Assembly: GCA_965660445.1 (NCBI GenBank)
Contig: CBFIAK010000001.1
Coordinates: forward strand, 608,001-672,000
Length of the DNA: 64,000 nucleotides
Direction of reading: 5' to 3'
Source: Patescibacteria group bacterium
GTDB lineage: Bacteria; Patescibacteriota; Gracilibacteria; UBA4473
Part shown: positions 1 through 64,000 of the stretch, one piece after another
How positions within the stretch are numbered: position 1 is the stretch's first letter
Layout of the letters: each line of letters opens with the position of its first letter
Notes under the pieces: model-generated
Database searches by the model: none
What the model was told of the DNA's origin: nothing
What the model saw: only the letters and a program-made list of their open reading frames with translations
Translations under genes and position numbers: made by a program

Positions 1-1104
1 ATCGGTGCCGGAGTCTCCTGTAATAGTAATATTACTTCCAGCGGCGAAATTAAGTGTATCAGTTGCAGAATCAGCTACTGGGTCGGTTCCTGAAGGCGCA
101 TTAAAAGTCTGAAACAAGTTTTGGTTATCAGTATCGGTTGCTGCAATAGTGATGGTATCTCCACTTCGAGTTGTGGTTACATTTGATCCACCAGCGAGAG
201 TAACACCAAGACCCGAAGTTGTTCCTCCGGAGTCCGCTGTAAATGTATTGATCTCGTTGGTTGTGCTTCCATCAACTTCAGTAAAAGTAGAAGCAATGGT
301 AATGGTATCGGTGCTGGAGTTTCCTGTAATAGAAATATCGCTTCCCGCAGCGAAATTCAGAGTATCGGTTGTAGAATCAGCTACAGGATCGGTTCCTGAA
401 GGCGCATTAATGGTTCGAAATACGTTTTGTGTTTCTGTATACGATTCTAAATACCGACCGTCTAAATCGTACGTTAAATCTGGCAAAGATCCTGTTCTTC
501 CAACCGTTAAAACTCCGGTTCCAGTATTAAAAGAAAGTGAATCAGCGTAGTCGTTGTCGTTTGCATCGGTGCCATCACAAAGTCCTGCTCCTCCGGTAAT
601 GGTTGTACAGCTTAAATTTGCTTCATTCACCGAAAGGGTTACATAGTTTCCACCATCACTATAGGTCAGATCAGAATTAACTCGTAAACTTCCAGTGCTT
701 CCTGTTGCTCCCAAATAATCAGCTGTCGCTGCCGCATCTACTTTCACACGTCCAACATCGCTGGCGAGATTTGCGGGTGTTACACAATTGTCTCCGTCTT
801 CATCACAGTAATGAGTCGCTCCCACCGGACCGGCAACATCAAGATCAAGATCTTGCGCCCCACTACTAAAAGAAGTACTTCCAATGGCAACTTTTCCTGT
901 TGAAAAACTAATACCTCCACTTTCAATATCCCATCGAGATGGGCGTATGTATGAAGCACTGAGATCTTCTGTTTGTATATTACGAACGCTTTCAACAATA
1001 TCATACCAAAACTCAGACACAGAAAACCCTTCTGCATTCTGCAAAGGCAGAAGCACGCTCATAAGCATGAGTGTGAAGATGGAAAGAGAAAGTTTGTGCA
1101 TCAT
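1..1104 (-). CDS. Secreted Thr/Asp/Gly-rich fibre-like surface protein (3' end runs off the window)
   Basis: Not in the ORF track because it has no stop in the window. Manual translation from ATG 1104 gives MMHKLSLSIFTLMLMSVLLPLQNAEG (signal peptide), LDVAGPVGATHYCDEDGDNC, and two copies of QNxFxTxNAPSGTDPVADSxTDTLNFAAGSxIxITG; frame open to base 1. Confidence 0.8.
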   Translation of the reverse strand, partial: MMHKLSLSIFTLMLMSVLLPLQNAEGFSVSEFWYDIVESVRNIQTEDLSASYIRPSRWDIESGGISFSTGKVAIGSTSFSSGAQDLDLDVAGPVGATHYCDEDGDNCVTPANLASDVGRVKVDAAATADYLGATGSTGSLRVNSDLTYSDGGNYVTLSVNEANLSCTTITGGAGLCDGTDANDNDYADSLSFNTGTGVLTVGRTGSLPDLTYDLDGRYLESYTETQNVFRTINAPSGTDPVADSTTDTLNFAAGSDISITGNSSTDTITIASTFTEVDGSTTNEINTFTADSGGTTSGLGVTLAGGSNVTTTRSGDTITIAATDTDNQNLFQTFNAPSGTDPVADSATDTLNFAAGSNITITGDSGTD

Positions 1105-1236
1105 AAAGAGGGTTTTTTTTATATGCATACATATTGTATGACTTTTTCAGACTCTACTCAATGAAGAATATTCTTTTTTGAGTCTTTTGGGTTTTCTATC
1201 TGTGTCTTTTGTTGTTTTATAGTATTTTAAATTATA

Positions 1237-2049
1237 TTAATTGAGCGTATCCAAGATAAACCATTTTCCTTGAAGCCCACCCACTTCTGGATCGTCTTTG
1301 CATCCTTTGAAGTTTGTGCCATCAAAACAAATATTTCCAAAATCATCATCATTTGTACCATTACAAGTACAAGAAAGAATGATACCTCCCCCCGAAACGG
1401 TTGGAGTTTCCCACGTGCCGTCACCTCGCCAAAAAGTAGTAGCGCTTGCGTTGGTTCCTGAATTTAAATGAGCAACGGGTAAATTTCCTGTGATTTCATT
1501 GGTCAGGTTTATAACATCATCATCGGCAATAGTATCAGGTGTTGTGTCGTACCCCGCTTGCGAGTGATCACCCCAGCCAAAAGCAGTATTCCAATTGGTG
1601 ATTTGGGCAGCAGTTGCAAACTTATTGGTTGAAGTAAAATCATCTATGTCATCCGCATCATCGATATCTTTATCGTAGTAGTTTTGAGTTGCATGATTAC
1701 CCCAGCCAAAAGCAGTATCCCAATTAGTGATTTGGGCAGCAGTTGCAAACTTATTGGTTGAAGTAGAATCATCTATGTCATCCGCATCATCGATATCTTT
1801 ATCGTAATAGTTTTGAGTTGCATGATTACCCCAGCCAAAAGCAGTATCCCAATTAGTGATTTGTGCACTTGTAATACCGCCATCTTGTAAAATATTGCTG
1901 GCTGTTTTACAAGTAGTATTCTCATCTCCAGATAAATATTCTCCGTTACCGCAAAGAAGTTTTACGGTTTCATAGCTCGCCATGCTAGTGTCCCATGATA
2001 CACACAGCAGGGTGAGAAAGAGAATTAGAGAAATAATTTTAAATCGCAT
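1237..2049 (-). CDS. Secreted fibre-like protein with 43-aa tandem repeats
   Basis: Signal peptide; [16 protein letters not shown] repeats; [26 protein letters not shown] resembles a phage tail-fibre spacer motif. Confidence 0.75.
1571..1863. repeat. 129-bp in-frame tandem repeat, about 2.3 copies
   Basis: CCCCAGCCAAAAGCAGTAT recurs at 1571, 1700 and 1829. Confidence 0.95.
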
Positions 2050-2081
2050 AATACACAGAAGAGAAAAGAAAAATATTTTTA

Positions 2082-3941
2082 TTATTTAATATACCAATTA
2101 GATCCATCAGAAAATATGTGAATAGAAACCCATTGTGCAGAGAGAGCTCTTGTTCCATTTCCATCAATAGTTTCAGAACCATCAGCATCAATAGTACAAG
2201 CGTTCGCTGAGGAATCTATTTTTTTAACAATAATTTGAGCATTACTGCTGGCTGCAGGGAGTGTGAGTGTTATTGGCCCGGCCGTAGCATTACAGAGATT
2301 AAAAGTATTATTTGAAATACTCCCACTTGAAATATGTGTTCCCTGTGCAATTATTGCTTCTTGTTTATTATTAAACGTATCCCAATCGGTATCAGAAAGG
2401 GCTCCAGTGGTATCAGTATCAGCAAGAGCAAGACTTAATTCTTGTGTTGAAAGAGAAAGACCGTTCGCTGTTCCAAGAGTAACCACATCATGAAGTTCAG
2501 AGTCTCGAGCGATGGTCGCTGGAAGATCAGCGTCTAAGATAGCTCCCCATGCCGCATTTGTCGCTCCTGTGGCTCGAAGTACATGCCCTGTGGTGAGTCC
2601 TGAAAGATCGAGGAGATTGAGTTCTGCCGTAGAGAGCGTTGCTCCATCTAAAATATTGAGTTCTGTTTCTGTAACCCCTGAAGCATCAAGAGCATCTGTT
2701 CCATTCCAAAGAACAACTGTGTTGTTGGTTCCAGAACCAGATATTCCAGCAGCTGGTGCGTCTTCGGTACAGGTAATATTACTTCCATCACTTGAACACC
2801 ATTTTGCGTTTTCGAGCGTTCCTATTGTTGGATCGGCTTCTGTGAAACTTGAGGCAATAGTGATTGTGTTTCCAGATTCCGTAATATCAATATCACTTCC
2901 TCCAGAAAGAGTTATATCGGTACTTCCTGATGTGTTTGATTGAATAACGGATGTATTTGCAGCTCCCGCAAGTACTGTTAATGATCCTTCATTACTACTA
3001 TCTCCGTCTCCGTCGGCTGGAACGGGTTCCCATGTTGCAAGTCCTGATCCATCACTCGTGAGTACTTGACTCGCTCCTGGAGTTCCTCCTGTGATTTGGA
3101 TTTGTCCAGCAATAGTAACCGTTGGAGTGGTAGCATCACTTGGCGTGATGGTTAGGTCTCCAGTAGCACTCGTAGCAAAAACAGTATCATTTGATGTATC
3201 GTAGCTGAGTTTTAATTGGTTTCCAGCGTTGAGAATTTCGAGTTTTGTATCTGGTATATTTGTTCCTATACCGATATTTCCTAACCCGCTTGCTCCACCT
3301 TCAATAAAGAATCGAGAGGTATTAGAGTCGTTGTCTCGTATTTGAAGGTCTTCTCCTCCCCAAAACTCCCATCCATCATTATCTCCCTCTCCATTATTAT
3401 CTGATAATAAGAGTTGTGGTGTTGCAGTTGTAGCAAAAACATGAAGTTGGTGTGTTGGATCAAGTACATTCACTCCTAAAAATCCAGTAGTATCTTCTAT
3501 AAAGAGTCCATTATTATTTGTAGCTTCTGAAAGCAGGAGTCCATCTATATCTCGAGCTTCAATCGTATCGATTTTTAGTTTTTGAGCATCTGCAGCTGTG
3601 TTTCCTTCAGTGAGAACTTCAGCAATAGTTTGATCATCTCCGTCTTGAAGTGCTGCTAGATTAAGCGTGTAAGTTGCTTCACCGTCATCTTCAAGTGAAA
3701 TTTCAAGAGTTGTCCCATCAAGGTTTAATACATCAATGGTTTGATTATCGGTATCAACTGTAAATCCGCCTGCATCACTCACGATATCAGCAGCTGATTT
3801 ACAAGTAAGAACACCATCGTTTCCAGCCAGAAATTCGTTGTCGCCACATAAGAGAATGGCGTTTTCATAACTGGCAAATGAGACCAATGGAAGCAAGAGC
3901 ATCCACAGGCTAAAGCCGAAGAGAAGAAATAGTTTTTTCAT
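2082..3941 (-). CDS. Secreted tail-fibre-like surface protein, 619 aa
   Basis: Signal peptide; [16 protein letters not shown] beta-repeats; [13 protein letters not shown]; [16 protein letters not shown]; C-terminal [13 protein letters not shown]...SDGSNWY domain. Confidence 0.8.
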
Positions 3942-4057
3942 GGGAATAAAAGAATTAAAAAAATAATAAAAGAATAAGCAATGTTTATACTCCTTACCCA
4001 GGAGGTTTTTCGATGAGATTGGTTTTTGTTGAAAATAAAATCATAAGAAGAAAAAAT

Positions 4058-7000
4058 TTATTGTATCCACCAGTTTGTGCCATCAGATATGGTGTGCACA
4101 GAAACAAGTGGTGTAAAAAGCGGTTTCGCGGTTGCGCTATTATCGAGTAAATCTGCAATATTCGGTTCAATAAAGCACGTATTGCCACTACTATCAATTC
4201 GTTTTACTGTGATTTCTCGTCCATTCATAGTATTGGCAAGTGGGAGTGTTATGGTAACATCTCCGCTTGTTGCATCACATAAAATTACTTGATCTGATGT
4301 TGTGGCGGTATAGTTAGCTGTTTGAGTGGCAATGTTTTTAACAGGGCAATTGGTACCATCTGATTGGCAAAATGCCGTTGAGTGCAGTCCATCAAGTAGA
4401 TCTGCGTCCAATCCGGATCCATTTCCCATATCACTTCCGCTCCAGTCAATATCAAGAATTGCATTATTATTCATATCAAGATCTTGGTTTGCACTATGAC
4501 TTCCTAAATCATCTCCTCCAGCTGATGCGCACGATTGCCATTCAAAGTCACCAGATCCTCCAGATTCGAATGTTAAACAATATTCATCTGTTGGGGCATT
4601 GTTTATATCAATCATACTTTCTGTAATAACGCCAGATGCGATAGTTGTGGTGATTGCTGTTTCTCCAGACCCAGTAACGTGACCGGAAAGAGTGATGGTT
4701 TGGTTTTGAGTTAAGTATCCTTCGCTTGCGTGGTCGCCCCAACTAAAAGCATTGTTCCAGTTATCAATAAGTGTTTGAGTCACAAACTTATTAGTTGAAG
4801 CAGAATCATCTATGTCATCCGCATCATCGGTGTCTTTATCGTAATAGTTTTGAGTTGCGTGGTTGCCCCAACTGAAAGCGGTATCCCAGTTGGTGATTTG
4901 CGTATTGGTAATACCCGCACTTACATGCGCTGTAAAAACAGGGTCTGTTTCAGCGGTTAAATAGCCATTGTTAGCAACAAAAGCATCAACGGCAGTTTCA
5001 TCGAGGGTTGTGTCAGTATCGGCATCAACACTACAGATCCAGTTCGCTCCATCCCATTTAAGTATTTCATTGTTTCCACATGATTCGATAAGCCCAAAGT
5101 CTGTACCAGTAAGAGCGATTCCACGATTAGCAACAACGCCGTACGTGGTATCAGTATCGATTTGATCAGCACAAACCCAAGCAGAAGTACCGTTATCCCA
5201 AGAAAGCACTTGGTCATCAGCACAAGAATCGATAAGTCCAAACTCCGTACCGACTAATTCAAGACCACGGTCAGCGATAACATCATAGGTCGTATCAGTA
5301 TCAACAGGAATCGGCACACAATTCCCATCACCGTCTAAGAGTTCACCAGTAGCACAGAGTGTGCCGGCATTTGTATCATCATCACCATCAGTAATATCAG
5401 CAGGAATATCAGATAAATCGTTCCAGCTTCCAGAAAAAGTTTCGTCATTAGCAGGCACCCAAGCAGAACCATTCCATTTGAGAACTTGATCAGCCGTAGC
5501 GCCTTGTTGAGCAAGAGTAAGTACATCACCAGCGGTACCGTCACCTGAAAGAGTGGCATCACTGATCACAACATCAGCCCCCCAGTCATCACCACCAGCA
5601 TCATCAACACTACAGATCCAGTTCACTCCGTCCCATTTGAGAATTTCATTGTTTCCACATGATTCAATGAGTCCAAAGTTAGTACCAGTGAGTACAAGTC
5701 CACGATCGGCAACAACGCCGTACGTGGTATCATCATCACCATCGGCAATATCGGCTGGGATATTGGCAAGGTCACCCCAATCACCAGAAAAGTCATCGAG
5801 AACGTTTTTGTCCCAGTCATCAAATGATGTTTCATCACCATCAATGAAAGCTTCAACTTCGTTTTCCGTAAGAGTAGTATCGACAGGGATAGGATAACAA
5901 TTCCCATCCCCATCGAGATATTCGCCACCAGCACACAAGGTGGCAGCAGAAGAGTCGTTGTCAGATGCACACACCCAAGAAGATGTACCAAGATTCCATT
6001 TTAGTAGTTCGCCATCAGCACAAGAACTGATAAGTCCAAAATTATTTCCAATACGTTCGAGTCCTTTATCGTTTGAAACATCATATTGTGTATCATTATC
6101 AACCCCATCACAGAGCCCCAGACTCCCTGTTATATTGAGACAATCGATATCAATATCAACTTCAAAAGCACCGTCTGTGGTAAGAGAGAAGGCACTACTA
6201 AAGTCGAGTGTAAAGACATCGGCATCAAAAACGACATCATCAAGTTTTATCTGGATATCATCATCGTCATCGTTCCCTGGATTAAGCGCAGTACATTCAA
6301 TTGTGTTTCCGTCAGTAGTACACCAACGACCAGCGGTTAAAGTGCCAATAGATGGGTCTGATTCTGTAACACAATCCCAAGAAGATGTTCCGTTATTCCA
6401 TTGTAGTATTTCACCATCAGCACATGATGATACATCTGCTAAATCAGAAAGATTATTATCAGTTAAGTCATCATCATCTAAGTTTCCATCAAGATTGGTG
6501 TAGATATCAGTTACATCTGTAATTTGTGTTTCTAAATCATTTTCAGTGGTTGCTCCACCACCTCCAGCGTCATCAGTAGCACAAATCCAACCAAAATCAC
6601 CAATAGTTGTATCACCGTTTGCATCGTTCGTATACTTTAAAATTTCACCTGTAGCACATCCGATAAGTCCAAAATTGTTAGACCCGTCTCGAATAAGTCC
6701 TTGATCGGTGGTCACATTTTGAATTGCATTATCCGTATAAGTACTTAAATCAACAGTGGTTGTTCCGCCATCAAGACTTAAAATATCACCCGTGAGATCT
6801 AAATCTCTTTGATCTTCACATCGCCATCCCGGATCATCGGTGACCGTATCGTTATTGAAATCATCAGTGTAAACAAGTATTTGGTTCACGTTACATCCCA
6901 CAAGTCCGAAATCATCATTTCCATCAATCGTAAGTCCTTGATTTGTAATAACTCCTTGAGTAGATCCAGTGCTAATAGGTACTCCATCGATTTTAAATTG

Positions 7001-7984
7001 ACCTCCAGCCGATAAATTAATATCACCATCAACATTTAAAGCATCAGAGAAAGCAGACGTTGTTCCAATAGAAACTTTTCCGTCAGCATTTATCTGCAAT
7101 CCTGTGTTTCCACTTGGTCCAGTATCTTCAGCATCACCAACAAGCCAGAATTCTTGTAAATCAATATTTTGTGTTGCAGTGTGATTTCCGAGGTTGTCAG
7201 CACCTCCACCACCTCCGCCACCACATGATCCTTGCACCTCACATCCATCCCCTCCAGTACCAAGATCTCCATTACAATCAGAGTATCCAGCACTACACTG
7301 AAAACTACAACTTCCACTTGATGTATAAACAGCATTTGCTTCTCCAGGGTATGCAGTGACTCCATTTTGAATTTCACATCCATCTCCGCCAGTACCGAGG
7401 TCTCCGTTACAGTCTGTATATCCAGATGCACATTGTACACCACAACTTCCATTTGAAGTATAGACTGAGTTTGCTTCCCCTGGATAGGCTGTAATTCCGT
7501 TTTGAACTTCACATCCATCCACATCAACACTTGATCCATCACAGGCTGTGTATCCAGCTTTACAGCTTCCACAACTAAAACTTCCCCAACTATTAGCATT
7601 ACAAACTGTTTCTCTATTCACAGAGCTACAAGAACCATCTTCGTTACACAAACCAGTTCCACAAAATGGAGTTGATCCGTCATAGGCTTCACAGTCAAGA
7701 AGGTATCCTCCACCTAAAGCCCCTGAAATATTACTTCCTGAACCGTTTGATCCGGGTGCTGTGAGAGTGGAGTTGTCGTAACAATACACAATATTATTAT
7801 CGTATCCACACAGTTGTGTGTTTCCGAGACAGTTTTGAGATTGAAATACAGTTGGACAATCAGTTGGATCTGTTACATACGTCGCCGCCTGCCCCACAAA
7901 GAGTGGAGCAAGGCTCATAATGAGCAAGAGCGATAAGAAGTAGTGTCGTATGTATTTCATGAAAGAAAAATGGAGGAGAATCAA
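4058..7984 (-). CDS. Large secreted Cys/Asp-rich fibre-like protein, 1308 aa (start may be 7960)
   Basis: Signal peptide; 45-aa Cys repeats; several FGLxxCxxxEILKW repeats; GSGLDADLLDG tail-fibre motif; C-terminal domain shared with 2082..3941. Confidence 0.8.
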   Translation of the reverse strand: MILLHFSFMKYIRHYFLSLLLIMSLAPLFVGQAATYVTDPTDCPTVFQSQNCLGNTQLCGYDNNIVYCYDNSTLTAPGSNGSGSNISGALGGGYLLDCEAYDGSTPFCGTGLCNEDGSCSSVNRETVCNANSWGSFSCGSCKAGYTACDGSSVDVDGCEVQNGITAYPGEANSVYTSNGSCGVQCASGYTDCNGDLGTGGDGCEIQNGVTAYPGEANAVYTSSGSCSFQCSAGYSDCNGDLGTGGDGCEVQGSCGGGGGGGADNLGNHTATQNIDLQEFWLVGDAEDTGPSGNTGLQINADGKVSIGTTSAFSDALNVDGDINLSAGGQFKIDGVPISTGSTQGVITNQGLTIDGNDDFGLVGCNVNQILVYTDDFNNDTVTDDPGWRCEDQRDLDLTGDILSLDGGTTTVDLSTYTDNAIQNVTTDQGLIRDGSNNFGLIGCATGEILKYTNDANGDTTIGDFGWICATDDAGGGGATTENDLETQITDVTDIYTNLDGNLDDDDLTDNNLSDLADVSSCADGEILQWNNGTSSWDCVTESDPSIGTLTAGRWCTTDGNTIECTALNPGNDDDDDIQIKLDDVVFDADVFTLDFSSAFSLTTDGAFEVDIDIDCLNITGSLGLCDGVDNDTQYDVSNDKGLERIGNNFGLISSCADGELLKWNLGTSSWVCASDNDSSAATLCAGGEYLDGDGNCYPIPVDTTLTENEVEAFIDGDETSFDDWDKNVLDDFSGDWGDLANIPADIADGDDDTTYGVVADRGLVLTGTNFGLIESCGNNEILKWDGVNWICSVDDAGGDDWGADVVISDATLSGDGTAGDVLTLAQQGATADQVLKWNGSAWVPANDETFSGSWNDLSDIPADITDGDDDTNAGTLCATGELLDGDGNCVPIPVDTDTTYDVIADRGLELVGTEFGLIDSCADDQVLSWDNGTSAWVCADQIDTDTTYGVVANRGIALTGTDFGLIESCGNNEILKWDGANWICSVDADTDTTLDETAVDAFVANNGYLTAETDPVFTAHVSAGITNTQITNWDTAFSWGNHATQNYYDKDTDDADDIDDSASTNKFVTQTLIDNWNNAFSWGDHASEGYLTQNQTITLSGHVTGSGETAITTTIASGVITESMIDINNAPTDEYCLTFESGGSGDFEWQSCASAGGDDLGSHSANQDLDMNNNAILDIDWSGSDMGNGSGLDADLLDGLHSTAFCQSDGTNCPVKNIATQTANYTATTSDQVILCDATSGDVTITLPLANTMNGREITVKRIDSSGNTCFIEPNIADLLDNSATAKPLFTPLVSVHTISDGTNWWIQ
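7230..7560 (-). repeat. 45-aa Cys-rich tandem repeat (GYxDCNGDLGTGGDGCExQNG...), about 2.5 copies; limits approximate
   Basis: Visible in the translation and as near-identical DNA. Confidence 0.85.
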
Positions 7985-8003
7985 TAAAGAGGGTTAAAAA
8001 TTT

Positions 8004-9005
8004 TTATTGACAGCACGCTAAGGGAATAGTGTTTCCACAATGACCGAGTCCTCCGGCTCCGCCATCTGTTTGATCAAACATCCAAAAACTTCCCAGGTAG
8101 TCACCTGGAACACCATGAGTAAACCCATTACAATCATTAGCTGGTACCACCGCAGGGCTATATTTTGCCCCACCTGATGCAATCCATGCAGCGTTTGTCC
8201 AATCAGCAATAGCAGATATATCAAGTTGAGCAATAGAATGAATAAGTTCCGTTTGAGTACATAATCGGGATCCTGGAAAATCGTTATCACATAAAGCATT
8301 TGCAGCTTTGTATCCGGTGTCACCTCCACTGGAAAGACTTCCTGTGTAATTGTTAGTGGTTTGCCCTACAAAAACGCCCATGCCGCCTCCACTTGAAGCG
8401 TTTACCCATGAAAGATTTCCAGAATCATCAGATTGGAGTACTTGATTGCTGTTTGGATAATTTGTTGGAAGTGTGTAAATAGTGTTGGCTAAAAGTCCTA
8501 CAGGGGCTACAAATCCAGTGTAAAAAGTATCACCGTCGTTATAGAATTGAATTTCAGCTCCATCAAGATATTGAGTTGTCATTGCTGGTACCCATTGGGT
8601 ATTGGTTCCGTCCGTTTGAAGATACTTACCAGTATGTCCCGTTTGATCGGGGAGTATTCCATTTCCAGTCCCCCAAGAAAGCATTCCGTTTCCATCAGTC
8701 GTTAAAAACTGACCAGCACTTCCGGGATCTTCTGGTAGCACTAAAAGATATGAGGTTGGCACATCAATAGGTGCTTGAATTTCAACATAATCGGAGTCAT
8801 CTAAATCATAAAACCGATAAGGATTGGCTTGGCGTACTTGTGCAATGTCTATATAACAGTCTGGATCTGATGGTGCACAGTTTGGATCAAGTGTTTCTCC
8901 GGGGAAAAATGCCGCAAAAGAATTATTAGAGGTAAATAGTCCTATAATCAGGATTGATGTCCAAAAGGAGATACTGGCTTGAGGTCGAGAAAAGGAGAAT
9001 ATCAT
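8004..9005 (-). CDS. Secreted fibre-like protein with C-terminal C-type-lectin-like (DUF1554/endostatin-like) domain
   Basis: FFPGETLDPNCAP N-terminus; QFLTTDGNGMLSW and QVLQSDDSGNLSW repeats; GYKAANALC...CNGFT...LACCQ cysteine pattern. Confidence 0.65.
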   Translation of the reverse strand: MIFSFSRPQASISFWTSILIIGLFTSNNSFAAFFPGETLDPNCAPSDPDCYIDIAQVRQANPYRFYDLDDSDYVEIQAPIDVPTSYLLVLPEDPGSAGQFLTTDGNGMLSWGTGNGILPDQTGHTGKYLQTDGTNTQWVPAMTTQYLDGAEIQFYNDGDTFYTGFVAPVGLLANTIYTLPTNYPNSNQVLQSDDSGNLSWVNASSGGGMGVFVGQTTNNYTGSLSSGGDTGYKAANALCDNDFPGSRLCTQTELIHSIAQLDISAIADWTNAAWIASGGAKYSPAVVPANDCNGFTHGVPGDYLGSFWMFDQTDGGAGGLGHCGNTIPLACCQ

Positions 9006-10237
9006 TTTTGAAGGAAATTGAAGAGAGAAGTTTTCAAGAATTCATAGAGAGCGGCTAGAGGTTCGGATGATAAGTTCTTTTCAAGAGATCCTTGAATCTC
9101 TTTGAGTACTTGATCATCTTTTTCGATTTCTTTTTCGATTTGTTCTATTTCTGCTTCAATTTCTTCTCTTGTTTCATTATCAGAAATATCAGTTTCTTGT
9201 AGCTGTTTGAGTAGTTTCTGTTTTTCTCGTTCTTTTTCGATACGTCGTTGTCGTGCTCTTATAGCCGTTTGAATATCAGCATTTCCTTGTACAAACTGTC
9301 GAGACCCTATTCCTCGGGTTTGGTTTGGACTCTCTGGAGTTTGTGGAGCATTGAAATCAGTATCGAATACTTTTTGTCGTATTTGGTCGTAAATAGTGTC
9401 ATCGGGATTTTTCTTTTCTGCAGATGTTAAGTAACTTGCGTCAATATTTCGTGGATCTCGACGATATAAGACTCGGAACCCCGTATCGTTTCCAAACTGA
9501 TCCATGGCAACTCGCCCTGGGCTGTATTGTGCATACGTTACTTCTCCTGAGTCAGTTGCAAATTGGTTTATATCTGATAGTTTTCCCATATCTATTTGAA
9601 TAGCGTGTTCGAGTGATTTTTTGTATGCAGCATCGAATTCTGCTTTTGAAACTCCTAAATCGGTATTTGATCGAAATTCATCTCTTTCTCCATCAGGTCC
9701 CCATGCATATCGTTCAGCTGATTCTTGATTTATACCCAGTTCAAATGGACGCCAATTTGTTCTTACTCGAAAATCAAATACCCCACAAGAATCAGTATTC
9801 GCACAATTAAGCGTTGTTTTTCCAATGAGTGGGCCATCTAAGTATCCCCAAAAGAATCCATCTTGATCAATCCACGCTTCTGAAAAATCGATCCATCCAG
9901 TGTGTTCACCCCATGCCATACCACCAAGTTCTCCGTTCGGCGTATTGGTAACACCTCCATTAACTGGTTGAAGATTAATCCATCCATGATTTTCGCTCCA
10001 AATATACCCAGTAATTTTGGTATCATCGACAATCACGACCACTCCAGAGGGTTTGAAGTTGATCCAGCCGATGTTTTCACTCCAGGCATATTTAAAGTAG
10101 TCATCTATAGTCCCTGTTCTTTGAGCGTGTGATAGAGTGGGAAAGAGGATGAATCCTATACCCAGCAAAACCAATACAAAGAATGTTTTTAATGACAATC
10201 GTCCGAACTGTGGTGTGTGTGCTACATAGTCTCCCAT
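9002..10237 (-). CDS. Secreted protein with W(S/G)ExxGWI repeats (CPR-typical) and C-terminal coiled coil
   Basis: YAWSENIGWINF, YIWSENHGWINL, MAWGEHTGWIDF; E/K/Q-rich tail; ATGA overlap with the next gene. Confidence 0.7.
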   Translation of the reverse strand: MGDYVAHTPQFGRLSLKTFFVLVLLGIGFILFPTLSHAQRTGTIDDYFKYAWSENIGWINFKPSGVVVIVDDTKITGYIWSENHGWINLQPVNGGVTNTPNGELGGMAWGEHTGWIDFSEAWIDQDGFFWGYLDGPLIGKTTLNCANTDSCGVFDFRVRTNWRPFELGINQESAERYAWGPDGERDEFRSNTDLGVSKAEFDAAYKKSLEHAIQIDMGKLSDINQFATDSGEVTYAQYSPGRVAMDQFGNDTGFRVLYRRDPRNIDASYLTSAEKKNPDDTIYDQIRQKVFDTDFNAPQTPESPNQTRGIGSRQFVQGNADIQTAIRARQRRIEKEREKQKLLKQLQETDISDNETREEIEAEIEQIEKEIEKDDQVLKEIQGSLEKNLSSEPLAALYEFLKTSLFNFLQK

Positions 10238-10478
10238 GCCTGATTAATATACAGGGTGAAAATCAAATACAGAAATAAAAAAATAGGTCAGAAAGGAGGT
10301 ATAAAAAAACAAAAAAAGAAAAACCAATACTCTATTTTTTCAAGCTTCTTTCTATAAAAAAAGAGAAAGGTTTTTTGCCTTGTTCACATTTTTTTTGCAA
10401 GAATAAAAAATGTCGTTTTAAAAAAATATTGCACTTCTTTTTTTATATTTTAAATATATATATGAGGAGAATTTAAAG

Positions 10479-10507
10479 AACCGTCTTTTTCAAAAGACGG
10501 TTTTTTT
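10479..10507. terminator. Hairpin, probable intrinsic terminator downstream of lepB
   Basis: AACCGTCTTTT-TC-AAAAGACGGTT followed by a T run on the + strand. Confidence 0.55.
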
Positions 10508-10523
10508 GTATTTTGATACGTTC

Positions 10524-11156
10524 TTAGTTGAAGAGTTCTGTAAAAGGATTTTGCAGTGTGCGTATAAGCGGGATAGGCCATACAACAAATGATGCCTTGC
10601 CTTGTATGTTTTCTTGTGGAACAAAAGGGGAATGAGATCCATTACATCCTTCAATACTATAACATTGACGAGCATCAAAGCTTTTAGCACGATTATCACC
10701 AAATAATAAATAATGTTGGTCTGGAATGATAAATGATGATTGTCCGTACGTTTGAGTTTGTCCTTGATTCAGTGCTGAAAGATATATTTCATCAAGTTCC
10801 AGTTTTTCGAATTGATCGTTCGTCAAATAGAGTTTTCCGTTTTGAATATCAATGACATCTCCCGGAGTTCCAAGTATACGTTTGATATAGTATTCTTTTT
10901 TCTCTGGTGGTTGAAATACAACAACTTCTCCAAACTGTGGCTCTCGAATAAAATGATAGAGAAATTGATTCACGAATATAAATTCTCCTTTTTCAAATTG
11001 ACATTCACCTTCGATCATATTGAGCGTTGGACACATTGATGGTCCAGAAACACGGAAAAATTGAAATATATAAAATCGTATAAAAAGAACAATTATAATA
11101 AGAATAAGTGTTTCTATAGTGAAATGAGTCCAGCTTTGATCTTTGTCTTTGAGCAT
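10524..11156 (-). CDS. lepB: Signal peptidase I
   Basis: VSGPSMCPT (catalytic Ser), YYIKRILGTPGD (Lys), GDNRAKSFDAR; ATG 11156 preferred to the track start 11210. Confidence 0.93.
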   Translation of the reverse strand: MLKDKDQSWTHFTIETLILIIIVLFIRFYIFQFFRVSGPSMCPTLNMIEGECQFEKGEFIFVNQFLYHFIREPQFGEVVVFQPPEKKEYYIKRILGTPGDVIDIQNGKLYLTNDQFEKLELDEIYLSALNQGQTQTYGQSSFIIPDQHYLLFGDNRAKSFDARQCYSIEGCNGSHSPFVPQENIQGKASFVVWPIPLIRTLQNPFTELFN

Positions 11157-11220
11157 AGAAAGTAAAAAGAATATCGCTCTTGATTGTAGACAAAAAAAAA
11201 TATGGTACAATGTTTTTTGT

Positions 11221-11934
11221 ATGAAACTCAGAGACCTTTTATTCCGTGGAGTCTTGGAAGACGATGAACATGTTGTTCGGGTATTTCGCCGTTTAATGAT
11301 TGTTTTAATATCGGAAATTATTGGATGGGTATTACTTATAGGTATAGTGCATTGGGCGGTTGTAACGTATATCGCACGATGGGAATTTTGGATTTTGCTT
11401 CCGTTTTACACTATTGCAACCTATAAAGTATTAGTCCTTTTTAATAGATGGTATTTTAATGCCGTGCTTATGACCAATCAGAATATTATTATTACTGAGT
11501 GGCAAGGATTTTTTCATCAACGATCAATTGTTATTAGTTATTGGAACTTAGATGAACCACAAATAGAAAAAAAAGGATTGTTTGCTTTTATACGGAACTA
11601 CGGAGATGTAACATTTGTGAAACTCAATAGTGGAGATAAATATACTTTTAAGAAACTCGCTCATCCTCATAAAGTAGTGAAAATTATTCATCATTATAAA
11701 GGTCAGGCACTGCATGAGAAAAATTTCCAAGAAGAATCAGCTCTCAAAAACTTGATTTCAGATATGGTGCAAAGTCATGTTCGGGCAAATGGTGTACCAG
11801 AACTCAAGCAAAATACTTCCTTTACAAACCGAAAATCGACACCGGTGTTTTTTTCTGATGAAACACTTGAATATGAAAAACAATTAGATGACTTTGGTGG
11901 TATCGAAATTGATTTATCTGACGATGATGAGTAG
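11221..11934 (+). CDS. Membrane protein with bacterial PH-like domain
   Basis: Two TM segments followed by MTNQNII...QGFF...NYGDV pattern; ATG 11221 follows TACAAT. Confidence 0.6.
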   Translation: MKLRDLLFRGVLEDDEHVVRVFRRLMIVLISEIIGWVLLIGIVHWAVVTYIARWEFWILLPFYTIATYKVLVLFNRWYFNAVLMTNQNIIITEWQGFFHQRSIVISYWNLDEPQIEKKGLFAFIRNYGDVTFVKLNSGDKYTFKKLAHPHKVVKIIHHYKGQALHEKNFQEESALKNLISDMVQSHVRANGVPELKQNTSFTNRKSTPVFFSDETLEYEKQLDDFGGIEIDLSDDDE

Positions 11935-11979
11935 TGTAATTCTTTTGTGCAGGGGGCTCAAATATTTTTGTTACAGTAT

Positions 11980-12438
11980 TTATTCTTTGTGGAATGCACT
12001 CCCTGCATCGATTTCAAGGGCTCTATATATTTGTTCAAGGGTCATGTTTTTAGCGAGTTCTTTGGTCCATGTCATACGACCAAATCGTATTTTTTTATCG
12101 GCTTTTTGAAGCAGAGTTGAGGAGATGCCATAAGCACCTCCTATAAGAAACTGAATACTCGTATTATGAATAAGTGAGTGTTTGAGGTATTGTGAGAATT
12201 CTTGAGAATGCAAGTCTTCACCGTGCTCATCAAAAATAACAAGTGGTATGTTGGGTTGGTATTTGTTCAGGAATATATCCGCTTCTTTTTCTTTGATTAC
12301 ATGGGCAGTTTCTTTTTTCCCATATTGAGGGAGAGGAATGATATGCAGTGAAGATCGAAAACCAATGCGACGGATGAGTTCTTTTTCGCGAGGAGTTATT
12401 TCTGAATTCTTCCCAAAAAAATAAAGATATATGTGCAT
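11980..12438 (-). CDS. rlmH: 23S rRNA pseudouridine-1915 N3-methyltransferase (SPOUT)
   Basis: FDEHG..LHSQEFS, FLIGGAYG, GRMTW, LEQIYRALEI, FHK. Confidence 0.9.
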   Translation of the reverse strand: MHIYLYFFGKNSEITPREKELIRRIGFRSSLHIIPLPQYGKKETAHVIKEKEADIFLNKYQPNIPLVIFDEHGEDLHSQEFSQYLKHSLIHNTSIQFLIGGAYGISSTLLQKADKKIRFGRMTWTKELAKNMTLEQIYRALEIDAGSAFHKE

Positions 12439-12528
12439 GATAAAAAAAGACTATTTCTCTTTTTTTAAAAAAAATAGTAGACAAATGCAAGAAAAACAAA
12501 TACTATCTGCGAGCTATTTTATGTGTTC

Positions 12529-12603
12529 GGCGCCATGGCGGAGTGGCTGACGCAGAGGCCTGCAAAGCCTTTTACCCCGGTTCGATTCCGGGTGGCGCCT
12601 CCA
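12529..12603 (+). tRNA. tRNA-Cys(GCA)
   Basis: GGCGCCA/TGGCGCC acceptor stem, anticodon loop CT-GCA-AA, GGTTCGATTCC, encoded CCA. Confidence 0.95.
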
Positions 12604-12614
12604 ATTTTTTTTAC

Positions 12615-12701
12615 GCTCGGGTGGTGGAATCGGTAGACACGAGAGACTTAAAATCTCTTGCTTACACAAGCGTGCGGGTTCAAGTCCCGCCTCGAGCACC
12701 A
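12615..12701 (+). tRNA. tRNA-Leu(TAA)
   Basis: GCTCGGG/CTCGAGC acceptor stem, CT-TAA-AA loop, long variable arm, GGTTCAAGTCC, CCA. Confidence 0.95.
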
Positions 12702-12782
12702 TAAAAAAATCACAATTCTCTTCTGATTTGTGTTTTTTTTATGTCTTTTTTTGTAGTGACAATGTGATTATTTTAAAAAATT

Positions 12783-12814
12783 TGAAAGAATTTTTTTTTC
12801 TCTGCGTATACTTA
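12783..12814 (+). promoter_or_regulatory. Putative ECF-sigma promoter TGAAAG-N16-CGTA
   Basis: Same motif, including CGTATACTTA, recurs upstream of the adjacent ECF sigma gene; resembles the SigW-type TGAAAC-N16-CGTA. Confidence 0.6.
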
Positions 12815-12881
12815 AGTGAAGGTTAAAAAAAAGTATATATACAAAAGATTCCTTCATTTATTATTAACCCTTTTTTTACAC

Positions 12882-13364
12882 ATGACTAAGAAATCATTGT
12901 TAGCATTATCGCTTATGGCTACACCGTTTGTGGGGGTTGGAGCACATGCACTTTATCGTCCTTCTCCGACAGTAGGGGACTCTGGGGGAAAGCCATATAT
13001 AAGAAGTGATAATTGGGAGTATGACAAAAATTTAGAGCATTTCCATCCTCAAGATATAGAGGAGAAAAAAGAAAAACTTTGGATGCATGCTGAGAAGTTA
13101 AATGGTCGAAAATATAAACGAGGCTTGTGGAGAAATACAGAAAAAACAATAACACTTATTGATGGTGGTATTGAAAAAGTAATGACATCAAATGATCCCG
13201 TAACGGTTCAAAAGTTACAAGATAAGATGGGAACGAAGAAACACTTGAAGGGTGTTGAGGTATCGGTAGAAAACTTAGACAATGGTGTGCGTGTTACTTA
13301 TACTTCCGATGATCCTGCAATACTAGAATCTCTTCAAACCCATAGAAAAGGAAAACGAAAATGA
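12882..13364 (+). CDS. Secreted hypothetical protein with two GxxxxxTSxDP repeats
   Basis: Signal peptide from ATG 12882; GIEKVMTSNDPVTVQKLQ and GVRVTYTSDDPAILESLQ. Confidence 0.65.
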   Translation: MTKKSLLALSLMATPFVGVGAHALYRPSPTVGDSGGKPYIRSDNWEYDKNLEHFHPQDIEEKKEKLWMHAEKLNGRKYKRGLWRNTEKTITLIDGGIEKVMTSNDPVTVQKLQDKMGTKKHLKGVEVSVENLDNGVRVTYTSDDPAILESLQTHRKGKRK

Positions 13365-13391
13365 ATAAAATATTAAAAAGTAGGACACAAT

Positions 13392-13425
13392 CAAAACAAG
13401 CTTTGAATATTCAAAGCTTGTTTTG
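13392..13425. repeat. Perfect 34-bp palindrome (terminator and/or operator)
   Basis: CAAAACAAGCTTTGAATATTCAAAGCTTGTTTTG is its own reverse complement. Confidence 0.85.
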
Positions 13426-13456
13426 AAAGAAAAAAGAAAAAAAATACGTATACTTA
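13424..13456 (+). promoter_or_regulatory. Putative autoregulatory ECF promoter TGAAAG-N17-CGTA
   Basis: Matches the motif at 12783; lies directly upstream of the ECF sigma gene. Confidence 0.6.
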
Positions 13457-13478
13457 TAATGTCTTTTGATTCGCACTC

Positions 13479-14072
13479 ATGACCAATCGGTACACACAAG
13501 AAAGTGATGAGTTTTTGTTATCTCATGCTGTTGAGGAAAGTGAGTGTTTCTCACTCCTTATAGAGCGATATGAACAAAAACTGAAATATTATATCTTTCG
13601 AATTTCTCATTTTTCTCATCTTGAGGCAGAAGAGATACTCCAAGATGTTTTTCTAAAAGTTTGGGTGCATATGAATGATTTTGATGCCGATATGAAATTT
13701 TCTACTTGGATTTATCGTATCACTCATAATGAAGTTATTTCTCGGTTTCGAAAATCAAAAACGAGAGGTGAACAGAATCGTTCTGAATTTAATGATGAGG
13801 TGTTATATGCTATAGAGAGTGATATTGATATCGTAGAGGCAGTTGATGCTGATCTGCGTGCAAAAGTGGTGCACGATGTATTAGATCATATAAAACCAGA
13901 ATATAAAAATGTTTTAGTTTTGTATTACTTTGAAAATAAGAAGTATGATGAGATATCAGATATATTGGAAAAATCAGTTGGAACAGTCAGTACTTTAATT
14001 CACCGAGCGAAAAAAGAATTTATTTCTTATTATACTCAAAAATACTCTTCACTTTCTCTTATTCATGAATAA
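13479..14072 (+). CDS. ECF RNA polymerase sigma-70 factor
   Basis: AEEILQDVFLKVW, FSTWIYRITHN, YDEISDILEKSVGTVSTLIHRAK. Confidence 0.92.
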   Translation: MTNRYTQESDEFLLSHAVEESECFSLLIERYEQKLKYYIFRISHFSHLEAEEILQDVFLKVWVHMNDFDADMKFSTWIYRITHNEVISRFRKSKTRGEQNRSEFNDEVLYAIESDIDIVEAVDADLRAKVVHDVLDHIKPEYKNVLVLYYFENKKYDEISDILEKSVGTVSTLIHRAKKEFISYYTQKYSSLSLIHE

Positions 14073-14811
14073 AAAATCACTTTCACAATCCGTTTTGCAA
14101 TCCATAAAAAATGAAAACATAAAACCACGAAGTGCGTGGCATTACCGAGTAAAAGAGTTTATTTTCTGGCTTATTTTTGTGGTTTCTTTAGTAATCGGTT
14201 CTCAGGCTGTTTCAGTGATTCTTCATGCTTTTTTTCATACAGATTTTGATGTGTTTCAACTTATACCTCAAAATAATTGGGCTGCATTTTTGCGTATTTT
14301 ACCAGTCTACTGGTTTGCATTATTAATTTTCTTTCTTGGTTTAGCATTATGGGGATTTCGACATACGAAAAAAGGGTATCGATTTTTTACTATTTGGTTT
14401 GTATCAGGGAATATATTCTTGAGTTTTCTCATTGGAGGTGGTGTGTATATGATGGGGGGGAGTGAAAAAATGGAACAGTTATTCGCAGATACTATCTCTT
14501 TTTATGAACCTTTTGAATTGCGTCGACAATACATCTGGAATCATGCTGATAAAGGCTTATTAGCCGGTATGGTTCAAAAGGTTCTTCCTGATAATACATT
14601 CTTATTGTCTGATTTTGGTCGAAATATGTGGGTTGTAAAAAAGAGTAATGTGAATGATCCAATTATTTTTTTATTACGAAAAGGTATGAAAGTAAAGGTC
14701 GTTGGAGTGAAGGAAGATAATGGGGTTTTTCAAGCGACCCATATTCGTGAATGGAAAAAACCACATTATTTAAAGATACACTACTATACGCATCCAAGAA
14801 GTTTTCAATAA
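14065..14811 (+). CDS. Membrane protein, probable anti-sigma factor
   Basis: Overlaps the ECF gene; three TM helices and an OB-fold-like C-terminus. Confidence 0.6.
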   Translation: MNKKSLSQSVLQSIKNENIKPRSAWHYRVKEFIFWLIFVVSLVIGSQAVSVILHAFFHTDFDVFQLIPQNNWAAFLRILPVYWFALLIFFLGLALWGFRHTKKGYRFFTIWFVSGNIFLSFLIGGGVYMMGGSEKMEQLFADTISFYEPFELRRQYIWNHADKGLLAGMVQKVLPDNTFLLSDFGRNMWVVKKSNVNDPIIFLLRKGMKVKVVGVKEDNGVFQATHIREWKKPHYLKIHYYTHPRSFQ

Positions 14812-14843
14812 ATAAAAAAAGGAGTGTAACTCCTTTTTTTATT
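14811..14843. terminator. Bidirectional intrinsic terminator
   Basis: AATAAAAAAAGGAG-TGTAA-CTCCTTTTTTTATT between convergent genes. Confidence 0.8.
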
Positions 14844-14861
14844 GGGTATCTTGATGCTTTG

Positions 14862-15551
14862 TTACAAACTATCAAAGTAAAGAGCAAGTGTAAAAGATAT
14901 TTCATCTCGAATAGCTCCATCTCCTAGATTATCAAAGAAGCTTCCAGAACCATAAGTGATTCCCCATTGAGTTCTATCGATATCAAATTGAGCTTCTACG
15001 GTAAGTGCTTGATCTTCATTGATCGTTACTTGTGCAGGAAACGTAATTTCATTTGTCGTTTCTAAGATAGTAAGGTTTCCGGTTACTAGAATTTCATTTC
15101 CTTCTGTCATTTCAATGTTTGCAATTGAAAATGTGCTTTCTGGATAGTTTTCTACATTGAAGAAATCTTCACTTTTTAAGTGTTCAATAACCCCTGATTT
15201 TTCGTGATCAATAGTGGTCATATCAATAGTGAAATTACCACTCCATGTACCATCTGTAATTTGAATTTCACCAAGTGTAACACGCACATCTCCAGTATAA
15301 GGATCGCCTACAATTTTTCCAGCAGTCCATTGCATAGCACTTTTTTGAGTATTTATAGTATAGGCATCATTGAACTCTATTTCGCTCAATGGGGTGATTG
15401 TTGACGGTGAAGATTGTGTGTCCGTATTTTGTGTCTGAGCAGGGTTTTCGTTTCTGTTTTGCGTTTGTGTTGCGTTATTTGGTGTGTTTGTGCCACATCC
15501 ACTCAAGAGAATGAGTGAAAAAAGAAGAGTAGAATACAAAAATGTTTTCAT
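14862..15551 (-). CDS. YceI-family lipoprotein
   Basis: Lipobox LSGC; HLKSEDFFNVENYP; IDRTQWGITYGS. Confidence 0.88.
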   Translation of the reverse strand: MKTFLYSTLLFSLILLSGCGTNTPNNATQTQNRNENPAQTQNTDTQSSPSTITPLSEIEFNDAYTINTQKSAMQWTAGKIVGDPYTGDVRVTLGEIQITDGTWSGNFTIDMTTIDHEKSGVIEHLKSEDFFNVENYPESTFSIANIEMTEGNEILVTGNLTILETTNEITFPAQVTINEDQALTVEAQFDIDRTQWGITYGSGSFFDNLGDGAIRDEISFTLALYFDSL

Positions 15552-15584
15552 GAAAAAAAATATAAGGAATAAAAAGTGATGGTA

Positions 15585-16043
15585 TTATGCCAGAAAACTT
15601 CGCAGCATCCAAGCGGTTTTTTCATGAACAGCAAGGCGAGACCCAAGCATGTCAACAGTGCCTTCGTCATTCACATCGGCTGCTTTTTTTATGATATCAC
15701 GAATGAGAGATGCTATGCTTTCATGATTGGAAAGTAATGTTTCTACCATAGTGTTCGCTGGTAATGTATTGTCTGATTCTTGAAGAATAGAAAGTGACTG
15801 AAAAGATTTCATATTTCCGGGTGAGAGTACGTCGAGTGCGCGAATGCGTTCAGCTACTTCATCGTTTGCTTCAAAAAGGTCATTATATTGAGCTTCAAAT
15901 AAACTATGAAGTGATTCAAAATGGGGTCCTTTTACGTTCCAGTGGAAATTTTGGGTTTTTATAAAAAGCATGTACATGCTTGAAAGGAGCACAGAAAGTT
16001 CTTGTGCTATAATTAATTTATTTTCTTTTGTAAGTGTTGTCAT
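15585..16043 (-). CDS. dps: Dps DNA-protection ferritin-like protein
   Basis: KTQNFHWNVKGPHFESLH, DEVAERI, HEKTAWML. Confidence 0.95.
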   Translation of the reverse strand: MTTLTKENKLIIAQELSVLLSSMYMLFIKTQNFHWNVKGPHFESLHSLFEAQYNDLFEANDEVAERIRALDVLSPGNMKSFQSLSILQESDNTLPANTMVETLLSNHESIASLIRDIIKKAADVNDEGTVDMLGSRLAVHEKTAWMLRSFLA

Positions 16044-16055
16044 AGAGTAAAAAAG

Positions 16056-16469
16056 TTAAGAATTATTGTTTTTTTGTCCCTGAAGGATAAGATTTATATT
16101 TTCTATATTATATTTTTGGGGGTTTTTGATTGTGATTTGTACTTCATGAGGTTCGATATCATGGAGTGTTTTTGTTTGAGTGTCATAAAAATGATAATGA
16201 GGTTCAACCGTGCTATCGTATACAATGTTTTTAGAATGAGGATCTTTAAAGGATTTTAGTTTTCCTATTTCTATTAACATATGGATAGTATTGTAAATAG
16301 TAGCTAAACTCACGGAAGGAAACGTTTTTTCAAGATGTTTTTTTATGTCCTCAATAGTGCTATGTGATTCAGGGCGTAAAACATATTCGCAAATAGCAAT
16401 ACGAGACGCTGTCACATGTTGTTTATGTGTTTTCAGAAGATCCTGAATAGCATTTGTATCAAGTTTCAT
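16056..16469 (-). CDS. perR: Fur-family peroxide-stress regulator (PerR-like)
   Basis: TASR, SLATIYNT, YDS...HYHF...HDI; lies between ahpC and dps. Confidence 0.8.
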   Translation of the reverse strand: MKLDTNAIQDLLKTHKQHVTASRIAICEYVLRPESHSTIEDIKKHLEKTFPSVSLATIYNTIHMLIEIGKLKSFKDPHSKNIVYDSTVEPHYHFYDTQTKTLHDIEPHEVQITIKNPQKYNIENINLILQGQKNNNS

Positions 16470-16476
16470 GGTCGTT

Positions 16477-17106
16477 TTAGTGGGAAGAGAGATAATCAGA
16501 AACTCCTTTGTTATCGGCTTTCATTGCGTCTTTGCCTTGGCTCCAGTTTGCGGGGCAAACTTCGCCATTTTTTTCAAAATGTTGAAGCGCATCAACTATA
16601 CGTACAGCTTCTTCTACATTTCGTCCTAGGGGCATATCATTCACAAGTGCGTGTCGAATAATACCTTCTTTATCGATCAAAAAGAGTCCACGGTAGGCAA
16701 CGAGTTCACCAGTGATAGTTTCAAAACCATCTTCATCATATTCAATCCCAGCGAGTACACCGTATTCTCGAGAAATAGTTTTATTTGTATCAGCCACAAG
16801 TGGGTAAGTAACTCCCTCGATACCACCTTTATTTTTTGGGGTATTTAACCATGCATAATGAGAGAACTCTTGATCTGTTGAAACACCGATTACTTCAACA
16901 TTTCTTTTTTTGAATTCTTCGAGTTTTTCTTGAAAAGCATGAAGTTCTGTTGGACAGACAAATGTAAAATCTTTTGGATAAAAGAAAAGAAGAATATATT
17001 TCTTTCCGTGGAATGGTGCGAGTGAGAAATTCTCGATAATCTCATTTCCGTTTATAACAGCATTTGCTGAAAATTGTGGTGCCTTAAGGCCAACAAGTGT
17101 TTGCAT
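16477..17106 (-). CDS. ahpC: 2-Cys peroxiredoxin
   Basis: FYPKDFTFVCPTE, GRN, GEVCPANW. Confidence 0.95.
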   Translation of the reverse strand: MQTLVGLKAPQFSANAVINGNEIIENFSLAPFHGKKYILLFFYPKDFTFVCPTELHAFQEKLEEFKKRNVEVIGVSTDQEFSHYAWLNTPKNKGGIEGVTYPLVADTNKTISREYGVLAGIEYDEDGFETITGELVAYRGLFLIDKEGIIRHALVNDMPLGRNVEEAVRIVDALQHFEKNGEVCPANWSQGKDAMKADNKGVSDYLSSH

Positions 17107-17143
17107 AATAAATAATGGGTTAAAAAATGAATTGATTCAAATT

Positions 17144-17158
17144 TTAGAATCATTCTTA
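17144..17158. promoter_or_regulatory. Putative PerR box (7-1-7 inverted repeat)
   Basis: TTAGAAT-C-ATTCTTA just upstream of ahpC, one mismatch from perfect symmetry. Confidence 0.7.
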
Positions 17159-17221
17159 TATTCACGAAAACAAGATAGAAAGTCAAATCTTTATTTTCTA
17201 TTGATATGTAAATTTCAATCT

Positions 17222-17249
17222 TTGACTTTTCAAAAAAGTATGTTATAAT
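17222..17249 (+). promoter_or_regulatory. Sigma-70 promoter
   Basis: TTGACT-N16-TATAAT with extended TG. Confidence 0.6.
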
Positions 17250-17390
17250 TATAAAAAATAAACACAGAAAAACATGCTATTTCATTCCGTGTCTCGGTAT
17301 ATCATTCCGAAAAAAGTCTATAATTATTGTCGAATGTGTCGACATAAGAATAAGAACATACAAAATAAACATATTTTGCTTATTTATATT

Positions 17391-17948
17391 ATGGCAATAA
17401 ATGTTCTTTTTCAAGGTATTATTGATGTGGTTCTTAAATTTGTAGGATATGCAGGGATGCTTGTGTTTCCCTATCGTGTGGATTTTCTATTTTTAACAGC
17501 TATTTCAGTGCTTCTTGGATGGCAGTCACTTAAAAGTATGAAAAGTGGGAATGTTGATACGACAAAAAATAACCTCACCCTGAGTTGTTTAGTAGAAATA
17601 AGTTTAGTGGTAGGGGATGTTTATTTTATTTTTAAAAATCTTCAAGTTCTTGCTTATGTAAGTGTTGTTCGTATGCCATTTGTGATATTGACAGCTTTAA
17701 ATATAGTACTGCTTCTTCTTGTTATGAGAGACTTGCAATTTTACAAATTTTTTGAGTATCGAGTCGATCGGTTTCTATCACGCGTTTGTATTCCGTTTTT
17801 CTTAAGTTTTGGTTTGTTCTCGTCAACACTTCTTGGGTATGCAGCAGATGATAAACTTTTTGATAATCATCATATGTCTCCTAAAAAAGATATACAACAT
17901 CATTTATATCACCGTCGACGAGAAGTTATAGAAGATCTTGGGTTGTAA
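17391..17948 (+). CDS. Hypothetical multi-pass membrane protein (track start 17274)
   Basis: Several hydrophobic segments; no recognised family. Confidence 0.5.
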   Translation: MAINVLFQGIIDVVLKFVGYAGMLVFPYRVDFLFLTAISVLLGWQSLKSMKSGNVDTTKNNLTLSCLVEISLVVGDVYFIFKNLQVLAYVSVVRMPFVILTALNIVLLLLVMRDLQFYKFFEYRVDRFLSRVCIPFFLSFGLFSSTLLGYAADDKLFDNHHMSPKKDIQHHLYHRRREVIEDLGL

Positions 17949-17973
17949 GAAAATATGTTTCGATATACATGTT

Positions 17974-18435
17974 TTAATTGAGCATCAAAAGACTCCCAGT
18001 CAGTAAAGTCGCAAAACTAACCCATACCAAATAAGGAATAAACCAATAGGCTAAAGATTCTTCTATCTTCCCACACCAATACATTGTATATCCAATACCT
18101 ACCAATAAAATCAGTATTTCTACAAAAGCCCATAGAATTTGTTCCATACCAAAAAATAAAAACGACCACCCAACATTAAGTCCTAATTGAAGAAAGAACC
18201 ATCGTAATGCGTTGGTTCTTTCTTTGGAAAGAGGCGCATAAAAAAGTTTCCAAAGAATGTATCCCATTATTCCATACAGAAGTGTCCACACAGGCGCAAA
18301 AACAAACGATGGGGGATTAAACCATGGTTTTTCAAGAGATTGATACCACAATGTATCTCCAGACCCCGAAAGAGTTCCTGCAATTCCGCAGAGCTGACAA
18401 AAAAGAATGCAACCGAAGAGAGAAATTTTTTTCAT
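17974..18435 (-). CDS. tspO: TspO/MBR tryptophan-rich sensory protein
   Basis: WYQSLEKPWFNPPSFVFAPVWTLLY, QLGLNVGWSFLFF, PYLVWVSFA. Confidence 0.93.
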   Translation of the reverse strand: MKKISLFGCILFCQLCGIAGTLSGSGDTLWYQSLEKPWFNPPSFVFAPVWTLLYGIMGYILWKLFYAPLSKERTNALRWFFLQLGLNVGWSFLFFGMEQILWAFVEILILLVGIGYTMYWCGKIEESLAYWFIPYLVWVSFATLLTGSLLMLN

Positions 18436-19748
18436 GAAAAAGAAAATAATGATTTTTTATATGTTTCAATAGCTTTTATTCGAGCTTGGTTGTGATCAAC
18501 CATTGGTTTTGGATACTTATGTGTACCATATTCTTCTACCCAACGATGAATATATTTTTTCTCTGGATCAAACTTTTTCTGTTGTGCTTCAGGGTTAAAC
18601 ACTCTGAAATACGGAGCTGCATCGCACCCCGTTCCTGCAGCCCATTGCCAACCTCCGTTATTAGAAGCTAAATCAAAATCGAGGAGTTTTTGAGCAAAAT
18701 ATCGTTCTCCCCATTGCCAATGAATGAGTAAGTGTTTACATAAAAAACTGGCGGTTACCATACGAGCTCTATTATGCATAAAACCAGTGGTATTAAGTTC
18801 TCGCATGCCAGCATCTACAAGTGGATAACCAGTGCGTCCTTCGCACCAACGAACAAACCATTCTTTATTGTTTTCCCATAAAATATGATCATACTTTTTT
18901 TTAAATGCGCCTTTTGTGACATGCGGAAAATGAGAAAGTATCATCTGATAAAAATCTCTCCAAATAAGTTCGTTTACAAAAATTTCGTTTTTTTGAAGTG
19001 CTTCTGTGAGGAGTTCACGAATACTTATAATACCAAATCGCAGATATATGCCAGATTTTGATGTTCCTTTTTGATGCTCAAGATCGTCTCTTGTTTTATC
19101 ATAGTGGGCAATGCATTCAGATGGTATTGTATACGCAATAGAAGGTGTAAGAGGAGAGTGTTGAAACCCAAGAGATTGCAAAGATGGAATATTATGAGTG
19201 TGAAATGGAAAAAGAGAGTTGAGGCAATCTTCACTCTTATACGCTGTATATTCTTGTGGAGTAAGATTTTTCTTCCATGTGCGAGAGTACGGTGTAAATA
19301 TTGTATAAGGATTCCCATCAGGTTTGACGATTTCTTTTTCTTCAAAAAGAACATGGTCTTTAAATCTATAAAATGGAATGTTTTTGTCTTTTAAGAATGC
19401 TTCGATTTCATTATCTCTTTTTTTCGCATATGGTTCATAGTCATTATTTGTATAAACAGCTTTTATCTTATATTCTGTGATTAACTCTTTCCATATTGTT
19501 TCAGGAAATCCGTATCTGATGTCTATGTCGCTTTTATAGTTTCTAATTTTGTTTTTTAAATCAGTGAGTGCCTTATGAATAAATTCTACACGAGCATCGT
19601 CTTGTGGAAGGGGATCAAGAATATGTCGGTCAAAAATAAAAAGAGGGATTACTGCGTATCCGCTGTTCAGTGCTTTATAAAAACCATGGTTGTCATGAAG
19701 CCGTATATCTCGACGAAACCAAAACACGACACATTCAGTTTTTTTCAT
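18432..19748 (-). CDS. phrB: Deoxyribodipyrimidine photolyase
   Basis: WFRRDIRLHDN, WCEGRTGYPLVDAGMREL, MHNRARM, NNGGWQW. Confidence 0.95.
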   Translation of the reverse strand: MKKTECVVFWFRRDIRLHDNHGFYKALNSGYAVIPLFIFDRHILDPLPQDDARVEFIHKALTDLKNKIRNYKSDIDIRYGFPETIWKELITEYKIKAVYTNNDYEPYAKKRDNEIEAFLKDKNIPFYRFKDHVLFEEKEIVKPDGNPYTIFTPYSRTWKKNLTPQEYTAYKSEDCLNSLFPFHTHNIPSLQSLGFQHSPLTPSIAYTIPSECIAHYDKTRDDLEHQKGTSKSGIYLRFGIISIRELLTEALQKNEIFVNELIWRDFYQMILSHFPHVTKGAFKKKYDHILWENNKEWFVRWCEGRTGYPLVDAGMRELNTTGFMHNRARMVTASFLCKHLLIHWQWGERYFAQKLLDFDLASNNGGWQWAAGTGCDAAPYFRVFNPEAQQKKFDPEKKYIHRWVEEYGTHKYPKPMVDHNQARIKAIETYKKSLFSFS

Positions 19749-19794
19749 TCGAATGAAAGTATAGTGTGTTTTCTATAAAAAAAGAAAAAAAAGA

Positions 19795-19824
19795 TGTTAC
19801 CTTTTCGTGTTTCGTTCGTATATA
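19795..19824 (+). promoter_or_regulatory. Putative ECF promoter TGTTAC-N16-CGTA
   Basis: Upstream of the second ECF gene; same -10 but different -35 from the first pair. Confidence 0.5.
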
Positions 19825-19865
19825 CTATGCGAGAGATATCTTTCATTTCTTAATAAACACCCACA

Positions 19866-20441
19866 ATGCAGACACTTGTAGATGAGTCTCTTGTCGATCA
19901 CATGCAGACAACAAGAGCATACGACCGTTTTGATGAGTTATATGAGCGCTATGTTCAGAATATTTATGGTTTTATAGCACGACAAGTGTGGGATACTCAA
20001 AACGCTGAAGATTTAACCAGTCAAACATTTATGAAAGCCTTAGAATCTATTGATCACTATGATTCTACGAAAAGTGCTTTTAAAACATGGCTCTTTCGTA
20101 TTGCACGAAATACAGTGTATGACTTTTTACGAACACATCATAATATGCATGATATTCATCAATACACTCAACATTTGATGTCTTGTAGTGATATTGAAAA
20201 AACAGTTCTGCAGCGTGAAGTGTTATCGCAAGTACAAACCATACTCAAAACATTGTCTCCACAAGCTCAAGAAATTGTCCGTCTTCGCGTATGGGAAGAT
20301 TTATCTTTTTCAGAGATTGCCCATATTATGGGAAAAACAGAAGAAAGTGTAAAAATGAGTTTTTCTCGGAGTATGCGTCAGCTAAAAAACAGAATGCCTG
20401 AATTTATGGCACTTTCTTACCTCTTAATTTCTACCGTATGA
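19866..20441 (+). CDS. ECF RNA polymerase sigma-70 factor
   Basis: AEDLTSQTFMKA, FKTWLFRIARN, LSFSEIAHIMGKTEESVK. Confidence 0.92.
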   Translation: MQTLVDESLVDHMQTTRAYDRFDELYERYVQNIYGFIARQVWDTQNAEDLTSQTFMKALESIDHYDSTKSAFKTWLFRIARNTVYDFLRTHHNMHDIHQYTQHLMSCSDIEKTVLQREVLSQVQTILKTLSPQAQEIVRLRVWEDLSFSEIAHIMGKTEESVKMSFSRSMRQLKNRMPEFMALSYLLISTV

Positions 20442-22012
20442 AACAACAATATAATGACATAATTCAGCAAATTATAGATGCTGATCCATCTCTTAAAGGG
20501 CATGAAGACGAATTACGTCGTATCATCCAAAAGATGAAAGATATACGACCTTCTCTTGTTCCTGATGAAGAGTTTATTGCTTATGCAAAAGCTGAACTTC
20601 AAAAAAAATCAGTTCAGAAATCAAATACTTCTCAGTTTTCTTTTTCTTATTTCTTATCTCTTTTTTCTATGAAACCTTTTCTCTATACCGTCTGTGGATT
20701 ACTACTCGGTGTCCTTATTATGCCACTGTGGCAGTATAATGAATCAGTCGATGATATATCGGTGGTAAAAGAATCACCAAACAAAACACAAAAAATAGTA
20801 CCAGATTCTCAATTAAAAAACGACGACGCAACAGAAGCCAGTGTGAATATTATTCCGGCTACGAACGATGAAGTTCTTGAGTTTGATGGTGAAAATGCGG
20901 TTGCTCATGAAACGCGTGCACAAAGTGGCGGTGGTTATGGAGGTGGGGGAATGGATGCGTCTATGAGCTCTCGAATGGTTATGCCTCCGAATCATGATAT
21001 AACTCAAAAATTTGATTTTGTATATGAGGGTGAAATACCAGCGATTGATGATGTGCAAATTGTACTTGAACGTATAAAAGATAATAGTCCAGAATTAGTG
21101 TCGTCGAATAATGGCATAGAATTTCCATTTATTTCTTTGAATGCCTTTGAAAACCTCGAAATTGAAAATATTAGTTATCAACAAAACAAAGAGTTTGGAT
21201 ACACGTTTTATTATAATACCCATGATAAAAGTGTGAATGTACAGAAGAACTGGAAACAATGGCCAAATGTTTATGCGGACTGTTTTACAGATGCGTGTCA
21301 TGAAAAACTTCGTCTTACAGAAGAAGATCTTCTTCCTAATAACGAAGCAATAGAGCTTGCTCAAAATTTCTTAGATTCTTTAGGTGTCGATATGTCGTCA
21401 TATGGTCAACCAGAAGTTGATAACCAATGGAGAATGCACCAACCACAGCCACTGACTTGGGTTCCTGATCAGATAAGCGTTGTGTATCCATTGCAAATAG
21501 AAGGGAAAGATGTGTATCAACAATGGCAAGGAAAATCAGGAATACGAGTTGATATTGATATTCGTCATAAAAAAGCAGCAAGTGCCTATCCTATTCGAGA
21601 CGAAAATTTTAAAGAAGTGCGATATGCAGGAGTTTCACAACGAGTATTTGAAGAAATGATTGAAAGTGGTGGGCTTGTTGGTGGCTTTCCTCAGCCACTT
21701 GATGAGGAAGATGAAAAAGAAAAACTGTATTTATCAGATCCGCAACTTGTTTTGATTGAAACATCCCATTACGATGATCGAACACAAGAAAGCAAACAAC
21801 TGTTTATTCCAGCGTTTCGGTTTACTGTGAAAGATTTACCCCAAGATTATGAAATACGAGGCAATGACGATGTTTTGATTCCGCTTGTTAAAGGATTTTC
21901 TTTGCATCGATCACCTATTGGTATCTATAAAAAAGGTGAAAATGAAAATGATGGAGTGCCAACAGAAAGACCAATGATAGAACCAGCATTGATGAATATG
22001 CAATCTGAGTAA
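20438..22012 (+). CDS. Single-TM protein with large extracytoplasmic domain, probable anti-sigma factor
   Basis: ATGA overlap with the ECF gene; N-terminal cytoplasmic part, TM, large C-terminal domain. Confidence 0.6.
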   Translation: MKQQYNDIIQQIIDADPSLKGHEDELRRIIQKMKDIRPSLVPDEEFIAYAKAELQKKSVQKSNTSQFSFSYFLSLFSMKPFLYTVCGLLLGVLIMPLWQYNESVDDISVVKESPNKTQKIVPDSQLKNDDATEASVNIIPATNDEVLEFDGENAVAHETRAQSGGGYGGGGMDASMSSRMVMPPNHDITQKFDFVYEGEIPAIDDVQIVLERIKDNSPELVSSNNGIEFPFISLNAFENLEIENISYQQNKEFGYTFYYNTHDKSVNVQKNWKQWPNVYADCFTDACHEKLRLTEEDLLPNNEAIELAQNFLDSLGVDMSSYGQPEVDNQWRMHQPQPLTWVPDQISVVYPLQIEGKDVYQQWQGKSGIRVDIDIRHKKAASAYPIRDENFKEVRYAGVSQRVFEEMIESGGLVGGFPQPLDEEDEKEKLYLSDPQLVLIETSHYDDRTQESKQLFIPAFRFTVKDLPQDYEIRGNDDVLIPLVKGFSLHRSPIGIYKKGENENDGVPTERPMIEPALMNMQSE

Positions 22013-22025
22013 ATATTAAAAAAAG

Positions 22026-22054
22026 AAAAAAAGGAGCTTCTGGCTCCTTTTTTT
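22026..22054. terminator. Bidirectional intrinsic terminator
   Basis: AAAAAAAGGAGC-TTCTG-GCTCCTTTTTTT. Confidence 0.8.
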
Positions 22055-23241
22055 TATTCACTTCGCAATGCGTCTACAGGATCGAGTCGACTCGCTTTGA
22101 GTGCTGGATAAAATCCAAAAAACAAACCGACAAAAAGAGAAAATAAAAACCCAATTAAAATACCAGTAAGAGAATAAGCAGCTCCAAATTGTTGTAACGC
22201 TTTTATGATTCCTTGTCCGAGGAGAATACCTATGACTCCACCAGTTACACACAACATAATTGCTTCGAGTAAGAACTGAGAAAGTATATCATATTGTCGA
22301 GCACCAATAGCTTTCATTATGCCAATTTCTTTTGTTCGTTCTGCAACGGTCACGAACATAACATTCATAATACCAATACCAGATACCAAAAGCACAATAG
22401 CAGCAACAGATGTGAGTACAAAAGACATTATTTGAGCGGCTTGTGTTGCAGAGGCTACAATTGATCCGGGATCAAATACTCGAAAATCATCTTCTTGGTT
22501 TTCTCTTAAACCATGAAGTTCTCGTAGAATCGAAGATACATCTTCTTCAGCAAGTTTAATTATATCAACATGACGAGCCAGAAAAGTAAGTCTTACCCGA
22601 GCATTTTGACCAAGTATGTTCTTTTCGGCTGTTGTATAGGGTGTATAAAGAGAGTCATCATATGATGTGCCAAAAGAATTCGCACCATTACTCTGTAAAA
22701 CACCAATAACCGTCATTTTTCGACCATTGAGAGTAACGGTTTGTCCAATACTTTGAAGGGGGGCTCGAAAAAGTGTTTCAGCTATATTAAAACCAAGCAC
22801 AACTGATTTTTCTCGCATAGATATATCTATCGGACTAAATAGTCGTCCAGATAATAATTCTAGATTTGCTAGATCAAAAAAGGATTCATCAACTCCCAAG
22901 AGCGATACAGATTCCGATTCACGAGAGTAAGCAACGGTTACGTTTCCTGATAGACTCGCAGATCCAGTGACAAGAAAAGGGGAGTTTTTAAGTACATTTT
23001 CGACATCGTCTATGCTGAGTCTTGATTCAATAGTGGTTCCTCTATTAGGAACAACAATAATAGAAGTAGCGCTTAAGTTTTTAAATTGTTCTGCAATTTG
23101 TTTTTGAGCACCAACTCCAATGCCGACAACGCCAATAACGGTAGAAACCCCTATAATAATACCCAGCATCGAGAGTAAACTTCTTACTTTATTAGCGGTT
23201 ATAGCACTCCATGCCATAGCGATCATTTCAAACGAAATCAT
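22054..23241 (-). CDS. MacB/FtsX-family ABC transporter permease
   Basis: RSLLSMLGIIIGV, GIGIMNVMFVTVAERTKEIGIMKAIGA, ASRLDPVDALRSE. Confidence 0.92.
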   Translation of the reverse strand: MISFEMIAMAWSAITANKVRSLLSMLGIIIGVSTVIGVVGIGVGAQKQIAEQFKNLSATSIIVVPNRGTTIESRLSIDDVENVLKNSPFLVTGSASLSGNVTVAYSRESESVSLLGVDESFFDLANLELLSGRLFSPIDISMREKSVVLGFNIAETLFRAPLQSIGQTVTLNGRKMTVIGVLQSNGANSFGTSYDDSLYTPYTTAEKNILGQNARVRLTFLARHVDIIKLAEEDVSSILRELHGLRENQEDDFRVFDPGSIVASATQAAQIMSFVLTSVAAIVLLVSGIGIMNVMFVTVAERTKEIGIMKAIGARQYDILSQFLLEAIMLCVTGGVIGILLGQGIIKALQQFGAAYSLTGILIGFLFSLFVGLFFGFYPALKASRLDPVDALRSE

Positions 23242-23954
23242 GATTGTAAGGATGAAGGAAGTGTGTAATTTTGGTTTTCTACTAAACCATCTTTCATAAA
23301 AATAATACGGTCAGCATATTGAGCAACATACGGATCATGAGTGACGACGATAATGGTTCTTCCTTCTTTTTGAAGTTCTAGAAAAAGAGCAAGTATTTCT
23401 TTTCCAGTCTGTGAATCAAGAGCTCCTGTTGGTTCGTCAGCTAAAAGTATTTCTGGATCATTCATAAGAGATCGAGCAATAGAAACTCGTTGTTGTTGTC
23501 CTCCAGAGAGTTCAGTTGGGCGATGATGTATTCGGTCTTCAAGTCCCATTCGAGAAAGAAGATCTTTTGCTTTCTTTTCTCGGTTTTGTTTTGATTGTTG
23601 TGCATAAAAACCAGGAAGTGCCACATTTTTGAGGGCCGATAGCTTTGAAATAAGATTAAATTGTTGAAATACAAACCCCATTTTTTGGTTTCGAATAAAA
23701 GACAATGTGTAGTCATCACGCACATGTCCAATATCTTCTCCGTTGAGTATGTATTCACCTGCAGATAAAGAATGGAGGCATCCAATAATATTCATGAGTG
23801 TTGATTTTCCACCTCCAGATTCTCCCATAATAGCCACAAATTCACCACGTTTTATTTCAGCGTTTACACCAAAAAGTACAGGGATCTCTTCTCCGTTTCC
23901 TAAAAAATAAGATTTTTGTACATTTTTCAGTTGTATAAGTGCTGTTTTATTCAT
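23238..23954 (-). CDS. ABC transporter ATP-binding protein (MacB/LolD type)
   Basis: GESGGGKST, LSGGQQQR, LLADEPTGALD, VTHD. Confidence 0.95.
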   Translation of the reverse strand: MNKTALIQLKNVQKSYFLGNGEEIPVLFGVNAEIKRGEFVAIMGESGGGKSTLMNIIGCLHSLSAGEYILNGEDIGHVRDDYTLSFIRNQKMGFVFQQFNLISKLSALKNVALPGFYAQQSKQNREKKAKDLLSRMGLEDRIHHRPTELSGGQQQRVSIARSLMNDPEILLADEPTGALDSQTGKEILALFLELQKEGRTIIVVTHDPYVAQYADRIIFMKDGLVENQNYTLPSSLQS

Positions 23955-23968
23955 AAATAAGGAAGAAA

Positions 23969-25891
23969 TTATCGTCTTCGAGTTCCACCAAAATTGAAAC
24001 CAGATCCTTCAGAATTTGATTCCTGATGATTTTTAATTTTTTCTCTCATTTCATCAGTGAAGTTTCCGTTTTGGATTTGTTGAATATCTTGATCAGAAAG
24101 CCCTGCTGATTTCATGTTTTCAATTCTTTGTGGAGAGAGCGTTTGTGGTTTTGTGTCTTGAAGTGTATTGGAATTTAATTGAGATTCAGAAACAGAATTA
24201 TTGAGTTCAAGAGGAAACGGATTTTTTATGCGATCATTTTCTTGAAGACCTTCAAGAACTTCTACATATTGCCCATCATCAACACCTGTTTTTATGTCTC
24301 TTATTTCACCATTTTCAAGTATGACTGTATTTTGTGCTGAAACTGATTCAATGGGAATCGTAAGTGTGTTTTCAGATTGTACTTCAATAAAATCAACATA
24401 GGCACTCATTCCTTCTCGAATTGGAGCATCATAATCTTCGGTTATTTTTATCCGTACCAAATACGTCACAATACCGTTGTTATCAATCTGAGCAATACTA
24501 GAAATAAAAGACACTTCGCCTTCTAGTGTTACATCAGCAATAGCATCAAGGGTTATGCGTACTGATTGTCCAAGGAATATTCGGGCAATATCAACTTCTT
24601 CAACAAAGACTTCTGTTGTAAAATTTGAAGCACTGATAATTTTTATAAAGGCATTATCGCTATTTGTTGTTTCTGCTTTTAAACTTTCTCCTTTGCTTCC
24701 ATTAACTTCAATAACAACTCCATCAATGGGGGATGTGAGGCGAGCAAGGCTCATATTGTATTCTGCTTTTTCAACTCTTAATTTTGCTTGCTCGAGTCGT
24801 GCATATTCAATAGAGAGTCCAGTTTCTTTTGAAATACGTCTTTCATTTGTTGTTTCTTCACTGTTTTGAAGCGCAATAAGAGCTGATTCGATATTTTTTT
24901 GTTCCTGAGAAATTATATTTTGCTGATTTAATTGTGCTGATTCAATAGATTGAATGTTTTGAGTAATGGTGTTCTGTAAGTTATTTATTGTTTGTAATGA
25001 GTTTTGTATATCATCTCGAGCGGTATTGATTTGAGGTTCTGATATTCGTGTATTTGAAACAGCAGTTTGAAAAAGATCGATCATAGACATTAAGAGTGTA
25101 TATGTTTGATCGAGCAATATTTGCGTATCAAGAATATGTTTACTCATCGTATGGTATTCAAGCATTGTGCTCGGTGTTACGCGTTTTGATATATCATTGC
25201 TATAACGAGTAATAGATTCATGCATTTGAATAATGAGACTTTCGGTTATAGAATCATGAAAAGCGATATTGCGAATTGTTTCTTCTGGGTAATGTCTTTT
25301 GATTCCCATGATTTGATCTATACGAACAAGAATATTGTTTACTTCAGAAATACTTTTTTGAAGTGTTGTTTGGGTCGTTTCAAATGCTTGATCTTGATTT
25401 TTTTGAGCTTCCTTTTGCGCGTTTTCTTTTTGTGTATATGCCTTTTCAAGATTCTGTTGCGTCGTTCTGATGTCAGTCTCAGTTACACCAGCTTTTTTTG
25501 CCTCAATAGTTGCTTGTGCTATAGCAACATCGTTTTTTGCAGACCGAAGATCAAAAAGAAGATCCTGAGTATCAAGCTGTGCTAAGAGTTGACCTTGTGT
25601 AACATTTTCGCCTTCTTGTACGAATATTTCATCAAGTGTCCCATTGATAAAAAAAGAAAGGTTGGCGATATCAGGATTGATGATATTTCCATCAGAGGAA
25701 ACAAAACGTTCAATTGTTTTTCTCTGAACGGTGTGTATTTCTGTATCTTGAGCTTTATCAATCGTTTCTTTTTTCTGAATGGTAATAAAGAGAAGAAAAA
25801 CAAAGATTATGATAAAAATTCCCCAAAGAAGAATCTTATTTCGTTTTTTAATCTTACTTTCTTTCAGAAGGGATTGTTTAGGCGTAGACAT
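23969..25891 (-). CDS. Efflux membrane-fusion/adaptor subunit (MacA/HlyD-like) with long coiled coil
   Basis: N-terminal TM; VQEGENVTQGQLLAQLD; LTSPIDGVV; EEVDIARI; GMSA. Confidence 0.88.
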   Translation of the reverse strand: MSTPKQSLLKESKIKKRNKILLWGIFIIIFVFLLFITIQKKETIDKAQDTEIHTVQRKTIERFVSSDGNIINPDIANLSFFINGTLDEIFVQEGENVTQGQLLAQLDTQDLLFDLRSAKNDVAIAQATIEAKKAGVTETDIRTTQQNLEKAYTQKENAQKEAQKNQDQAFETTQTTLQKSISEVNNILVRIDQIMGIKRHYPEETIRNIAFHDSITESLIIQMHESITRYSNDISKRVTPSTMLEYHTMSKHILDTQILLDQTYTLLMSMIDLFQTAVSNTRISEPQINTARDDIQNSLQTINNLQNTITQNIQSIESAQLNQQNIISQEQKNIESALIALQNSEETTNERRISKETGLSIEYARLEQAKLRVEKAEYNMSLARLTSPIDGVVIEVNGSKGESLKAETTNSDNAFIKIISASNFTTEVFVEEVDIARIFLGQSVRITLDAIADVTLEGEVSFISSIAQIDNNGIVTYLVRIKITEDYDAPIREGMSAYVDFIEVQSENTLTIPIESVSAQNTVILENGEIRDIKTGVDDGQYVEVLEGLQENDRIKNPFPLELNNSVSESQLNSNTLQDTKPQTLSPQRIENMKSAGLSDQDIQQIQNGNFTDEMREKIKNHQESNSEGSGFNFGGTRRR

Positions 25892-26050
25892 ATTTATTCT
25901 TTATATAAAAACAACATAAAACTATTAAAAATCAATAAAAGTGCAAGTTTTTTTGAGTATTTTTATAAGATGCAAGGGTGTGTATTTGTCTTTTTTTATT
26001 GACCGATTCATTATTTTGTGTAGAGTCTGGTTCTTATTAGTGATTTATTC

Positions 26051-27751
26051 ATGGTGGTATCGTTTCGTGATCTTGGGTTATCGGATGCAGTTTTAGAAGC
26101 TATTGCAGCAAAAGGGTTTGAAGAACCATCTCAAATACAAGAAAAAGCGATACCGCTTTTATTGTCTTCTTCGTCTGACGTAATAGTGCAAGCCCAAACA
26201 GGGACAGGGAAAACAGCGACCTTTGGTTTGGTTTTTACTCAAACACTTACTCCACAACAGAAAAAAACACCACAAGCTTTGGTTTTATCTCCCACAAGAG
26301 AACTCGCCATTCAAATTGCCGAAGAATTGAATTCTTTAAAAGGGCAAAAGAATTTTAAAATTGTTCCTATTTATGGAGGGCAGTCATGGGGTATGCAACG
26401 AGATCATTTGCGTTCGGGTGTTGATATTGTTGTAGGAACTCCAGGGCGTATTATTGATCATTTAGAGCGAGGAACTTTAAATATTGAATCACTTGAGTAT
26501 TTTGTACTTGATGAAGCAGATGAGATGCTTAATATGGGGTTTATTGAGGATGTAGAAAAGATTTTAGAAAAAATAAAAGAACGAAAAAAGATGTTATTGT
26601 TTTCGGCAACAATGCCAAAAAAGATACATGATTTGGCAAAAAAATATATGAGAGAACCGGAACTAATTCAAACCAAATCTAATCAAGCAACGAGTGTTGC
26701 TGTTGATCAGATTTATTTTGAAGTGCAAAGGCGAGACCGGTTTGAGGCCCTTTGTCGTATTATTGACATGGAAGAAGGGTTTTATGGTATTATTTTTTGT
26801 CGAACCAAAATAGAAAGTGATGAAGTTGCGAAACATTTAAATGACAGAGGGTATCGAGCAGAAGCATTTCATGGTGATATAACTCAAGAGCGACGAGAAC
26901 AAATACTCAAGAACTTTAAAAATAAGGGAACAGAAGTGCTTGTTGCTACTGATGTTGCAGCTCGTGGTATCGATGTAAAAGATTTAACCCATGTGATTAA
27001 TTACGCACTTCCACAAAACTCAGAAAGTTATGTACACCGTATTGGGCGAACTGGTCGTGCAGGAAAAAAAGGAAAAGCCATCACCCTTATTACTCCTGAT
27101 GAATACCGAAAAATGAGAATGTTTGGTCAACGAACAAACACGGACATTCAAAAACAGTATATTCCAACGGGAGAACATATGGTGGAGCTTAAACAAAAGA
27201 AAATATTACAAGAATTACAGTCAATTTTAGATACGTCTAAAGGGCTTGGAAAATATGACTCTATAGTGGAAACACTGACAGAGAAACATAACGTAAAAAA
27301 CGTATTGGGGGCTTTGTTGCATTTTAGTTTCTCTAAAATACTCGATATTGATTCGTATACGCATATCAATCAAATAAAAAAAGGTGCACCTGATAAACCT
27401 TTCTCTGAGAATCGAGAAAGATCATTTCATGAAAGCAATAGTTTTTCTCCTCGTACAAAAGGGGATAGTTATGGAAAAGCCCGTCTTTTTCTGACTACTG
27501 GACGAAACGATAAAGCAACACCCGCAAAAATATTACAGATGATTGAGAAAGATTTTGGAGTTTCTCATGAATACGTTGGTGAAATTGATATTATGCAAGA
27601 GTATTCGTTTATTACTGTTCCACTTGCACAAGCAGAAATAATTTTAGATGCATTTTACGCACTTAAAAAGAAAAAAAGACCATCGGTTCGTATTGAACGA
27701 GCTTCTGACACTAAAAAAAGTCCACGAAAAAAGAAACGTTCGTCAAAATAA
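26051..27751 (+). CDS. deaD: DEAD-box RNA helicase (DeaD/CsdA type with DbpA-like C-terminal domain)
   Basis: AQTGTGKT, PTRELA, LDEADEM, SAT, YVHRIGRTGRAG. Confidence 0.9.
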   Translation: MVVSFRDLGLSDAVLEAIAAKGFEEPSQIQEKAIPLLLSSSSDVIVQAQTGTGKTATFGLVFTQTLTPQQKKTPQALVLSPTRELAIQIAEELNSLKGQKNFKIVPIYGGQSWGMQRDHLRSGVDIVVGTPGRIIDHLERGTLNIESLEYFVLDEADEMLNMGFIEDVEKILEKIKERKKMLLFSATMPKKIHDLAKKYMREPELIQTKSNQATSVAVDQIYFEVQRRDRFEALCRIIDMEEGFYGIIFCRTKIESDEVAKHLNDRGYRAEAFHGDITQERREQILKNFKNKGTEVLVATDVAARGIDVKDLTHVINYALPQNSESYVHRIGRTGRAGKKGKAITLITPDEYRKMRMFGQRTNTDIQKQYIPTGEHMVELKQKKILQELQSILDTSKGLGKYDSIVETLTEKHNVKNVLGALLHFSFSKILDIDSYTHINQIKKGAPDKPFSENRERSFHESNSFSPRTKGDSYGKARLFLTTGRNDKATPAKILQMIEKDFGVSHEYVGEIDIMQEYSFITVPLAQAEIILDAFYALKKKKRPSVRIERASDTKKSPRKKKRSSK

Positions 27752-27797
27752 AGAAAAAGTGTTACGCTGATTTATATTTATAATCAATAATATTTCT

Positions 27798-28697
27798 ATG
27801 CAATATATAGTACTTGTTTTCATTTTTAGTTTTTTCATTGTTGGATGTGCATCAAATGAGACACAGGAACTTTCTTCTAATACATCATTACATGAATCAC
27901 ATGAAAATATGGATCATTTAGGGTGTAGTGAAGAAGAAGTTGTGAATGATGCGTGTACTCGTCCTCAAGAAGGAAACGCGAATATTGATTTGTTTGATAC
28001 ACTCTCGTCTGTAGATGTTGATGTTGTGAGAGCTGAGTATATGGAAGGAGTCTATGGTTTTTTGGCTCAACCGAAAGAAGAAGGGGTTTACCCAGCAGTA
28101 GTTTTGATTCATGAATGGTGGGGACTAAACGAAAATATTGAAGACATGGCTCGATTACTCGCTCATGAAGGATATGTTGTTTTGGCGGTTGATATTTACG
28201 AAGGCAGTATTGCTGAAACTTCAGACGAAGCACGAGTTTTAGCAACTCAAGCACGAGAAAATCCAGATCGAGCTATTGAAAATATGGAAAATGCAGTATC
28301 GTATCTGCAATCACTTCCGTTTGTTCAATCTGATAAAATTGCATCTATGGGGTGGTGTTTTGGAGGTCAGCAATCATTAAGTCTTGCTTTAGCAAGTGAA
28401 AACTTATCAGGGACTGTTATTTATTATGGAAACGTGCTTGATGACACCGAAAAACTAAAAAATATTCAATGGCCAGTGCTTGGTATTTTTGGAGCAGAAG
28501 ATACAGGAATCCCTGTAGAAAGTGTTGAATCTTTTTCATCAGCATTATCGGCATTAGAAATACCAAACGAGATTCATATTTATCCAAACGTTGGACATGC
28601 GTTCGCAAACCCATCAGGGGCACGTTATGCACCACAAGAAACATTAGATGCATGGGAAAAAACGTTGCAGTTTTTTGAATCGACACTAAAAAACTAA
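27798..28697 (+). CDS. Dienelactone hydrolase family lipoprotein
   Basis: IHEWWGLN, GWCFGG, HAFANP. Confidence 0.9.
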   Translation: MQYIVLVFIFSFFIVGCASNETQELSSNTSLHESHENMDHLGCSEEEVVNDACTRPQEGNANIDLFDTLSSVDVDVVRAEYMEGVYGFLAQPKEEGVYPAVVLIHEWWGLNENIEDMARLLAHEGYVVLAVDIYEGSIAETSDEARVLATQARENPDRAIENMENAVSYLQSLPFVQSDKIASMGWCFGGQQSLSLALASENLSGTVIYYGNVLDDTEKLKNIQWPVLGIFGAEDTGIPVESVESFSSALSALEIPNEIHIYPNVGHAFANPSGARYAPQETLDAWEKTLQFFESTLKN

Positions 28698-29794
28698 AGA
28701 TTTTTGAGGTGTTTATCGAAAAAGATTCGTGTGTTTTCAATGGCAGTATCCCAGTATTGGTTCCAAAACACATGTGGTGCTGATTCGTATTCAAAATATT
28801 CAAAGTCTTTATTGAGAGATTCAAGTATAGAAACCGTTTCTTGAGACCATTCTATTGGTACGTCTTCATCAAGTGTACCATGATGAAGAGAGATTGGTGT
28901 TTTTATACGTTCAAAATAGTTTTGAGAAGAAAGAGCTTTAAATGAAAGTGGATCATCTAGAGATCCAAAATGGGTTTCAAAAATTTCTTGGTTTTGGGAA
29001 TCAAAATTGTTTCGTGTCCATTGTTCAAAGTTTTTTTGATAATCGCCACTTACAGATCCCCAAATAACAGCTGCTTGTACAAGATCTGGTTGGGCTGTAA
29101 TGGCATTAAGAGCTACTCCACCACCCATTGAATGACCAAAGAAGCCAATGCGACTGGTGTCTATTTGGGGGAGGTTTGCTTCTTTAAGAGCATAAACAGC
29201 GTTTATAGCATCAGCAGAGTATCCGAGGTATCCAAGGCGACGTCCGCCGAGGGCTTCGGGGTCTTTATCTGATAAAGCATATCCACGATAGTCTATATGA
29301 AAAGCCACGTATCCATTTTGAGCGAAATATTTTTGTTCTCGTCCAAATCCATAGCCATTCGTATAGGTTTCAGGAGGAAAGTATCCGTGATTTAAGATAA
29401 GAAGTGGGTATTTACCTTTTCCTTTTGGAATATGAATTGTACCAGAAATAGTAAGTTTATTACTGGTATAGGTAGCAAAAAAACTTTCATGAGTTTCAAA
29501 ATCTTCAAGTTTTTTTCCGAGCGTAAAATTCGAACCTTCGAATTTTTGTTTCATAAATGAATGAAACGAAAGAGGGGAGTCTTCTCCACGAAACCGAGGT
29601 TTGAATGTTTCGTCAGGAGTTTGAATTTTCGTTGCTTCAATGGCTAGTGTTTCTTTGGGAGGTGTTTCCGTTTTTATTTCTTGAGAAGTAGGAACCGGTT
29701 TATCTGTATTTGTATTATCTGTTGGTTGATGAGAGATTGTTTGATTGCATCCAAAAAAGGAAAGAGAAACGAGAACAAAAAGTATATATTTCAT
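28694..29794 (-). CDS. Alpha/beta hydrolase (S9 peptidase-like) lipoprotein
   Basis: LNHGY, DYRGY, GHSMGG, HHGTLDEDVP. Confidence 0.85.
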   Translation of the reverse strand: MKYILFVLVSLSFFGCNQTISHQPTDNTNTDKPVPTSQEIKTETPPKETLAIEATKIQTPDETFKPRFRGEDSPLSFHSFMKQKFEGSNFTLGKKLEDFETHESFFATYTSNKLTISGTIHIPKGKGKYPLLILNHGYFPPETYTNGYGFGREQKYFAQNGYVAFHIDYRGYALSDKDPEALGGRRLGYLGYSADAINAVYALKEANLPQIDTSRIGFFGHSMGGGVALNAITAQPDLVQAAVIWGSVSGDYQKNFEQWTRNNFDSQNQEIFETHFGSLDDPLSFKALSSQNYFERIKTPISLHHGTLDEDVPIEWSQETVSILESLNKDFEYFEYESAPHVFWNQYWDTAIENTRIFFDKHLKNL

Positions 29795-29858
29795 AACAGG
29801 AGTATAAGCGCTTCAGATGTGTTTGAAAAGAAAATAAAACAGACTAGTATAACTATGA

Positions 29859-30563
29859 ATGACAACATGGTCTGATATACTCGCAGAAGAAAAAAAGAAA
29901 CCTTATTTTTTATCAGCGTATAGGTTTCAGAAAAAAGAACGAGCAAAAGGGGTATCAGTTTTTCCTTTAGAACCAGATATTTTTCGAGCGTTTGAATATT
30001 GTGCTTTTGAGGATTTAAAGGTTGTGCTGTTAGGGCAAGACCCGTATCATTCTTTATCAAAAGTAGGAACCGATCTTATCCCAACAGCACATGGGCTCTG
30101 TTTTTCGGTGGTTCGTGGGGCAAAGGTGCCTCCGAGTCTGGGAAATATATATAAACAAATTCAAGGTGAATATGGAGAGAATGTGTTTTCGATTCCATCA
30201 CATGGTGATCTTTCTTCTTGGGCTCGCCAAGGAGTGTTACTGTTAAATACCACATTAACGGTGCAAGCACACAAACCTATGAGTCATGTTGGAAAAGGGT
30301 GGGAACTATTTACCGATAGTGTGATTCGAAAAATATCGGAACAAAAAGAAAACGTTGTTTTTTTGTTATGGGGACGACATGCCCAAGAAAAAAGAAACCT
30401 TATTGATGAAACAAAGCATATAATATTTTCTTCGGCTCATCCGTCACCTTTCAGTGCGCATAAAGGGTTTTTGGGGAATGGACATTTTTCACAGACGAAT
30501 AAGTTTTTAGTGTCTTGTGGAAAAGATCCTATTGATTGGGCGAGTGTGTGTGAAAACGAATAG
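29859..30563 (+). CDS. ung: Uracil-DNA glycosylase family 1
   Basis: GQDPYH, GVLLLN, HPSPFS. Confidence 0.95.
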   Translation: MTTWSDILAEEKKKPYFLSAYRFQKKERAKGVSVFPLEPDIFRAFEYCAFEDLKVVLLGQDPYHSLSKVGTDLIPTAHGLCFSVVRGAKVPPSLGNIYKQIQGEYGENVFSIPSHGDLSSWARQGVLLLNTTLTVQAHKPMSHVGKGWELFTDSVIRKISEQKENVVFLLWGRHAQEKRNLIDETKHIIFSSAHPSPFSAHKGFLGNGHFSQTNKFLVSCGKDPIDWASVCENE

Positions 30564-30569
30564 TTTTAA

Positions 30570-30597
30570 AAAAAGTCCCGATAAATCGGGACTTTTT
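30570..30597. terminator. Bidirectional intrinsic terminator
   Basis: AAAAAGTCCCGAT-AA-ATCGGGACTTTTT. Confidence 0.8.
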
Positions 30598-30611
30598 GAG
30601 AGATTGTTTTT

Positions 30612-31136
30612 TTAAAGGTTTTCGGTGTTTTCATCATCTAAACATCGTGGTTCTTCATACGTTTCACAAAACATTCGAGTACATGCCGCTCCATCACTGC
30701 CAGATTCTTTTCGGCAGGTATTACATCCATCAAAAAAAGACGAACAACTTTCATCAATGAGAGTCTTCCAGCTGTCTTGATTAAAAGATGAAACGGGTGT
30801 TTTCTCTGATATATCTTCGGATCCTTCAATTGTATAATCAACAATCATTCCATTTTCTAGAGAGGCATTGATTCTTCCTGGTCGATAATCCATAGTAGCG
30901 GGTTGGGGTTCTCCATCACGCATGATTATTCGAAAAGATTCATTTTTTTCTGATGCAAGTGTCATAGCTTCTGATTCGGTAAGACCAATATAGTCTTGAT
31001 TTTCATCGAAAACAGGTGCAGGAGTTTCAGTTTGTGGTGTTTGAATCGGATTAGAAGTTGTTGTCGGTGATGGTGTACACGCTGATAAGAAAAGACCCGT
31101 AAGAAGAAGTGAAAATGAGAGAATAAAAGATTTCAT
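30612..31136 (-). CDS. Lipoprotein with peptidase-inhibitor I78-like domain and Cys-rich (pacifastin-like) domain
   Basis: Lipobox LSAC from ATG 31136; YIGL...TMDYRPGRIN; FDGCNTC...ACTRMFC. Confidence 0.6.
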   Translation of the reverse strand: MKSFILSFSLLLTGLFLSACTPSPTTTSNPIQTPQTETPAPVFDENQDYIGLTESEAMTLASEKNESFRIIMRDGEPQPATMDYRPGRINASLENGMIVDYTIEGSEDISEKTPVSSFNQDSWKTLIDESCSSFFDGCNTCRKESGSDGAACTRMFCETYEEPRCLDDENTENL

Positions 31137-31205
31137 GGTGATAATAAGAAATAAAATAATCATGTGCGAGTATAGGTTTGTTTGTAAAAAAGGAAAGAAA
31201 ATGAC

Positions 31206-31233
31206 TTGCAAAATAGGGTAGGGGGTATATGAT
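31206..31233 (+). promoter_or_regulatory. Promoter with CsoR/RcnR-type G-tract operator
   Basis: TTGCAA (-35), ATAGGGTAGGGGGTATAT, TATGAT (-10). Confidence 0.7.
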
Positions 31234-31239
31234 TGATAT

Positions 31240-31494
31240 ATGAAACCTTGTCAGAAAATAACAGCGCATATTGCTCGTTTGGAGGGGCAATTGAGGACTT
31301 TAAAAGAACAATTAAATACAGAGGGAAGTTGTGAAAACATTGTTCCATTAGCTTTATCAGCTGTGAAATCGTTTGATTCATTGAAATCTTCAATGGTTGA
31401 GCACTTTGTAAAAAATCAGTTGGTGTGTGAACGAGAAATTGCACCAGAGAAATTAAAAAAGTTTGAAGAATTGCTGAAACTTATTAAAGCGTAA
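31240..31494 (+). CDS. CsoR/RcnR/CstR-family repressor
   Basis: IARLEGQLRTL...SCENIV; G-tract operator upstream. Confidence 0.8.
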   Translation: MKPCQKITAHIARLEGQLRTLKEQLNTEGSCENIVPLALSAVKSFDSLKSSMVEHFVKNQLVCEREIAPEKLKKFEELLKLIKA

Positions 31495-31515
31495 TTATTC
31501 ATTATTTATATTTCT

Positions 31516-32058
31516 ATGACATATGGAAAAACAATTCCGAATTTAGAGATCAATGGATCTCCTGCGCCTTATCCAGTAGTAAACGAGCGATCTGTGCGTG
31601 CAACGGCTGGTATTATGTTTGTAATTGGTTTTTTTACATTTTCGTATGTATTTTTCACAAAAGATTATACTCCAATCGTGTATGTGGTAAGTGTTTTTTG
31701 GCTTGAATTTTTTCTCAAATCAGTATTTCAGCCACATTGGAGTATTTTTGGTGTATTCGGTCGTTGGATTACTCGTCATCAAAAACCAGAATATGTAGGA
31801 GCTATTCAAAAACGATTTGCATGGTCATTGGGGGTTATTATGGCAACGGCAATGATGGTCGTTTCAGTCGGATTTGATATTCGAGGCATAGCCCCATTTG
31901 TTATTTGTATGACATGTCTTTTCTTTATGTGGCTTGAGTCTTCGTGTGGAATATGTGTAGGCTGTAAGATATATGGATGGATGCTTGATAAGAAGTTATT
32001 AGCACAACCAGAATACAAACCAGCTTGCCCAGGTGGAGCATGTTCATTAAAACGTTAA
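31516..32058 (+). CDS. DUF4395-like membrane protein
   Basis: VNERSVRATAG, QKRFAW, LESSCGICVGCKIY, CPGGAC. Confidence 0.75.
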   Translation: MTYGKTIPNLEINGSPAPYPVVNERSVRATAGIMFVIGFFTFSYVFFTKDYTPIVYVVSVFWLEFFLKSVFQPHWSIFGVFGRWITRHQKPEYVGAIQKRFAWSLGVIMATAMMVVSVGFDIRGIAPFVICMTCLFFMWLESSCGICVGCKIYGWMLDKKLLAQPEYKPACPGGACSLKR

Positions 32059-32198
32059 TTTTAAAATACTACATTTCTTGTATTGGTTTGATGATTTTTA
32101 GAGAACAAGGTATAAAGAGATTGTACGAATTTTTTTAAACACCTACATCAGGTGATTCTGAATTTCGTCGTTCTTTTTCATCTACAAAGGAGGATCGT

Positions 32199-32573
32199 AT
32201 GCATTATACATTTGCAGAACTTCAGTGTATTACTCCTGAAGCAGAATCAATTATTATTTCTCAGTTTATTCCTCGTAATACAGAACTTTCTGTTTTAGCA
32301 GAAGTGTATTATTTCTCTGATACTGATAAAATGCGCTTATATGTGCAAGAAAGACTTCATGATCGCAAGAGACTTTTTCATGATTGGAAAGTTTTCTATG
32401 ATCAAGGGGAAAAATTTTTACAATATTTAGCAATTCATCAAATGAGTGATTTAGCTCAAGTATTCCATGAATGGGAACTTGTTTATAAATACGCTTATGG
32501 AAAACGTTATTTTCCCCTTTATTCAAATGCCATAGAAAATATGGAAAAACAGCCCAAACATTTGAACAACTAG
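32199..32573 (+). CDS. Hypothetical protein
   Basis: 124-aa ORF with AAGGAGG 5 nt upstream and a downstream hairpin. Confidence 0.55.
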   Translation: MHYTFAELQCITPEAESIIISQFIPRNTELSVLAEVYYFSDTDKMRLYVQERLHDRKRLFHDWKVFYDQGEKFLQYLAIHQMSDLAQVFHEWELVYKYAYGKRYFPLYSNAIENMEKQPKHLNN

Positions 32574-32679
32574 AAATTACTCAGAAATATGTGAAACAAT
32601 CTTTTTTTGCTTTTTTTACAACACCTAAAAATATATATGAAATATTGAGGTGTATGTAAAAAGATGAAAACATTTCTTT

Positions 32680-32716
32680 AAATCTCATGAATTGTAAATT
32701 CATGAGATTTTTTTTT
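32680..32716 (+). terminator. Intrinsic terminator
   Basis: AAATCTCATGAATT-GTA-AATTCATGAGATTT plus T run. Confidence 0.7.
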
Positions 32717-32766
32717 GAACTTTTTATTTTGGGGGTATAATTCAGTTATAATTTTTATATTTTTCA

Positions 32767-33150
32767 ATGATTAAAGATTTTCAAAAATTTCTCATAAAAG
32801 GAAATGCTGTTGATATGGCAGTGGGGTTTATGTTTGGGGCAGCGTTTGCAACCGTTGTTCGGTCTTTTGTGGATAATCTTATTATGCCTCCCATTGGGTT
32901 TTTACTTGGGAAAATAGATTTTTCTGAGTTTGCGTATGTGTTAGTAGAAGCGACAGAAGAATCTTCTGGCGTTACTATTTCTTGGGGGCGATTTTTAAAC
33001 GATTTAATAAGTTTTTTCATTTTAGGGTTTATTATCTTCCTTATTGTGAGAACCATTACTCGGTTTCAAACAAAAGAAGAGATCAAACCATCATCTCCAC
33101 CAGTGCAGGAAGTGCTGTTAACAGAGATTCGAGATTTGCTGAAGAAGTAG
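32767..33150 (+). CDS. mscL: Large-conductance mechanosensitive channel
   Basis: FLIKGNAVDMAVG, IMPPIG, LLTEIRDLL. Confidence 0.95.
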   Translation: MIKDFQKFLIKGNAVDMAVGFMFGAAFATVVRSFVDNLIMPPIGFLLGKIDFSEFAYVLVEATEESSGVTISWGRFLNDLISFFILGFIIFLIVRTITRFQTKEEIKPSSPPVQEVLLTEIRDLLKK

Positions 33151-33256
33151 ATATTTTTTATCATTGTAAAATACCATAAAATAATAAACTTGAAAGAGAA
33201 AAACGAAAAAACACTTTGTTCGTTTTAGTGCTTTTCTCTATACTTTAATAGAGTAT

Positions 33257-34864
33257 ATGAACAAAATAAGTACACAATTTTTCTTAAAAATAATAACTTG
33301 CTTTATCCTACTTTTTGGGGGAGGGGGAGAGGCGAGTGTTTTGCTTTTTACTGATGAGCTTCCCAAAAAAGTAAATAATGCATTTGTGCTTGATGTTTAT
33401 AATCAATATTCCACTTTTGATCTTCAGTTTGGAGGTTCTATTGATGCACGAATCCAATTTAATAACTTAGCGGACTCGTTTTCGATCAATAGAGATTTAG
33501 ATTTTGAAGGAAACCAAGCTTTAAATATGAGAATTGAGAACTTATCAAGTTCTCCTACTTGTGATGCAAATGTAATTGGACGTGTTTATCACGATACAAC
33601 AGATACTCAAACCTATGTCTGTAATGGATCTGGGTGGATACAAATAGATTTTGTGTTGCAAAATGATGATATGGCAGTAGCTCGGTATCGAGAAAATTTA
33701 AGCACGAATATAAATCTCAATGCAACTGATAACTTGATTCCGTGGAATATAGAAGATTTTGAAGATACTGTGTTTGTTCATGACACCGTCACAAATAATT
33801 CTCGTATACAGGTAAACGAAACAGGAAACTATTTGGTAAGTGGATCGGTAAGTGTTCAAGGAGCAGTTATGCGATATAATGGACGATTGAAGTTTCGACT
33901 CAATGGAGTGACGGATCTTCCAATGAGGTTTCAACCCGGATATATCCGAAACGGAAGTGGTCAAGATGAAACTGCACTTGTGTTTTCAACAATACTTCAT
34001 TTAAGTGCGAGTGACTATTTTGAAGTTTTAGTTGATCGCGAGTCTACAACAGGTGATGTATTTATGATACCGGGGGAGTCTTCGTTATCGTTATTACAAC
34101 TGAAAGGCCCCAAAGGTGATACGGGATCAAGTGGTGATTTTATAAATGGAGGAGAATCCACTGGATCAAATAGAAGTTTGGGGAATACCGATAGTTTTGA
34201 TCTTTCGTTTTTGACGAATAATCAAGCTCGAATATCTATACGAAGTAATGGAGATATTGATCTCAATAATAATCAGTTTATCAATGCTCGAATAGAAAAT
34301 GCTTCTTCAGATCCAACGTGTGATGGGGCGTCTATTGGAAAAATGTATTTCAATACAACTGATAGTCAGACGTATATGTGCGATGGAACCGAATGGAGTG
34401 CTATTGGTAATGGTGGTATTACTGTTGATGAGGGAGAACAAACTCTCGATTATAATACTATTCCCGAAAATACAATGTATGTGCTTTCAGATACATCAGC
34501 CAACAGACCTTCAGATGAAAGTTTTATTGTGAAAACATTGGGAAATACGAGTGTGCGAACACAGACGGCTAGTAATGGAACAAGTCGGTTTTATCGTGTG
34601 TATCAAGGGAGTGTTTGGAGTTCTTGGGAACAGGTGAAAACTTCTCGTTATGCGTTGTATGAGTTATCACAAATAGATCAAACAGATGGAAGTGTTTCGT
34701 ATATTTCACGAACAAGAAAAACCGATAGTAAATGGCTTATTACTCGTAGTGATACGAATGGGTTTACTTTTGCTCAAGAAGAAAACAATGTGGGAGTAAG
34801 TGATCTTACAACGGCGTGGAATAATCGATTAACACTTAATTATAATAGTGGGTTTACCCCGTGA
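33257..34864 (+). CDS. Secreted fibre-like protein (C1q/BclA-like domain, short collagen triplet, knob-like domain)
   Basis: Signal peptide; two RIENxSSxPTCD...YxxTTDxQTYxCxGxxW modules; GPKGDTG; LGNTDSFDLSFLTNN; RFYRVYQGSVWSSW. Confidence 0.7.
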   Translation: MNKISTQFFLKIITCFILLFGGGGEASVLLFTDELPKKVNNAFVLDVYNQYSTFDLQFGGSIDARIQFNNLADSFSINRDLDFEGNQALNMRIENLSSSPTCDANVIGRVYHDTTDTQTYVCNGSGWIQIDFVLQNDDMAVARYRENLSTNINLNATDNLIPWNIEDFEDTVFVHDTVTNNSRIQVNETGNYLVSGSVSVQGAVMRYNGRLKFRLNGVTDLPMRFQPGYIRNGSGQDETALVFSTILHLSASDYFEVLVDRESTTGDVFMIPGESSLSLLQLKGPKGDTGSSGDFINGGESTGSNRSLGNTDSFDLSFLTNNQARISIRSNGDIDLNNNQFINARIENASSDPTCDGASIGKMYFNTTDSQTYMCDGTEWSAIGNGGITVDEGEQTLDYNTIPENTMYVLSDTSANRPSDESFIVKTLGNTSVRTQTASNGTSRFYRVYQGSVWSSWEQVKTSRYALYELSQIDQTDGSVSYISRTRKTDSKWLITRSDTNGFTFAQEENNVGVSDLTTAWNNRLTLNYNSGFTP

Positions 34865-34871
34865 TAAAAAA

Positions 34872-37265
34872 ATGAAACAGTCTTGTGTTCGACTTTGTTT
34901 TCTGCTTATCATGAGCTTCCTCTCGTGGGGGGATGGGTATGCGTTGTTTTCACAAAATGGAAGTGTTATCACTCAAACAGGGACAGATACAAATCTTTCT
35001 GGTCTTGTTGGGCTTACGGGTGTTACTGTTGATACGGCTTCTTCAGTTATGCAATACGATATTGGAAACAATATTTTGGTTATAAATGGAACACTTTCTA
35101 TTGCGACAACCCAAAAAGAACAGCTTATTTTTAGAGGAATAACAAGTCATAATGAGCATGCTATTGAAGTAAGTGGGACACTCAATATTGGTACACAATT
35201 AGTTGATGATTATTTTTATACTTTTAATGATGGTGTACCTGCTATCCGGTATGATTTTGAATTTGCTGATGATCAGGAACCATGGATTGGGTTTGGTGAA
35301 GGAAATACAGGTACTCGGTCGGTATTTTATGTAGACGATGGAGGAACGCTCAATATCTATGGTCAGATAATGCATATTCGAGGGGCTGTTGCTGCTGATC
35401 CAAACACAACCGTTAACTGGGAAAATGCAGTGGTGCATGCTGATATGATTTATATATTTTCGACGAACTGGAGAATTGTAGATACGAATATATATACTCC
35501 GGGGAATCATTCTTTAGTAACCATTCCTCTTGAATACCAAAATGTTGGAGGAACCAATAGTGGTGCTTTTTATATTTCATTATCAAACTCAACACCAGAA
35601 GGAACATATATATTACGTGACATTCCAGATATTCCATCATCTGTATATCTCACAAGAGCTGGAAGAGAAAGCGGAACTCCACCTATTCTTCGAGCACTCA
35701 ATAGTGCTGACGGATCAGACCACATATTTGATACTGCTACTGACGGTGCTCAAAGACGATTTCAAGTCCTTATGGAATCTGAGTTTTTTGTGACGGCAAG
35801 TTTACTTGATGGCACTCCAATTGAGGATGCACAAGTGTGGTATCAAGGAAAGGCTGGTACAAATACGGTTGTTACAACAGATGTGAATGGAGAAACACCA
35901 GTACAAACTTTTTTGTTGCGAGATTTCTTAAACCCTGCGGGAACAACAATTCCGGTAGAAGAACGGTTTGATAAAAATGAAGATGGAACCGATAGAATTG
36001 ATGTATCAGTATGGTCGTACAATCATTTTGGAAGTATTAGTCAGAACGTGTCTTTAAAAGGAACGGGGGAAAAAGAGTTTTTAAGAATTTTATTTCCAGA
36101 TACAAATATTACAGAACCTAGTAAAGCAGTTGTTGATGGGTACGCTGAAATTGATGATTTTGAAAAACTCTATGACAGAGCAAAAAGTTATAAAATTGAT
36201 AATGTAGAATATCCTTCTGTTGAATGGCAGGTTATTGATGCTTCAGGAGAAACTTTAAATTTAGGGAGCAAAGATTTGGTGATTGATGGAACAGCGGTTT
36301 CTCCTTTTGCGATTGACCAATTTACAAATACGATCACTGTTCGCGCCGGAGCGATGGATTGTCTTGATGATACATTTACTCGTTTAGTAACTACGGGAAC
36401 GGTGACGTTTCAAAACGGAGCGAGTCCGGGAACTTGTATTTTTACAGACACTAATGGAACAAATGGAGTATTAACACTTACTGGAGTAAACAATGCTTCT
36501 GTGCTTGTCTATGATGACGATGATGTAGCAGATGCAACGATTAGTTATCAAACCGGTGTTTCAGGGGATGTTATTATTCCTTTCCTTCCAACATCATCTC
36601 TAAGCTATAAAGTCGTAGTACGACGAAAAGGATACTCAGAAGAAAATTTTTCTTTTGATCCGAGTAGTGGTGGATTTTTTGAGTTTCCAATTGCACAGTT
36701 TCAGTCTTTAACAATAGAAGGAAGTCCTGTGTATCAAAACAGTGGTGATATATTAAAAGCAAGTATTGATTTTAGTGGTCAGCGAATAAATATAGGTGAT
36801 TTCACTATGCCATCACAAGAACTTTATGACATCTTGCAAGATTATGAAATCACAGAAGAAGCGATGAAGTATCCACGTATTGCGAATTATGATGGAGAAG
36901 AAAGACTTTTATTATTAAACGGATACCAAATCAGAAATAGAGACGGTATTGCAGCTCTTCCCGGAATTAATGGATTTATTTTTGCGGAAATAGGAAACGT
37001 TCTTGATGCTTCAAACGGATCGGTTCAGTTTCTGGCAGACAATGCTGTTATTGATAGACAAGCACAAATAATTTCTATGCTTGAGAATATGCAAGGATCT
37101 ATATGGGACAATAATACAGAAGTTTTTGCTACACCGCAAGCAACCCTTACCAATATTACAGGGACAGGGTTTGATCCCAATCTTCATAGTTTATCAAACC
37201 AAGTTAATGAAATGCTCAATCGCGGAATTTTGAATTTTAATACGATGAAAGACTTACTTGAGTGA
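34872..37265 (+). CDS. Large secreted beta-rich protein, virion-structural-like
   Basis: Signal peptide from ATG 34872; ITQTGTDTNLSGL N-terminus; beta-strand-rich. Confidence 0.6.
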   Translation: MKQSCVRLCFLLIMSFLSWGDGYALFSQNGSVITQTGTDTNLSGLVGLTGVTVDTASSVMQYDIGNNILVINGTLSIATTQKEQLIFRGITSHNEHAIEVSGTLNIGTQLVDDYFYTFNDGVPAIRYDFEFADDQEPWIGFGEGNTGTRSVFYVDDGGTLNIYGQIMHIRGAVAADPNTTVNWENAVVHADMIYIFSTNWRIVDTNIYTPGNHSLVTIPLEYQNVGGTNSGAFYISLSNSTPEGTYILRDIPDIPSSVYLTRAGRESGTPPILRALNSADGSDHIFDTATDGAQRRFQVLMESEFFVTASLLDGTPIEDAQVWYQGKAGTNTVVTTDVNGETPVQTFLLRDFLNPAGTTIPVEERFDKNEDGTDRIDVSVWSYNHFGSISQNVSLKGTGEKEFLRILFPDTNITEPSKAVVDGYAEIDDFEKLYDRAKSYKIDNVEYPSVEWQVIDASGETLNLGSKDLVIDGTAVSPFAIDQFTNTITVRAGAMDCLDDTFTRLVTTGTVTFQNGASPGTCIFTDTNGTNGVLTLTGVNNASVLVYDDDDVADATISYQTGVSGDVIIPFLPTSSLSYKVVVRRKGYSEENFSFDPSSGGFFEFPIAQFQSLTIEGSPVYQNSGDILKASIDFSGQRINIGDFTMPSQELYDILQDYEITEEAMKYPRIANYDGEERLLLLNGYQIRNRDGIAALPGINGFIFAEIGNVLDASNGSVQFLADNAVIDRQAQIISMLENMQGSIWDNNTEVFATPQATLTNITGTGFDPNLHSLSNQVNEMLNRGILNFNTMKDLLE

Positions 37266-37270
37266 TAGAT

Positions 37271-37690
37271 CTATAATTGACACACTTTTACGCATTGTCG
37301 GGTGCAAACAATTGTTTCTGGTTGGTGTCTGCACACAGATGCACAAGGCGTATAGGTTCCGTTGTTTTGGTCGCACCACGTTTGACTGAGTCGCTCACAT
37401 TCATGGAACTCTGCACGATAAAATCCTCCGTTTTCTTTACAAGAGTCCGAAGAGGGGAGTATTGGTTGTTTCGCTATTGAGGTTTTGTGTTGTGTTGCAT
37501 TCTTTGTGTGTGGTAATAACACTGATTGGGGTTTGTAGTCGTGAGGTATTTGATCTGAATACGTAAAAGAAAGAGTCACTCCTTGATAGGGGATTTCTTG
37601 CGATTCTTGTGGTTGGGAAGATGAATTTCCTTTGATGATAAAAAGAATACCGAGAACCAAAAAAAAGAGGATAAATACTTGTCGTTTCAT
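37271..37690 (-). CDS. Small membrane-anchored Cys-rich protein
   Basis: N-terminal TM; CKENGG...CDQNNG..CASVCRH...CTRQCVKVC. Confidence 0.6.
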   Translation of the reverse strand: MKRQVFILFFLVLGILFIIKGNSSSQPQESQEIPYQGVTLSFTYSDQIPHDYKPQSVLLPHTKNATQHKTSIAKQPILPSSDSCKENGGFYRAEFHECERLSQTWCDQNNGTYTPCASVCRHQPETIVCTRQCVKVCQL

Positions 37691-37809
37691 AGAAGAAAAA
37701 TAAACCGAATGATACGGTATAATTTTTAGTAAAAAAAACAAGTGTTTTTTGGTTTTGACATTTCATGTAGAAAAAATAGAATTGTGTTCGTTCTTTCTTT
37801 TTTTTTCAC

Positions 37810-37883
37810 AGGCGCGTCGTATAATGGTAGTACAGGGGTCTCCAAAGCCCTTAGCGTGGGTTCGATTCCTGCCGCGCCTGCCA
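37810..37883 (+). tRNA. tRNA-Trp(CCA), integration target
   Basis: AGGCGCG/CGCGCCT acceptor stem, CT-CCA-AA loop, GGTTCGATTCC, CCA. Confidence 0.95.
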
Positions 37884-38030
37884 CACAGTACATTAAGCCA
37901 GTCCCAGATTGGCTTTCCTAGGGAAGCAGGGCACTAATTAATCTTTCAGATTTTGACCCAAATAAGCCTTTATGGGCTTGTTTATCATGTTTTTAAGGGT
38001 TCTAGACCTATTGCCTATGTATGTAGGGCA

Positions 38031-38948
38031 CTAAGAAGGCTTTTGAGAATCTATATACTCCTCAATTGCTTTTTTACTCGATACCCAATTACGACCTTCT
38101 TTGTAGGCATCAATTAAGCCTCTTCGAGCTAAAAGCCCTAAATACTCTGCCGAGTAGGGTGTTTCCGGGGCTATTTCAGAAAGCGGTCTATAACTTTCAG
38201 AATCTGTTTGTATTTCAAAAGCAGAAAGATAAAGATCCAAAGATCTTTCAAGAGCCTGTCCAATTAAGAGTTTTAGTTTTCCATAGTTTCCATTATTTGC
38301 CTGATTAAGAGCATCGTAATACTTTTTTCGGTCATTTCTAAGAATTACGGCTGGTGGATAACCCTCTTGCATAAGCCATAAATTCATAAGTAATCGAGCG
38401 GTTCGACCATTCCCATCAAAAAATGGATGAATCCATACAAAACGATGATGAATAAAGGCTGCTAACTCTAAATCATTTTCCTGTGATTGTTTTTTAACTA
38501 CCTGTTCTACAAAATCTGTCATGAGTTCTGGAATTTTATGTCCAGAAGGAGGGATGAAATTTGCTCCCATAATTCGAACCTGTCCATTTCGATATCTTCC
38601 TGTAAAATCCTCTTCTATTCCATCAAGTACCAATGTATGAAGCTGGAAAATATGGTCTTCTGTAATATTAGATTTTTGTTGAATAAGTAATTCTAAGTGT
38701 GCAATAGCTTTCTCGTGGTTTTTGGCTTCAAAATGTTCACGCAGAGATTTTCCCTTAATCGTTATACCTTCTTCAAGGACTAAACGTGTTTCTTGTAGAG
38801 TAAGGGTGTTTCCTTCAATCGCATTTGAATTATAGGTCCATTCAAGGGAAAGATCGTGTTTCAGCTTTTTAAGGATAGATGCAGAAAGAGGTCGGAGTTT
38901 ATCCAACTTCTTTTTTTTCTTTTGGATTCGTTGGAATAAATTATTCAT
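38031..38948 (-). CDS. Fic-family AMPylase (class II-like) with C-terminal HTH
   Basis: SNAIEGN inhibitory motif; HPFFDGNGRTAR; C-terminal YSAEYLGLLARRGLIDAYKEGRNW. Confidence 0.92.
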   Translation of the reverse strand: MNNLFQRIQKKKKKLDKLRPLSASILKKLKHDLSLEWTYNSNAIEGNTLTLQETRLVLEEGITIKGKSLREHFEAKNHEKAIAHLELLIQQKSNITEDHIFQLHTLVLDGIEEDFTGRYRNGQVRIMGANFIPPSGHKIPELMTDFVEQVVKKQSQENDLELAAFIHHRFVWIHPFFDGNGRTARLLMNLWLMQEGYPPAVILRNDRKKYYDALNQANNGNYGKLKLLIGQALERSLDLYLSAFEIQTDSESYRPLSEIAPETPYSAEYLGLLARRGLIDAYKEGRNWVSSKKAIEEYIDSQKPS

Positions 38949-38982
38949 ATCGGATAGTATTTATTTCAACTCTATCCGATAT
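38947..38982. promoter_or_regulatory. Palindromic operator ATATCGGATAG-N14-CTATCCGATAT (copy 1)
   Basis: Perfect 11-bp arms overlapping the Fic start codon and the -10 (TAGAGT) of a TTGATT-N17 promoter. Confidence 0.8.
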
Positions 38983-39048
38983 TTGATAAAAAATCAAGAA
39001 AACAAATTTCATCAAAAACTTTAGACTTATAGTGATCGATATAGGTCG

Positions 39049-39780
39049 CTATTTTTTGGGGATTATTTTCCCTTTAAAAGGGTGTGAGCAGACTACGGCA
39101 CATCGCTCGTTGATACATTTTGAACCATAAGGGCAATGTGATTGAATTAAATAGTGCATGGGGGTTTCGCAATTTGTGTCGTGAGAACAAGATTCTTGTA
39201 AGATTTCTATTACTTCAAAATCTTGAGAGGCTTCAGATAACTTCATTGTTTCGGAGTCAAGGAGAAGCCAAATACTTTTCCCAACTGATGGCTGTATGGT
39301 AAAGGGTTCTTCAGGTGCTCGGTCCATATAATTAACGATAACTGTTTTCCCTTCTCCAGATTTAGTTGTTTGAGGAGCAATACGATCTCCAAGAAGAATA
39401 GCGTTTGATCCGACATATCCATTCTCAGTATTAAGTGCGGCAACTACATAGAAAAATGTTCCAGATCCCCCTGAATTCTGTGTAAGAAGAAACACTACAT
39501 CTTCTCGACCATCATCATTCAAGTCTTTTTTAACTTCATTCCCAAAATACTGAGTAATAATTTTAGATTTGGATTCCGATACTTCCTCAATCTCAGACGC
39601 CCCATTTTCTAGTTTTATACGTGTACCATCAATAATATATTCAGCATCTTTGTAATCTGGCTGAAGAACTATTTGCTCCAGTTGTTTTACTTCGTGGTTG
39701 TCCTGCTTGCTATTAAATATATATAAAGCCCCTCCAAGTAGAACGATACTTGCGATTATGTATAGGATATTTTTTTGCAT
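39049..39780 (-). CDS. Membrane-anchored hypothetical protein (cargo)
   Basis: N-terminal TM; DLNDDGREDVVFLLTQNSGGSGTFFY...LGDRIAPQ; Cys-rich C-terminus. Confidence 0.75.
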   Translation of the reverse strand: MQKNILYIIASIVLLGGALYIFNSKQDNHEVKQLEQIVLQPDYKDAEYIIDGTRIKLENGASEIEEVSESKSKIITQYFGNEVKKDLNDDGREDVVFLLTQNSGGSGTFFYVVAALNTENGYVGSNAILLGDRIAPQTTKSGEGKTVIVNYMDRAPEEPFTIQPSVGKSIWLLLDSETMKLSEASQDFEVIEILQESCSHDTNCETPMHYLIQSHCPYGSKCINERCAVVCSHPFKGKIIPKK

Positions 39781-40008
39781 TCGTTTATTTTATTGCAATT
39801 GAATAATAGAAAGATTGAGAATATAAGGCAAAATTTCGCATGTATTTATAGATAATTACTTTTTCATCCTTTTGCTAAGGGCAAAGATAATGAAAAATGC
39901 AAATCAAAGTGTTCTATCGATGACCTATCCCCCTTAGTAGAAAAGGGATAATTCAATATCCCTCAATACTCTTTCTGGGATTGCTAAAGATTATTTTAGG
40001 AGGGGTAG

Positions 40009-40027
40009 ATTCCTATCGCCCCTGCCA
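40009..40027 (+). repeat. Degenerate att copy of the tRNA-Trp 3' end
   Basis: ATTCCTATCGCCCCTGCCA versus ATTCCTGCCGCGCCTGCCA (3 mismatches in 19). Confidence 0.8.
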
Positions 40028-40174
40028 CCTAGTGCACTAAGCCAGTCCCAGATTGGCTTTCCTATGGATGCAGGGCTCTAATAATTCCGAGTGAAATTAA
40101 TTTCAATAAGCCTTTACTGGCTTATTTATCTTGTTTTCAAGGGTTCCAGACCTATCGCCTAGGTATGCAGAACG

Positions 40175-41092
40175 CTAATTAAGTTTTTTGGATTCGATGT
40201 ATGCATCAATGGATTTTTGGGTAGAAACCCAATTACGACCTTCTTTATAAGCGTCAATTAAGCCTCGGCGAGCAAGCAAACCTAGATATTCTGCTGAATA
40301 AGGAGTTTGAGGCGCCAGCATAGAAAGTGGTTGATAGATTTCTTTTTCTGTTTGTACATAAAAGACTGAAAGATACATATCGAGTGACCGTTCTATTGCC
40401 TGAGCGATCAAAAGTTCTATTTTTTTGAAATCTCCATTATTAGCTTTGTTTAAAGCGTCATAGTATTTTTTTCTATCATTTTTTAAAATTACAGCGGGAG
40501 GATATCCCGATCGCATCAGCCATAAATTCATCAACAATCGAGCCGTTCTTCCGTTTCCATCAAAAAATGGATGAATCCATACAAAACGATGATGAATGAA
40601 TGTCGCTAATTCTAAGAGATTTTCTTTTGATTTTCTTTTAATTATCTGTTCTACAAAATCTTTCATGAGTTCCGGAACTTTGTGTCCAGAAGGAGGAATA
40701 AAATTTGCTCCTACAATTCGAACTTGTCCATTTCGATATCTCCCCGCAAAATCTTCTTCAATTCCATCCAGTACAAGTTTATGAAGTTGAAGAATATGAT
40801 CTTCGGTAATGTTTGATTTTTGTTGAATAAGTGATTCTAGGTGCGTAATAGCTTTCTCATGATTTTTTGCTTCAAAATGTTCTCGAAGCGACTTCCCTTT
40901 GATTGTTATGCCCTCCTCTAGGACTAAACGAGTTTCTTGAAGAGTGAGAGTATTCCCTTCAATCGCATTGGAATTGTACGTCCATTCAAGCGATAAATCG
41001 TATTTTAATTTTTTAAGAATAGACGCGGGAAGTGGACGAAGTTGATCCAACTTCTCTTTCTTTTTTTGAATTCGTTGTAAAATTTCTTTCAT
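40175..41092 (-). CDS. Fic-family AMPylase with C-terminal HTH, paralog 2
   Basis: Same length (305 aa) and motifs as 38031..38948, with many synonymous differences. Confidence 0.92.
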   Translation of the reverse strand: MKEILQRIQKKKEKLDQLRPLPASILKKLKYDLSLEWTYNSNAIEGNTLTLQETRLVLEEGITIKGKSLREHFEAKNHEKAITHLESLIQQKSNITEDHILQLHKLVLDGIEEDFAGRYRNGQVRIVGANFIPPSGHKVPELMKDFVEQIIKRKSKENLLELATFIHHRFVWIHPFFDGNGRTARLLMNLWLMRSGYPPAVILKNDRKKYYDALNKANNGDFKKIELLIAQAIERSLDMYLSVFYVQTEKEIYQPLSMLAPQTPYSAEYLGLLARRGLIDAYKEGRNWVSTQKSIDAYIESKKLN

Positions 41093-41126
41093 ATCGGATA
41101 GTAACTATTTCTATTCTATCCGATAT
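41091..41126. promoter_or_regulatory. Palindromic operator ATATCGGATAG-N14-CTATCCGATAT (copy 2)
   Basis: Identical arms, different 14-nt spacer; overlaps ATG and -10 TAGAAT. Confidence 0.8.
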
Positions 41127-41489
41127 TTTATAAAAAATCAAGAAAATAAAGGCAAATGAAAGGGTTCTATGGTAACCGATGCCCTATGGGGATAGGGCAC
41201 CTTCATTTTTATGAAACTAAACCACAGAAAAGCCTTTTGGGGATTGTATCGCCATTTTAGAAGGGTTCGATACGACGAACGAAGAAAAAAGAAAGCGCTC
41301 GCAGAGCATTTTCTTTTGGCGAGTAAGGACGTCACGAAAGAACTATCCCGATTTTTCGGGATAAAAATGAATATCATTTTTTGTGATGAAATCACAAAGT
41401 GCTTGAGTATATGAGGAGCGAAGAGCGAACTACAAATTTTGATTTCCATTTATCTACTAAAGCCAACGAGAGTTGGCTGACAGGACGAT

Positions 41490-41508
41490 ATTCCTGCCGC
41501 GCCTGCCA
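41490..41508 (+). repeat. attR: exact 19-bp duplication of the tRNA-Trp 3' end
   Basis: ATTCCTGCCGCGCCTGCCA identical to 37865-37883. Confidence 0.92.
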
Positions 41509-41636
41509 AAATCAAAAAAACTAAATTTTATATAAAAATTAAAGAGAATGAAAAAATAGATTAGAAAATCATATTTTTTTAAATAATAGATTTAATAAAT
41601 ATTGATAAAAAGTATTTTTTTTGATATAATAAAAGG

Positions 41637-42239
41637 ATGGAAAAAAATATAGAGACAGCCACTCAAGCATCAGATGATGTTACTGAGTTAGTTCCAGTGG
41701 GTGAAAATCCTATTACAGTTGAACATGAAATAGATAAAAAAGCAAAAGAGAAAGAAAGAGAGATAGCCCAAACACAAGAAAAAGACGAAAGAGAGAGGGA
41801 AGAAGCCGAAATATTAAAAATTAAGGAGATGATAGGGGGAAATAACTTTGATTATCCCGAATTCATGAATTTTGAACAACAAATTTTTGTTTCAGAAAAA
41901 CTCACGTCCGAAGAATATTCATCTGAAATATTTAAAAAATTTGGCTCTATAGATAATTGGTCACAAGAAGCTATATGGCTTTTTTCACATCATAGAGCGG
42001 AAATATTAGCAGTTGAAGGAAGGTTTCATGAAGCATTAAAAGATATTACCGTAGCATATAATAATAACATTTTTGATAATCAGGTTACTGTTGGTCTTCT
42101 CTATTTTTTATCAGGTGATCTAGACAGTTATAATTCACATTTAGAAAAACTAGAAGAAATTAAATCTGATGAAAAAAACTCATTAATCTTTCAGATTGAA
42201 GATATTAAAAAACAAGCCGGAACACCTCCCAAAACATAA
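41637..42239 (+). CDS. Hypothetical protein (acidic N-terminus, possible TPR-like helices)
   Basis: TTGATA-N17-TATAAT promoter 6 nt upstream; hairpin terminator at 42266-42300. Confidence 0.65.
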   Translation: MEKNIETATQASDDVTELVPVGENPITVEHEIDKKAKEKEREIAQTQEKDEREREEAEILKIKEMIGGNNFDYPEFMNFEQQIFVSEKLTSEEYSSEIFKKFGSIDNWSQEAIWLFSHHRAEILAVEGRFHEALKDITVAYNNNIFDNQVTVGLLYFLSGDLDSYNSHLEKLEEIKSDEKNSLIFQIEDIKKQAGTPPKT

Positions 42240-42332
42240 TAGTAAAACCTTGCCGATTAACTATTAAAACCTCTTATATCTTATGATAGAGAGGTTTTTT
42301 GCTTTTTCACAAATTTTCTCCATACTTAAATT

Positions 42333-42902
42333 ATGGAAAAATGCAGATGTACTTGGGTTCCTAACAATGACTCTTTATATCAAGAATATCATGACACCCA
42401 ATGGGGGGTTCCCGTTTATGATGACCGATTATTATTTGAAATGTTAATTTTAGAAGGAGCACAGGCTGGCCTCTCTTGGCAAACGATACTTAAAAAACGG
42501 CAGAATTATAAAAAGGCTTTTGATAATTTCGATGCCATAAAGATATCAAAATACAAAGAAACAAAAATACATTCTCTCCTTCAGAATGAAGGTATTATTC
42601 GCAATAAACTCAAAATACAATCGACTATCAAAAACGCACAAGTATTTTTAGAAATCCAAAAAGAGTTTGGGAGTTTTTCTCATTACCTCTGGGGATTTGT
42701 AAACAATACTCCTATTCAAAATAAAATCACAAACCATTCAGATATTCCTACTACTTCTATTATTTCAGACACTCTATCAAAAGACCTAAAATCGAGAGGA
42801 ATGAATTTTGTAGGGTCAACTATTATCTATGCTTTTATGCAGGCGATTGGGATGGTCAACGACCACGAAAAAAAATGCTTTCGATATAAAGACCTTGCAT
42901 AA
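42333..42902 (+). CDS. tag: DNA-3-methyladenine glycosylase I
   Basis: RCTW, YHDTQWG, LEGAQAGLSW, IIRNKLKI, GMVNDH. Confidence 0.95.
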   Translation: MEKCRCTWVPNNDSLYQEYHDTQWGVPVYDDRLLFEMLILEGAQAGLSWQTILKKRQNYKKAFDNFDAIKISKYKETKIHSLLQNEGIIRNKLKIQSTIKNAQVFLEIQKEFGSFSHYLWGFVNNTPIQNKITNHSDIPTTSIISDTLSKDLKSRGMNFVGSTIIYAFMQAIGMVNDHEKKCFRYKDLA

Positions 42903-42923
42903 GAAAACGGGCATCAAAGGAGA

Positions 42924-43200
42924 CTACTCTATCCCCAACGATCCCAATTTCTCAAACAAAAACTCTATTCTTTTATCTACAGACTCCTCTATTGTTGAAG
43001 CTTTATATTCAGGAATACAAATGACCCCAAATCCTCGGTTGGTATATTCCTCTTCCAAAAAATCTCGAATCTGTAGCGCTCCTTGATAATCAAATACTCT
43101 CCCACTCTCTTTCCGGTCATCAAAGTTTTCCAAAATTTCACACAAAAATACCGCATCATAATGAACTGACCCAGCCATATCTTCGAGTTCCGAAGAAATT
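42924..43200 (-). pseudogene. 3' remnant of an AAA_28/NadR-like ATPase gene
   Basis: ISSELEDMAGSVHYDAVFL...DDRKE...LEEEY...VICIP...VDKRIEFL matches the family C-terminus; no Walker A part present. Confidence 0.5.
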
Positions 43201-43942
43201 TTCTGATTTCTTTTTCTCCAATAATGCCAGATTCATACTGCTTTACTTGTACCTGTAGTTGTATCTGAGCGACATTGTTGACTTCCAAAACTCCCTCGAA
43301 ATCAATCCCTCCATCACCAACTTTTCCTGTTTTTTGAGTTGCGGTAAACCCCAGTGACTGTAGTATATATGCTGCTAATTCTTCGAATTGATAGGCATCA
43401 AGTTCTTTAATTCGAGCTTTGATGATTTTATAAAACTCATCTGTATCAAATTCCTTTGGTTGTTCTGCATTGGGATGTAATTTGGGTTTTAATCCAAGTG
43501 CTTCGTATACTTCTCCTTCTTGTTTTATTTGGAAAAAAGTTAGAGAGCTACGCAGTGAATTTTGTAATGGAATAGAAAATTCATGACGATTGATGGTTTC
43601 TTTAAACCATTCTACGCCCCACCGATAAGGGTATTTGCTCGTATTATCTTCTTTGAAATAAAACTTTCCTTTTATTTTTCCTGCAAGTAATTGATTGTCT
43701 CGATACGGACAAAGAATAATATCGCCTTCTTTGATATCATGAATGAATCGATTAATTTGTCCGACATTTATTCGAACATTCCCGTCTGGATTGTCGGGAA
43801 AGTTTTTTCGATATGCATCTTCGATATTTTCTTTGGTATAAGCAGGAAGGCTTGTCTGAAGCCACCCAATTCCAACATAACCATGTTCACGGAATGTATC
43901 GGTAAATTGACCAAATTCGGCACGGATAACAAAAACACTCAT
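43200..43942 (-). pseudogene. Mrr-like type IV restriction endonuclease, C-terminally truncated (ORF reads on to 42989)
   Basis: FEEL...GF...GDGGID...VQVKQY...EKEIR, after which similarity ends abruptly. Confidence 0.7.
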
Positions 43943-43993
43943 GCAGTTATTGTAGCTTTTTTTCTATTTTTTCAAACAAAGCAACCTATGAAA

Positions 43994-44575
43994 TTAGTAC
44001 TTCCGTGGAAAATGTTCTTTGCCTAATTGCCACAAATACTTATCGATTTGTTTCAAATCAAACTCTTCTAAATTATAAAATTCTCTAAATTTCAGGAGAA
44101 TGTTTTTAAAATCAGGATAAGTCTTTAGGTCGGCACTTTTAAAACTACAAAACTTATCTTTCTTTTTGAAATACATCAGGATTTTCTCCAAATATGAATC
44201 GTAAATCGGATATACAATTGGTTTGTGATGGCTACAGTATTTTGTTGCAAAGGAATAGAAGTTCTTGAAAATCCCTTCTTTTACTTCTACATAGGCAATT
44301 TCGTTTACAATTTCCAGATTCTCTTTATTTAGCTTTTGATCAATATTTAAAGCCACAATGTGCTTTGCGACTGCAAATGGAGAAAAAATATTAGTGCTAT
44401 AAAAATCATTCAAAGCACATACTTTTATGAGGACATCATCAAGTTCTGTATTCGTTGGATACGTCTTTGAAAAAAGTTTCTTCAAACTACTTTCTTGTGA
44501 CACATAACTATCGAGAGAATCCCATTTCTTGAGATAATGTTGAACTTCTTGGGGAGCAGGAAAGGGAATGTTCAT
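43994..44575 (-). CDS. Conserved hypothetical protein, possible HhH-glycosylase-like fold
   Basis: LNDFYST, YSFATKYCSHH, YPIYDS, IDKYLW motifs; in operon with R-M genes. Confidence 0.55.
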   Translation of the reverse strand: MNIPFPAPQEVQHYLKKWDSLDSYVSQESSLKKLFSKTYPTNTELDDVLIKVCALNDFYSTNIFSPFAVAKHIVALNIDQKLNKENLEIVNEIAYVEVKEGIFKNFYSFATKYCSHHKPIVYPIYDSYLEKILMYFKKKDKFCSFKSADLKTYPDFKNILLKFREFYNLEEFDLKQIDKYLWQLGKEHFPRKY

Positions 44576-44577
44576 TT

Positions 44578-46077
44578 TTAATTTATTTGAAGTTCTTCAA
44601 TTCCATCTTTCAATACCATTGTAGCAATACAGTCATCTTCGTTATAAAGCAGTATTCTTTCTAATATTTTGGGATCCTTTTTTTCTATGTAGTCATTGAA
44701 CCATTGGATTGATAAAGCTCCTGATGGGCTTTCATCACGCCACCGAAATCCTAGATATTGGGCGATTGCCTTTAATCCATAACTTCCAAGTGGCCAGTCA
44801 GTATCCCTTAATACTATCTGATAAAGGTCTATTACATTTGGATTTTGGAAAAATGCTTCTAATGCATCTTCATTTATTACATTAGGGTATTGTTTTTGCA
44901 TTCGACGGTATGTTGTTTTTTCATGGTGTGAATAGTAATAAACAGCGAAATCATCTTGAGGAAGAGATTTAATATAGTCCCAAAATTTTTTCCATGCTTC
45001 CTCTTCAGCCTTTTCTGAAATTTCTGTAGCAGTAAAATCTAAAAACCTTTCTCCTTGCGGTGATCGTTCATAAACCCCGTGTAAGTAGACAAATTCTTGA
45101 GTTGGGTCGTCTTCAATATCAAAAAATAATTCGTAAGTCACTTCTGGGAATACTATTGGGACATGGGCTATCGGTTTTTGAGTTTCGAGCATAATTCCGG
45201 CTCGATTAATAAGCTTTGAAAGAGTTTTTTCTCCCACGCCCTTGAGGAAGGATTTATCTTTTTTCTTTTGTTCAATGGTGCTTTCAATATCTAGTGTTAG
45301 AAGTTCTTCTACTTTATCAATCCCTAGTTCTTCGTTCATTTTATCTCGAACACTTCGTCCAAGATAAAAAATCTTTGTAAGATCCTGTTCGTCTTCACAC
45401 CATTTTTTACAACTATTATACCAAGGACAAAGTTTACAAATTCCCGCCATAGCAGGCTTATTTTGATCTTTATTTTGTAGAAGCAATGAAACATGGTGTT
45501 TAATCTGTTCATAGTATTCCCAAAATGTTTGCTGATTTCTCTTTCCAATAGGAGCGTCAAATTCATATAAAACTTCATTTCCATGTCCATCAAGTATTTT
45601 CCCAAATCTATAACTTCCAAAACCAAGTTTATGAAGAATTTCTGAGTATAAACAAAGTTGGACTGCGTAATGTTTTTTGGGTTTGCCTTCTTCCCCATTT
45701 TCGTCATCTACGCCTTCAAGTCCCATTCCCGATTTAATATCAATAGGAATATATCCACCATCTGGCATGCGTCTTAATAAATCAGGAATCCCAAGAAGAT
45801 TATCTGACCGAATAACCCCTTGATAAATCAAATCAACTCCGTTGTTTATGGCATCCATTGTTTTCTGAAAACGCTCATCTATTGATCCTTCCCCCATATC
45901 CTCAAATTCTCCAATTTTCTGAATCATCTTTTCCTCATGTTGAACTCCTTTTTTCCAAAGAAGTTCCACAAAAGGATTGGCGTCCTGTATCTTTTCCACT
46001 TGGTCCCCATGCTTATCTCTCCACACTTTATGTGGACACTGAATATAATCGTAGAGCTTTGAAGCTGTTATATACAT
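44578..46077 (-). CDS. TM0106-family RecB-like nuclease with RNase H-like C-terminal domain
   Basis: GIPDLL...PIDIK, QLCLY, FFDIE, SYGLKAIA, YNEDDC. Confidence 0.88.
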   Translation of the reverse strand: MYITASKLYDYIQCPHKVWRDKHGDQVEKIQDANPFVELLWKKGVQHEEKMIQKIGEFEDMGEGSIDERFQKTMDAINNGVDLIYQGVIRSDNLLGIPDLLRRMPDGGYIPIDIKSGMGLEGVDDENGEEGKPKKHYAVQLCLYSEILHKLGFGSYRFGKILDGHGNEVLYEFDAPIGKRNQQTFWEYYEQIKHHVSLLLQNKDQNKPAMAGICKLCPWYNSCKKWCEDEQDLTKIFYLGRSVRDKMNEELGIDKVEELLTLDIESTIEQKKKDKSFLKGVGEKTLSKLINRAGIMLETQKPIAHVPIVFPEVTYELFFDIEDDPTQEFVYLHGVYERSPQGERFLDFTATEISEKAEEEAWKKFWDYIKSLPQDDFAVYYYSHHEKTTYRRMQKQYPNVINEDALEAFFQNPNVIDLYQIVLRDTDWPLGSYGLKAIAQYLGFRWRDESPSGALSIQWFNDYIEKKDPKILERILLYNEDDCIATMVLKDGIEELQIN

Positions 46078-46080
46078 AAA

Positions 46081-47724
46081 TTATTTTTTTCTATTTAATC
46101 GTCTATCTCGCAATTTCTTCCAAATACTTCTGAGGATAAAGACTTCTTCTTTTTTAAAATTATGCTGTTTGATGAGAAGTTCGTTATCAACTATGTCTAA
46201 AATTTCATCTATCTTTTTCTCTCTCATTAATTGATCGATCTTATCGAAATCTAACTGTATTTCTTTTAGTATCGGAATTCTAATTTCTCCGATCTCAGTT
46301 GGTTCAAAAGTCATTACTCCTCCTCCATAACTACGTCCTGTTACTTCAGAAAAAGCAAAGGAGAGAGAATTTAAAAATGAAATAGCTGCCAATTTCTTAT
46401 TGATCCCGTCTTTGAATTTTACTCGATGGACTGTGTCTGTTGGCATTGCATCAGTTCCATTGAGAATCAATTTGGGGTAATCATTTATCTGTCTTAATGC
46501 AAAAGCATCCGGTGCCCATAAAGACGGTGTTATATACCAATTCTTACGTATTCTACATTTATAGCCAGTATGATAATTTTGATCTTCCCCAAAATTTATA
46601 TACTTTTGGCAAACTTGAGGAAGTTTAGATTTTTCAATATTTTCTGGCATAAAAAGATAAACATCATCTAGAGATTTCGAATTTTTTTGAAAATCAAGCT
46701 TGGAAAAGTTAATTCCTCGTAATTGGTTTGAGCGACTGACTGCTGGTATTACATATGAAGAAAGCTTCCACTCTTTTACTTGATTTTCATTCATCATGAA
46801 AAACTTATTTTGTCCTGTAACAATTCCCACATTTGTGATCATTATTTCAGAACACGAACAGACTCTTTCATCATTTTTAAATCTTTTTAATAGATTTATT
46901 TCTTCTTCTGTTAAAAAGTATTTAGTCCACTTTTCTGAACTATGATCAATCGGTTTCACATTTGATCCATTTATTTTCTCAAAATTTAGAGATTTAAGAT
47001 CATCTAGATTTTCACATTCTATCGTTCGTATTCCCTTTCCATGAGTTACTTTTTTTTCACACAGCAAAAGAACTACTTCTTGTTGAATATCAGAAAATAC
47101 TAATTTTTTAAAGGTTATAATATTAATTCGGTCAAAATATTTCGATAAAAATATCCTTGTTTCTGCTGCGTATTTTACTTGAAATAATTCGGCAGGAATA
47201 ACCATTGCAAGTTTCCCTTTTTCCGTTAGAAGAGATGCTGAAATTACTAAAAATGGAACCCAAATATTAGTTAGTTTATTGGGAGAAAGCCCCAAATCAT
47301 TCATCATTTTTATTGCAATCGATCGGTGATCTTCTGGGAAATTCTGGTATCTAATGAACGGAGGATTTCCAAGAACAACATCATATTTTTCTTTTTTATT
47401 ATTTATGTAATGAAAGAAATCGCTATTAGTAATTATGTCAGGATCAATACCTAATTTCTTTGTGCGATTTTGAGCTCTTAATGCTTCCTCTGGCATTAAT
47501 TCAACTCCTCTTAGTGTTTTACTTATTTGATCATTTTTTAAGCCTAGTTTTTTGAGCCTCAAAATAGAAGATTCTATAAAATTCCCATCACCGCAACTAG
47601 GTTCTAGTATTTTTTTTGTATTTTTTTCGATTCCCCAATTACACAAAAATTCAGTTATTTTTTCAGGAGTATAATATCCTCCTCTTAGTTTTTGTGTCTG
47701 AGTATTCTTTGTTTTATTTTTCAT
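46081..47724 (-). CDS. N6-adenine DNA methyltransferase, M.Eco57I-like companion
   Basis: QKLRGGYYTP, LEPSCGDG, GNPPFIRYQ, GRSYGGGV. Confidence 0.9.
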   Translation of the reverse strand: MKNKTKNTQTQKLRGGYYTPEKITEFLCNWGIEKNTKKILEPSCGDGNFIESSILRLKKLGLKNDQISKTLRGVELMPEEALRAQNRTKKLGIDPDIITNSDFFHYINNKKEKYDVVLGNPPFIRYQNFPEDHRSIAIKMMNDLGLSPNKLTNIWVPFLVISASLLTEKGKLAMVIPAELFQVKYAAETRIFLSKYFDRINIITFKKLVFSDIQQEVVLLLCEKKVTHGKGIRTIECENLDDLKSLNFEKINGSNVKPIDHSSEKWTKYFLTEEEINLLKRFKNDERVCSCSEIMITNVGIVTGQNKFFMMNENQVKEWKLSSYVIPAVSRSNQLRGINFSKLDFQKNSKSLDDVYLFMPENIEKSKLPQVCQKYINFGEDQNYHTGYKCRIRKNWYITPSLWAPDAFALRQINDYPKLILNGTDAMPTDTVHRVKFKDGINKKLAAISFLNSLSFAFSEVTGRSYGGGVMTFEPTEIGEIRIPILKEIQLDFDKIDQLMREKKIDEILDIVDNELLIKQHNFKKEEVFILRSIWKKLRDRRLNRKK

Positions 47725-47728
47725 GAAT

Positions 47729-50700
47729 TTATGTATTATCAGTTAATTCCGAAAGGAATGTATTATTACTTGTTGCTAATTTAAAATCGTCATTACTGAT
47801 GTTATAAATTTTATTAATTTTTTTTATTAATTTTTCCATCAATACATCTATTTTTCGTTCAAATACTGATTTTTCAGTGTCAAAAGATTTATTAAATTTA
47901 TCCTTTGTTTTAATTAGTTCTTTTACTAGTTTTATTATTTCTTCATAGTCGGCAATTTCCTCAGCATTTTGAAAATCAATCAACCGAATAGGAAGATTCT
48001 CAATAAATTGTTTTCCATGAGAATAGTAAGCACCTCTGAATTCACTGGCACCCGCTTTTACCATGTTTTCAAAGACTGGATGAGAGAGGATTCCAAGTAA
48101 GTAAAAAATAGAGTAATCACTATTTTGTAATAAAGAATAATAGGGTCCATTTCCCCCGCCAGTAAACTGTAGATCGTTATTATCAAAAATATAAGCAGGC
48201 TCAGTTGATAAAACTGACCATATAAGCTTTGGTGCGTTGTGAAATCGCGTCAAACTTTGAGAACGACCGAATTGATACCATTTAGGATCACGACCATTTA
48301 GGCTTCTAACTTCTAGAACAGCTTTATGCTTATTTAAATACTCCCAACACAAAGGATATTCAGTTTGAAGAAATTTCTCAGAAAATAACTCAGCCCGATC
48401 TGTTATCTTATATGGGAAAATCATTTGAGCATTTCCGCTAATGGTATCAAATAAATCAAAAGATAGATCATATATGCAGGGGCGACATATATCCTTCTCT
48501 ATTTCATAACGAATACCATCTTTAGAAAAAATAAATTTCTCATTCGTTTCATTTTCGGGAGTGAATATATAAATAGGATCTTTACTGGTTTGAAGTCCCA
48601 CCGCAATTTCTGCCACCTCTTTTAATTTTTTTATATTTTGAGAATAAATATTATTAAATATGGCTTCTACTTCTGGTTGCAAGAAGATCCATGGATCGCT
48701 GTTGTATTTTTCGGTCTTATAGGTTCCCCATGTGTTGTCTGATAAAATTTCCGGAGTAATTTTATCTATTTTTTTGAATTGGAAATTATTGGTATGTTCT
48801 TTTTGAATAACAATAATTGCAGTGTAAGTGGATCTTTCAGGGAAAATCTGTGTTATTCCAAAATGAACAAGCTTTGACAGCTGACTATTTTCTGTAATAT
48901 ATTTTCTTAAGCTTTTCCCTCCCTTGTTTATAAAGAATTTATGTGGAACGATATAACCAAGAAATCCCTTGGCATTTAATAGTAAGATTGCTCTTTGTAT
49001 GAATACGTAATACTTATCAATACTTTCTTTTGTTGCAACACTAAATCCGGAGTCTTTGGATTGATAGTATTTAATTTCTTCAGGAGTGTATTTAACAAGA
49101 TTCTGAATTCGAACATATGGAGGGTTTCCGACGATAGCGTCAAATCCTTTGGTACTCTTTAAAAATGGAAATTCTTTCTCCCAATCAAATGGTTTTGTTC
49201 TTAACAACAAAGTATCGCTTAAAGACGACCCCATGAAATCATAAAATTTTGAATCAACTAGCGAATTACCACATTTTATATTTTCTTTTAGATCTGGGAG
49301 TACTCTTTCTGAGAATTGATCGATAAAATTATCGACAGTTGCTGCTGTTTCATCCTCCAATAATTTCAAGAGAAGACTAAATTTAGTTACTTCTGCTGCA
49401 TAAGGGTTTATATCTACTCCATGAATGATGTTTTCAAGAATTTTCCTTTTGGAATTTACGGTAAGAGCAAAACTGTTGTCGCTTTTTTTAATTATTAATT
49501 TTTGATCATCAACGCCTTCTTCTATGAATTTCTCAATAATGGTTCGAAGCAAATAATCATAGGATGAAATTAAAAAAGTTCCTGATCCACAACATATGTC
49601 AGAAATTTTTAGTTTTAATATTTCATCAGAAGTTTTTTCACTAATTATTGGGTTCAAAGTTTCTTGTACAATTTTTTCCACTATAATTTTTGGAGTTGGA
49701 ACAACTCCATTAGATGCGGAAACTTCAGGCTCTTCCAATATTGAAAGCTGCCTTTTTTCATCAAGAACGATTTTGCTTCCTAGGAATTTTTCATAAATTT
49801 GACTAAGTATGCTGGTATCAACAACAGAAAAGTCGTAAGGACTTAGGGGATAGTAAAGCTCACTGAATACTTCAATTAAAACCTCAGAATCAATTTCTAT
49901 CTTGAGTGATAATCTATCTTCAATAAAATCAAATAACCCCGAATTATATTTTTTATCTGACTGAATAAATATCTCTTTTAATGCTTTATAATCTTTGATA
50001 TTTTTTAGTGTTTCAAATTTCTCGATTGATCGATCTTCACAAATTCTTAAAAATATAATTTTATTAAGAAGTCGTTGAATTAAGAAATTTATACTTTCAT
50101 TATCAATTTCTTTATTCAGCTTAACTGCTGACTCTGCCAAGGTTTTTCTCCATTTTTCAATTTGTTCTAGGAAATGATTATCAAACGTTTCTCCCATCCT
50201 TTCATAGACGGAGTAAAGATCATCTATTCGCCCAGAAGCAGCTGAATGATAAGAAATTATGTCCTGTATTTCTTCAAACGCCTTTTCATATTCGGTATAT
50301 TTGAATTTTTTAATTCTTGCTACGTGTTCTCCATCTGAAGAATTAGGTTTAAATCTGCAATCATAAATAACCAGGTCTTCAAAATTTGTAAGAATTGATA
50401 TTCCAAGATTTGCATTCCATCCATATCTTCTTGTTTGAAAAGCAGATTTTGCAGATTTAAGGATATTAACACTGGGTTTTTTTGCTTCAACAAAAAGTTT
50501 TCTGGTTCCGTTAACTCGGAGTGTGTAGTCGGGATTTTTTTTGGAAATAGAATCTTCGACCTCAATATATTCCTCTTGAATTACATCTCTCAAAAATTGA
50601 GTTTGTCTTTTTTTATTATCAACATCCCATCCAAGCGATTTTAAAAGGGGGTCAATAAAATCATTTCGCAGTTGAGTTTCATTATATGAAGCCTTTAGAT

Positions 50701-50752
50701 AATTAGACCTGTGTTGTTTGTATTTGTTAACCAGTGTTGAAATATCTGTCAT
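47729..50752 (-). CDS. Type IIG restriction-modification enzyme (Eco57I/BpmI-like)
   Basis: NETQLR, PDY...VEAKK nuclease; DICCGSG and GNPPY methylase motifs; C-terminal target-recognition region. Confidence 0.9.
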   Translation of the reverse strand: MTDISTLVNKYKQHRSNYLKASYNETQLRNDFIDPLLKSLGWDVDNKKRQTQFLRDVIQEEYIEVEDSISKKNPDYTLRVNGTRKLFVEAKKPSVNILKSAKSAFQTRRYGWNANLGISILTNFEDLVIYDCRFKPNSSDGEHVARIKKFKYTEYEKAFEEIQDIISYHSAASGRIDDLYSVYERMGETFDNHFLEQIEKWRKTLAESAVKLNKEIDNESINFLIQRLLNKIIFLRICEDRSIEKFETLKNIKDYKALKEIFIQSDKKYNSGLFDFIEDRLSLKIEIDSEVLIEVFSELYYPLSPYDFSVVDTSILSQIYEKFLGSKIVLDEKRQLSILEEPEVSASNGVVPTPKIIVEKIVQETLNPIISEKTSDEILKLKISDICCGSGTFLISSYDYLLRTIIEKFIEEGVDDQKLIIKKSDNSFALTVNSKRKILENIIHGVDINPYAAEVTKFSLLLKLLEDETAATVDNFIDQFSERVLPDLKENIKCGNSLVDSKFYDFMGSSLSDTLLLRTKPFDWEKEFPFLKSTKGFDAIVGNPPYVRIQNLVKYTPEEIKYYQSKDSGFSVATKESIDKYYVFIQRAILLLNAKGFLGYIVPHKFFINKGGKSLRKYITENSQLSKLVHFGITQIFPERSTYTAIIVIQKEHTNNFQFKKIDKITPEILSDNTWGTYKTEKYNSDPWIFLQPEVEAIFNNIYSQNIKKLKEVAEIAVGLQTSKDPIYIFTPENETNEKFIFSKDGIRYEIEKDICRPCIYDLSFDLFDTISGNAQMIFPYKITDRAELFSEKFLQTEYPLCWEYLNKHKAVLEVRSLNGRDPKWYQFGRSQSLTRFHNAPKLIWSVLSTEPAYIFDNNDLQFTGGGNGPYYSLLQNSDYSIFYLLGILSHPVFENMVKAGASEFRGAYYSHGKQFIENLPIRLIDFQNAEEIADYEEIIKLVKELIKTKDKFNKSFDTEKSVFERKIDVLMEKLIKKINKIYNISNDDFKLATSNNTFLSELTDNT

Positions 50753-50757
50753 GAAAT

Positions 50758-50979
50758 TTAAGATATTAGTTGATCAAGAGTAATTTCTAATCCTTCAGCA
50801 ATTTTAGTTGCCGTTGGAAGCGTTGGACTTTTAATTACATCGCTTTCAATCTTAGCGAGTGTGGTATATGGAATATCAGCTTTTCGTGCCAAAGCCTCTT
50901 GAGTAAGCTTCCTTTTCGCACGCCAAGCTTTTATTTTTTGCCCGATACTTCGCTCTTCCTTTTGTTTTTTTTCTTCCAT
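50758..50979 (-). CDS. XRE-family HTH regulator (possible R-M controller)
   Basis: LTQEALARKADIPYTTLAKIE; first gene of the R-M operon. Confidence 0.88.
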   Translation of the reverse strand: MEEKKQKEERSIGQKIKAWRAKRKLTQEALARKADIPYTTLAKIESDVIKSPTLPTATKIAEGLEITLDQLIS

Positions 50980-51082
50980 AGTGTGAAAGTATTACTCTGT
51001 TATATTAATCTTAATTAATAACTCAAAATTATCAAAGAAAACAGAGAAACAATTTGCTCTATTTTCATGTTTCACAAAATCT

Positions 51083-52366
51083 CTAATCGGTTTTTAGCTT
51101 CACGGTTCCTCGCTCAAGAAGTAATTGTCCTTTGACACATCGAAGTACTTGTTCTTTCTCCTTTGGTGTTCCGTTTTTGAGAAGAAAGCATATGTATTCA
51201 TGAACGCTCATCAATTGTGCTTTGTCTCCATACCGAACCATTTCCATCTGATTAATTTTTTCGACTTCCTTTTGTATTTCTTTGCGAATATAGAATGAAT
51301 TTTCGTCTGTTTGAGTAACGAGGCTAGATACTTCTTCAATGAGCTTCTGTTCAGGGATGTATTTCTCTTTACAGATCCCGTGTCCGTAATACCGATTGCA
51401 CTTGTAGTAGCTGTATTCTTTCCCATGACGGTTGATATGGGTTTCTCCACACACGCCTGATCCACAGACCCCGCATTTAAAAATTTTGTTGAAGTAAAAC
51501 TGTTTCCGTCCCCATTTTCCTTTTGGACTTACAATCAATTTCGTTTGAGTGAGGTCGTACATTTTCTTGGTAATCAAGGGTTTGTAATCTCCGTCATACC
51601 AGTTTCCAGAACCTCGGGGATATTCGAATTTTCCGTAGTAGAAAGTATCGCCTAAGATTTTGTAAATCATGCTGAGTGATACGATTTTGTCATTTCTCGA
51701 TTTAAGTCCTTCTCTTTGCATGTGATCCCAAACCTGCCGTCCACTCATTCCCTCGTGAGCCACGAGCATGAAAATCTGTTTTATGTACGGAGCACGTTCT
51801 GGATCTACTTCTATCGTGCTGGGATCAGACATTCGCTCGCCTCGCTTAAGAATGTATCCAATCGGGGGAGATCCAGGGCGAACGCCTGTTTCACATTTCG
51901 CTCGCATACCTCTTTTTACATTCTTGGATCGGTTGTCGTTTTCTAGCTTCGCCTGAGAACAGAGAATCATGAGAAGAAATTTCTCGTCAGGGGTGTTGGT
52001 AAATTTCTGACCGCTCGTCTGGATCTTGACCAACTTTTCTTGATCCATGAGATCGACAAGTGTCCCTAGATCTCCTGCATTTCTGCTCAACCTGTCAGGA
52101 GCCCATGTCAGCACACAATTGAAGCGTTGCTCGCTGATTCCCAAGATCACTTTGTTGTATCCGATTCGTTGCCCCGAGGACTTAGCCGATTTGCTCTCTC
52201 GAATCGTTTCCACGATCTCAATCCCTTCTTTTTCTGCGATTTGTGTCATCTCTTTGATTTGAGAATCAATACTCATGGCTTGCCGTTCATCCGCTTCGCT
52301 CGACTTACGGGCGTATAAGCAGTAGCGAAGCGGTTGTTCCGATATCGATATTGGGTTTTCCATCAC
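51083..52366 (-). CDS. Large serine recombinase 1
   Basis: YARKSS, SIDSQ, DRLSRN, recombinase domain, CGVCG...YYKC zinc ribbon. Confidence 0.92.
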   Translation of the reverse strand: MMENPISISEQPLRYCLYARKSSEADERQAMSIDSQIKEMTQIAEKEGIEIVETIRESKSAKSSGQRIGYNKVILGISEQRFNCVLTWAPDRLSRNAGDLGTLVDLMDQEKLVKIQTSGQKFTNTPDEKFLLMILCSQAKLENDNRSKNVKRGMRAKCETGVRPGSPPIGYILKRGERMSDPSTIEVDPERAPYIKQIFMLVAHEGMSGRQVWDHMQREGLKSRNDKIVSLSMIYKILGDTFYYGKFEYPRGSGNWYDGDYKPLITKKMYDLTQTKLIVSPKGKWGRKQFYFNKIFKCGVCGSGVCGETHINRHGKEYSYYKCNRYYGHGICKEKYIPEQKLIEEVSSLVTQTDENSFYIRKEIQKEVEKINQMEMVRYGDKAQLMSVHEYICFLLKNGTPKEKEQVLRCVKGQLLLERGTVKLKTD

Positions 52367-52410
52367 GACAAGTGATGTCGCAGGAAATGTTTAAGTCTAG
52401 GCGGAATCGC

Positions 52411-53967
52411 TTAAAAGGGTCCAAAATTTGGAAATCGTCTGTCATAACTGGAAAGAAATTGTTCCATCGACATACTGCTGACAGAGGGTCCATCATCTAA
52501 TGGGATAAATTCAAAATGAACTTCTCGTTCTGCCATTATTTCGTTGATTGCAATCGTTAACGCATCGACCAAGTCATCGTGTTTTTCCACCCCAAATCCC
52601 ATGACTTGTTCAATGATTCTTTCGCATCCTTTTTTGGGAAAGAGGACTCGCCCTGTTTTTATGTAATGGTGTGCAGTACAAAGTCTTGATCTTTTGTCGC
52701 CCACAATACTCACTGGTTTTGTATTATAGCCATCTCGATCCATTTCTTGCTCAAACGCTTTTTGATACCCCACATCTTCCGTAAAAATCTTTACAGATTT
52801 TGGATGATCGTGAATCGTTGAACAAAGAGCTTTCAGCCCTTCTTTTGAGCCAGAAAAATCTGGTCGCCCATGAAAGAAATTCGGAAGAATAAAAACGTGT
52901 TTCTTTTTATTCATTTTATAAACCTTCATTGGAATAAACGCGGTATAATCTGCCGAATTTTTTTGAGAAATAGACAAGTCAGTCCCAATAGCTGGAAACC
53001 GAAAATAAACACTATTTTCTGAGTTTTTATCATGGTTTTCCTGAGGAAGGTCTTCGTAGTAGTGAATATCTTCAGGAAGGACGATTTGTCCTTCGTCAGG
53101 AATAATTCTAAGCATAAATTCTCGTTGCCATGCAATATGATTCCCAACTCGTTTTTCTTCGGCTTTGATGGCTTTTGCGTTTGGATATTTTCCGTGCCAC
53201 AAGGCTTTATTGTTTCTCGCAACGGGGTATGCTTTATATCTTCCTGTCATTTCGTTTTTTCTGATTTTTTCTTTCATCCGCATGATGACGGAATCCTCGT
53301 GGAGCAAATTTCCAATCATAATCAATCGTGTATTTTGATCGCCTGCAGGAATCACTTCACTTGTCAGCCAATCATAGGTTTTGTTTCGCCCTTCTTTGGT
53401 TTTTACAGAAGAAAGATCTTCAATATCGTCACAAATGATGAGATCGGGGCGGTATTGGTTGTGTCGTATTCCACGCACACTTTGTTCCATAGAAACCGCC
53501 ATGATTCGGGCATCGTGTTTGGGAATCAAAAGTGAAGACGTGCTCCACTCATCGTCTTCTTTGAAGGGTCCCAAATCTTTCCGTAAAAGGGCATTTGATT
53601 CGAGTTCTCGCCTAAGATTTTTGAGATGTTGTCGAGCTTGGTGTTGGGTTTGCCCTACAAGCAAGACAAATTTTTTCTGTGGTTTCCCAAGAATTGACCA
53701 CAGCGGATAGGATAAATTTACAATCGTTGATTTTCCTGATCCCCGAAACGCAATAATGACGAGATTCTTTATTTTTTCATTTTCGGTGAACTGAAACATT
53801 TCTCGCTGAAAGTCCGCTGTTTTGTAGGTGATGTAATGATGAAAGTATGTATGAAAGAACCAATAATGACTTTGACTGGTTATTTCTTGCCGAACGCGGT
53901 AATCGGTAAGGATTTTTTGAATTGTATCTTTATCAAGTTCTGGAATGTTGTAGCTTGAAGTTTTCAT
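52411..53967 (-). CDS. Phage terminase large subunit-like protein
   Basis: Walker A FRGSGKST, Walker B IICDDIED, nuclease motifs GTDLS..ADYTA and HDDLVDA. Confidence 0.85.
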   Translation of the reverse strand: MKTSSYNIPELDKDTIQKILTDYRVRQEITSQSHYWFFHTYFHHYITYKTADFQREMFQFTENEKIKNLVIIAFRGSGKSTIVNLSYPLWSILGKPQKKFVLLVGQTQHQARQHLKNLRRELESNALLRKDLGPFKEDDEWSTSSLLIPKHDARIMAVSMEQSVRGIRHNQYRPDLIICDDIEDLSSVKTKEGRNKTYDWLTSEVIPAGDQNTRLIMIGNLLHEDSVIMRMKEKIRKNEMTGRYKAYPVARNNKALWHGKYPNAKAIKAEEKRVGNHIAWQREFMLRIIPDEGQIVLPEDIHYYEDLPQENHDKNSENSVYFRFPAIGTDLSISQKNSADYTAFIPMKVYKMNKKKHVFILPNFFHGRPDFSGSKEGLKALCSTIHDHPKSVKIFTEDVGYQKAFEQEMDRDGYNTKPVSIVGDKRSRLCTAHHYIKTGRVLFPKKGCERIIEQVMGFGVEKHDDLVDALTIAINEIMAEREVHFEFIPLDDGPSVSSMSMEQFLSSYDRRFPNFGPF

Positions 53968-53979
53968 TTTTTAAATGGG

Positions 53980-54378
53980 TTAAGATTTTTTAGAGGGTAA
54001 AAGTGATCCCAAAGACAACGCTTTGGTGACCATTGCTTGTTGTTCTTCGGTCAGTTCTCGGTCTTCAATACGAGTGGTGACTTCGAATTTCTGCGTGTAG
54101 GATTTGTGGCGGTGTTTGAGCCAAAAAATGATGGCAGTCAGATTCTTGTCTTTGATAGCAGACAAAAGTTGAGATTCTGCCATATCATTCATGAGCTTTA
54201 CGCCTTCGTGAATGGCTTCATCGGCTTCTTTGGCAAACTCTTTGTCGTCTTTTCTCCAGCGATAGTAGGTCGCTCGCCCAAGACCTGTTTTTTCGCACGC
54301 CAGTTGAACAATGGGCGTCTTTTTGAGTTGTTCACATAACGCCTGCTTTTGCTGTTGCTGTTTCTCATTGATATTCAT
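53980..54378 (-). CDS. phBC6A51-type HTH protein, small-terminase-like
   Basis: ACEKTGLGRATYYRWRKDD...AESQL...AIIFWLK; directly upstream of the large terminase. Confidence 0.7.
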   Translation of the reverse strand: MNINEKQQQQKQALCEQLKKTPIVQLACEKTGLGRATYYRWRKDDKEFAKEADEAIHEGVKLMNDMAESQLLSAIKDKNLTAIIFWLKHRHKSYTQKFEVTTRIEDRELTEEQQAMVTKALSLGSLLPSKKS

Positions 54379-55145
54379 TTTTCTGTGGGGTTAAGAGGTA
54401 CAGCTTTTTGCCCAGTGATCTTTTCCCACCGATCAATAATGACTTGGCAGTATTTCGGTTCGATTTCGACCATGTAGCATCGACGTTTCGTTTGTTCACA
54501 GGCAATGAGTGTTGACCCACTCCCACCAAAACAGTCGTAGACAATATCTTCTCGTCGGGTGCTATTGAGAATAAGTCTGCGTAAAACAGATATATTCTTC
54601 ATGGTCGGATGCAGATCGTTCTTTTTTGTCTTGGGACTGATGAGAACGGACTTGTCCTGCGATTTCATGAATTCATGTCGTCCACGCCAACCGTAGGCGA
54701 TGAGTTCGTGTTGGGGCAGATAATCCAGTCGTCCAATGACCGCCCCTGTTTTTACCCAGACCAGTATTTGAGAAAGCTTGAATCCTTCCGCTAAAAACGC
54801 TTCCCTCATGGCGAACATCATTTTGTCCGAGTTGAATACCGCAAAAGCGTTCTTGTCGGTCAGTCGATTTTTAATGGGTTTCAGCCAGTTTTGGGTGAAT
54901 GTTTTGAATTCCTCGTCCGACTGAATGTGATCGTTCTGGATTTCCTCGTGTTGGATTTCCGATTTCACGAAATCTTTCTTTCCTGACACAAGCGACACCC
55001 CATATGGTACGTCAGTGCAGATGAATTTGATTTTCTCTGTGCCAAGTAGTTTTTCTACCTGGTCTGCGTTGACCGCATCGCCACAGATAAGTCGATGTTC
55101 TCCCAATTGGAAAGCATCCCCGATACTAATTGATTGTTTTGACAT
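54375..55145 (-). CDS. N4/N6 DNA methyltransferase (beta class)
   Basis: HRLICGD, TDVPY, HPTMK, DCFGGSGSTL. Confidence 0.85.
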   Translation of the reverse strand: MSKQSISIGDAFQLGEHRLICGDAVNADQVEKLLGTEKIKFICTDVPYGVSLVSGKKDFVKSEIQHEEIQNDHIQSDEEFKTFTQNWLKPIKNRLTDKNAFAVFNSDKMMFAMREAFLAEGFKLSQILVWVKTGAVIGRLDYLPQHELIAYGWRGRHEFMKSQDKSVLISPKTKKNDLHPTMKNISVLRRLILNSTRREDIVYDCFGGSGSTLIACEQTKRRCYMVEIEPKYCQVIIDRWEKITGQKAVPLNPTEK

Positions 55146-56418
55146 CGTTTTGTGGGTTAAGAGCTAAATATCGAGCGATTATGACATCGCAAAAAGCAGG
55201 GTCTTTTTCGACCAAGAATGATTTTCGTCCGAGTTGGTCACAAGCGACCATCGTACTGCCCGATCCTCCAAACAAATCGAGCACGGTGTCTCCGGGTTTC
55301 GTACATCGCTTGAGGGGGCGTTCGTGAAGGGTTGGGCTTTTTTCTGTCGGGTGTTTGTACTCTGAGGTGGGCAGTCGTTTGACCAACCAAATGTCGAGCA
55401 TATCCTCAATGTCATCAAGCGTGCGGTTTCCAGTCCCAATTTCTGGGTTCAGGATTTCTGTAAAATTGGAAGACTTGTCGCTTAAAAACGGTTTTCCCAC
55501 CGTTCCATACACGCAGGGTTCATAGCATTTGTTGAAGGCAATTTGAGGCGTAACATTTTGGTTATTTTTAACCCAAAGGCACACCCGCTGATTTTTTATT
55601 CCATTCTTCTGATACAAATCCTGCAAGAGTCCGATGTAGTTCTGATCGCAGAAATAGAAAATATGGGCATTGGATTTGCAATGCACCAGTCCGTTCTGAA
55701 TCGTTTTCTCTAAAAACGCCCGATATTCCGTATCGGTTTTCTTGTCATCGACTTTCGCACAATCGTACTTTTTCTTTTTCCCCAGTCCTTTCTGATAATC
55801 ATAGGACAGATTGAAGGGCGGATCTGAATAGATCGCATCAATCTTTGTTTCGCCCAAAAGCTTATTGATCACTTCGGGGTCTTGGGAGTCCCCACAAACG
55901 AGCCGATGTTTCCCGAGTTGAAACATTTCTCCTGTTTTTGTTTGAGGATTTTTTTGCGCTTTTTCTAATTCTTCTTTGGTATTGAACTCATCATCCTCGA
56001 TTCCTAATGCTTCATCCCAGATAACTGATAAATCCGAATCATCGAATCCGACATCAAGTAGCAAATCGAGGTCAAAATCTTTGAGTTTTTGGAAATCAAA
56101 TTCTCCGGTGTTTCGATTTAAGCGAAGATTTAACTCTTTTTCTTTCTCGATATCTGGAATATCTAAAAAGATCACGGGGACTTCCTCGTATCCCAAATCT
56201 TTGGCGACTTTGAGACGGAAGTGTCCGCCAATGGTTATGTTCTTCCTCTTGGGCGAACTATTTACGAGGATTGGATCAACCAGCCCGAAGCGTTTGACGC
56301 TCTCGGTGAGTTGATCAATTGCTCCTTTCTCCCATTTTCTAGGATTGTACTGAGCGACTTTCAGTTCTTTGATCGGAACTGAGACGATTTTTAACGAAGC
56401 CGACTTTTTTGTACTCAT
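55126..56418 (-). CDS. ParB-N domain fused to DNA methyltransferase
   Basis: YNPR...FGLVDP...GGHFR (ParB-like); SDPPF, HPTEK, LFGGSGST. Confidence 0.88.
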   Translation of the reverse strand: MSTKKSASLKIVSVPIKELKVAQYNPRKWEKGAIDQLTESVKRFGLVDPILVNSSPKRKNITIGGHFRLKVAKDLGYEEVPVIFLDIPDIEKEKELNLRLNRNTGEFDFQKLKDFDLDLLLDVGFDDSDLSVIWDEALGIEDDEFNTKEELEKAQKNPQTKTGEMFQLGKHRLVCGDSQDPEVINKLLGETKIDAIYSDPPFNLSYDYQKGLGKKKKYDCAKVDDKKTDTEYRAFLEKTIQNGLVHCKSNAHIFYFCDQNYIGLLQDLYQKNGIKNQRVCLWVKNNQNVTPQIAFNKCYEPCVYGTVGKPFLSDKSSNFTEILNPEIGTGNRTLDDIEDMLDIWLVKRLPTSEYKHPTEKSPTLHERPLKRCTKPGDTVLDLFGGSGSTMVACDQLGRKSFLVEKDPAFCDVIIARYLALNPQNDVKTIN

Positions 56419-56546
56419 GACAAAAATAATTAAGAAATATATCTCAATTATTGGGGGGTGTCGGACGTAAATGGGGGATTTTTTACCTACAAAAAAACCA
56501 AGTCGCTTGATTACTTAGCTTTGGGCTTCACGAACTTTTGGGTTTC

Positions 56547-57407
56547 TTACCCTGCGATGTCTATTTTGATTTTGCATTTGCCATTTCTAATATTTTCAAA
56601 CGGATCTTCCGTGATTCCAAAACATCTTTGAAGGTCTTCTCGAAGCATGCTCAATTCCTGTTTGAAGTTAGCGTGCCCATCCTTTAGAAATTTTGAAAGA
56701 GTTCCACGATTTGAAGCGAATTTTTCCAACAACGTCCAACTAACCCTCGGACTGTTTGTGGTTTGACTCATAAATCCCAAATCGTAGAAAGTGGATTTTT
56801 GTTTGTTTTTTCCATCACTAATTTCGACCTCGTGAGAATTTAAAAATTTCAACGCTATTTCTTCCCAACGGGATACTTTTGGTTGCAGAAAATCTCTCGA
56901 AATAATGGTATTCCCTTGAATATGTACGTTTACGGTAATGTGTTGGTGAACAACGGGTTGTTCTCTCCTTGATGGGGTCGGAAGAATTGTTCGCTCCTCA
57001 TAAGAACTTATGCGGTGTTCAAAATAAGTTGATGACATTTCAGGAAAGGTCATCTTTGGAAGACTGTGAAATGTCTTCATCGACTGGTTTATCAATTCCA
57101 TATTTGGCATTGATGCTTGGATCTGTTTTGAAAGATCCGTAATTCCACTCATGTCTGGCAGAGTCGCTCTCATCCTTTCAATATCTTTTAAAATTGGCTC
57201 TATGTGCGACATCGAGTTCTTTATTTGCTCTGAAAGAGCGGTAAGTCCAGTCATGTCTGGCAAATTCAGTTTCATACCCTCCATCGCTTTCAGCATGGGT
57301 TCCATATTTATCTGCGTTGCTAAACTGGCAGATCTCCCAATAGCTCCGAACTTTTTTAATTGGTCAGGAGTAAATGTTCGACGTCGACGGGTTACTGTGG
57401 CGATCAT
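56547..57407 (-). CDS. Hypothetical protein with Met-rich internal repeat
   Basis: LPDMTGLTALSEQIKNSM and LPDMSGITDLSKQIQASM; ATGA overlap with the upstream gene. Confidence 0.6.
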   Translation of the reverse strand: MIATVTRRRRTFTPDQLKKFGAIGRSASLATQINMEPMLKAMEGMKLNLPDMTGLTALSEQIKNSMSHIEPILKDIERMRATLPDMSGITDLSKQIQASMPNMELINQSMKTFHSLPKMTFPEMSSTYFEHRISSYEERTILPTPSRREQPVVHQHITVNVHIQGNTIISRDFLQPKVSRWEEIALKFLNSHEVEISDGKNKQKSTFYDLGFMSQTTNSPRVSWTLLEKFASNRGTLSKFLKDGHANFKQELSMLREDLQRCFGITEDPFENIRNGKCKIKIDIAG

Positions 57408-57835
57408 TTTGTGGTTTTTTCTGATTTATGAATTTCGATCCATTTGGTATTTTCTCTTGAAATTAGAGCCTCGACCCTTTCAACAAATAAAGCTTCTTTA
57501 TCCGAGGCATCTGCATATTCGTATAATTTTGCATCGTAGAAATGTTTTTCTTTCTTAAGGCTCTCAGCAATAGTTCTATAAGAGAGCCAATTTTCTTGAT
57601 ATTTAAAAGTCTTTAGCGAAGTTGCCATAATGGCGACAAAGACAGAAGCAATCGTTGGAACCAAGTTTGAATAAGGTTCGAGCAGTATCAATATGGGAGT
57701 TAATGCCGAACAAATAATCAATCCCCATTGAAATCCCACATACCATTTTTTATTACGTGAAGATTTTTCACTATACCACTTCACTTGCGATTTATACCTT
57801 CCATCAACGTATTCATCGAATTCAGTTTTATTCAT
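57404..57835 (-). CDS. DUF4231/SLATT-like two-TM effector
   Basis: RYKSQVKWY, two TMs, ENWLSYRTIAESLKKE, FVERVEALISRE. Confidence 0.85.
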   Translation of the reverse strand: MNKTEFDEYVDGRYKSQVKWYSEKSSRNKKWYVGFQWGLIICSALTPILILLEPYSNLVPTIASVFVAIMATSLKTFKYQENWLSYRTIAESLKKEKHFYDAKLYEYADASDKEALFVERVEALISRENTKWIEIHKSEKTTK

Positions 57836-58296
57836 AGTCCCAATTCGTTATAAACGGAATCTTTCCAGTGCCAGTCATCATCATCTTTTTTGGAAAAATT
57901 ATCAAGGCTGTATTTTATGATTGAAGCCTTAAACGGGACAAACATAGCCCCCTTGTTTTTTAATATTGGAGGACACATTTCATCAACTCGTCTGCTTCCG
58001 TTTAAATTTACACATATGAGCCTGCAATTTTTTTCTATCGCAATATCAGCTTCCCATCTTACATATTTATGTTTTGATTTTGTATCTTCCCCAATGAGCT
58101 GAATAAATGTTCCGGAGTTTGTGATTTTTTCACGAAGAATACGTTTTATGTAAGATTCATCTTGAGATTGAATACTTCTATCTAGTTGCATATCGATGAA
58201 ATCAAAGTCCATTTTTCCATTTGCCTTCCATCCTTTCATAAAATCGTAGTATTGTTTGTCTGTACTACTGAAACCGACAAAAACTCTATTTGCCAT
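57832..58296 (-). CDS. TIR-like domain protein (DUF1863/ThsB-like)
   Basis: RVFVGF, YIKRILREKI, LIGEDT, YVRWE (catalytic Glu position). Confidence 0.85.
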   Translation of the reverse strand: MANRVFVGFSSTDKQYYDFMKGWKANGKMDFDFIDMQLDRSIQSQDESYIKRILREKITNSGTFIQLIGEDTKSKHKYVRWEADIAIEKNCRLICVNLNGSRRVDEMCPPILKNKGAMFVPFKASIIKYSLDNFSKKDDDDWHWKDSVYNELGL

Positions 58297-58486
58297 TTAT
58301 CAAGTCATTAAGAGAGGCGACATTATTTTTTTCAAGATATGTCCCCAAGTGCATATCTGACCGAACTCCGAAATCTTTTTCATATTGTTTCTCGATCGTT
58401 CCCATGTGAGTATCGTCTCGTTTATCACGAAGTTGTCCATCTTGGTTTCTTGAGCGGTTTCCTCGCATTCCTGGTGCATCTGCCAT
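58286..58486 (-). CDS. Small hypothetical protein (66 aa)
   Basis: Overlaps the TIR start; preceded by the TAACCC motif; RSRNQDGQLRDKRDDT...FGVRSDM. Confidence 0.7.
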   Translation of the reverse strand: MADAPGMRGNRSRNQDGQLRDKRDDTHMGTIEKQYEKDFGVRSDMHLGTYLEKNNVASLNDLINGK

Positions 58487-58626
58487 TTTCTTGTGGGTTA
58501 AAAGCTACTGACACTACTAAATATAGCGTTTTTTTAGAAAAAGTAAAATAAAAACTACATAAAACTAGAATTTCTTGATTTTTTTAATTCTACAACGTAT
58601 AATTTTAATGAAAAAAACAAATCATC

Positions 58627-59270
58627 ATGCACGAAACACAACGAAAAATATTAGCACTTCTTGAGTCAAAGGGACAGCTTTTCCTTAAATATGCCCAAAT
58701 AGCTCGGGATATTAAAGAAGACAGTCTTCAAAATGTTAAATATCATCTTTTGCAACTCGAGAAACGTGGCTATATCGTTATTGATAAAGTCAAAAAAGTA
58801 GTAAAAAAAGCGTCAGATGTAGCGGAAAAATCTTTAGGATTTTCTAATATTCCTTTTTATGGCGATGCCAATTGCGGATCTCCCTTATCTTACGCCGAAG
58901 ACATGCAACACGGGGTTCTTAAGGTTTCATCTTCGCTAGTACCAAGTTCCGAAAATATGATTGCGCGGTACGAGCTGTTGGAGATTCAATGAATATATCG
59001 CGTATTAAGGGATCTTCAATTGAAGATGGAGATTATGTTATTGTTGATACTCAAAAAAAAGCACCAGAAGCAAAAGATTATATACTTTCTGTTATTGATG
59101 ATGGGGCGAATATTAAACGAATTTATTTCGATGAAACAAATCATTATGTCGTCCTTAGATCAGAATCCAATGATCCAAATTTTCGAGATATAATCATACA
59201 TGAAGACGACAAGTATTCGGTTGTGGGAACGGTAGAATGTGTAATAAAGAAGCCTCAAATCGAAGATTGA
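58627..59270 (+). pseudogene. LexA/S24-family repressor split by a 2-bp insertion
   Basis: N-terminal wHTH and YGDANCG; removing 2 nt in GCGCGG (58963-58968) restores IAVRAVGDSMN...EDGD...IKR. Confidence 0.8.
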
Positions 59271-60517
59271 TTCTTTGATTCATAAATCACTTGCTTGTCT
59301 TTTATCAAAAGCCTCCCATTCAATGCTTGTAGAGATTCAGATTTCTTTTGAAGACTTCCGTATACCAATTCATCCTGTATGAATTGATACGGCTTAAGGG
59401 GTGGTTTTATGAAAAAATTACACCTTCTCATGTCATCTTTTTGGCGTTGATTGAGTTCGCTAATGTCTAAATCCGTTATTTGTTCCGCAATTTTTTCTAT
59501 TTGTGCCAGAAGATTTTTTCCTCGAATGCTTAATTGTTTGCAGTTGCTATTGTATTTATTGCACGAGTAGTAAAGGTAGAGTCGATTGTACCTATTCCTG
59601 TAAATCTCACCAGAAATACCAGATCCGCACTCGCCACATTTAAAAATTCTATTGAATTTGAAAGGAATCTCTCCCCATTTTCTTCGGGGTTCTCGGGGAC
59701 CTCGTTTTGCGATGTTTGTTTGGACTTTATCATAAAGTTCCTTGGTAATGAGCGGTTCATGAATACCTTTGTACCAATTCCCACTTTTTTTGGGGTATTC
59801 AAATTCTCCGTAGTAAAAAGTATCTGCCAACATCTTTTGAAGCCTACTTTTGGCTAACTTCTTTCCATGCTTCGAAAATTTCCCCAATCTGTCCATATCT
59901 TTCCAAATGTGGTAGATACTTTTGTTCTCTTCTCCCACTAACCGAAATATCTCTTTCACAATGGGAGCTTTTTCTTCATCAATTACAGCTCTATTTGGCT
60001 CGTGTATATCTTCTCCAGGTACAAGTTTGTATCCTAATGGCGTTGCATAGGGTCTTCGTCCTTGTTCACAAGCTGCCCTCATTCCACGTTGCACGTTTTT
60101 ACCACGATTTTCATTCTCAAGTTTTGCCTGACTTCCCAAAAGCATGAGCAAAAACTTCTCATTTGGATTATTTCCAAGAAATGTTCGGTCATGCGTTCGA
60201 ACAACCTGTAATTTCTCTTGATCCATTAAATCGACCAACATCCCTAAATCTCCTGCATTTCTGCTGAGTCGGTCAACCGCCCATGTTAAAATCGCTTCAT
60301 ATTCTCCATCCATCAGTCCTGCCATGAGCTGAGTGAATCCCGGGCGAGAAAAGGAAGTTTTTGCAGATTTACACTCTTCTATGATTTTTACGACATCAAG
60401 ATCTTCTGCCTCTTGAATTTTTCTCATCTCTCGGAACTGAGATTCAATCGACATAGCTTGTTTTTCATCTTGTTCAGAGGACTTTCTGGCATAAATACAA
60501 TAGCGAATATTAGACAT
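59255..60517 (-). CDS. Large serine recombinase 2
   Basis: YARKSS, SIESQ, DRLSRNAGDLG, CGECG...YYSC; paralog of 51083..52366. Confidence 0.92.
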   Translation of the reverse strand: MSNIRYCIYARKSSEQDEKQAMSIESQFREMRKIQEAEDLDVVKIIEECKSAKTSFSRPGFTQLMAGLMDGEYEAILTWAVDRLSRNAGDLGMLVDLMDQEKLQVVRTHDRTFLGNNPNEKFLLMLLGSQAKLENENRGKNVQRGMRAACEQGRRPYATPLGYKLVPGEDIHEPNRAVIDEEKAPIVKEIFRLVGEENKSIYHIWKDMDRLGKFSKHGKKLAKSRLQKMLADTFYYGEFEYPKKSGNWYKGIHEPLITKELYDKVQTNIAKRGPREPRRKWGEIPFKFNRIFKCGECGSGISGEIYRNRYNRLYLYYSCNKYNSNCKQLSIRGKNLLAQIEKIAEQITDLDISELNQRQKDDMRRCNFFIKPPLKPYQFIQDELVYGSLQKKSESLQALNGRLLIKDKQVIYESKNQSSI

Positions 60518-60785
60518 ATGAAAGGGGTTACAATGGAAACATTATAATCCCTTGTGTAAATACATCTTGAATAAAAAAATTGTTCAAAGGAAATATTGAG
60601 ACACCCCTTTTTTATAGTGTCTCATTTGTCTCATTTTCAAGGTCAGGTATAATAAAATATGCAAGGCATAAGACACCAGACCGACAGCCACTGCCAAAAC
60701 AAAAACCTTGGCATACCAACAAAGATTTGGTGTGGCGGGCTTTTTGCTATTTGCTCGGGAGGAATTGAACCTCAGTTTGTTATTT

Positions 60786-60821
60786 ATATCGGATAGAATA
60801 ATAAATAATGCTATCCGATAT
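60786..60821. promoter_or_regulatory. Palindromic operator ATATCGGATAG-N14-CTATCCGATAT (copy 3, orphan)
   Basis: Arms and spacer length identical to the two Fic operators; no Fic gene follows. Confidence 0.75.
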
Positions 60822-60850
60822 TGAGAAAAAAGTTTAAATGACTTGTTTAT

Positions 60851-60881
60851 AAAAAACCCCTCAATGCATAAGCATTGAGGG
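60851..60881 (-). terminator. Intrinsic terminator
   Basis: CCCTCAATGC-ATAA-GCATTGAGGG with a T run on the minus strand. Confidence 0.7.
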
Positions 60882-60903
60882 AAATATCCTGTTTGGATTA
60901 TAA

Positions 60904-62205
60904 TTACACAGCTAAAATTACACACTGTTTTTTTGCATTTCTGACTGTTTTTAACAGTTTTGGAAAATTATGAAGGGATTCTTTTTCTTCGAATTTTTCG
61001 AGAGAAAAGTAAAGTGTTTTTATGTCTTCATAATATTTATAAAACAAAGTATCAGGATCTTCAAAACCTTCAAACAAGGTTTTGAATTCTTCTAATAACT
61101 CTTTTTGTTGTCCGTTTTGGATTTCAAAATATGAATCATCAGGAATATTATCTCTGATAGCTTTTATTTTATTTTCTCCTTCATGCAATACAATCTCTTG
61201 CCCCATAATAAATATATCATTTTTCACTATAATATATCCAAGAAACATGTATATTGGAATAATTGGAATATTTTTCATGAAAAAACTTTCTGAAAACAGA
61301 AGAGCAACGCTCAAGGCAATAATCAATATGAGGATTGTGATTTCGTAAACAACAAAAAAATACCTTCCAATAGGTATCCATGGTTTAAACTTTTTGAGAT
61401 TATTTTTTTTATGAAACAGTTTCACTTCATTTTGAATTTGATAAAAAGCGAATCTTATAACTAAAAAAATAAGTAAAAAAATTACAGCAAAAATAAACAG
61501 CAATATATCAAGATACCATGGTAAGTTTAAGTCATTTCCCCATAAGAATTTTTCATTAATGAGTATTCCAAGGATTGAAAAGAGCAAAGAAGTAAGCAAA
61601 AAACAAAAGAGAAAGGCTATCCCTAAATTCGTTCTTTTTTGGAAACGATAATTGTTCATTTCTGGGGAATTGATATCTCCAATGTAAAAAATATTACATG
61701 TAAAGATTGTGTAGTACCAATATCCATAGCCAATTATAACGACAGATATAAGTGCATATATTGTCTTAATAATTCCCATGAACAGAAATACAAACTGAAT
61801 TGAATCAAGCCCCATAATACTCTCTATCCCTCTTGTGTGCATAATTGGAATATGTTTGAGTATTAAGAATATAAAGAAACCCCCTAAGAAGTTTATAAGA
61901 GCGAGAGATACAATAATTCCAAGTATTTGCATTGTTGTCCAAAACCAACGATATCTTGTATTGGAAAGATGTTTCCGTGTGCGAGCCAGTACAAAATAAC
62001 TCCACCAAGTAACAAAAACGGAACCAATAAAAATTGGAATTGTTACAGTATAAGGAAGAGGAGCAGAAATAGTTTTTGGGAAAAGAAAACTTATATCAAT
62101 TCCCATACTATACATCAACAGAGCAATTCCCATACAGACATTTGTTGCTATAAATCCCCAAAAAAGCACCAACATTGGTTTGTGAAAAAACGATTTCGTT
62201 TTCAT
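60904..62205 (-). CDS. Hypothetical polytopic membrane protein (track start 62295)
   Basis: About eight hydrophobic segments; very AT-rich. Confidence 0.6.
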   Translation of the reverse strand: MKTKSFFHKPMLVLFWGFIATNVCMGIALLMYSMGIDISFLFPKTISAPLPYTVTIPIFIGSVFVTWWSYFVLARTRKHLSNTRYRWFWTTMQILGIIVSLALINFLGGFFIFLILKHIPIMHTRGIESIMGLDSIQFVFLFMGIIKTIYALISVVIIGYGYWYYTIFTCNIFYIGDINSPEMNNYRFQKRTNLGIAFLFCFLLTSLLFSILGILINEKFLWGNDLNLPWYLDILLFIFAVIFLLIFLVIRFAFYQIQNEVKLFHKKNNLKKFKPWIPIGRYFFVVYEITILILIIALSVALLFSESFFMKNIPIIPIYMFLGYIIVKNDIFIMGQEIVLHEGENKIKAIRDNIPDDSYFEIQNGQQKELLEEFKTLFEGFEDPDTLFYKYYEDIKTLYFSLEKFEEKESLHNFPKLLKTVRNAKKQCVILAV

Positions 62206-62397
62206 AAAGAAACTCCTAAAATGTGTTTTTAAAATAATATTCAAATTAAACAGGATGAATGTTATACGATATGTAAAAATACATACGAATAACATATTTC
62301 AAAGAACTATCATATTTATAAAATAAATAAAGGAACAAGTCAATTGAATCTCTTTTAGAAGATATCTATATGTTCTATTGAAAATAAAACCTACATT

Positions 62398-63219
62398 CTA
62401 TACTCCTTGTTTTTCATAAAAACGATTTATGGATAGTTTTAAATCGTTTTCAGTACATTCATATCCATCCATAAGAGTATCAAGCGTGATACAAAATAAA
62501 ACCCCTAGTCCGTTCTTTTGAATACTGAGACCTTCTTGCATTTTTTCAGGAGTCGTAATGCCGTCTGTCATGATCCATGCATGTGGCATTTCTTCTCGAA
62601 AGAATTTTAATGCGCCTTCTTCTCGGCTTGATACACTGGCTCCAATAGATGCATACATGTTCTGCGTTGATTGAGTTGAAATATTCCAATCTTCTATCTT
62701 TTCAGCAATACGAACACATAAATCAGACCCACTTTGAAACTCCGATGCAGACTCATTGTCTGTACGGACAGTCACAAATACTCCAGCGCCATAGTTTTCA
62801 CAAGCTTCAATAAAAGGACGCATACTTTCAGATCCGAAATAAGCATTCACCGTCACTGCATGAACCGATAATGGACTTATTGGATCTGTATAGGTTTTAG
62901 CATATAACGCCATGCTTTTTTCGTTTCCACTTCGATTTATATCAAGAATAACAAAAATTCCCATATTCTTGAGTGATTTTAAAAACCGTTCAAGCACCTG
63001 AAACCCTTCCCAACCAAACTGTTCAAAAACAGATATATCAACACGAATTCCCGCTATAGAAGTTTGTAATACTTCACACATCCATAATCCGTATTCAGCA
63101 ATGCTTTCTGCATCTAACGAAAACGAATCAGGAATAGTTTTGAAAGAAGCATCAAAATGAAGAATAAGTGATGATTTCTTGTGCTCTACGATGTGTTGTA
63201 ATTGATCCGAAAAGTTCAT
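62398..63219 (-). CDS. pyrF: OMP decarboxylase (PyrF)-like protein with degenerate active site
   Basis: AVTVNAYFG, GVFVTVRTDN..ASEFQ, IGASV; catalytic DxKxxD replaced by DINRSG. Confidence 0.7.
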   Translation of the reverse strand: MNFSDQLQHIVEHKKSSLILHFDASFKTIPDSFSLDAESIAEYGLWMCEVLQTSIAGIRVDISVFEQFGWEGFQVLERFLKSLKNMGIFVILDINRSGNEKSMALYAKTYTDPISPLSVHAVTVNAYFGSESMRPFIEACENYGAGVFVTVRTDNESASEFQSGSDLCVRIAEKIEDWNISTQSTQNMYASIGASVSSREEGALKFFREEMPHAWIMTDGITTPEKMQEGLSIQKNGLGVLFCITLDTLMDGYECTENDLKLSINRFYEKQGV

Positions 63220-63229
63220 GAAAAAGTTC

Positions 63230-64000
63230 TTATTTACGAGGCATGTCAGTATGAATTTCTATATCAGGTGTACTTTCTTTTGGTTTTGGATCAGCTTTAT
63301 CTGTTTTTTTAGTTTGATCTTCTTCAAGCAATGATAATTGTGTATCATCTTCAACATCAATATCCTCAATCATTGATATAGAAGAAACCATATCTCCTTT
63401 TGATGGTCTCATTAAAATAACACCTTGTGTTGACCGACCAGCTGTTTTTATCTTTTGGATTGGGGTTCTTAGTGTTTGCCCATTTTTACTCACAATCAAT
63501 AAATCAGCCGTTTCTTTTGATTCATCTATCACTAAACTCCCCGCTATTTTACCAGTCTTTTTTGTGAGATTTGCAGCCTTAATTCCCGAACCTCCTCGAG
63601 ATTGTAACCGGAATAAGTTCACCGATGACATTTTCCCAAGTCCGTTTTCCATAACAACCAGTAATTTTCCGTGTTCGTGTCGTAATACATCCATTTTAAC
63701 CACTTGATCATCACTTTTGAGCCGTATTCCTCTTACTCCTGCTGCTGTTCGCCCCATACATCGTATGTCTTCTTCTGAAAACCGAATAGATTTTCCTTCT
63801 CGAGTAACAATAAATATCTGATCTTCTCCTGTTGAAACCCTTGTCCATTGCAGAGTCTCATCACCTTTTAATGAACAAGCAATAAGCCCCGATTGTCGAA
63901 CGTTTTCAAAATGACTCAACTCGCTTTTTTTAATTGTTCCACCTGTTGTACACATAACAACATATTTCCCATCAGATCGAGACAAATTTAAAATATTAGT
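63230..64000 (-). CDS. gyrA: DNA gyrase subunit A, C-terminal beta-pinwheel (5' part outside the window)
   Basis: MGRTAAGVRGI, QSRGGSGI, GRSTQGV repeats, acidic tail; frame open to 64000. Confidence 0.92.
   Translation of the reverse strand, partial: TNILNLSRSDGKYVVMCTTGGTIKKSELSHFENVRQSGLIACSLKGDETLQWTRVSTGEDQIFIVTREGKSIRFSEEDIRCMGRTAAGVRGIRLKSDDQVVKMDVLRHEHGKLLVVMENGLGKMSSVNLFRLQSRGGSGIKAANLTKKTGKIAGSLVIDESKETADLLIVSKNGQTLRTPIQKIKTAGRSTQGVILMRPSKGDMVSSISMIEDIDVEDDTQLSLLEEDQTKKTDKADPKPKESTPDIEIHTDMPRK

Follow-up and report, generated by a model that had tools for sequence, protein, structure and literature searches.

Two Fic units behind a tRNA-Trp gene

The locus lies in a 64,000-nucleotide stretch of DNA, called the window here. 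The host is an uncultured ultra-small CPR bacterium of the Gracilibacteria/Peregrinibacteria group. Two units follow the tRNA-Trp gene head to tail, 2144 and 1481 bp long from att start to att start, and both end in a copy of the final 19 bases of that gene. The order of parts is common to both: a non-coding left end, a minus-strand gene for a 305-aa Fic protein, a palindrome at its start codon and a right block. The features are listed below; L001 and L002 are related loci in two other genomes.

37810..37883, plus strand: intact tRNA-Trp, anticodon cca (ARAGORN; Rfam tRNA, 57 bits)
37865-37883, plus strand: first att copy (attL), the final 19 bases of tRNA-Trp
37884..38030, plus strand: non-coding left end of unit 1, 82% identical to the left end of unit 2 (117/143 aligned bases, att to Fic stop) and 82% to that of L001 cassette 2
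37895-37914: hairpin AAGCCAGTC-CCA-GATTGGCTT in the unit 1 left end
37960-37983: terminator-like hairpin in the unit 1 left end, within a 60-nt conserved block
38031..38948, minus strand: Fic1, 305 aa (Pfam Fic, E 9e-23)
38947..38982: palindrome ATATCGGATAG-N14-CTATCCGATAT (11-N14-11) overlapping the Fic1 start codon, a probable operator of the Fic HTH (predicted)
39029..39052, plus strand: hairpin ATAGTGATCGATATAGGTCGCTAT followed by a T run, terminator-like, sharing 93% of 28 nt with the left end of L002
39049..39780, minus strand: 243-aa protein, additional cargo carried by unit 1, with a hydrophobic segment at the N-terminus and a C-terminus rich in Cys
39899..39935, plus strand: right block of unit 1 (GCAAATCAAAGTGTTCTAT...CGATGACCTAT), which aligns locally with that of unit 2
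40009..40027, plus strand: att copy in the middle, ATTCCTATCGCCCCTGCCA, which differs from the tRNA end at 3 bases
40028..40174, plus strand: left end of unit 2, with the same hairpin at 40039-40058 and a terminator-like hairpin at 40105-40126
40175..41092, minus strand: Fic2, 305 aa, architecture as in Fic1 (Pfam Fic, E 2e-23)
41091..41126: palindrome ATATCGGATAG-N14-CTATCCGATAT over the Fic2 start codon
41152..41199, plus strand: right block of unit 2 (GCAAATGAAAGGGTTCTATGGTAACCGATGCCCTATGGGGATAGGGCA), which agrees with L001 cassette 2 at 95% of 37 nt and with L001 cassette 1 at 90% of 42 nt
41200..41489: spacer of unit 2, apparently non-coding, its frames without Pfam match
41460-41478: hairpin AAGCCAAC-GAGA-GTTGGCT in the unit 2 spacer, 11 nt ahead of the last att copy
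41490..41508, plus strand: last att copy, an exact 19-mer and the right boundary of the array

A promoter-like TTGACA-16-TAGAAT lies ahead of tRNA-Trp at 37755-37782. The tRNA gene has the 19-mer ATTCCTGCCGCGCCTGCCA at its 3′ end (37865), and the 19-mer recurs at 40009 with 3 mismatches and at 41490 without any. These three are the matches found with up to 3 mismatches, compared with none in 100 shuffles, and the att copies are not a product of chance. The repeats and the two-unit layout had been proposed in a preliminary description of this DNA, and both are borne out. No left-end homology is present beyond the last att copy. Hairpins of the AAGCCA-N-TGGCT family are restricted to the neighbourhood of the three att copies (3 places with 5 strand-matches, against 0.11 expected). 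They lie about 11 nt away, to the right of attL and of the middle copy and to the left of the last one. An attP rebuilt from unit 2 would have such a hairpin on both sides of the core.

The non-coding ends are under constraint, since the left ends are 82% identical although synonymous sites of the two Fic genes are saturated (pS 0.66). The 54 bases upstream of the Fic start are 91% identical between the units. Within the left end, the conserved core spans 37961-38020; these 60 nt have 93% identity to L001, while the tRNA-Trp genes of the window and L001 are identical at just 60 of 74 positions. Constraint of this kind could stem from terminator and promoter roles alone. The preliminary description was right about a conserved left end and a hairpin that is common to (and in fact identical in) units 1 and 2. 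As a conserved feature the hairpin does not hold, because 5 of its 9 pairs are broken in the related L001 cassette. The right-side block claimed for both units is confirmed: 17 of the 19 bases quoted then match between the blocks at 39899 and at 41152, and the local alignment covers 40 columns with a single 6-base gap. In L002 the right block passes directly into an att copy.

Unit 1 carries an extra segment. Its hairpin at 39029-39052 matches the left end located 3′ of tRNA-Trp in both L001 and L002, so unit 1 may consist of two fused cassettes and, judged from this similarity, the hairpin may be the left end of a formerly separate one. The 243-aa cargo protein has no match in Pfam, NCBIfam or PADLOC; its nearest Atlas clusters are hypothetical proteins, mostly from Minisyncoccota (score 0.95).

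The Fic proteins and their palindrome

Fic1 has the core of a class II (self-inhibited) Fic AMP-transferase, with S41-x3-E45-G46 and H174-PFFDGNGRTAR-185. Its best sequence and fold match is to FICD/HYPE-type class II Fic proteins (PDB 6i7g, 4u04 and others), which have the same motif and inhibitory glutamate: FICD is matched at E 4e-40 in PDB, and by the AF2 model (pLDDT 87) at 3e-13 in Foldseek with a TM of about 0.73. Unlike Fic1 and Fic2, FICD has TPR and membrane-anchor parts and is without a DNA-binding domain. PADLOC matches are PDC-S04 (4e-40) and SoFic (1e-35), and Fic may act as a defence or toxin-type gene. The earlier idea that the units are maintained by a Fic toxin is not supported, the protein being self-inhibited class II without a partner gene and a sister cassette having other cargo.

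Approximately residues 253-302 of Fic1 form a predicted fused winged helix. Its topology (strand-helix-helix-hairpin-helix) is that of Xis/MerR-type winged helices, and the top TM-score fits include lambda Xis, Pukovnik Xis, RdfS, CbpM and the MerR-type NmlR. To this extent the excisionase/MerR likeness noted previously stands; it is weakened by an HTH_17 match below threshold (E 0.001, 19.7 bits, cut-off 27) and by a Foldseek search of the domain that gave no match at E <= 0.001.

The inner palindrome ATCGGATAG-N14-CTATCCGAT is located at 38949-38980 and 41093-41124, where 0 occurrences are expected by chance. The -10 element of a promoter-like TTGATT-17-TAGAAT (41141-41113, minus strand) falls within the Fic2 palindrome. 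Across phyla, 46 of the best 80 loci carry the same half-sites ahead of a gene of this Fic family. Since it accompanies the Fic family in phyla without tRNA linkage, the palindrome is a probable Fic operator and not a cassette end. The palindrome is indeed present over both Fic starts, as had been described, but it is a property of the Fic family and not a part of the unit. A third copy of the Fic palindrome adjoins a fragment resembling a tRNA 3′ end; this site lies about 270 bp ahead of the second of two serine recombinase genes in the window.

By analogy with CccR of Yersinia pseudotuberculosis, Fic most likely acts on the 11-N14-11 palindrome to repress its own promoter. In the passages of PMC9755527 drawn on here, CccR combines a FIC domain at the N-terminus, which has an inhibitory helix in cis (S-x3-E-G), with a C-terminal HTH, and its dimer represses its own promoter via a widely spaced palindrome (10-N26-10). 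The likeness therefore covers the domain order, the inhibitory helix and the palindrome at the protein's own promoter (PMC9755527). According to the same passages CccR is a type VI-secreted protein of 380 aa (PMC9755527). Its HTH and operator differ from those described here, and no secretion system is encoded near the present genes. The likely CccR entry 7xux matches Fic at 1.3e-20 only.

Related cassettes and the search for a recombinase

Genome contigs were scanned for relatives of the cassette and the best 80 loci were examined. In two of them, L001 (72% Fic identity) and L002 (80%), both in CPR MAGs, Fic and tRNA-Trp point towards each other and another att copy directly follows the cassette; in the other 78 no tRNA adjoins Fic. 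Among the window and the best 80 loci the arrangement is thus found in three genomes only. A genome search of this kind had been proposed in the preliminary description, which named one integrase-bearing island with a fixed cassette number as the contrary outcome. The relatives are different: L002 has a single Fic cassette (1158 bp), L001 has two (1348 and 978 bp), and neither has a recombinase among the 16 and 17 ORFs around them, respectively. In L001 Fic comes first and a HicA-like/RHH pair second, and the array ends in a decayed att3 with 5 mismatches. L001 cassette 2 shares with the window the left end (93% over 60 nt) and the right block (95% over 37 nt) and has a palindrome, with HicA-like and RHH toxin-antitoxin (TA) genes in place of Fic. 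Left-end type and cargo are therefore shuffled: A with Fic in the window, B with Fic in L001 and L002, A with the TA pair in L001.

The flanks of the three arrays have no tblastx or blastp match to each other at E <= 1e-5 (10 kb per side, less in L001), and by this comparison they are unrelated, without a common protein. As matching cassettes occupy tRNA-Trp in two unrelated neighbourhoods, they look like hitch-hiking mobile elements. The distal att copy of L002 matches the L001 tRNA end at 24 of 24 bases and its own tRNA over 17 bases only. Fic1 and Fic2 have relatives elsewhere at 88% and 86% identity, and in the same database the DeaD helicase of the window has no relative above 67%. The L002 att copy and the identity gap between Fic and DeaD may be taken as signs of horizontal spread. 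The foreign-looking att could also be the fossil of an older acceptor stem, and the gap could reflect patchy sampling or differing rates.

The four ORFs within the units have Fic domains or no domain in Pfam, and none of the 14 stop-to-stop frames of at least 30 aa in the two spacers gives a meaningful Pfam match (best E 0.17). This agrees with the earlier statement that neither unit encodes an integrase. Phage_integrase is absent from the 60 ORFs of the window, and recombinase domains are absent from the 17 ORFs of L001 (whole 14.6-kb contig) and the 16 ORFs of L002 (10 kb each side). Downstream of the array there are two serine recombinases (51083-52366 and 59255-60517; 9.6 and 17.7 kb beyond it), of 420-427 aa, with Resolvase, Recombinase and Zn_ribbon domains and 46% mutual identity.

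Interpretation and known systems

With a confidence slightly above even, we interpret 37884-41508 as a tandem array of non-autonomous, site-specific mini-cassettes at the 3′ end of tRNA-Trp that are mobilised in trans. Each cassette has a left end of about 150 bp, which provides a probable terminator behind the tRNA, and minus-strand cargo under a probable promoter of its own. The right side is made of the conserved right block, the spacer and 19-26 bases copied from the T-arm and acceptor 3′ end of the tRNA. In a circular intermediate, an attP of about 300 bp would arise where the right block, spacer and att copy meet the left end, and a site-specific recombinase supplied from another locus would be required for integration and excision. 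Some cassettes may by now be fixed fossils, since the middle att copy and L001 att3 have decayed.

Two alternatives concern mobility. Integrase-bearing islands or prophages at tRNA-Trp could have shrunk to a useful Fic or TA gene with att scars, immobile and vertically inherited. The decayed att copies and the lack of a recombinase near the arrays (no Phage_integrase in the window ORFs, no recombinase domain in the L001 and L002 ORFs) fit this, and in the sections of the sources cited here CIMEs are decay products by definition (PMC5704250) and partial tRNAs scattered in islands are common (bioRxiv 10.1101/2020.12.28.424599). Still, we consider it unlikely: independent decay would not leave different cargo enclosed by one and the same non-coding frame (93% in the left block, 90-95% in the right block) in different genomes, integrase remnants are absent from the spacer frames, the flanks of all three genomes are unrelated, and the ends are much better preserved than synonymous sites. 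Alternatively, the enzyme that moves these cassettes could be of the large serine type known from SCCmec and the Dehalococcoides ssrA islands, with the two downstream proteins as trans partners. These proteins and the palindrome with a tRNA-like fragment ahead of the second gene speak for this, as do the ssrA islands themselves, which in the parts of PMC3146451 used here combine a CcrB-like serine recombinase, 20-bp repeats of the ssrA 3′ end, tandem order and 15 members without integration module. We give this version a small probability, as no such enzyme is found in L001 or L002 within the stretches given above and the recombinase region is not bounded by a further tRNA-Trp att copy, the sole candidate (58467, 4 mismatches) being within chance by a rough estimate. 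Moreover, repeats of a tRNA 3′ end are the usual mark of tyrosine integrases.

A third possibility is that one Fic unit with its att copy was duplicated locally in this lineage and diverged for a long time, without a second insertion. Fic1 and Fic2 are 83% identical as proteins and 77.8% as DNA, and 66% of synonymous sites differ (dS about 1.6, dN/dS 0.07); on these distances a recent duplication is excluded. An old one is conceivable because a tree with Fic1 and Fic2 as sisters is not rejected by the AU test (p 0.188), and order, spacing and gene length are common to the units. Nevertheless we find it very improbable. The free tree places Fic1 with P0002 and Fic2 with P0006, P0007 and P0009 (supports 92/58 and 97/80); both proteins have closer relatives elsewhere than each other, P0006, from another assembly, being the 86% relative of Fic2; the unit 1 left end is equally near to L001 cassette 2 and to unit 2; and the L001 and L002 cassettes with their swapped cargo would be left unexplained. 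The earlier rejection of a recent duplication therefore stands, whereas separate acquisitions are favoured by the tree but not demanded by the AU test.

The mobility of the mini-cassettes, as we read it, resembles that of cis-mobilizable elements, recombinase-less SCC elements and integron cassettes. SCCmec, recombinase-less pseudo-SCC, integron cassettes and CALINs (integrase-less attC clusters) are small cargo units with conserved recombination sites that gather at one site and rely on a recombinase gene outside the unit; large integron arrays often include toxin-antitoxin cassettes. The boundaries here differ, being copies of a tRNA 3′ end and not attC or orfX repeats; the present cassettes also have their own promoters and terminators, and no IntI or Ccr gene is adjacent. 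Prochlorococcus tycheposons likewise target tRNA genes, accumulate one behind another within islands where partial tRNAs remain, and frequently bear defence or niche cargo, but in the portions of the report cited they are 10-20 kb long, many have replication genes and a recombinase is present in 937 of 937 elements counted (bioRxiv 10.1101/2020.12.28.424599).

The preliminary view that no element of such design has been described was too strong, because integrase-less, att-flanked tandem elements are already published as CIMEs and as Dehalococcoides ssrA islands without integration module (PMC5704250, PMC3146451). As presented in the parts of PMC3146451 consulted, the ssrA islands lie in tandem behind a tRNA-like gene, are bounded by 20-bp repeats of its 3′ end and vary in number per strain; 16 have the CcrB-like serine recombinase module and the 15 without are proposed to be CIMEs. 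Tandem order, 3′-end repeat boundaries, varying number and module-less members are all shared with the present cassettes. The ssrA islands differ in being large and in carrying reductive dehalogenases (PMC3146451), and in having module-bearing members, none of which is seen in the present family among the window, L001 and L002. CIMEs of streptococci, according to the text of PMC5704250 relied on here, are flanked by attL and attR sites that stem from the 3′ end of a tRNA, lack integration and transfer genes and stand in tandem with other elements at the same site; these are the points of likeness. They are decay products of ICEs or IMEs, usually several kb long, that move in cis with a neighbouring ICE (PMC5704250). 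The present units have no adjoining ICE or IME, are 1.0-2.1 kb long and mostly single-gene, and keep a conserved non-coding frame across genomes and cargo.

Att-bounded cassettes behind tRNA-Trp in three genomes

The array in the window consists of two cassettes, unit 1 and unit 2, stacked behind a tRNA-Trp gene. Its parts are listed here, with att denoting a copy of the 3'-terminal 19 bases of the tRNA.

37810-37883 (+), tRNA-Trp(cca) gene found with ARAGORN, Rfam score 57 bits
37865, first att copy, the 3' end of the tRNA itself
37960-37983 (+), predicted terminator in the left end of unit 1, directly behind the tRNA
38031-38948 (-), Fic1 gene, 305 aa
40009, middle att copy, three mismatches
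40105-40126 (+), predicted terminator in the corresponding position of unit 2
40175-41092 (-), Fic2 gene, 305 aa
41490, last att copy, exact

The 19-mer gave 0 matches in shuffled windows. Its copies are spaced 2144 and 1481 bp apart and each interval holds a minus-strand ORF of 305 aa with a Pfam Fic domain, the two proteins being 83% identical. In alignment the units are colinear from att through the Fic gene to 54 bases past the Fic start. The att repeats, hairpin, palindrome, right block and lack of a recombinase that the preliminary description had reported were all borne out, down to the positions of the features. Further att copies were looked for downstream in the window, and the sole candidate is a 19-mer with four mismatches at 58467-58485, ATTCCTGGTGCATCTGCCA, which by a rough estimate is within chance; it lies in the tRNA orientation and overlaps the start of a minus-strand ORF of 66 aa. 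A type B hairpin, i.e. a hairpin followed by a T run, comes before a 243-aa gene in unit 1, and because of this the part of the unit with that gene may be a fused third cassette. A structured RNA in the left end was also considered. RNAalifold on three sequences and both strands gave 1 and 3 compensatory pairs with a covariation term near zero, and the tRNA was the only match in the Rfam search. The structured RNA was dropped on these results; terminator-like hairpins remain.

Scanning genome contigs with Fic1 returned 599 matching stretches, 308 of them encoding relatives, and the best 80 of the 308 were analysed. Two of these 80 loci are near relatives, one in a Peribacteria MAG (L001, 72% identical) and one in a Gracilibacteria MAG (L002, 80%); the remaining 78 are almost all from Bacteroidota and 54-60% identical. 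Only in L001 and L002 among the best 80 does a tRNA gene adjoin the Fic gene. It is tRNA-Trp in both, convergent with Fic as in the window, and in nine other loci some tRNA lies more than 1 kb from Fic. Directly behind the L002 cassette there is a second copy of the tRNA end (9906-9924, three mismatches to its own tRNA), so this locus holds one cassette, of 1158 bp. L001 has a second att copy (4834-4852, one mismatch), likewise directly behind its cassette. The sequence past it is homologous to the left end in the window (93% over 60 nt) and is followed by a HicA-like gene, an RHH (NikA-like) gene, a palindrome, a right block 95% identical over 37 nt to that of unit 2, and, at 3856-3874, a third att copy that has decayed. 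The two cassettes of L001 (1348 and 978 bp) thus share one frame, with Fic in one and a toxin-antitoxin pair in the other.

Three genomes therefore carry the arrangement, i.e. the window, L001 and L002. The window combines left ends of type A with Fic, L001 and L002 combine type B with Fic, and L001 also has type A with toxin-antitoxin. Left-end type and cargo are shuffled among cassettes. Comparing the regions on either side of the three arrays (10 kb per side where the sequence reaches, less in L001) by tblastx, and by blastp of all frames of at least 80 aa, gave no common protein at E <= 1e-5. According to the preliminary description, relatives forming one ordinary integrase-bearing island would speak against cassettes; we found the opposite, namely a variable cassette number, no recombinase domain in the L001 and L002 ORFs scanned, and flanks without a common protein. 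A separate feature of L001 is a group of several short G+C-rich repeat copies at 2300-2950 (e.g. GGAATGACAA, with CCGGGAT-type motifs), located between the array and a DUF2196 gene and a PIF1-like helicase; these repeats may be a REP-like family.

Regarding the history of the units, 66% of synonymous sites are different between Fic1 and Fic2 (dS about 1.6) and dN/dS is 0.07, which points to purifying selection on both genes and to old copies. The non-coding left ends of units 1 and 2 are 82% identical (117/143), and the same value is obtained between the left end of unit 1 and that of the toxin-antitoxin cassette of L001. The 54 bases upstream of the Fic start codons are 91% identical between the units; the tRNA-Trp genes of the three genomes share 57-60 of 74 bases. 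Compared with the synonymous sites and the tRNA, the left-end identities indicate that the frame is conserved beyond neutral DNA, and its best block beyond the adjoining tRNA gene. The protein tree groups Fic1 with the database protein P0002, and Fic2 with the database proteins P0006, P0007 and P0009. The closest relatives elsewhere are 88% identical to Fic1 and 86% to Fic2, each nearer than the other copy in the window. Separate acquisitions had been favoured over a recent duplication. The synonymous difference excludes a recent duplication, while an ancient one is allowed, as Fic1 and Fic2 as sisters were not rejected by the AU test (p 0.188).

The distal att of L002 equals the tRNA end of L001 over 24 bases but matches its own tRNA over only 17. 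This pattern would agree with import of the att from a host that has the other acceptor stem; it could also be the fossil of an older acceptor stem. As a side observation, P0006 (Fic2-like, 86%) and P0131, a 63% identical relative of the DeaD helicase in the window, are both reported from an 11,169-bp contig with the same source tag. If they share one contig, a genome with a helicase just 63% identical carries an 86%-identical Fic.

The Fic-HTH proteins and their palindrome

The Fic core is closest to human FICD (E 4e-40 by sequence; TM about 0.73 with an AF2 model of pLDDT 87). Its catalytic motif HxFx(D/E)GNGRxxR is complete, H174-PFFDGNGRTAR-185 in Fic1, and most positions of this motif are invariant in 44 sequences, the others (H174 and F177) being kept in at least 90%. 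The chain also has, on the N-terminal side of the core, an inhibitory motif (S/T)xxxE(G/N), S41-NAI-E45-G46, whose E45 and G46 are invariant in the 44 relatives. An inhibitory motif of this type is described for CccR in PMC9755527. A class I Fic/Doc system of the type II toxin-antitoxin kind would have an adjacent antitoxin gene; no partner ORF was found in either unit, and the inhibitory motif is in cis. Because the catalytic motif is full and the inhibitory motif lies in the same chain, we assign both proteins by sequence to class II, i.e. self-inhibited Fic proteins without a separate antitoxin. PADLOC lists them as defence candidates (PDC-S04 4e-40, SoFic 1e-35), a likeness at the family level only, and the NCBIfam SoFic equivalog is not reached (43 bits against a cut-off of 550).

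[quoted passage not shown] The last approximately 50 residues are modelled as a strand, two helices, a beta hairpin and a helix (domain model pLDDT 88). The preliminary description had called this domain an excisionase/MerR-type HTH. Among the top superpositions are indeed lambda Xis, Pukovnik Xis, RdfS, CbpM, TraN and a MerR-family protein (TM 0.54-0.63, rmsd 1.8-2.5 A), but Pfam HTH_17 stays under its cut-off (E 0.001, 19.7 bits against 27) and Foldseek gave no match to the domain at E <= 0.001. The label is plausible but weakly supported.

A palindrome, ATATCGGATAG-N14-CTATCCGATAT, overlaps the Fic start codon, and in unit 2 it contains the -10 element of a promoter-like TTGATT-17-TAGAAT. 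Half-sites ATCGG...CCGAT, 8-30 bases apart, occur within 150 nt upstream of the Fic gene in 46 of the best 80 of the 308 loci; the remaining approximately 1.36 Mb has only 40 more matches. As the palindrome is enriched upstream of the gene, its sequence distribution assigns it to the Fic family rather than to the cassette. A recombinase site or cassette end was rejected as the main reading, since the same half-sites stand upstream of Bacteroidota Fic genes that have no tRNA. CccR, a FIC-HTH protein, represses its own promoter as a dimer via a 10-N26-10 palindrome, as stated in a passage of PMC9755527. By analogy, putative autorepression of Fic-HTH through the palindrome, as in CccR, is our working model.

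The loci L003-L080 make up a Fic-HTH family of 300-320 aa, 54-60% identical between CPR and Bacteroidota, and a spaced palindrome, ATCGGAT...ATCCGAT, is retained in most of the Bacteroidota loci, about 85-110 nt ahead of the start as aligned. By likeness to CccR, these Bacteroidota proteins are probably a large unstudied set of autorepressors. In the window there is also a third palindrome of the Fic type at 60788-60819, ATCGGATAG-N14-CTATCCGAT, with no adjoining Fic gene. Twelve bases from it lies a tRNA-like 3' fragment, GGTTCAATTCCTCCCGAGCA (minus strand, 60752-60771), unique in the window. The order of palindrome and then tRNA end is that of the cassettes, and the site (60752-60819) is about 270 bp upstream of a serine recombinase gene (59255-60517). 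The site may be what is left of a cassette for another tRNA, or else an extra target of Fic-HTH. The tRNA-Leu gene at 12615-12701 was rejected as the source of the fragment because the acceptor strands are similar and not the same.

Host, surroundings and the search for a recombinase

The best named relatives of the DeaD-type helicase in the window are from 'Candidatus Gracilibacteria' MAGs (59-65% identity), with none above 67% in a set of 5.8 billion proteins, and the closest Fic relatives come from MAGs of Peribacteria and Gracilibacteria. The contig measures 828 kb. Some Gracilibacteria use code 25 (TGA = Gly), which was rejected here: it does not alter the Fic ORFs or their neighbours, and table 11 leaves no long ORF interrupted. 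On this evidence we regard the host as a CPR bacterium, of the Gracilibacteria/Peregrinibacteria group, that uses the standard code. The following features lie beyond the array.

Beyond the array, a 200-aa gene with no assigned function and a Tag glycosylase gene
42989-50979, defence cluster: Mrr-like PDC-S02 (6e-77), TM0106-type RecB-like nuclease, type II methylase, 1007-aa type IIG restriction-methylase and a small HTH_3 protein; G+C down to 0.28-0.36
51083-60517, prophage-like or island stretch: two large serine recombinases, a terminase-like protein (weak match), two DNA methylases (one fused to ParB-N), and a SLATT/DUF4231 2TM protein adjoining a ThsB-type TIR protein; G+C higher, 0.39-0.45, at 51 to 57 kb of the window
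58627-58992 and 58989-59270, LexA-like repressor split in two overlapping ORFs

The ORFs of units 1 and 2 have a Fic domain or no match, with no integration or transfer genes, and none of the 14 stop-to-stop frames of the spacers has a meaningful Pfam match. A Phage_integrase domain was found in 0/60 of the window ORFs scanned, and a recombinase domain in neither the 17 ORFs of L001 (whole 14.6-kb contig) nor the 16 of L002 (10 kb each side). Thus no att-bounded unit (window units, L001, L002, spacers) has a tyrosine integrase of its own. The two large serine recombinases of the window (51083-52366 and 59255-60517, 46% identical) are 9.6 and 17.7 kb downstream of the array. In islands of the SCC or ssrA type a large serine recombinase of the CcrB/DsiB-like kind acts on the repeat-bounded units; the L001 and L002 ORFs scanned encode no large serine recombinase. 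The cassette frame had no match among 50,697 phage records, and its eight matches among 72,556 plasmid records are all confined to Fic coding sequence.

Possible mobility and comparison with known systems

If the units are mobile, each would be a minimal integrative cassette, whose excised circle would join right block, spacer, att copy and left end into an attP of about 300 bp. The left-end terminator is directly behind the tRNA, and therefore the tRNA gene would keep a terminator after insertion. In the window AAGCCA-N-TGGCT hairpins are confined to three places, and at each of them the distance to an att copy is about 11 nt (0.11 expected by chance). They stand to the right of the first two att copies and to the left of the last, so the reconstructed attP of unit 2 would bear a hairpin on each side of the core. 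Judging from the mismatch patterns of the distal copies, the crossover would fall on the final bases of the tRNA or past them. The recombinase would act in trans and may be of the tyrosine or the serine type. Repeats of tRNA ends commonly accompany tyrosine integrases. The ssrA islands of Dehalococcoides give the same picture with a CcrB-like serine recombinase, some members having no integration module (PMC3146451).

We tentatively suggest, while holding it to be somewhat doubtful, that CPR bacteria of the Gracilibacteria/Peregrinibacteria group have a dedicated family of miniature recombinase-less cassettes. Each would consist of an attP of about 300 bp around a mimic of the tRNA-Trp 3' end and one self-contained toxin or defence gene, and would be taken up, piled in tandem and swapped at tRNA-Trp through a recombinase from elsewhere in the genome or from a visiting element, as a tRNA-anchored counterpart of the integron. 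CPR genomes are about 1 Mb and have few recognised routes of gene exchange. If the cassettes are live, these bacteria could exchange defence and toxin genes while adding almost nothing to their genomes, in cassettes of 1-2 kb that hold just cargo and a recombination site, and the conserved left and right blocks would be a handle for finding the recombinase by co-occurrence. If they are merely fossils, this is an ordinary tRNA-linked islet of little importance. A further outcome is a widespread family of Fic-HTH proteins whose spaced palindrome is conserved, extending CccR, to our knowledge the single experimentally studied example of such a pair, to a large testable family.

Full-text searches for integrase-less or non-autonomous tRNA-linked elements and for CPR mobile elements turned up no paper describing such cassettes at tRNA-Trp or in CPR, which is weak evidence of absence. 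By definition a CIME arises through decay of an ICE or IME, and an adjoining element of either kind moves it in cis. Beside the arrays of the window, L001 and L002, neither kind of element nor a remnant was seen. The likeness to CIMEs lies in attL and attR derived from the 3' end of the target gene, with no integration or transfer genes inside; boundaries made of att copies are present in all three genomes (three in the window, three in L001, two in L002). CIMEs flanked by att, without integration genes and stacked at a tRNA gene, are described in PMC5704250. Integron cassettes and CALINs differ from the cassettes here in their ends, which are attC sites and not copies of the tRNA-Trp 3' end. 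An integron cassette has its attC at the end and is served by a platform of IntI and attI, which CALINs lack; here the boundaries are tRNA-Trp 3'-end copies, and the 60 scanned window ORFs have no Phage_integrase domain. Recombinase-less SCC elements and integrase-less integron clusters follow the same logic as the cassettes described here. The ssrA islands do so as well. The cassettes are distinguished from CIMEs, ssrA islands, SCC elements and integron clusters by an autonomous relative being absent so far and by their CPR host group, and also by carrying one gene in 1.0-2.1 kb within a non-coding frame that is conserved across genomes and cargo.

What the first reader, a model, noticed from the sequence alone, without database searches (positions are those of the whole stretch)
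51083..60517. Capsid-less terminase element bracketed by two serine recombinases
Seen: recombinase 2, divergent LexA-like repressor, TIR/SLATT operon, ParB-MTase, MTase, small-terminase-like HTH, intact large terminase (ATPase and nuclease motifs), then recombinase 1 only 44 bp later. No portal, capsid, tail, primase, relaxase or T4SS gene is present. Known: ParB-MTase, TerS and TerL form a phage packaging module normally followed by portal. Inference: a compact integrative element that keeps only DNA marking and cutting functions, for example a satellite redirecting helper capsids, a packaging-interference defence or a transduction device. It differs from PICIs (typically tyrosine integrase plus primase) and cf-PICIs (capsid genes).
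Basis: partly seen in the sequence, partly recalled or inferred. Interest (0 to 1): 0.82.

Follow-up and report, generated by a model that had tools for sequence, protein, structure and literature searches.

The report
Terminase-carrying capsid-less mobile element family
A small mobile DNA element in an ultra-small (CPR) bacterium keeps a phage's complete DNA-packaging enzyme, two DNA-marking enzymes and an integration enzyme but no virus shell genes, and the same five-gene core recurs in many related bacteria, so it looks like a new kind of phage hitch-hiker.

Summary
The real unit is narrower than it proposed. It is a five-gene core: ParB-methyltransferase, methyltransferase, TerS, TerL and a large serine recombinase (Rec1), at 51083-56418. 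I found this core in 12 of 12 related loci from CPR genomes, in the same order in 11. None of the 12 loci has a recognisable portal, capsid, tail, primase or relaxase gene within 10 kb. In two loci, housekeeping genes bound the element to 10 kb or less. All core genes are intact and under strong purifying selection. The TerL catalytic residues are invariant in 13 of 13 sequences. In a real streptococcal phage the same MTase-MTase-TerS-TerL block is followed by portal, protease and capsid genes. Here a recombinase follows instead.

Rec2, the LexA-like gene (which is frameshifted) and the TIR/SLATT genes occur in none of the 12 loci and differ in base composition. The "bracket" therefore looks like a second, adjacent module. 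Flanks often hold restriction-modification and other defence genes.

The best reading is a satellite-like element that packages itself into a helper phage's capsids. This mechanism is inferred, not shown. Attachment sites, excision and packaging could not be tested. Seven full-text searches found no description of this architecture.

The parts
51083..52366 (-). Rec1, a large serine recombinase and the recombinase of the conserved core
   Evidence: Pfam Resolvase, Recombinase and Zn_ribbon_recom. A Rec1-type homologue (44-87% identity) lies next to the terminase genes in 12 of 12 loci, and each is closer to Rec1 than to Rec2. pN/pS is 0.081/0.711 for L002-L005.
52367..52410 (-). 44-nt TerL-Rec1 spacer with a conserved motif (CCTAGAC, about 15 nt, GCG-CATCA)
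   Evidence: The motif is visible in the window and in L002-L007. It stays directly upstream of the recombinase in L010, and partly in L012, where other genes separate TerL from it (read by eye). Promoter, operator or another site was not resolved.
52411..53967 (-). TerL, the large terminase subunit (ATPase plus RNase H-like nuclease)
   Evidence: phrog_38 at 1e-82. Profile hit to the T7 terminase 4bij over the ATPase domain. Walker A K79/S80/T81, Walker B D180/D181/E183 and acidic residues D330/E397/D465/D468 are invariant in 13 of 13 sequences (motif names assigned by me). The last 40 or so residues are hypervariable.
53980..54378 (-). TerS-like small terminase subunit (N-terminal HTH)
   Evidence: PF13022 at 1e-9. 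Six TerS PHROGs, best 2e-8. tblastn homologue directly upstream of TerL in 12 of 12 loci, 52-86% identity.
54375..55145 (-). Stand-alone N6/N4 DNA methyltransferase
   Evidence: PF01555 at 2.6e-28. phrog_498 at 4e-74. A separate gene in 8 of 12 loci and a partial copy at the contig edge in L010. Absent as a separate gene in L008, L011 and L012.
55126..56418 (-). ParB N-terminal domain fused to an N6/N4 DNA methyltransferase
   Evidence: ParB_N at 2.7e-11 and N6_N4_Mtase at 4.5e-28. Present in 11 of 12 loci; the L010 contig ends before it. In Streptococcus phage Javan346 the best-matching gene is followed by a second MTase, TerS, TerL, portal, protease and capsid genes.
56547..57407 (-). Unknown 286-aa protein in the variable slot upstream of ParB-MTase; possibly a DNA-binding regulator
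   Evidence: No Pfam, PHROG or PADLOC hit. A 39%-identical homologue sits in the same position in L002. Eleven clusters in the large protein set, counting the window's own. Three relatives share the N-terminal half and have a weak Trans_reg_C C-terminus, best E 0.011. The fold was unusable at pLDDT 40.7.
57404..58486 (-). orf66 - TIR (ThsB-like) - SLATT operon; defence-type cargo with overlapping stop and start codons
   Evidence: ThsB_TIR at 3e-16, SLATT_1 at 1.5e-15 and DUF4231 at 1.2e-19. PADLOC ThsB at 2e-43. No homologue in any of the 12 loci. GC3 is 0.30.
58627..59270 (+). LexA/CI-like repressor gene (wHTH plus S24 peptidase), frameshifted near 58950-58960
   Evidence: Weak wHTH hits and Peptidase_S24 at 1.8e-8 in two overlapping ORFs. 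The catalytic GDSM motif lies in the second frame upstream of its ATG and aligns with UmuD, including the KR lysine. A promoter-like site at 58575-58603 is not above chance.
59255..60517 (-). Rec2, a second large serine recombinase that is not part of the conserved core
   Evidence: Resolvase, Recombinase and Zn_ribbon_recom. 46% identical to Rec1. Long separate branch in the recombinase tree. No second recombinase in any of the 12 loci.
42989..50979 (-). Defence genes downstream of Rec1: HTH controller, type IIG R-M enzyme, type II MTase, Cas4-like/RNase_H_2 nuclease, a 193-aa unknown, and an Mrr-like PDC-S02 gene. Cargo or a neighbouring island.
   Evidence: Pfam. PADLOC: REase_MTase_IIG at E = 0, MTase_II at 4e-209, PDC-S02 at 6e-77, control protein at 3e-6. 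GC3 is host-like at 0.22-0.32. The RNase_H_2 protein has a 55%-identical homologue upstream of the core in L011.

Best explanation
The window holds one member of a widespread, conserved family of compact integrative elements in CPR (Patescibacteria) genomes.

The invariant core is ParB-methyltransferase, usually a second methyltransferase, TerS, TerL and a Rec1-type large serine recombinase. In the window this is 51083-56418, probably with the upstream 286-aa gene to 57407. The core carries a complete terminase holoenzyme but no virion, replication or conjugation genes.

The most likely way it works is as a phage-satellite-type hitch-hiker:

1. The serine recombinase integrates and excises the element.
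2. TerS recognises the element's own packaging site.
3. TerL cuts the DNA and pumps it into procapsids made by an unidentified helper phage.
4. The methyltransferases pre-mark the DNA so that it survives restriction in the next cell.
5. Variable flanks carry defence genes that ride along.

In concept it mirrors an integrative mobilizable element, which brings its own relaxase but borrows a conjugation pore.

Shown here: gene content, conserved synteny, absence of recognisable structural genes, tight size bounds, purifying selection, intact catalytic motifs, and phage ancestry of the module.

Inferred: excision, helper dependence, packaging and the role of methylation.

Rec2, the frameshifted LexA-like gene and TIR/SLATT are best read as a second adjacent or nested module specific to this genome.

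On the confidence figure: I put about 0.85 on the core being a conserved, selected, capsid-less mobile module. The 0.45 given is for the satellite mechanism.
For: - Conserved synteny. The TerL-based scan of one genome per species returned 12 loci, all encoding full-length relatives at 40-81% identity. ParB-MTase, TerS, TerL and the recombinase occur together in 12 of 12, in the same order in 11. In L009 the recombinase is upstream and inverted.
- No structural genes. 0 of 104 flanking ORFs hit a portal, capsid, protease, tail, primase, relaxase or T4SS Pfam family. 0 of the 53 of those 104 flank ORFs that I also ran through PHROGs hit a head, connector or tail family.
- Size bounds. In L005, a complete 1.33-Mb chromosome, the core lies between AcrB (ends 6701) and lipid-synthesis genes (from 16621). 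In L008 it lies between an AcrB/HlyD operon and DnaX. In L011 RuvC starts 700 nt after the recombinase.
- Selection. pN/pS is 0.047/0.742 (TerL, L002-L005), 0.110/0.757 (TerL, window-L001), 0.087/0.694 (TerS), 0.037/0.478 (MTase), 0.074/0.609 (ParB-MTase) and 0.081/0.711 (recombinase).
- Catalytic residues of TerL are invariant in 13 of 13 sequences.
- Phage ancestry. In phage Javan346 the same MTase-MTase-TerS-TerL block is followed by portal, protease and capsid genes.
- Family size. At least 3261 TerL clusters at E <= 1e-20, many on contigs of 0.17-1.4 Mb. Seven contig lengths are shared between the top 120 TerL rows and the top 120 Rec1 rows (compared by eye).
- Module swapping. Proteins listed with the same 67,200-nt longest-contig length are Rec1 at 93%, the 286-aa protein at 90% and TerL at only 53% identity. 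The TerL and recombinase trees agree broadly, but L001 and L003 are exchanged. The TerL C-terminal tail is hypervariable.
- Distinct composition. The core has GC3 of 0.35-0.49 against a host value of 0.22-0.28. The pattern is similar in L001, L002, L005 and L007.
- Defence context. R-M genes lie within 10 kb in 6 of 12 loci and in the window.
Against: - No helper phage is known. The closest TerL among 50,697 phage records is only 25% identical, and the closest in plasmids is 26%. So no phage with a matching portal has been identified.
- A foreign TerL must dock on the helper's portal. That is why cf-PICIs carry their own portal (passages). A TerL without a portal is therefore an awkward design for a satellite.
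- No replication gene was found, yet terminases normally act on concatemers.
- Attachment sites, excised circles and packaged forms were not found. No flanking repeats were informative. None of the three loci that span a whole contig has a terminal overlap.
- Several flank ORFs have no family at all, so a very divergent structural gene cannot be excluded in some loci. The size bounds in L005 and L008 make a full virion module impossible there.
- The 12 loci were found with peptide patterns taken from this TerL, so more distant relatives that sit next to a portal would have been missed.
Confidence: 0.45

Rival explanations
1. In-situ (lateral-transduction-type) packaging platform. The element need not excise or replicate. 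TerS/TerL start headful packaging from the integrated copy and run through the recombinase into the adjacent defence genes, moving them at high frequency in borrowed capsids.
For: - No replication gene sits in the core.
- In the window and in L006, L007 and L010, the defence genes lie on the recombinase side of TerS-TerL; in L009 they directly follow TerL.
- The weak best phage hits for TerL include a Mu-like phage, BalMu-1 at 25%. From my own knowledge, Mu-like phages package from integrated copies.
- A listing and abstract state that phages and PICIs move defence systems by lateral transduction (PMC12829572; I did not read the paper).
Against: - In L011 and L012 the R-M genes are upstream of ParB-MTase, and in L011 housekeeping RuvC follows the recombinase.
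- The packaging direction and the pac site are unknown.
- A helper capsid is still needed.
- A conserved recombinase would be unnecessary if the element never excised.
Confidence: 0.15
2. The terminase has been recruited for defence. Either it competes with an infecting phage's own packaging, or it acts as a methylation-guarded, ATP-driven nuclease in which the two methyltransferases mark self DNA. The recombinase only moves the cassette.
For: - Two methyltransferases are tightly linked to an ATPase-nuclease in a capsid-less cassette.
- Defence genes are frequent neighbours: R-M types I, IIG, III and ISP, a PD-T4-6 kinase, PD-Lambda-3 and ThsB.
- Satellites are reported to interfere with helper packaging (abstract listings).
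Against: - The same MTase-MTase-TerS-TerL block exists in an ordinary phage, where it serves packaging, so the linkage needs no new function.
- TerL and TerS hit no PADLOC model.
- L008, L011 and L012 have only one methyltransferase.
- The hypervariable TerL C-terminus and the swapping of TerL between otherwise near-identical elements fit matching to partners better than a fixed nuclease role.
Confidence: 0.12
3. Packaging module of a real temperate phage or a gene-transfer-agent-like system whose head and tail genes lie elsewhere in the genome, outside the 10-kb flanks and the 64-kb window.
For: - No helper is identified.
- The family is very large and chromosomal.
- Only 10 kb on each side of each locus could be inspected.
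Against: - Nothing in the rest of the 64-kb window is a head gene. The only tail-type PHROG hits are short repeat matches in secreted giant surface proteins with signal peptides.
- The core behaves as a mobile unit with its own composition and its own recombinase.
- It sits in unrelated neighbourhoods in all 12 loci.
Confidence: 0.1
4. One reading: one composite element delimited by Rec2 on one side and Rec1 on the other, with both recombinases acting on it.
For: - The two recombinases are paralogues at 46% identity on the same strand.
- orf66, TIR, SLATT and the 286-aa gene overlap one another like an operon and lead into the core.
- The strong terminator of the neighbouring membrane-protein gene at 60857-60882 places an island edge just beyond Rec2.
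Against: - 0 of 12 related loci have a second recombinase or any of the Rec2-side genes.
- Composition differs between the two parts.
- Defence genes continue beyond Rec1 to about 43 kb, so Rec1 is not clearly an outer edge.
Confidence: 0.12
5. Decayed prophage remnant with no function of its own.
For: The module is of phage origin. The LexA-like gene beside it is frameshifted.
Against: - All five core genes are intact in every locus where the contig allows.
- pN is far below pS in all five genes.
- Catalytic residues are invariant across TerL proteins that are only 40-81% identical to the window's.
- The same truncation point, TerL followed by a recombinase, recurs in 12 of 12 loci from several CPR lineages.
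Confidence: 0.03

Closest known systems
PICIs / SaPIs (phage-inducible chromosomal islands)
   Same: Small chromosomal islands of phage origin that integrate site-specifically. They carry a small terminase subunit to redirect packaging into helper capsids, and often carry defence genes (passages of PMC10085698).
   Different: PICIs have a regulator (AlpA/MerR/Stl), a primase-replicase and only TerS. As a rule they do not encode other phage packaging enzymes. This core has TerS plus a full TerL, two methyltransferases and a large serine recombinase, and no recognisable primase-replicase.
cf-PICIs (capsid-forming PICIs)
   Same: These satellites encode their own large terminase as well as TerS.
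   Different: cf-PICIs are defined by their own capsid, portal and head-tail adaptor/connector genes (abstract). None is detectable here or in any of the 12 loci.
PLEs of Vibrio cholerae and serine-recombinase VEIMEs of marine bacteria
   Same: Satellites that integrate with a large serine recombinase and use helper capsids (PLE abstracts; VEIME passages of PMC9618062). Some VEIMEs carry TerS and R-M genes.
   Different: In the passages I read, TerL is named among the genes presumably supplied by the helper, and replication genes are common. Here TerL belongs to the element and no replication gene is seen.
Packaging module of temperate siphophages, for example Streptococcus phage Javan346
   Same: The same gene order: ParB-type adenine MTase, second MTase, TerS, TerL. 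ParB-MTase is 33% identical.
   Different: In the phage, portal, Clp-like protease and major capsid genes follow TerL, and primase/helicase genes precede the block. In the CPR elements a serine recombinase follows and host or defence genes flank.
Integrative mobilizable elements (IMEs)
   Same: The logic is the same (from my own knowledge, not a call). These are small integrated elements, often with a serine recombinase, that bring their own DNA-processing enzyme and borrow the transfer machine of a helper.
   Different: IMEs carry a relaxase and oriT and use a conjugative pore. This element carries a terminase and would use a phage capsid. No relaxase or T4SS family was found.

Membership tests
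Large terminase subunit (TerL) | N-terminal ASCE ATPase with Walker A and Walker B motifs | tested here: met
   The GS(G/A)KST and DLIICDD-E motifs are invariant in 13 of 13 sequences. They align with the Walker motifs of T7 gp19, entry 4bij. phrog_38 scores 1e-82.
Large terminase subunit (TerL) | C-terminal RNase H-like nuclease with conserved acidic residues | tested here: met
   Terminase_6C match over residues 337-475, weak at 8e-4. D330, E397, D465 and D468 are invariant. Calling these residues catalytic is my inference from their position.
Large terminase subunit (TerL) | Works with a portal and procapsid encoded in the same genome | tested here: not met
   No portal or capsid family in the window or in the 12 loci.
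Large serine recombinase (integrase type) | Resolvase catalytic domain plus Recombinase domain plus zinc-ribbon domain | tested here: met
   All three Pfam domains are present in Rec1 and in Rec2. All three are present in 119 of the 120 listed relatives; the exception, P0170 (278 aa), lacks the zinc ribbon.
Large serine recombinase (integrase type) | Defined attP/attB or attL/attR sites | tested here: inconclusive
   No informative flanking repeats. No empty site or circular form was available. The conserved spacer upstream of the recombinase has an unknown role.
PICI | Integrase at one end | tested here: met
   A recombinase is present, and serine recombinases are accepted as functional analogues of tyrosine integrases (passage). 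Its position at the element's end is shown only for L011.
PICI | Primase-replicase module | tested here: not met
   No primase or replicase family in the core or in the slot genes.
PICI | TerS only, with no other phage packaging enzyme | tested here: not met
   A full TerL is present in 12 of 12 loci and in the window.
PICI | Induction and packaging by a helper phage | not testable with these tools
   This needs culture work or virus-particle read data.
cf-PICI | Own capsid, portal and head-tail adaptor/connector genes | tested here: not met
   0 of 104 flank ORFs in Pfam and 0 of 53 in PHROGs. None in the window's element.
LexA/CI-type S24 repressor | N-terminal DNA-binding domain and S24 peptidase with a Ser-Lys dyad in one polypeptide | tested here: not met
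   Both parts and both catalytic residues are encoded, but in two reading frames. An assembly error cannot be excluded.
Thoeris-like TIR defence | ThsB-type TIR protein together with a ThsA effector | tested here: not met
   ThsB model at 2e-43, but no ThsA. The partner is a SLATT membrane protein, which has no PADLOC hit.

The most novel reading that the evidence does not exclude
The ParB-MTase/MTase/TerS/TerL/serine-recombinase cassette is a previously undescribed and very abundant class of phage satellite. It would be the first reported for CPR bacteria. It owns the whole packaging enzyme but nothing else of a virion, and it swaps its terminase to change helper. If so, it is a main vehicle that moves restriction and other defence genes between these reduced genomes.
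Probability: 0.4. Interest if true: 0.82.

Novelty: new variant of a known kind. Interest (0 to 1): 0.68.

Why it matters
Little is known about phages and gene exchange in CPR bacteria. [quoted passage not shown]

A conserved, selected, capsid-less element with its own complete terminase would add a new design to the known satellites, which carry either TerS alone or a whole capsid set. It would give a concrete, testable route for horizontal transfer of defence genes in these organisms. It would also point to unseen helper phages, whose portals could be searched for using the TerL clade.

The recombinases are also a large, diverse set of serine integrases with compact cargo boundaries, which may interest genome engineers.

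Tried and rejected
1. Attachment sites. The repeat search over 43-62 kb gave only the recombinase paralogy and chance-level short repeats. No locus shares flanks with the window, so no empty site could be found.
2. Circular forms. None of the three loci that span a whole contig (L003, L004, L010) has a terminal overlap.
3. A 22-nt tRNA-like T-arm/acceptor fragment at 60752-60773. It is unique in the window and unlike the 3' end of tRNA-Trp. Rfam finds nothing there. I dropped it as an att clue.
4. A 37-nt hairpin shared with L007. It is found in only 1 of 12 loci, so its meaning is unknown.
5. The 286-aa protein. The Atlas search gave only unnamed clusters. The AlphaFold model had mean pLDDT 40.7, so I ran no fold search. 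Pfam at E <= 1 gave nothing credible for it.
6. dN/dS ratios. Synonymous sites are saturated in most pairs (pS of 0.7 or more), so I report pN and pS rather than ratios.
7. Promoter and terminator scan. Counts are at chance level, 27 against 25 expected and 11 against 8.6 expected. I used only the strong terminator at 60857-60882.
8. A helper prophage in the window. The tail-fibre PHROG hits at 1-7984 are short repeat matches in secreted giant proteins.
9. Literature. Seven full-text searches found no paper describing this gene order. I read passages only of PMC9618062, 10.1101/2025.02.15.638363, PMC10085698 and PMC12366544. I opened no supplements, so the module tables of the VEIME paper, which might list motor ATPases, were not seen.
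10. Not run: complex prediction, the second fold job, and the search of protein representatives.

Full report
**What is at the locus**

Between 51083 and 60517 the ORF list and Pfam give the genes below. All are on the minus strand unless stated.

| Gene | Coordinates | Main evidence |
|---|---|---|
| Rec2, large serine recombinase | 59255-60517 | three recombinase domains |
| LexA-like gene (plus strand) | 58627-59270 | weak wHTH hits and S24 peptidase |
| 66-aa ORF | 58286-58486 | no hit |
| ThsB-type TIR | 57832-58296 | PADLOC 2e-43 |
| SLATT | 57404-57835 | SLATT_1, DUF4231 |
| unknown 286-aa protein | 56547-57407 | no hit |
| ParB_N fused to N6/N4 methyltransferase | 55126-56418 | |
| second methyltransferase | 54375-55145 | |
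| TerS-like HTH protein | 53980-54378 |; six TerS PHROGs |
| TerL | 52411-53967 | see below |
| Rec1, large serine recombinase | 51083-52366 | starts 44 nt after TerL |

TerL is weak in Pfam but matches PHROG phrog_38 'terminase large subunit' at 1e-82. A profile of the family also finds the ATPase domain of the phage T7 large terminase in the PDB. Rec1 and Rec2 are 46% identical. No ORF in the interval hits a portal, capsid, tail, primase, relaxase or T4SS family.

One detail was missed. The LexA-like gene is frameshifted. Its wHTH and cleavage-site region is in one frame. The S24 domain, with the catalytic GDSM serine and the KR lysine that align with UmuD, is in another frame that is open from 58923. 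This is either a pseudogene or an assembly error.

**Related loci**

One scan of one genome per bacterial species with TerL returned 12 loci. All are MAGs. Eleven are labelled as CPR lineages (Peribacteria, Gracilibacteria/Altimarinota, Moranii-, Shapiro- and Woesebacteria, Patescibacteria). One is a bin labelled Gammaproteobacteria with GC near 0.6.

tblastn with 22 window proteins and blastp on called ORFs show the following:

- ParB-MTase, TerS, TerL and a Rec1-type recombinase occur together in all 12 loci.
- The order is the same in 11. In L009 the recombinase lies upstream and is inverted.
- The second methyltransferase is a separate gene in 8 loci.
- The TerL-recombinase gap is 33-92 nt in 7 loci.
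- In L001, L008, L010 and L012, one to three small genes are inserted there.
- Every recombinase is closer to Rec1 than to Rec2.
- No locus has a second recombinase, a LexA-like gene, TIR or SLATT.
- Nucleotide similarity between the window and the loci runs only from about 56400 (56675 in L002) to about 51169.

The conserved unit is therefore the five-gene core ending with Rec1, not the interval between the two recombinases.

**Are virion genes consistently absent?**

I called 158 ORFs in the 12 loci and ran the 104 that lie outside the core through Pfam. None hits a portal, capsid, prohead protease, tail, primase, relaxase or T4SS family. Of those 104, the 53 that had no or uninformative Pfam hits were also run through PHROGs. 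None hits a head, connector or tail family.

Three loci give hard size limits:

- In L005, a complete 1.33-Mb chromosome, the core and four extra ORFs lie between AcrB and lipid-synthesis genes, at most 9.9 kb.
- In L008 the element lies between an AcrB/HlyD operon and DnaX.
- In L011, RuvC-RuvA-RuvB begin 700 nt after the recombinase.

Elsewhere in the 64-kb window there is no head gene. The only tail-type PHROG hits are short repeat matches in secreted giant surface proteins at 1-7984.

**Is the module alive?**

- All core genes are full length wherever the contig allows.
- Non-synonymous differences are few while synonymous sites are near saturation. For TerL, pN/pS is 0.047/0.742 (L002-L005) and 0.110/0.757 (window-L001). 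TerS, both methyltransferases and the recombinase give similar values.
- In the 13-sequence TerL alignment, the Walker A lysine and serine/threonine, the Walker B DD-E and four acidic residues of the nuclease half are invariant. The last 40 or so residues vary freely in length and sequence.

This rules out a decaying prophage.

**Ancestry**

The best phage matches to ParB-MTase are streptococcal prophages at 33% identity. In phage Javan346 the gene order is ParB-type MTase, second MTase, two small ORFs, TerS, TerL, a small ORF, portal, Clp-like protease and major capsid. Primase/helicase genes lie upstream. The CPR core is therefore the start of a siphophage late operon, cut after TerL and joined to a serine recombinase.

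The closest TerL in 50,697 phage records is only 25% identical. The closest in plasmids is 26%.

**Size and behaviour of the family**

- TerL has at least 3261 clusters at E <= 1e-20 among the 8000 candidates scored. Many are on contigs of 0.17-1.4 Mb, and the window's own contig is 828 kb.
- The Rec1 family saturates the 8000-candidate limit.
- Seven contig lengths are shared by the two top-120 lists: 67200, 9850, 14658, 4641, 14308, 27639 and 16029. I compared these by eye. This is a heuristic for co-residence on the same contig.
- Proteins listed with the 67,200-nt contig length have Rec1 at 93% and the 286-aa protein at 90% identity, but TerL at only 53%.
- The TerL and recombinase trees agree on the deep split and on the L002/L005 pair, but they exchange L001 and L003.

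The parts are therefore inherited together on the large scale and swapped between close elements.

**Composition and limits in the window**

| Genes | GC3 |
|---|---|
| Rec1, TerS, both MTases | 0.46-0.49 |
| TerL | 0.35 |
| 286-aa gene | 0.39 |
| host genes | 0.22-0.28 |
| R-M genes downstream of Rec1 | 0.22-0.23 |
| TIR/SLATT | 0.30 |
| Rec2 | 0.35 |

The same contrast between core and downstream cargo is seen in L001, L002 and L005. A strong terminator at 60857-60882 ends the neighbouring membrane-protein gene, so an island edge lies between 60518 and 60856.

Beyond Rec1 lie an HTH controller, a type IIG R-M enzyme, a type II methyltransferase, a Cas4-like/RNase_H_2 nuclease, a 193-aa unknown and an Mrr-like PDC-S02 gene, reaching to about 43 kb. 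The nuclease is 55% identical to a gene upstream of the core in L011. I could not decide whether these are cargo or a neighbouring island.

R-M genes lie within 10 kb of the core in 6 of 12 loci. Other flank genes include a PD-T4-6-type kinase, PD-Lambda-3, a Mokosh-like helicase, a DGR reverse transcriptase with bAvd, and a secreted nuclease.

**The variable slot upstream of ParB-MTase**

At least three unrelated gene families occupy this slot:

- the 286-aa type in the window and L002;
- a 249-aa type in L005 and L003;
- a 353-390-aa type in L004 and L007.

Each comes with its own short sequence blocks in the intergenic region (by eye). Three relatives of the 286-aa protein share its N-terminal half and carry a weak OmpR-type winged-helix C-terminus. 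A cassette of regulator plus operator is a reasonable guess, but the fold of the 286-aa protein failed at pLDDT 40.7. It stays unknown.

**How it most likely works**

Shown: a mobile, selected, capsid-less, replication-less cassette with a complete terminase, DNA methyltransferases and a serine integrase, often next to defence genes.

Inferred:

1. The recombinase integrates and excises the element.
2. TerS/TerL package the element's DNA into procapsids of a helper phage.
3. The methyltransferases protect the DNA on arrival in the next cell.
4. The hypervariable TerL tail and TerL swapping reflect matching to different helper portals. The portal-binding role of TerL C-termini is recalled, not tested.

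Against this reading: no helper is known, no replication function is present, and a TerL without its own portal is unusual for a satellite.

Rivals I could not exclude are in-situ (lateral) packaging of neighbouring DNA, a defence role for the terminase, and head genes encoded elsewhere in the genome.

**Comparison with known systems**

- PICIs carry TerS only, plus a primase-replicase.
- cf-PICIs carry TerL but also capsid, portal and connectors (passages).
- PLEs and some marine VEIMEs use serine recombinases. In the passages I read, TerL is listed among the genes presumably supplied by the helper (abstracts).

The element fails a defining feature of each family. It resembles them in logic, and it resembles integrative mobilizable elements in strategy. 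Seven full-text searches found no description of this gene order.

**What stayed unchecked**

- No supplements were opened.
- Attachment sites, excision and packaging could not be tested.

Noticed in passing
window 58923-59270 (+), break near 58950-58960: The LexA/CI-like repressor gene is split by a frameshift in an A-rich stretch. The catalytic GDSM motif lies upstream of the second ORF's ATG, in that ORF's frame. This is either a pseudogene or an assembly error.
   Followed up: yes
window 52367-52410; same position in L002-L007, L010, L012: The short spacer before the Rec1-type recombinase carries a conserved motif (CCTAGAC, about 15 nt, GCG-CATCAAT). The motif travels with the recombinase when other genes are inserted after TerL. 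With 17-nt spacing and about 7 nt to the ATG, it could be a promoter giving a leaderless transcript, or a protein-binding site.
   Followed up: partly
window 60598-60635; L007 2354-2389: A 37-nt block, 92% identical between the window and L007, contains the hairpin GAGACAC-N12-GTGTCTC plus a third GAGACA. It is unique in the window and absent from the other 11 loci. In the window it lies about 80 nt upstream of the Rec2 start.
   Followed up: partly
window 60752-60773 (-): A 22-nt stretch looks like a tRNA T-arm plus the 3' acceptor strand. It is not called by ARAGORN or Rfam, is not repeated in the window, and is unlike tRNA-Trp at 37810-37883.
   Followed up: yes
window 44578-46077 (-); L011 5855-7351; L007 4760-6397: A PD-(D/E)XK/Cas4-like plus RNase_H_2 (DUF2779-related) nuclease recurs near the core. 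The L011 copy is 55% identical to the window's, which is more than TerL is between the same two loci (46%). It may be a frequent accessory gene of these elements.
   Followed up: partly
L001 14678-17894; L002 12879-14377; L005 12863-16224; L009 11402-14434: A conserved low-GC two-gene cassette (about 290-344 aa plus about 780 aa) follows the recombinase in three loci. In tblastx the larger protein is similar to a 1010-aa RelA/SpoT-domain protein (PDC-S33 hit) in L009. It is probably a defence cassette of unknown type.
   Followed up: partly
intergenic regions upstream of ParB-MTase: window 56419-56546 and the same region in L001-L005, L007: Short sequence blocks differ with the family of the upstream slot gene. 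GGTAAAAAATCCCCC occurs in the window and L002. GGGAC/GTCCC repeats occur in L001, L003 and L005. GAACTTG repeats occur in L004 and L007. This suggests exchangeable regulator-plus-operator cassettes.
   Followed up: no
window 57121-57305 (-), inside the 286-aa gene: An 83-nt segment is repeated 102 nt away at 71% identity. It encodes two copies of an L-P-D-M-(T/S)-G-(L/I)-T motif in the protein's helical N-terminal half.
   Followed up: no
window 1-10237 (-): Six large secreted repeat proteins (up to 1308 aa, with signal peptides, acidic and Thr/Gly/Asp-rich) have short matches to tail-fibre PHROGs. GC here is 0.39-0.46. They look like CPR surface proteins rather than a prophage.
   Followed up: partly
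window 38031-41092 (-): Two Fic/DOC-family genes of 305 aa each flank a 243-aa unknown, just after tRNA-Trp. Together with the Mrr-like PDC-S02 gene at 42989-43942, the whole 38-60.8 kb stretch reads like a defence island.
   Followed up: no
L004 687-2206: A diversity-generating-retroelement-type reverse transcriptase and a bAvd accessory gene lie about 2 kb upstream of the core in L004.
   Followed up: no
L008 (whole locus): One member of the family sits in a high-GC genome (GC 0.55-0.66), labelled Gammaproteobacteria. Its core genes are adjusted to that composition (GC3 0.66-0.79). Either the family reaches beyond low-GC CPR hosts or the bin label is wrong.
   Followed up: no
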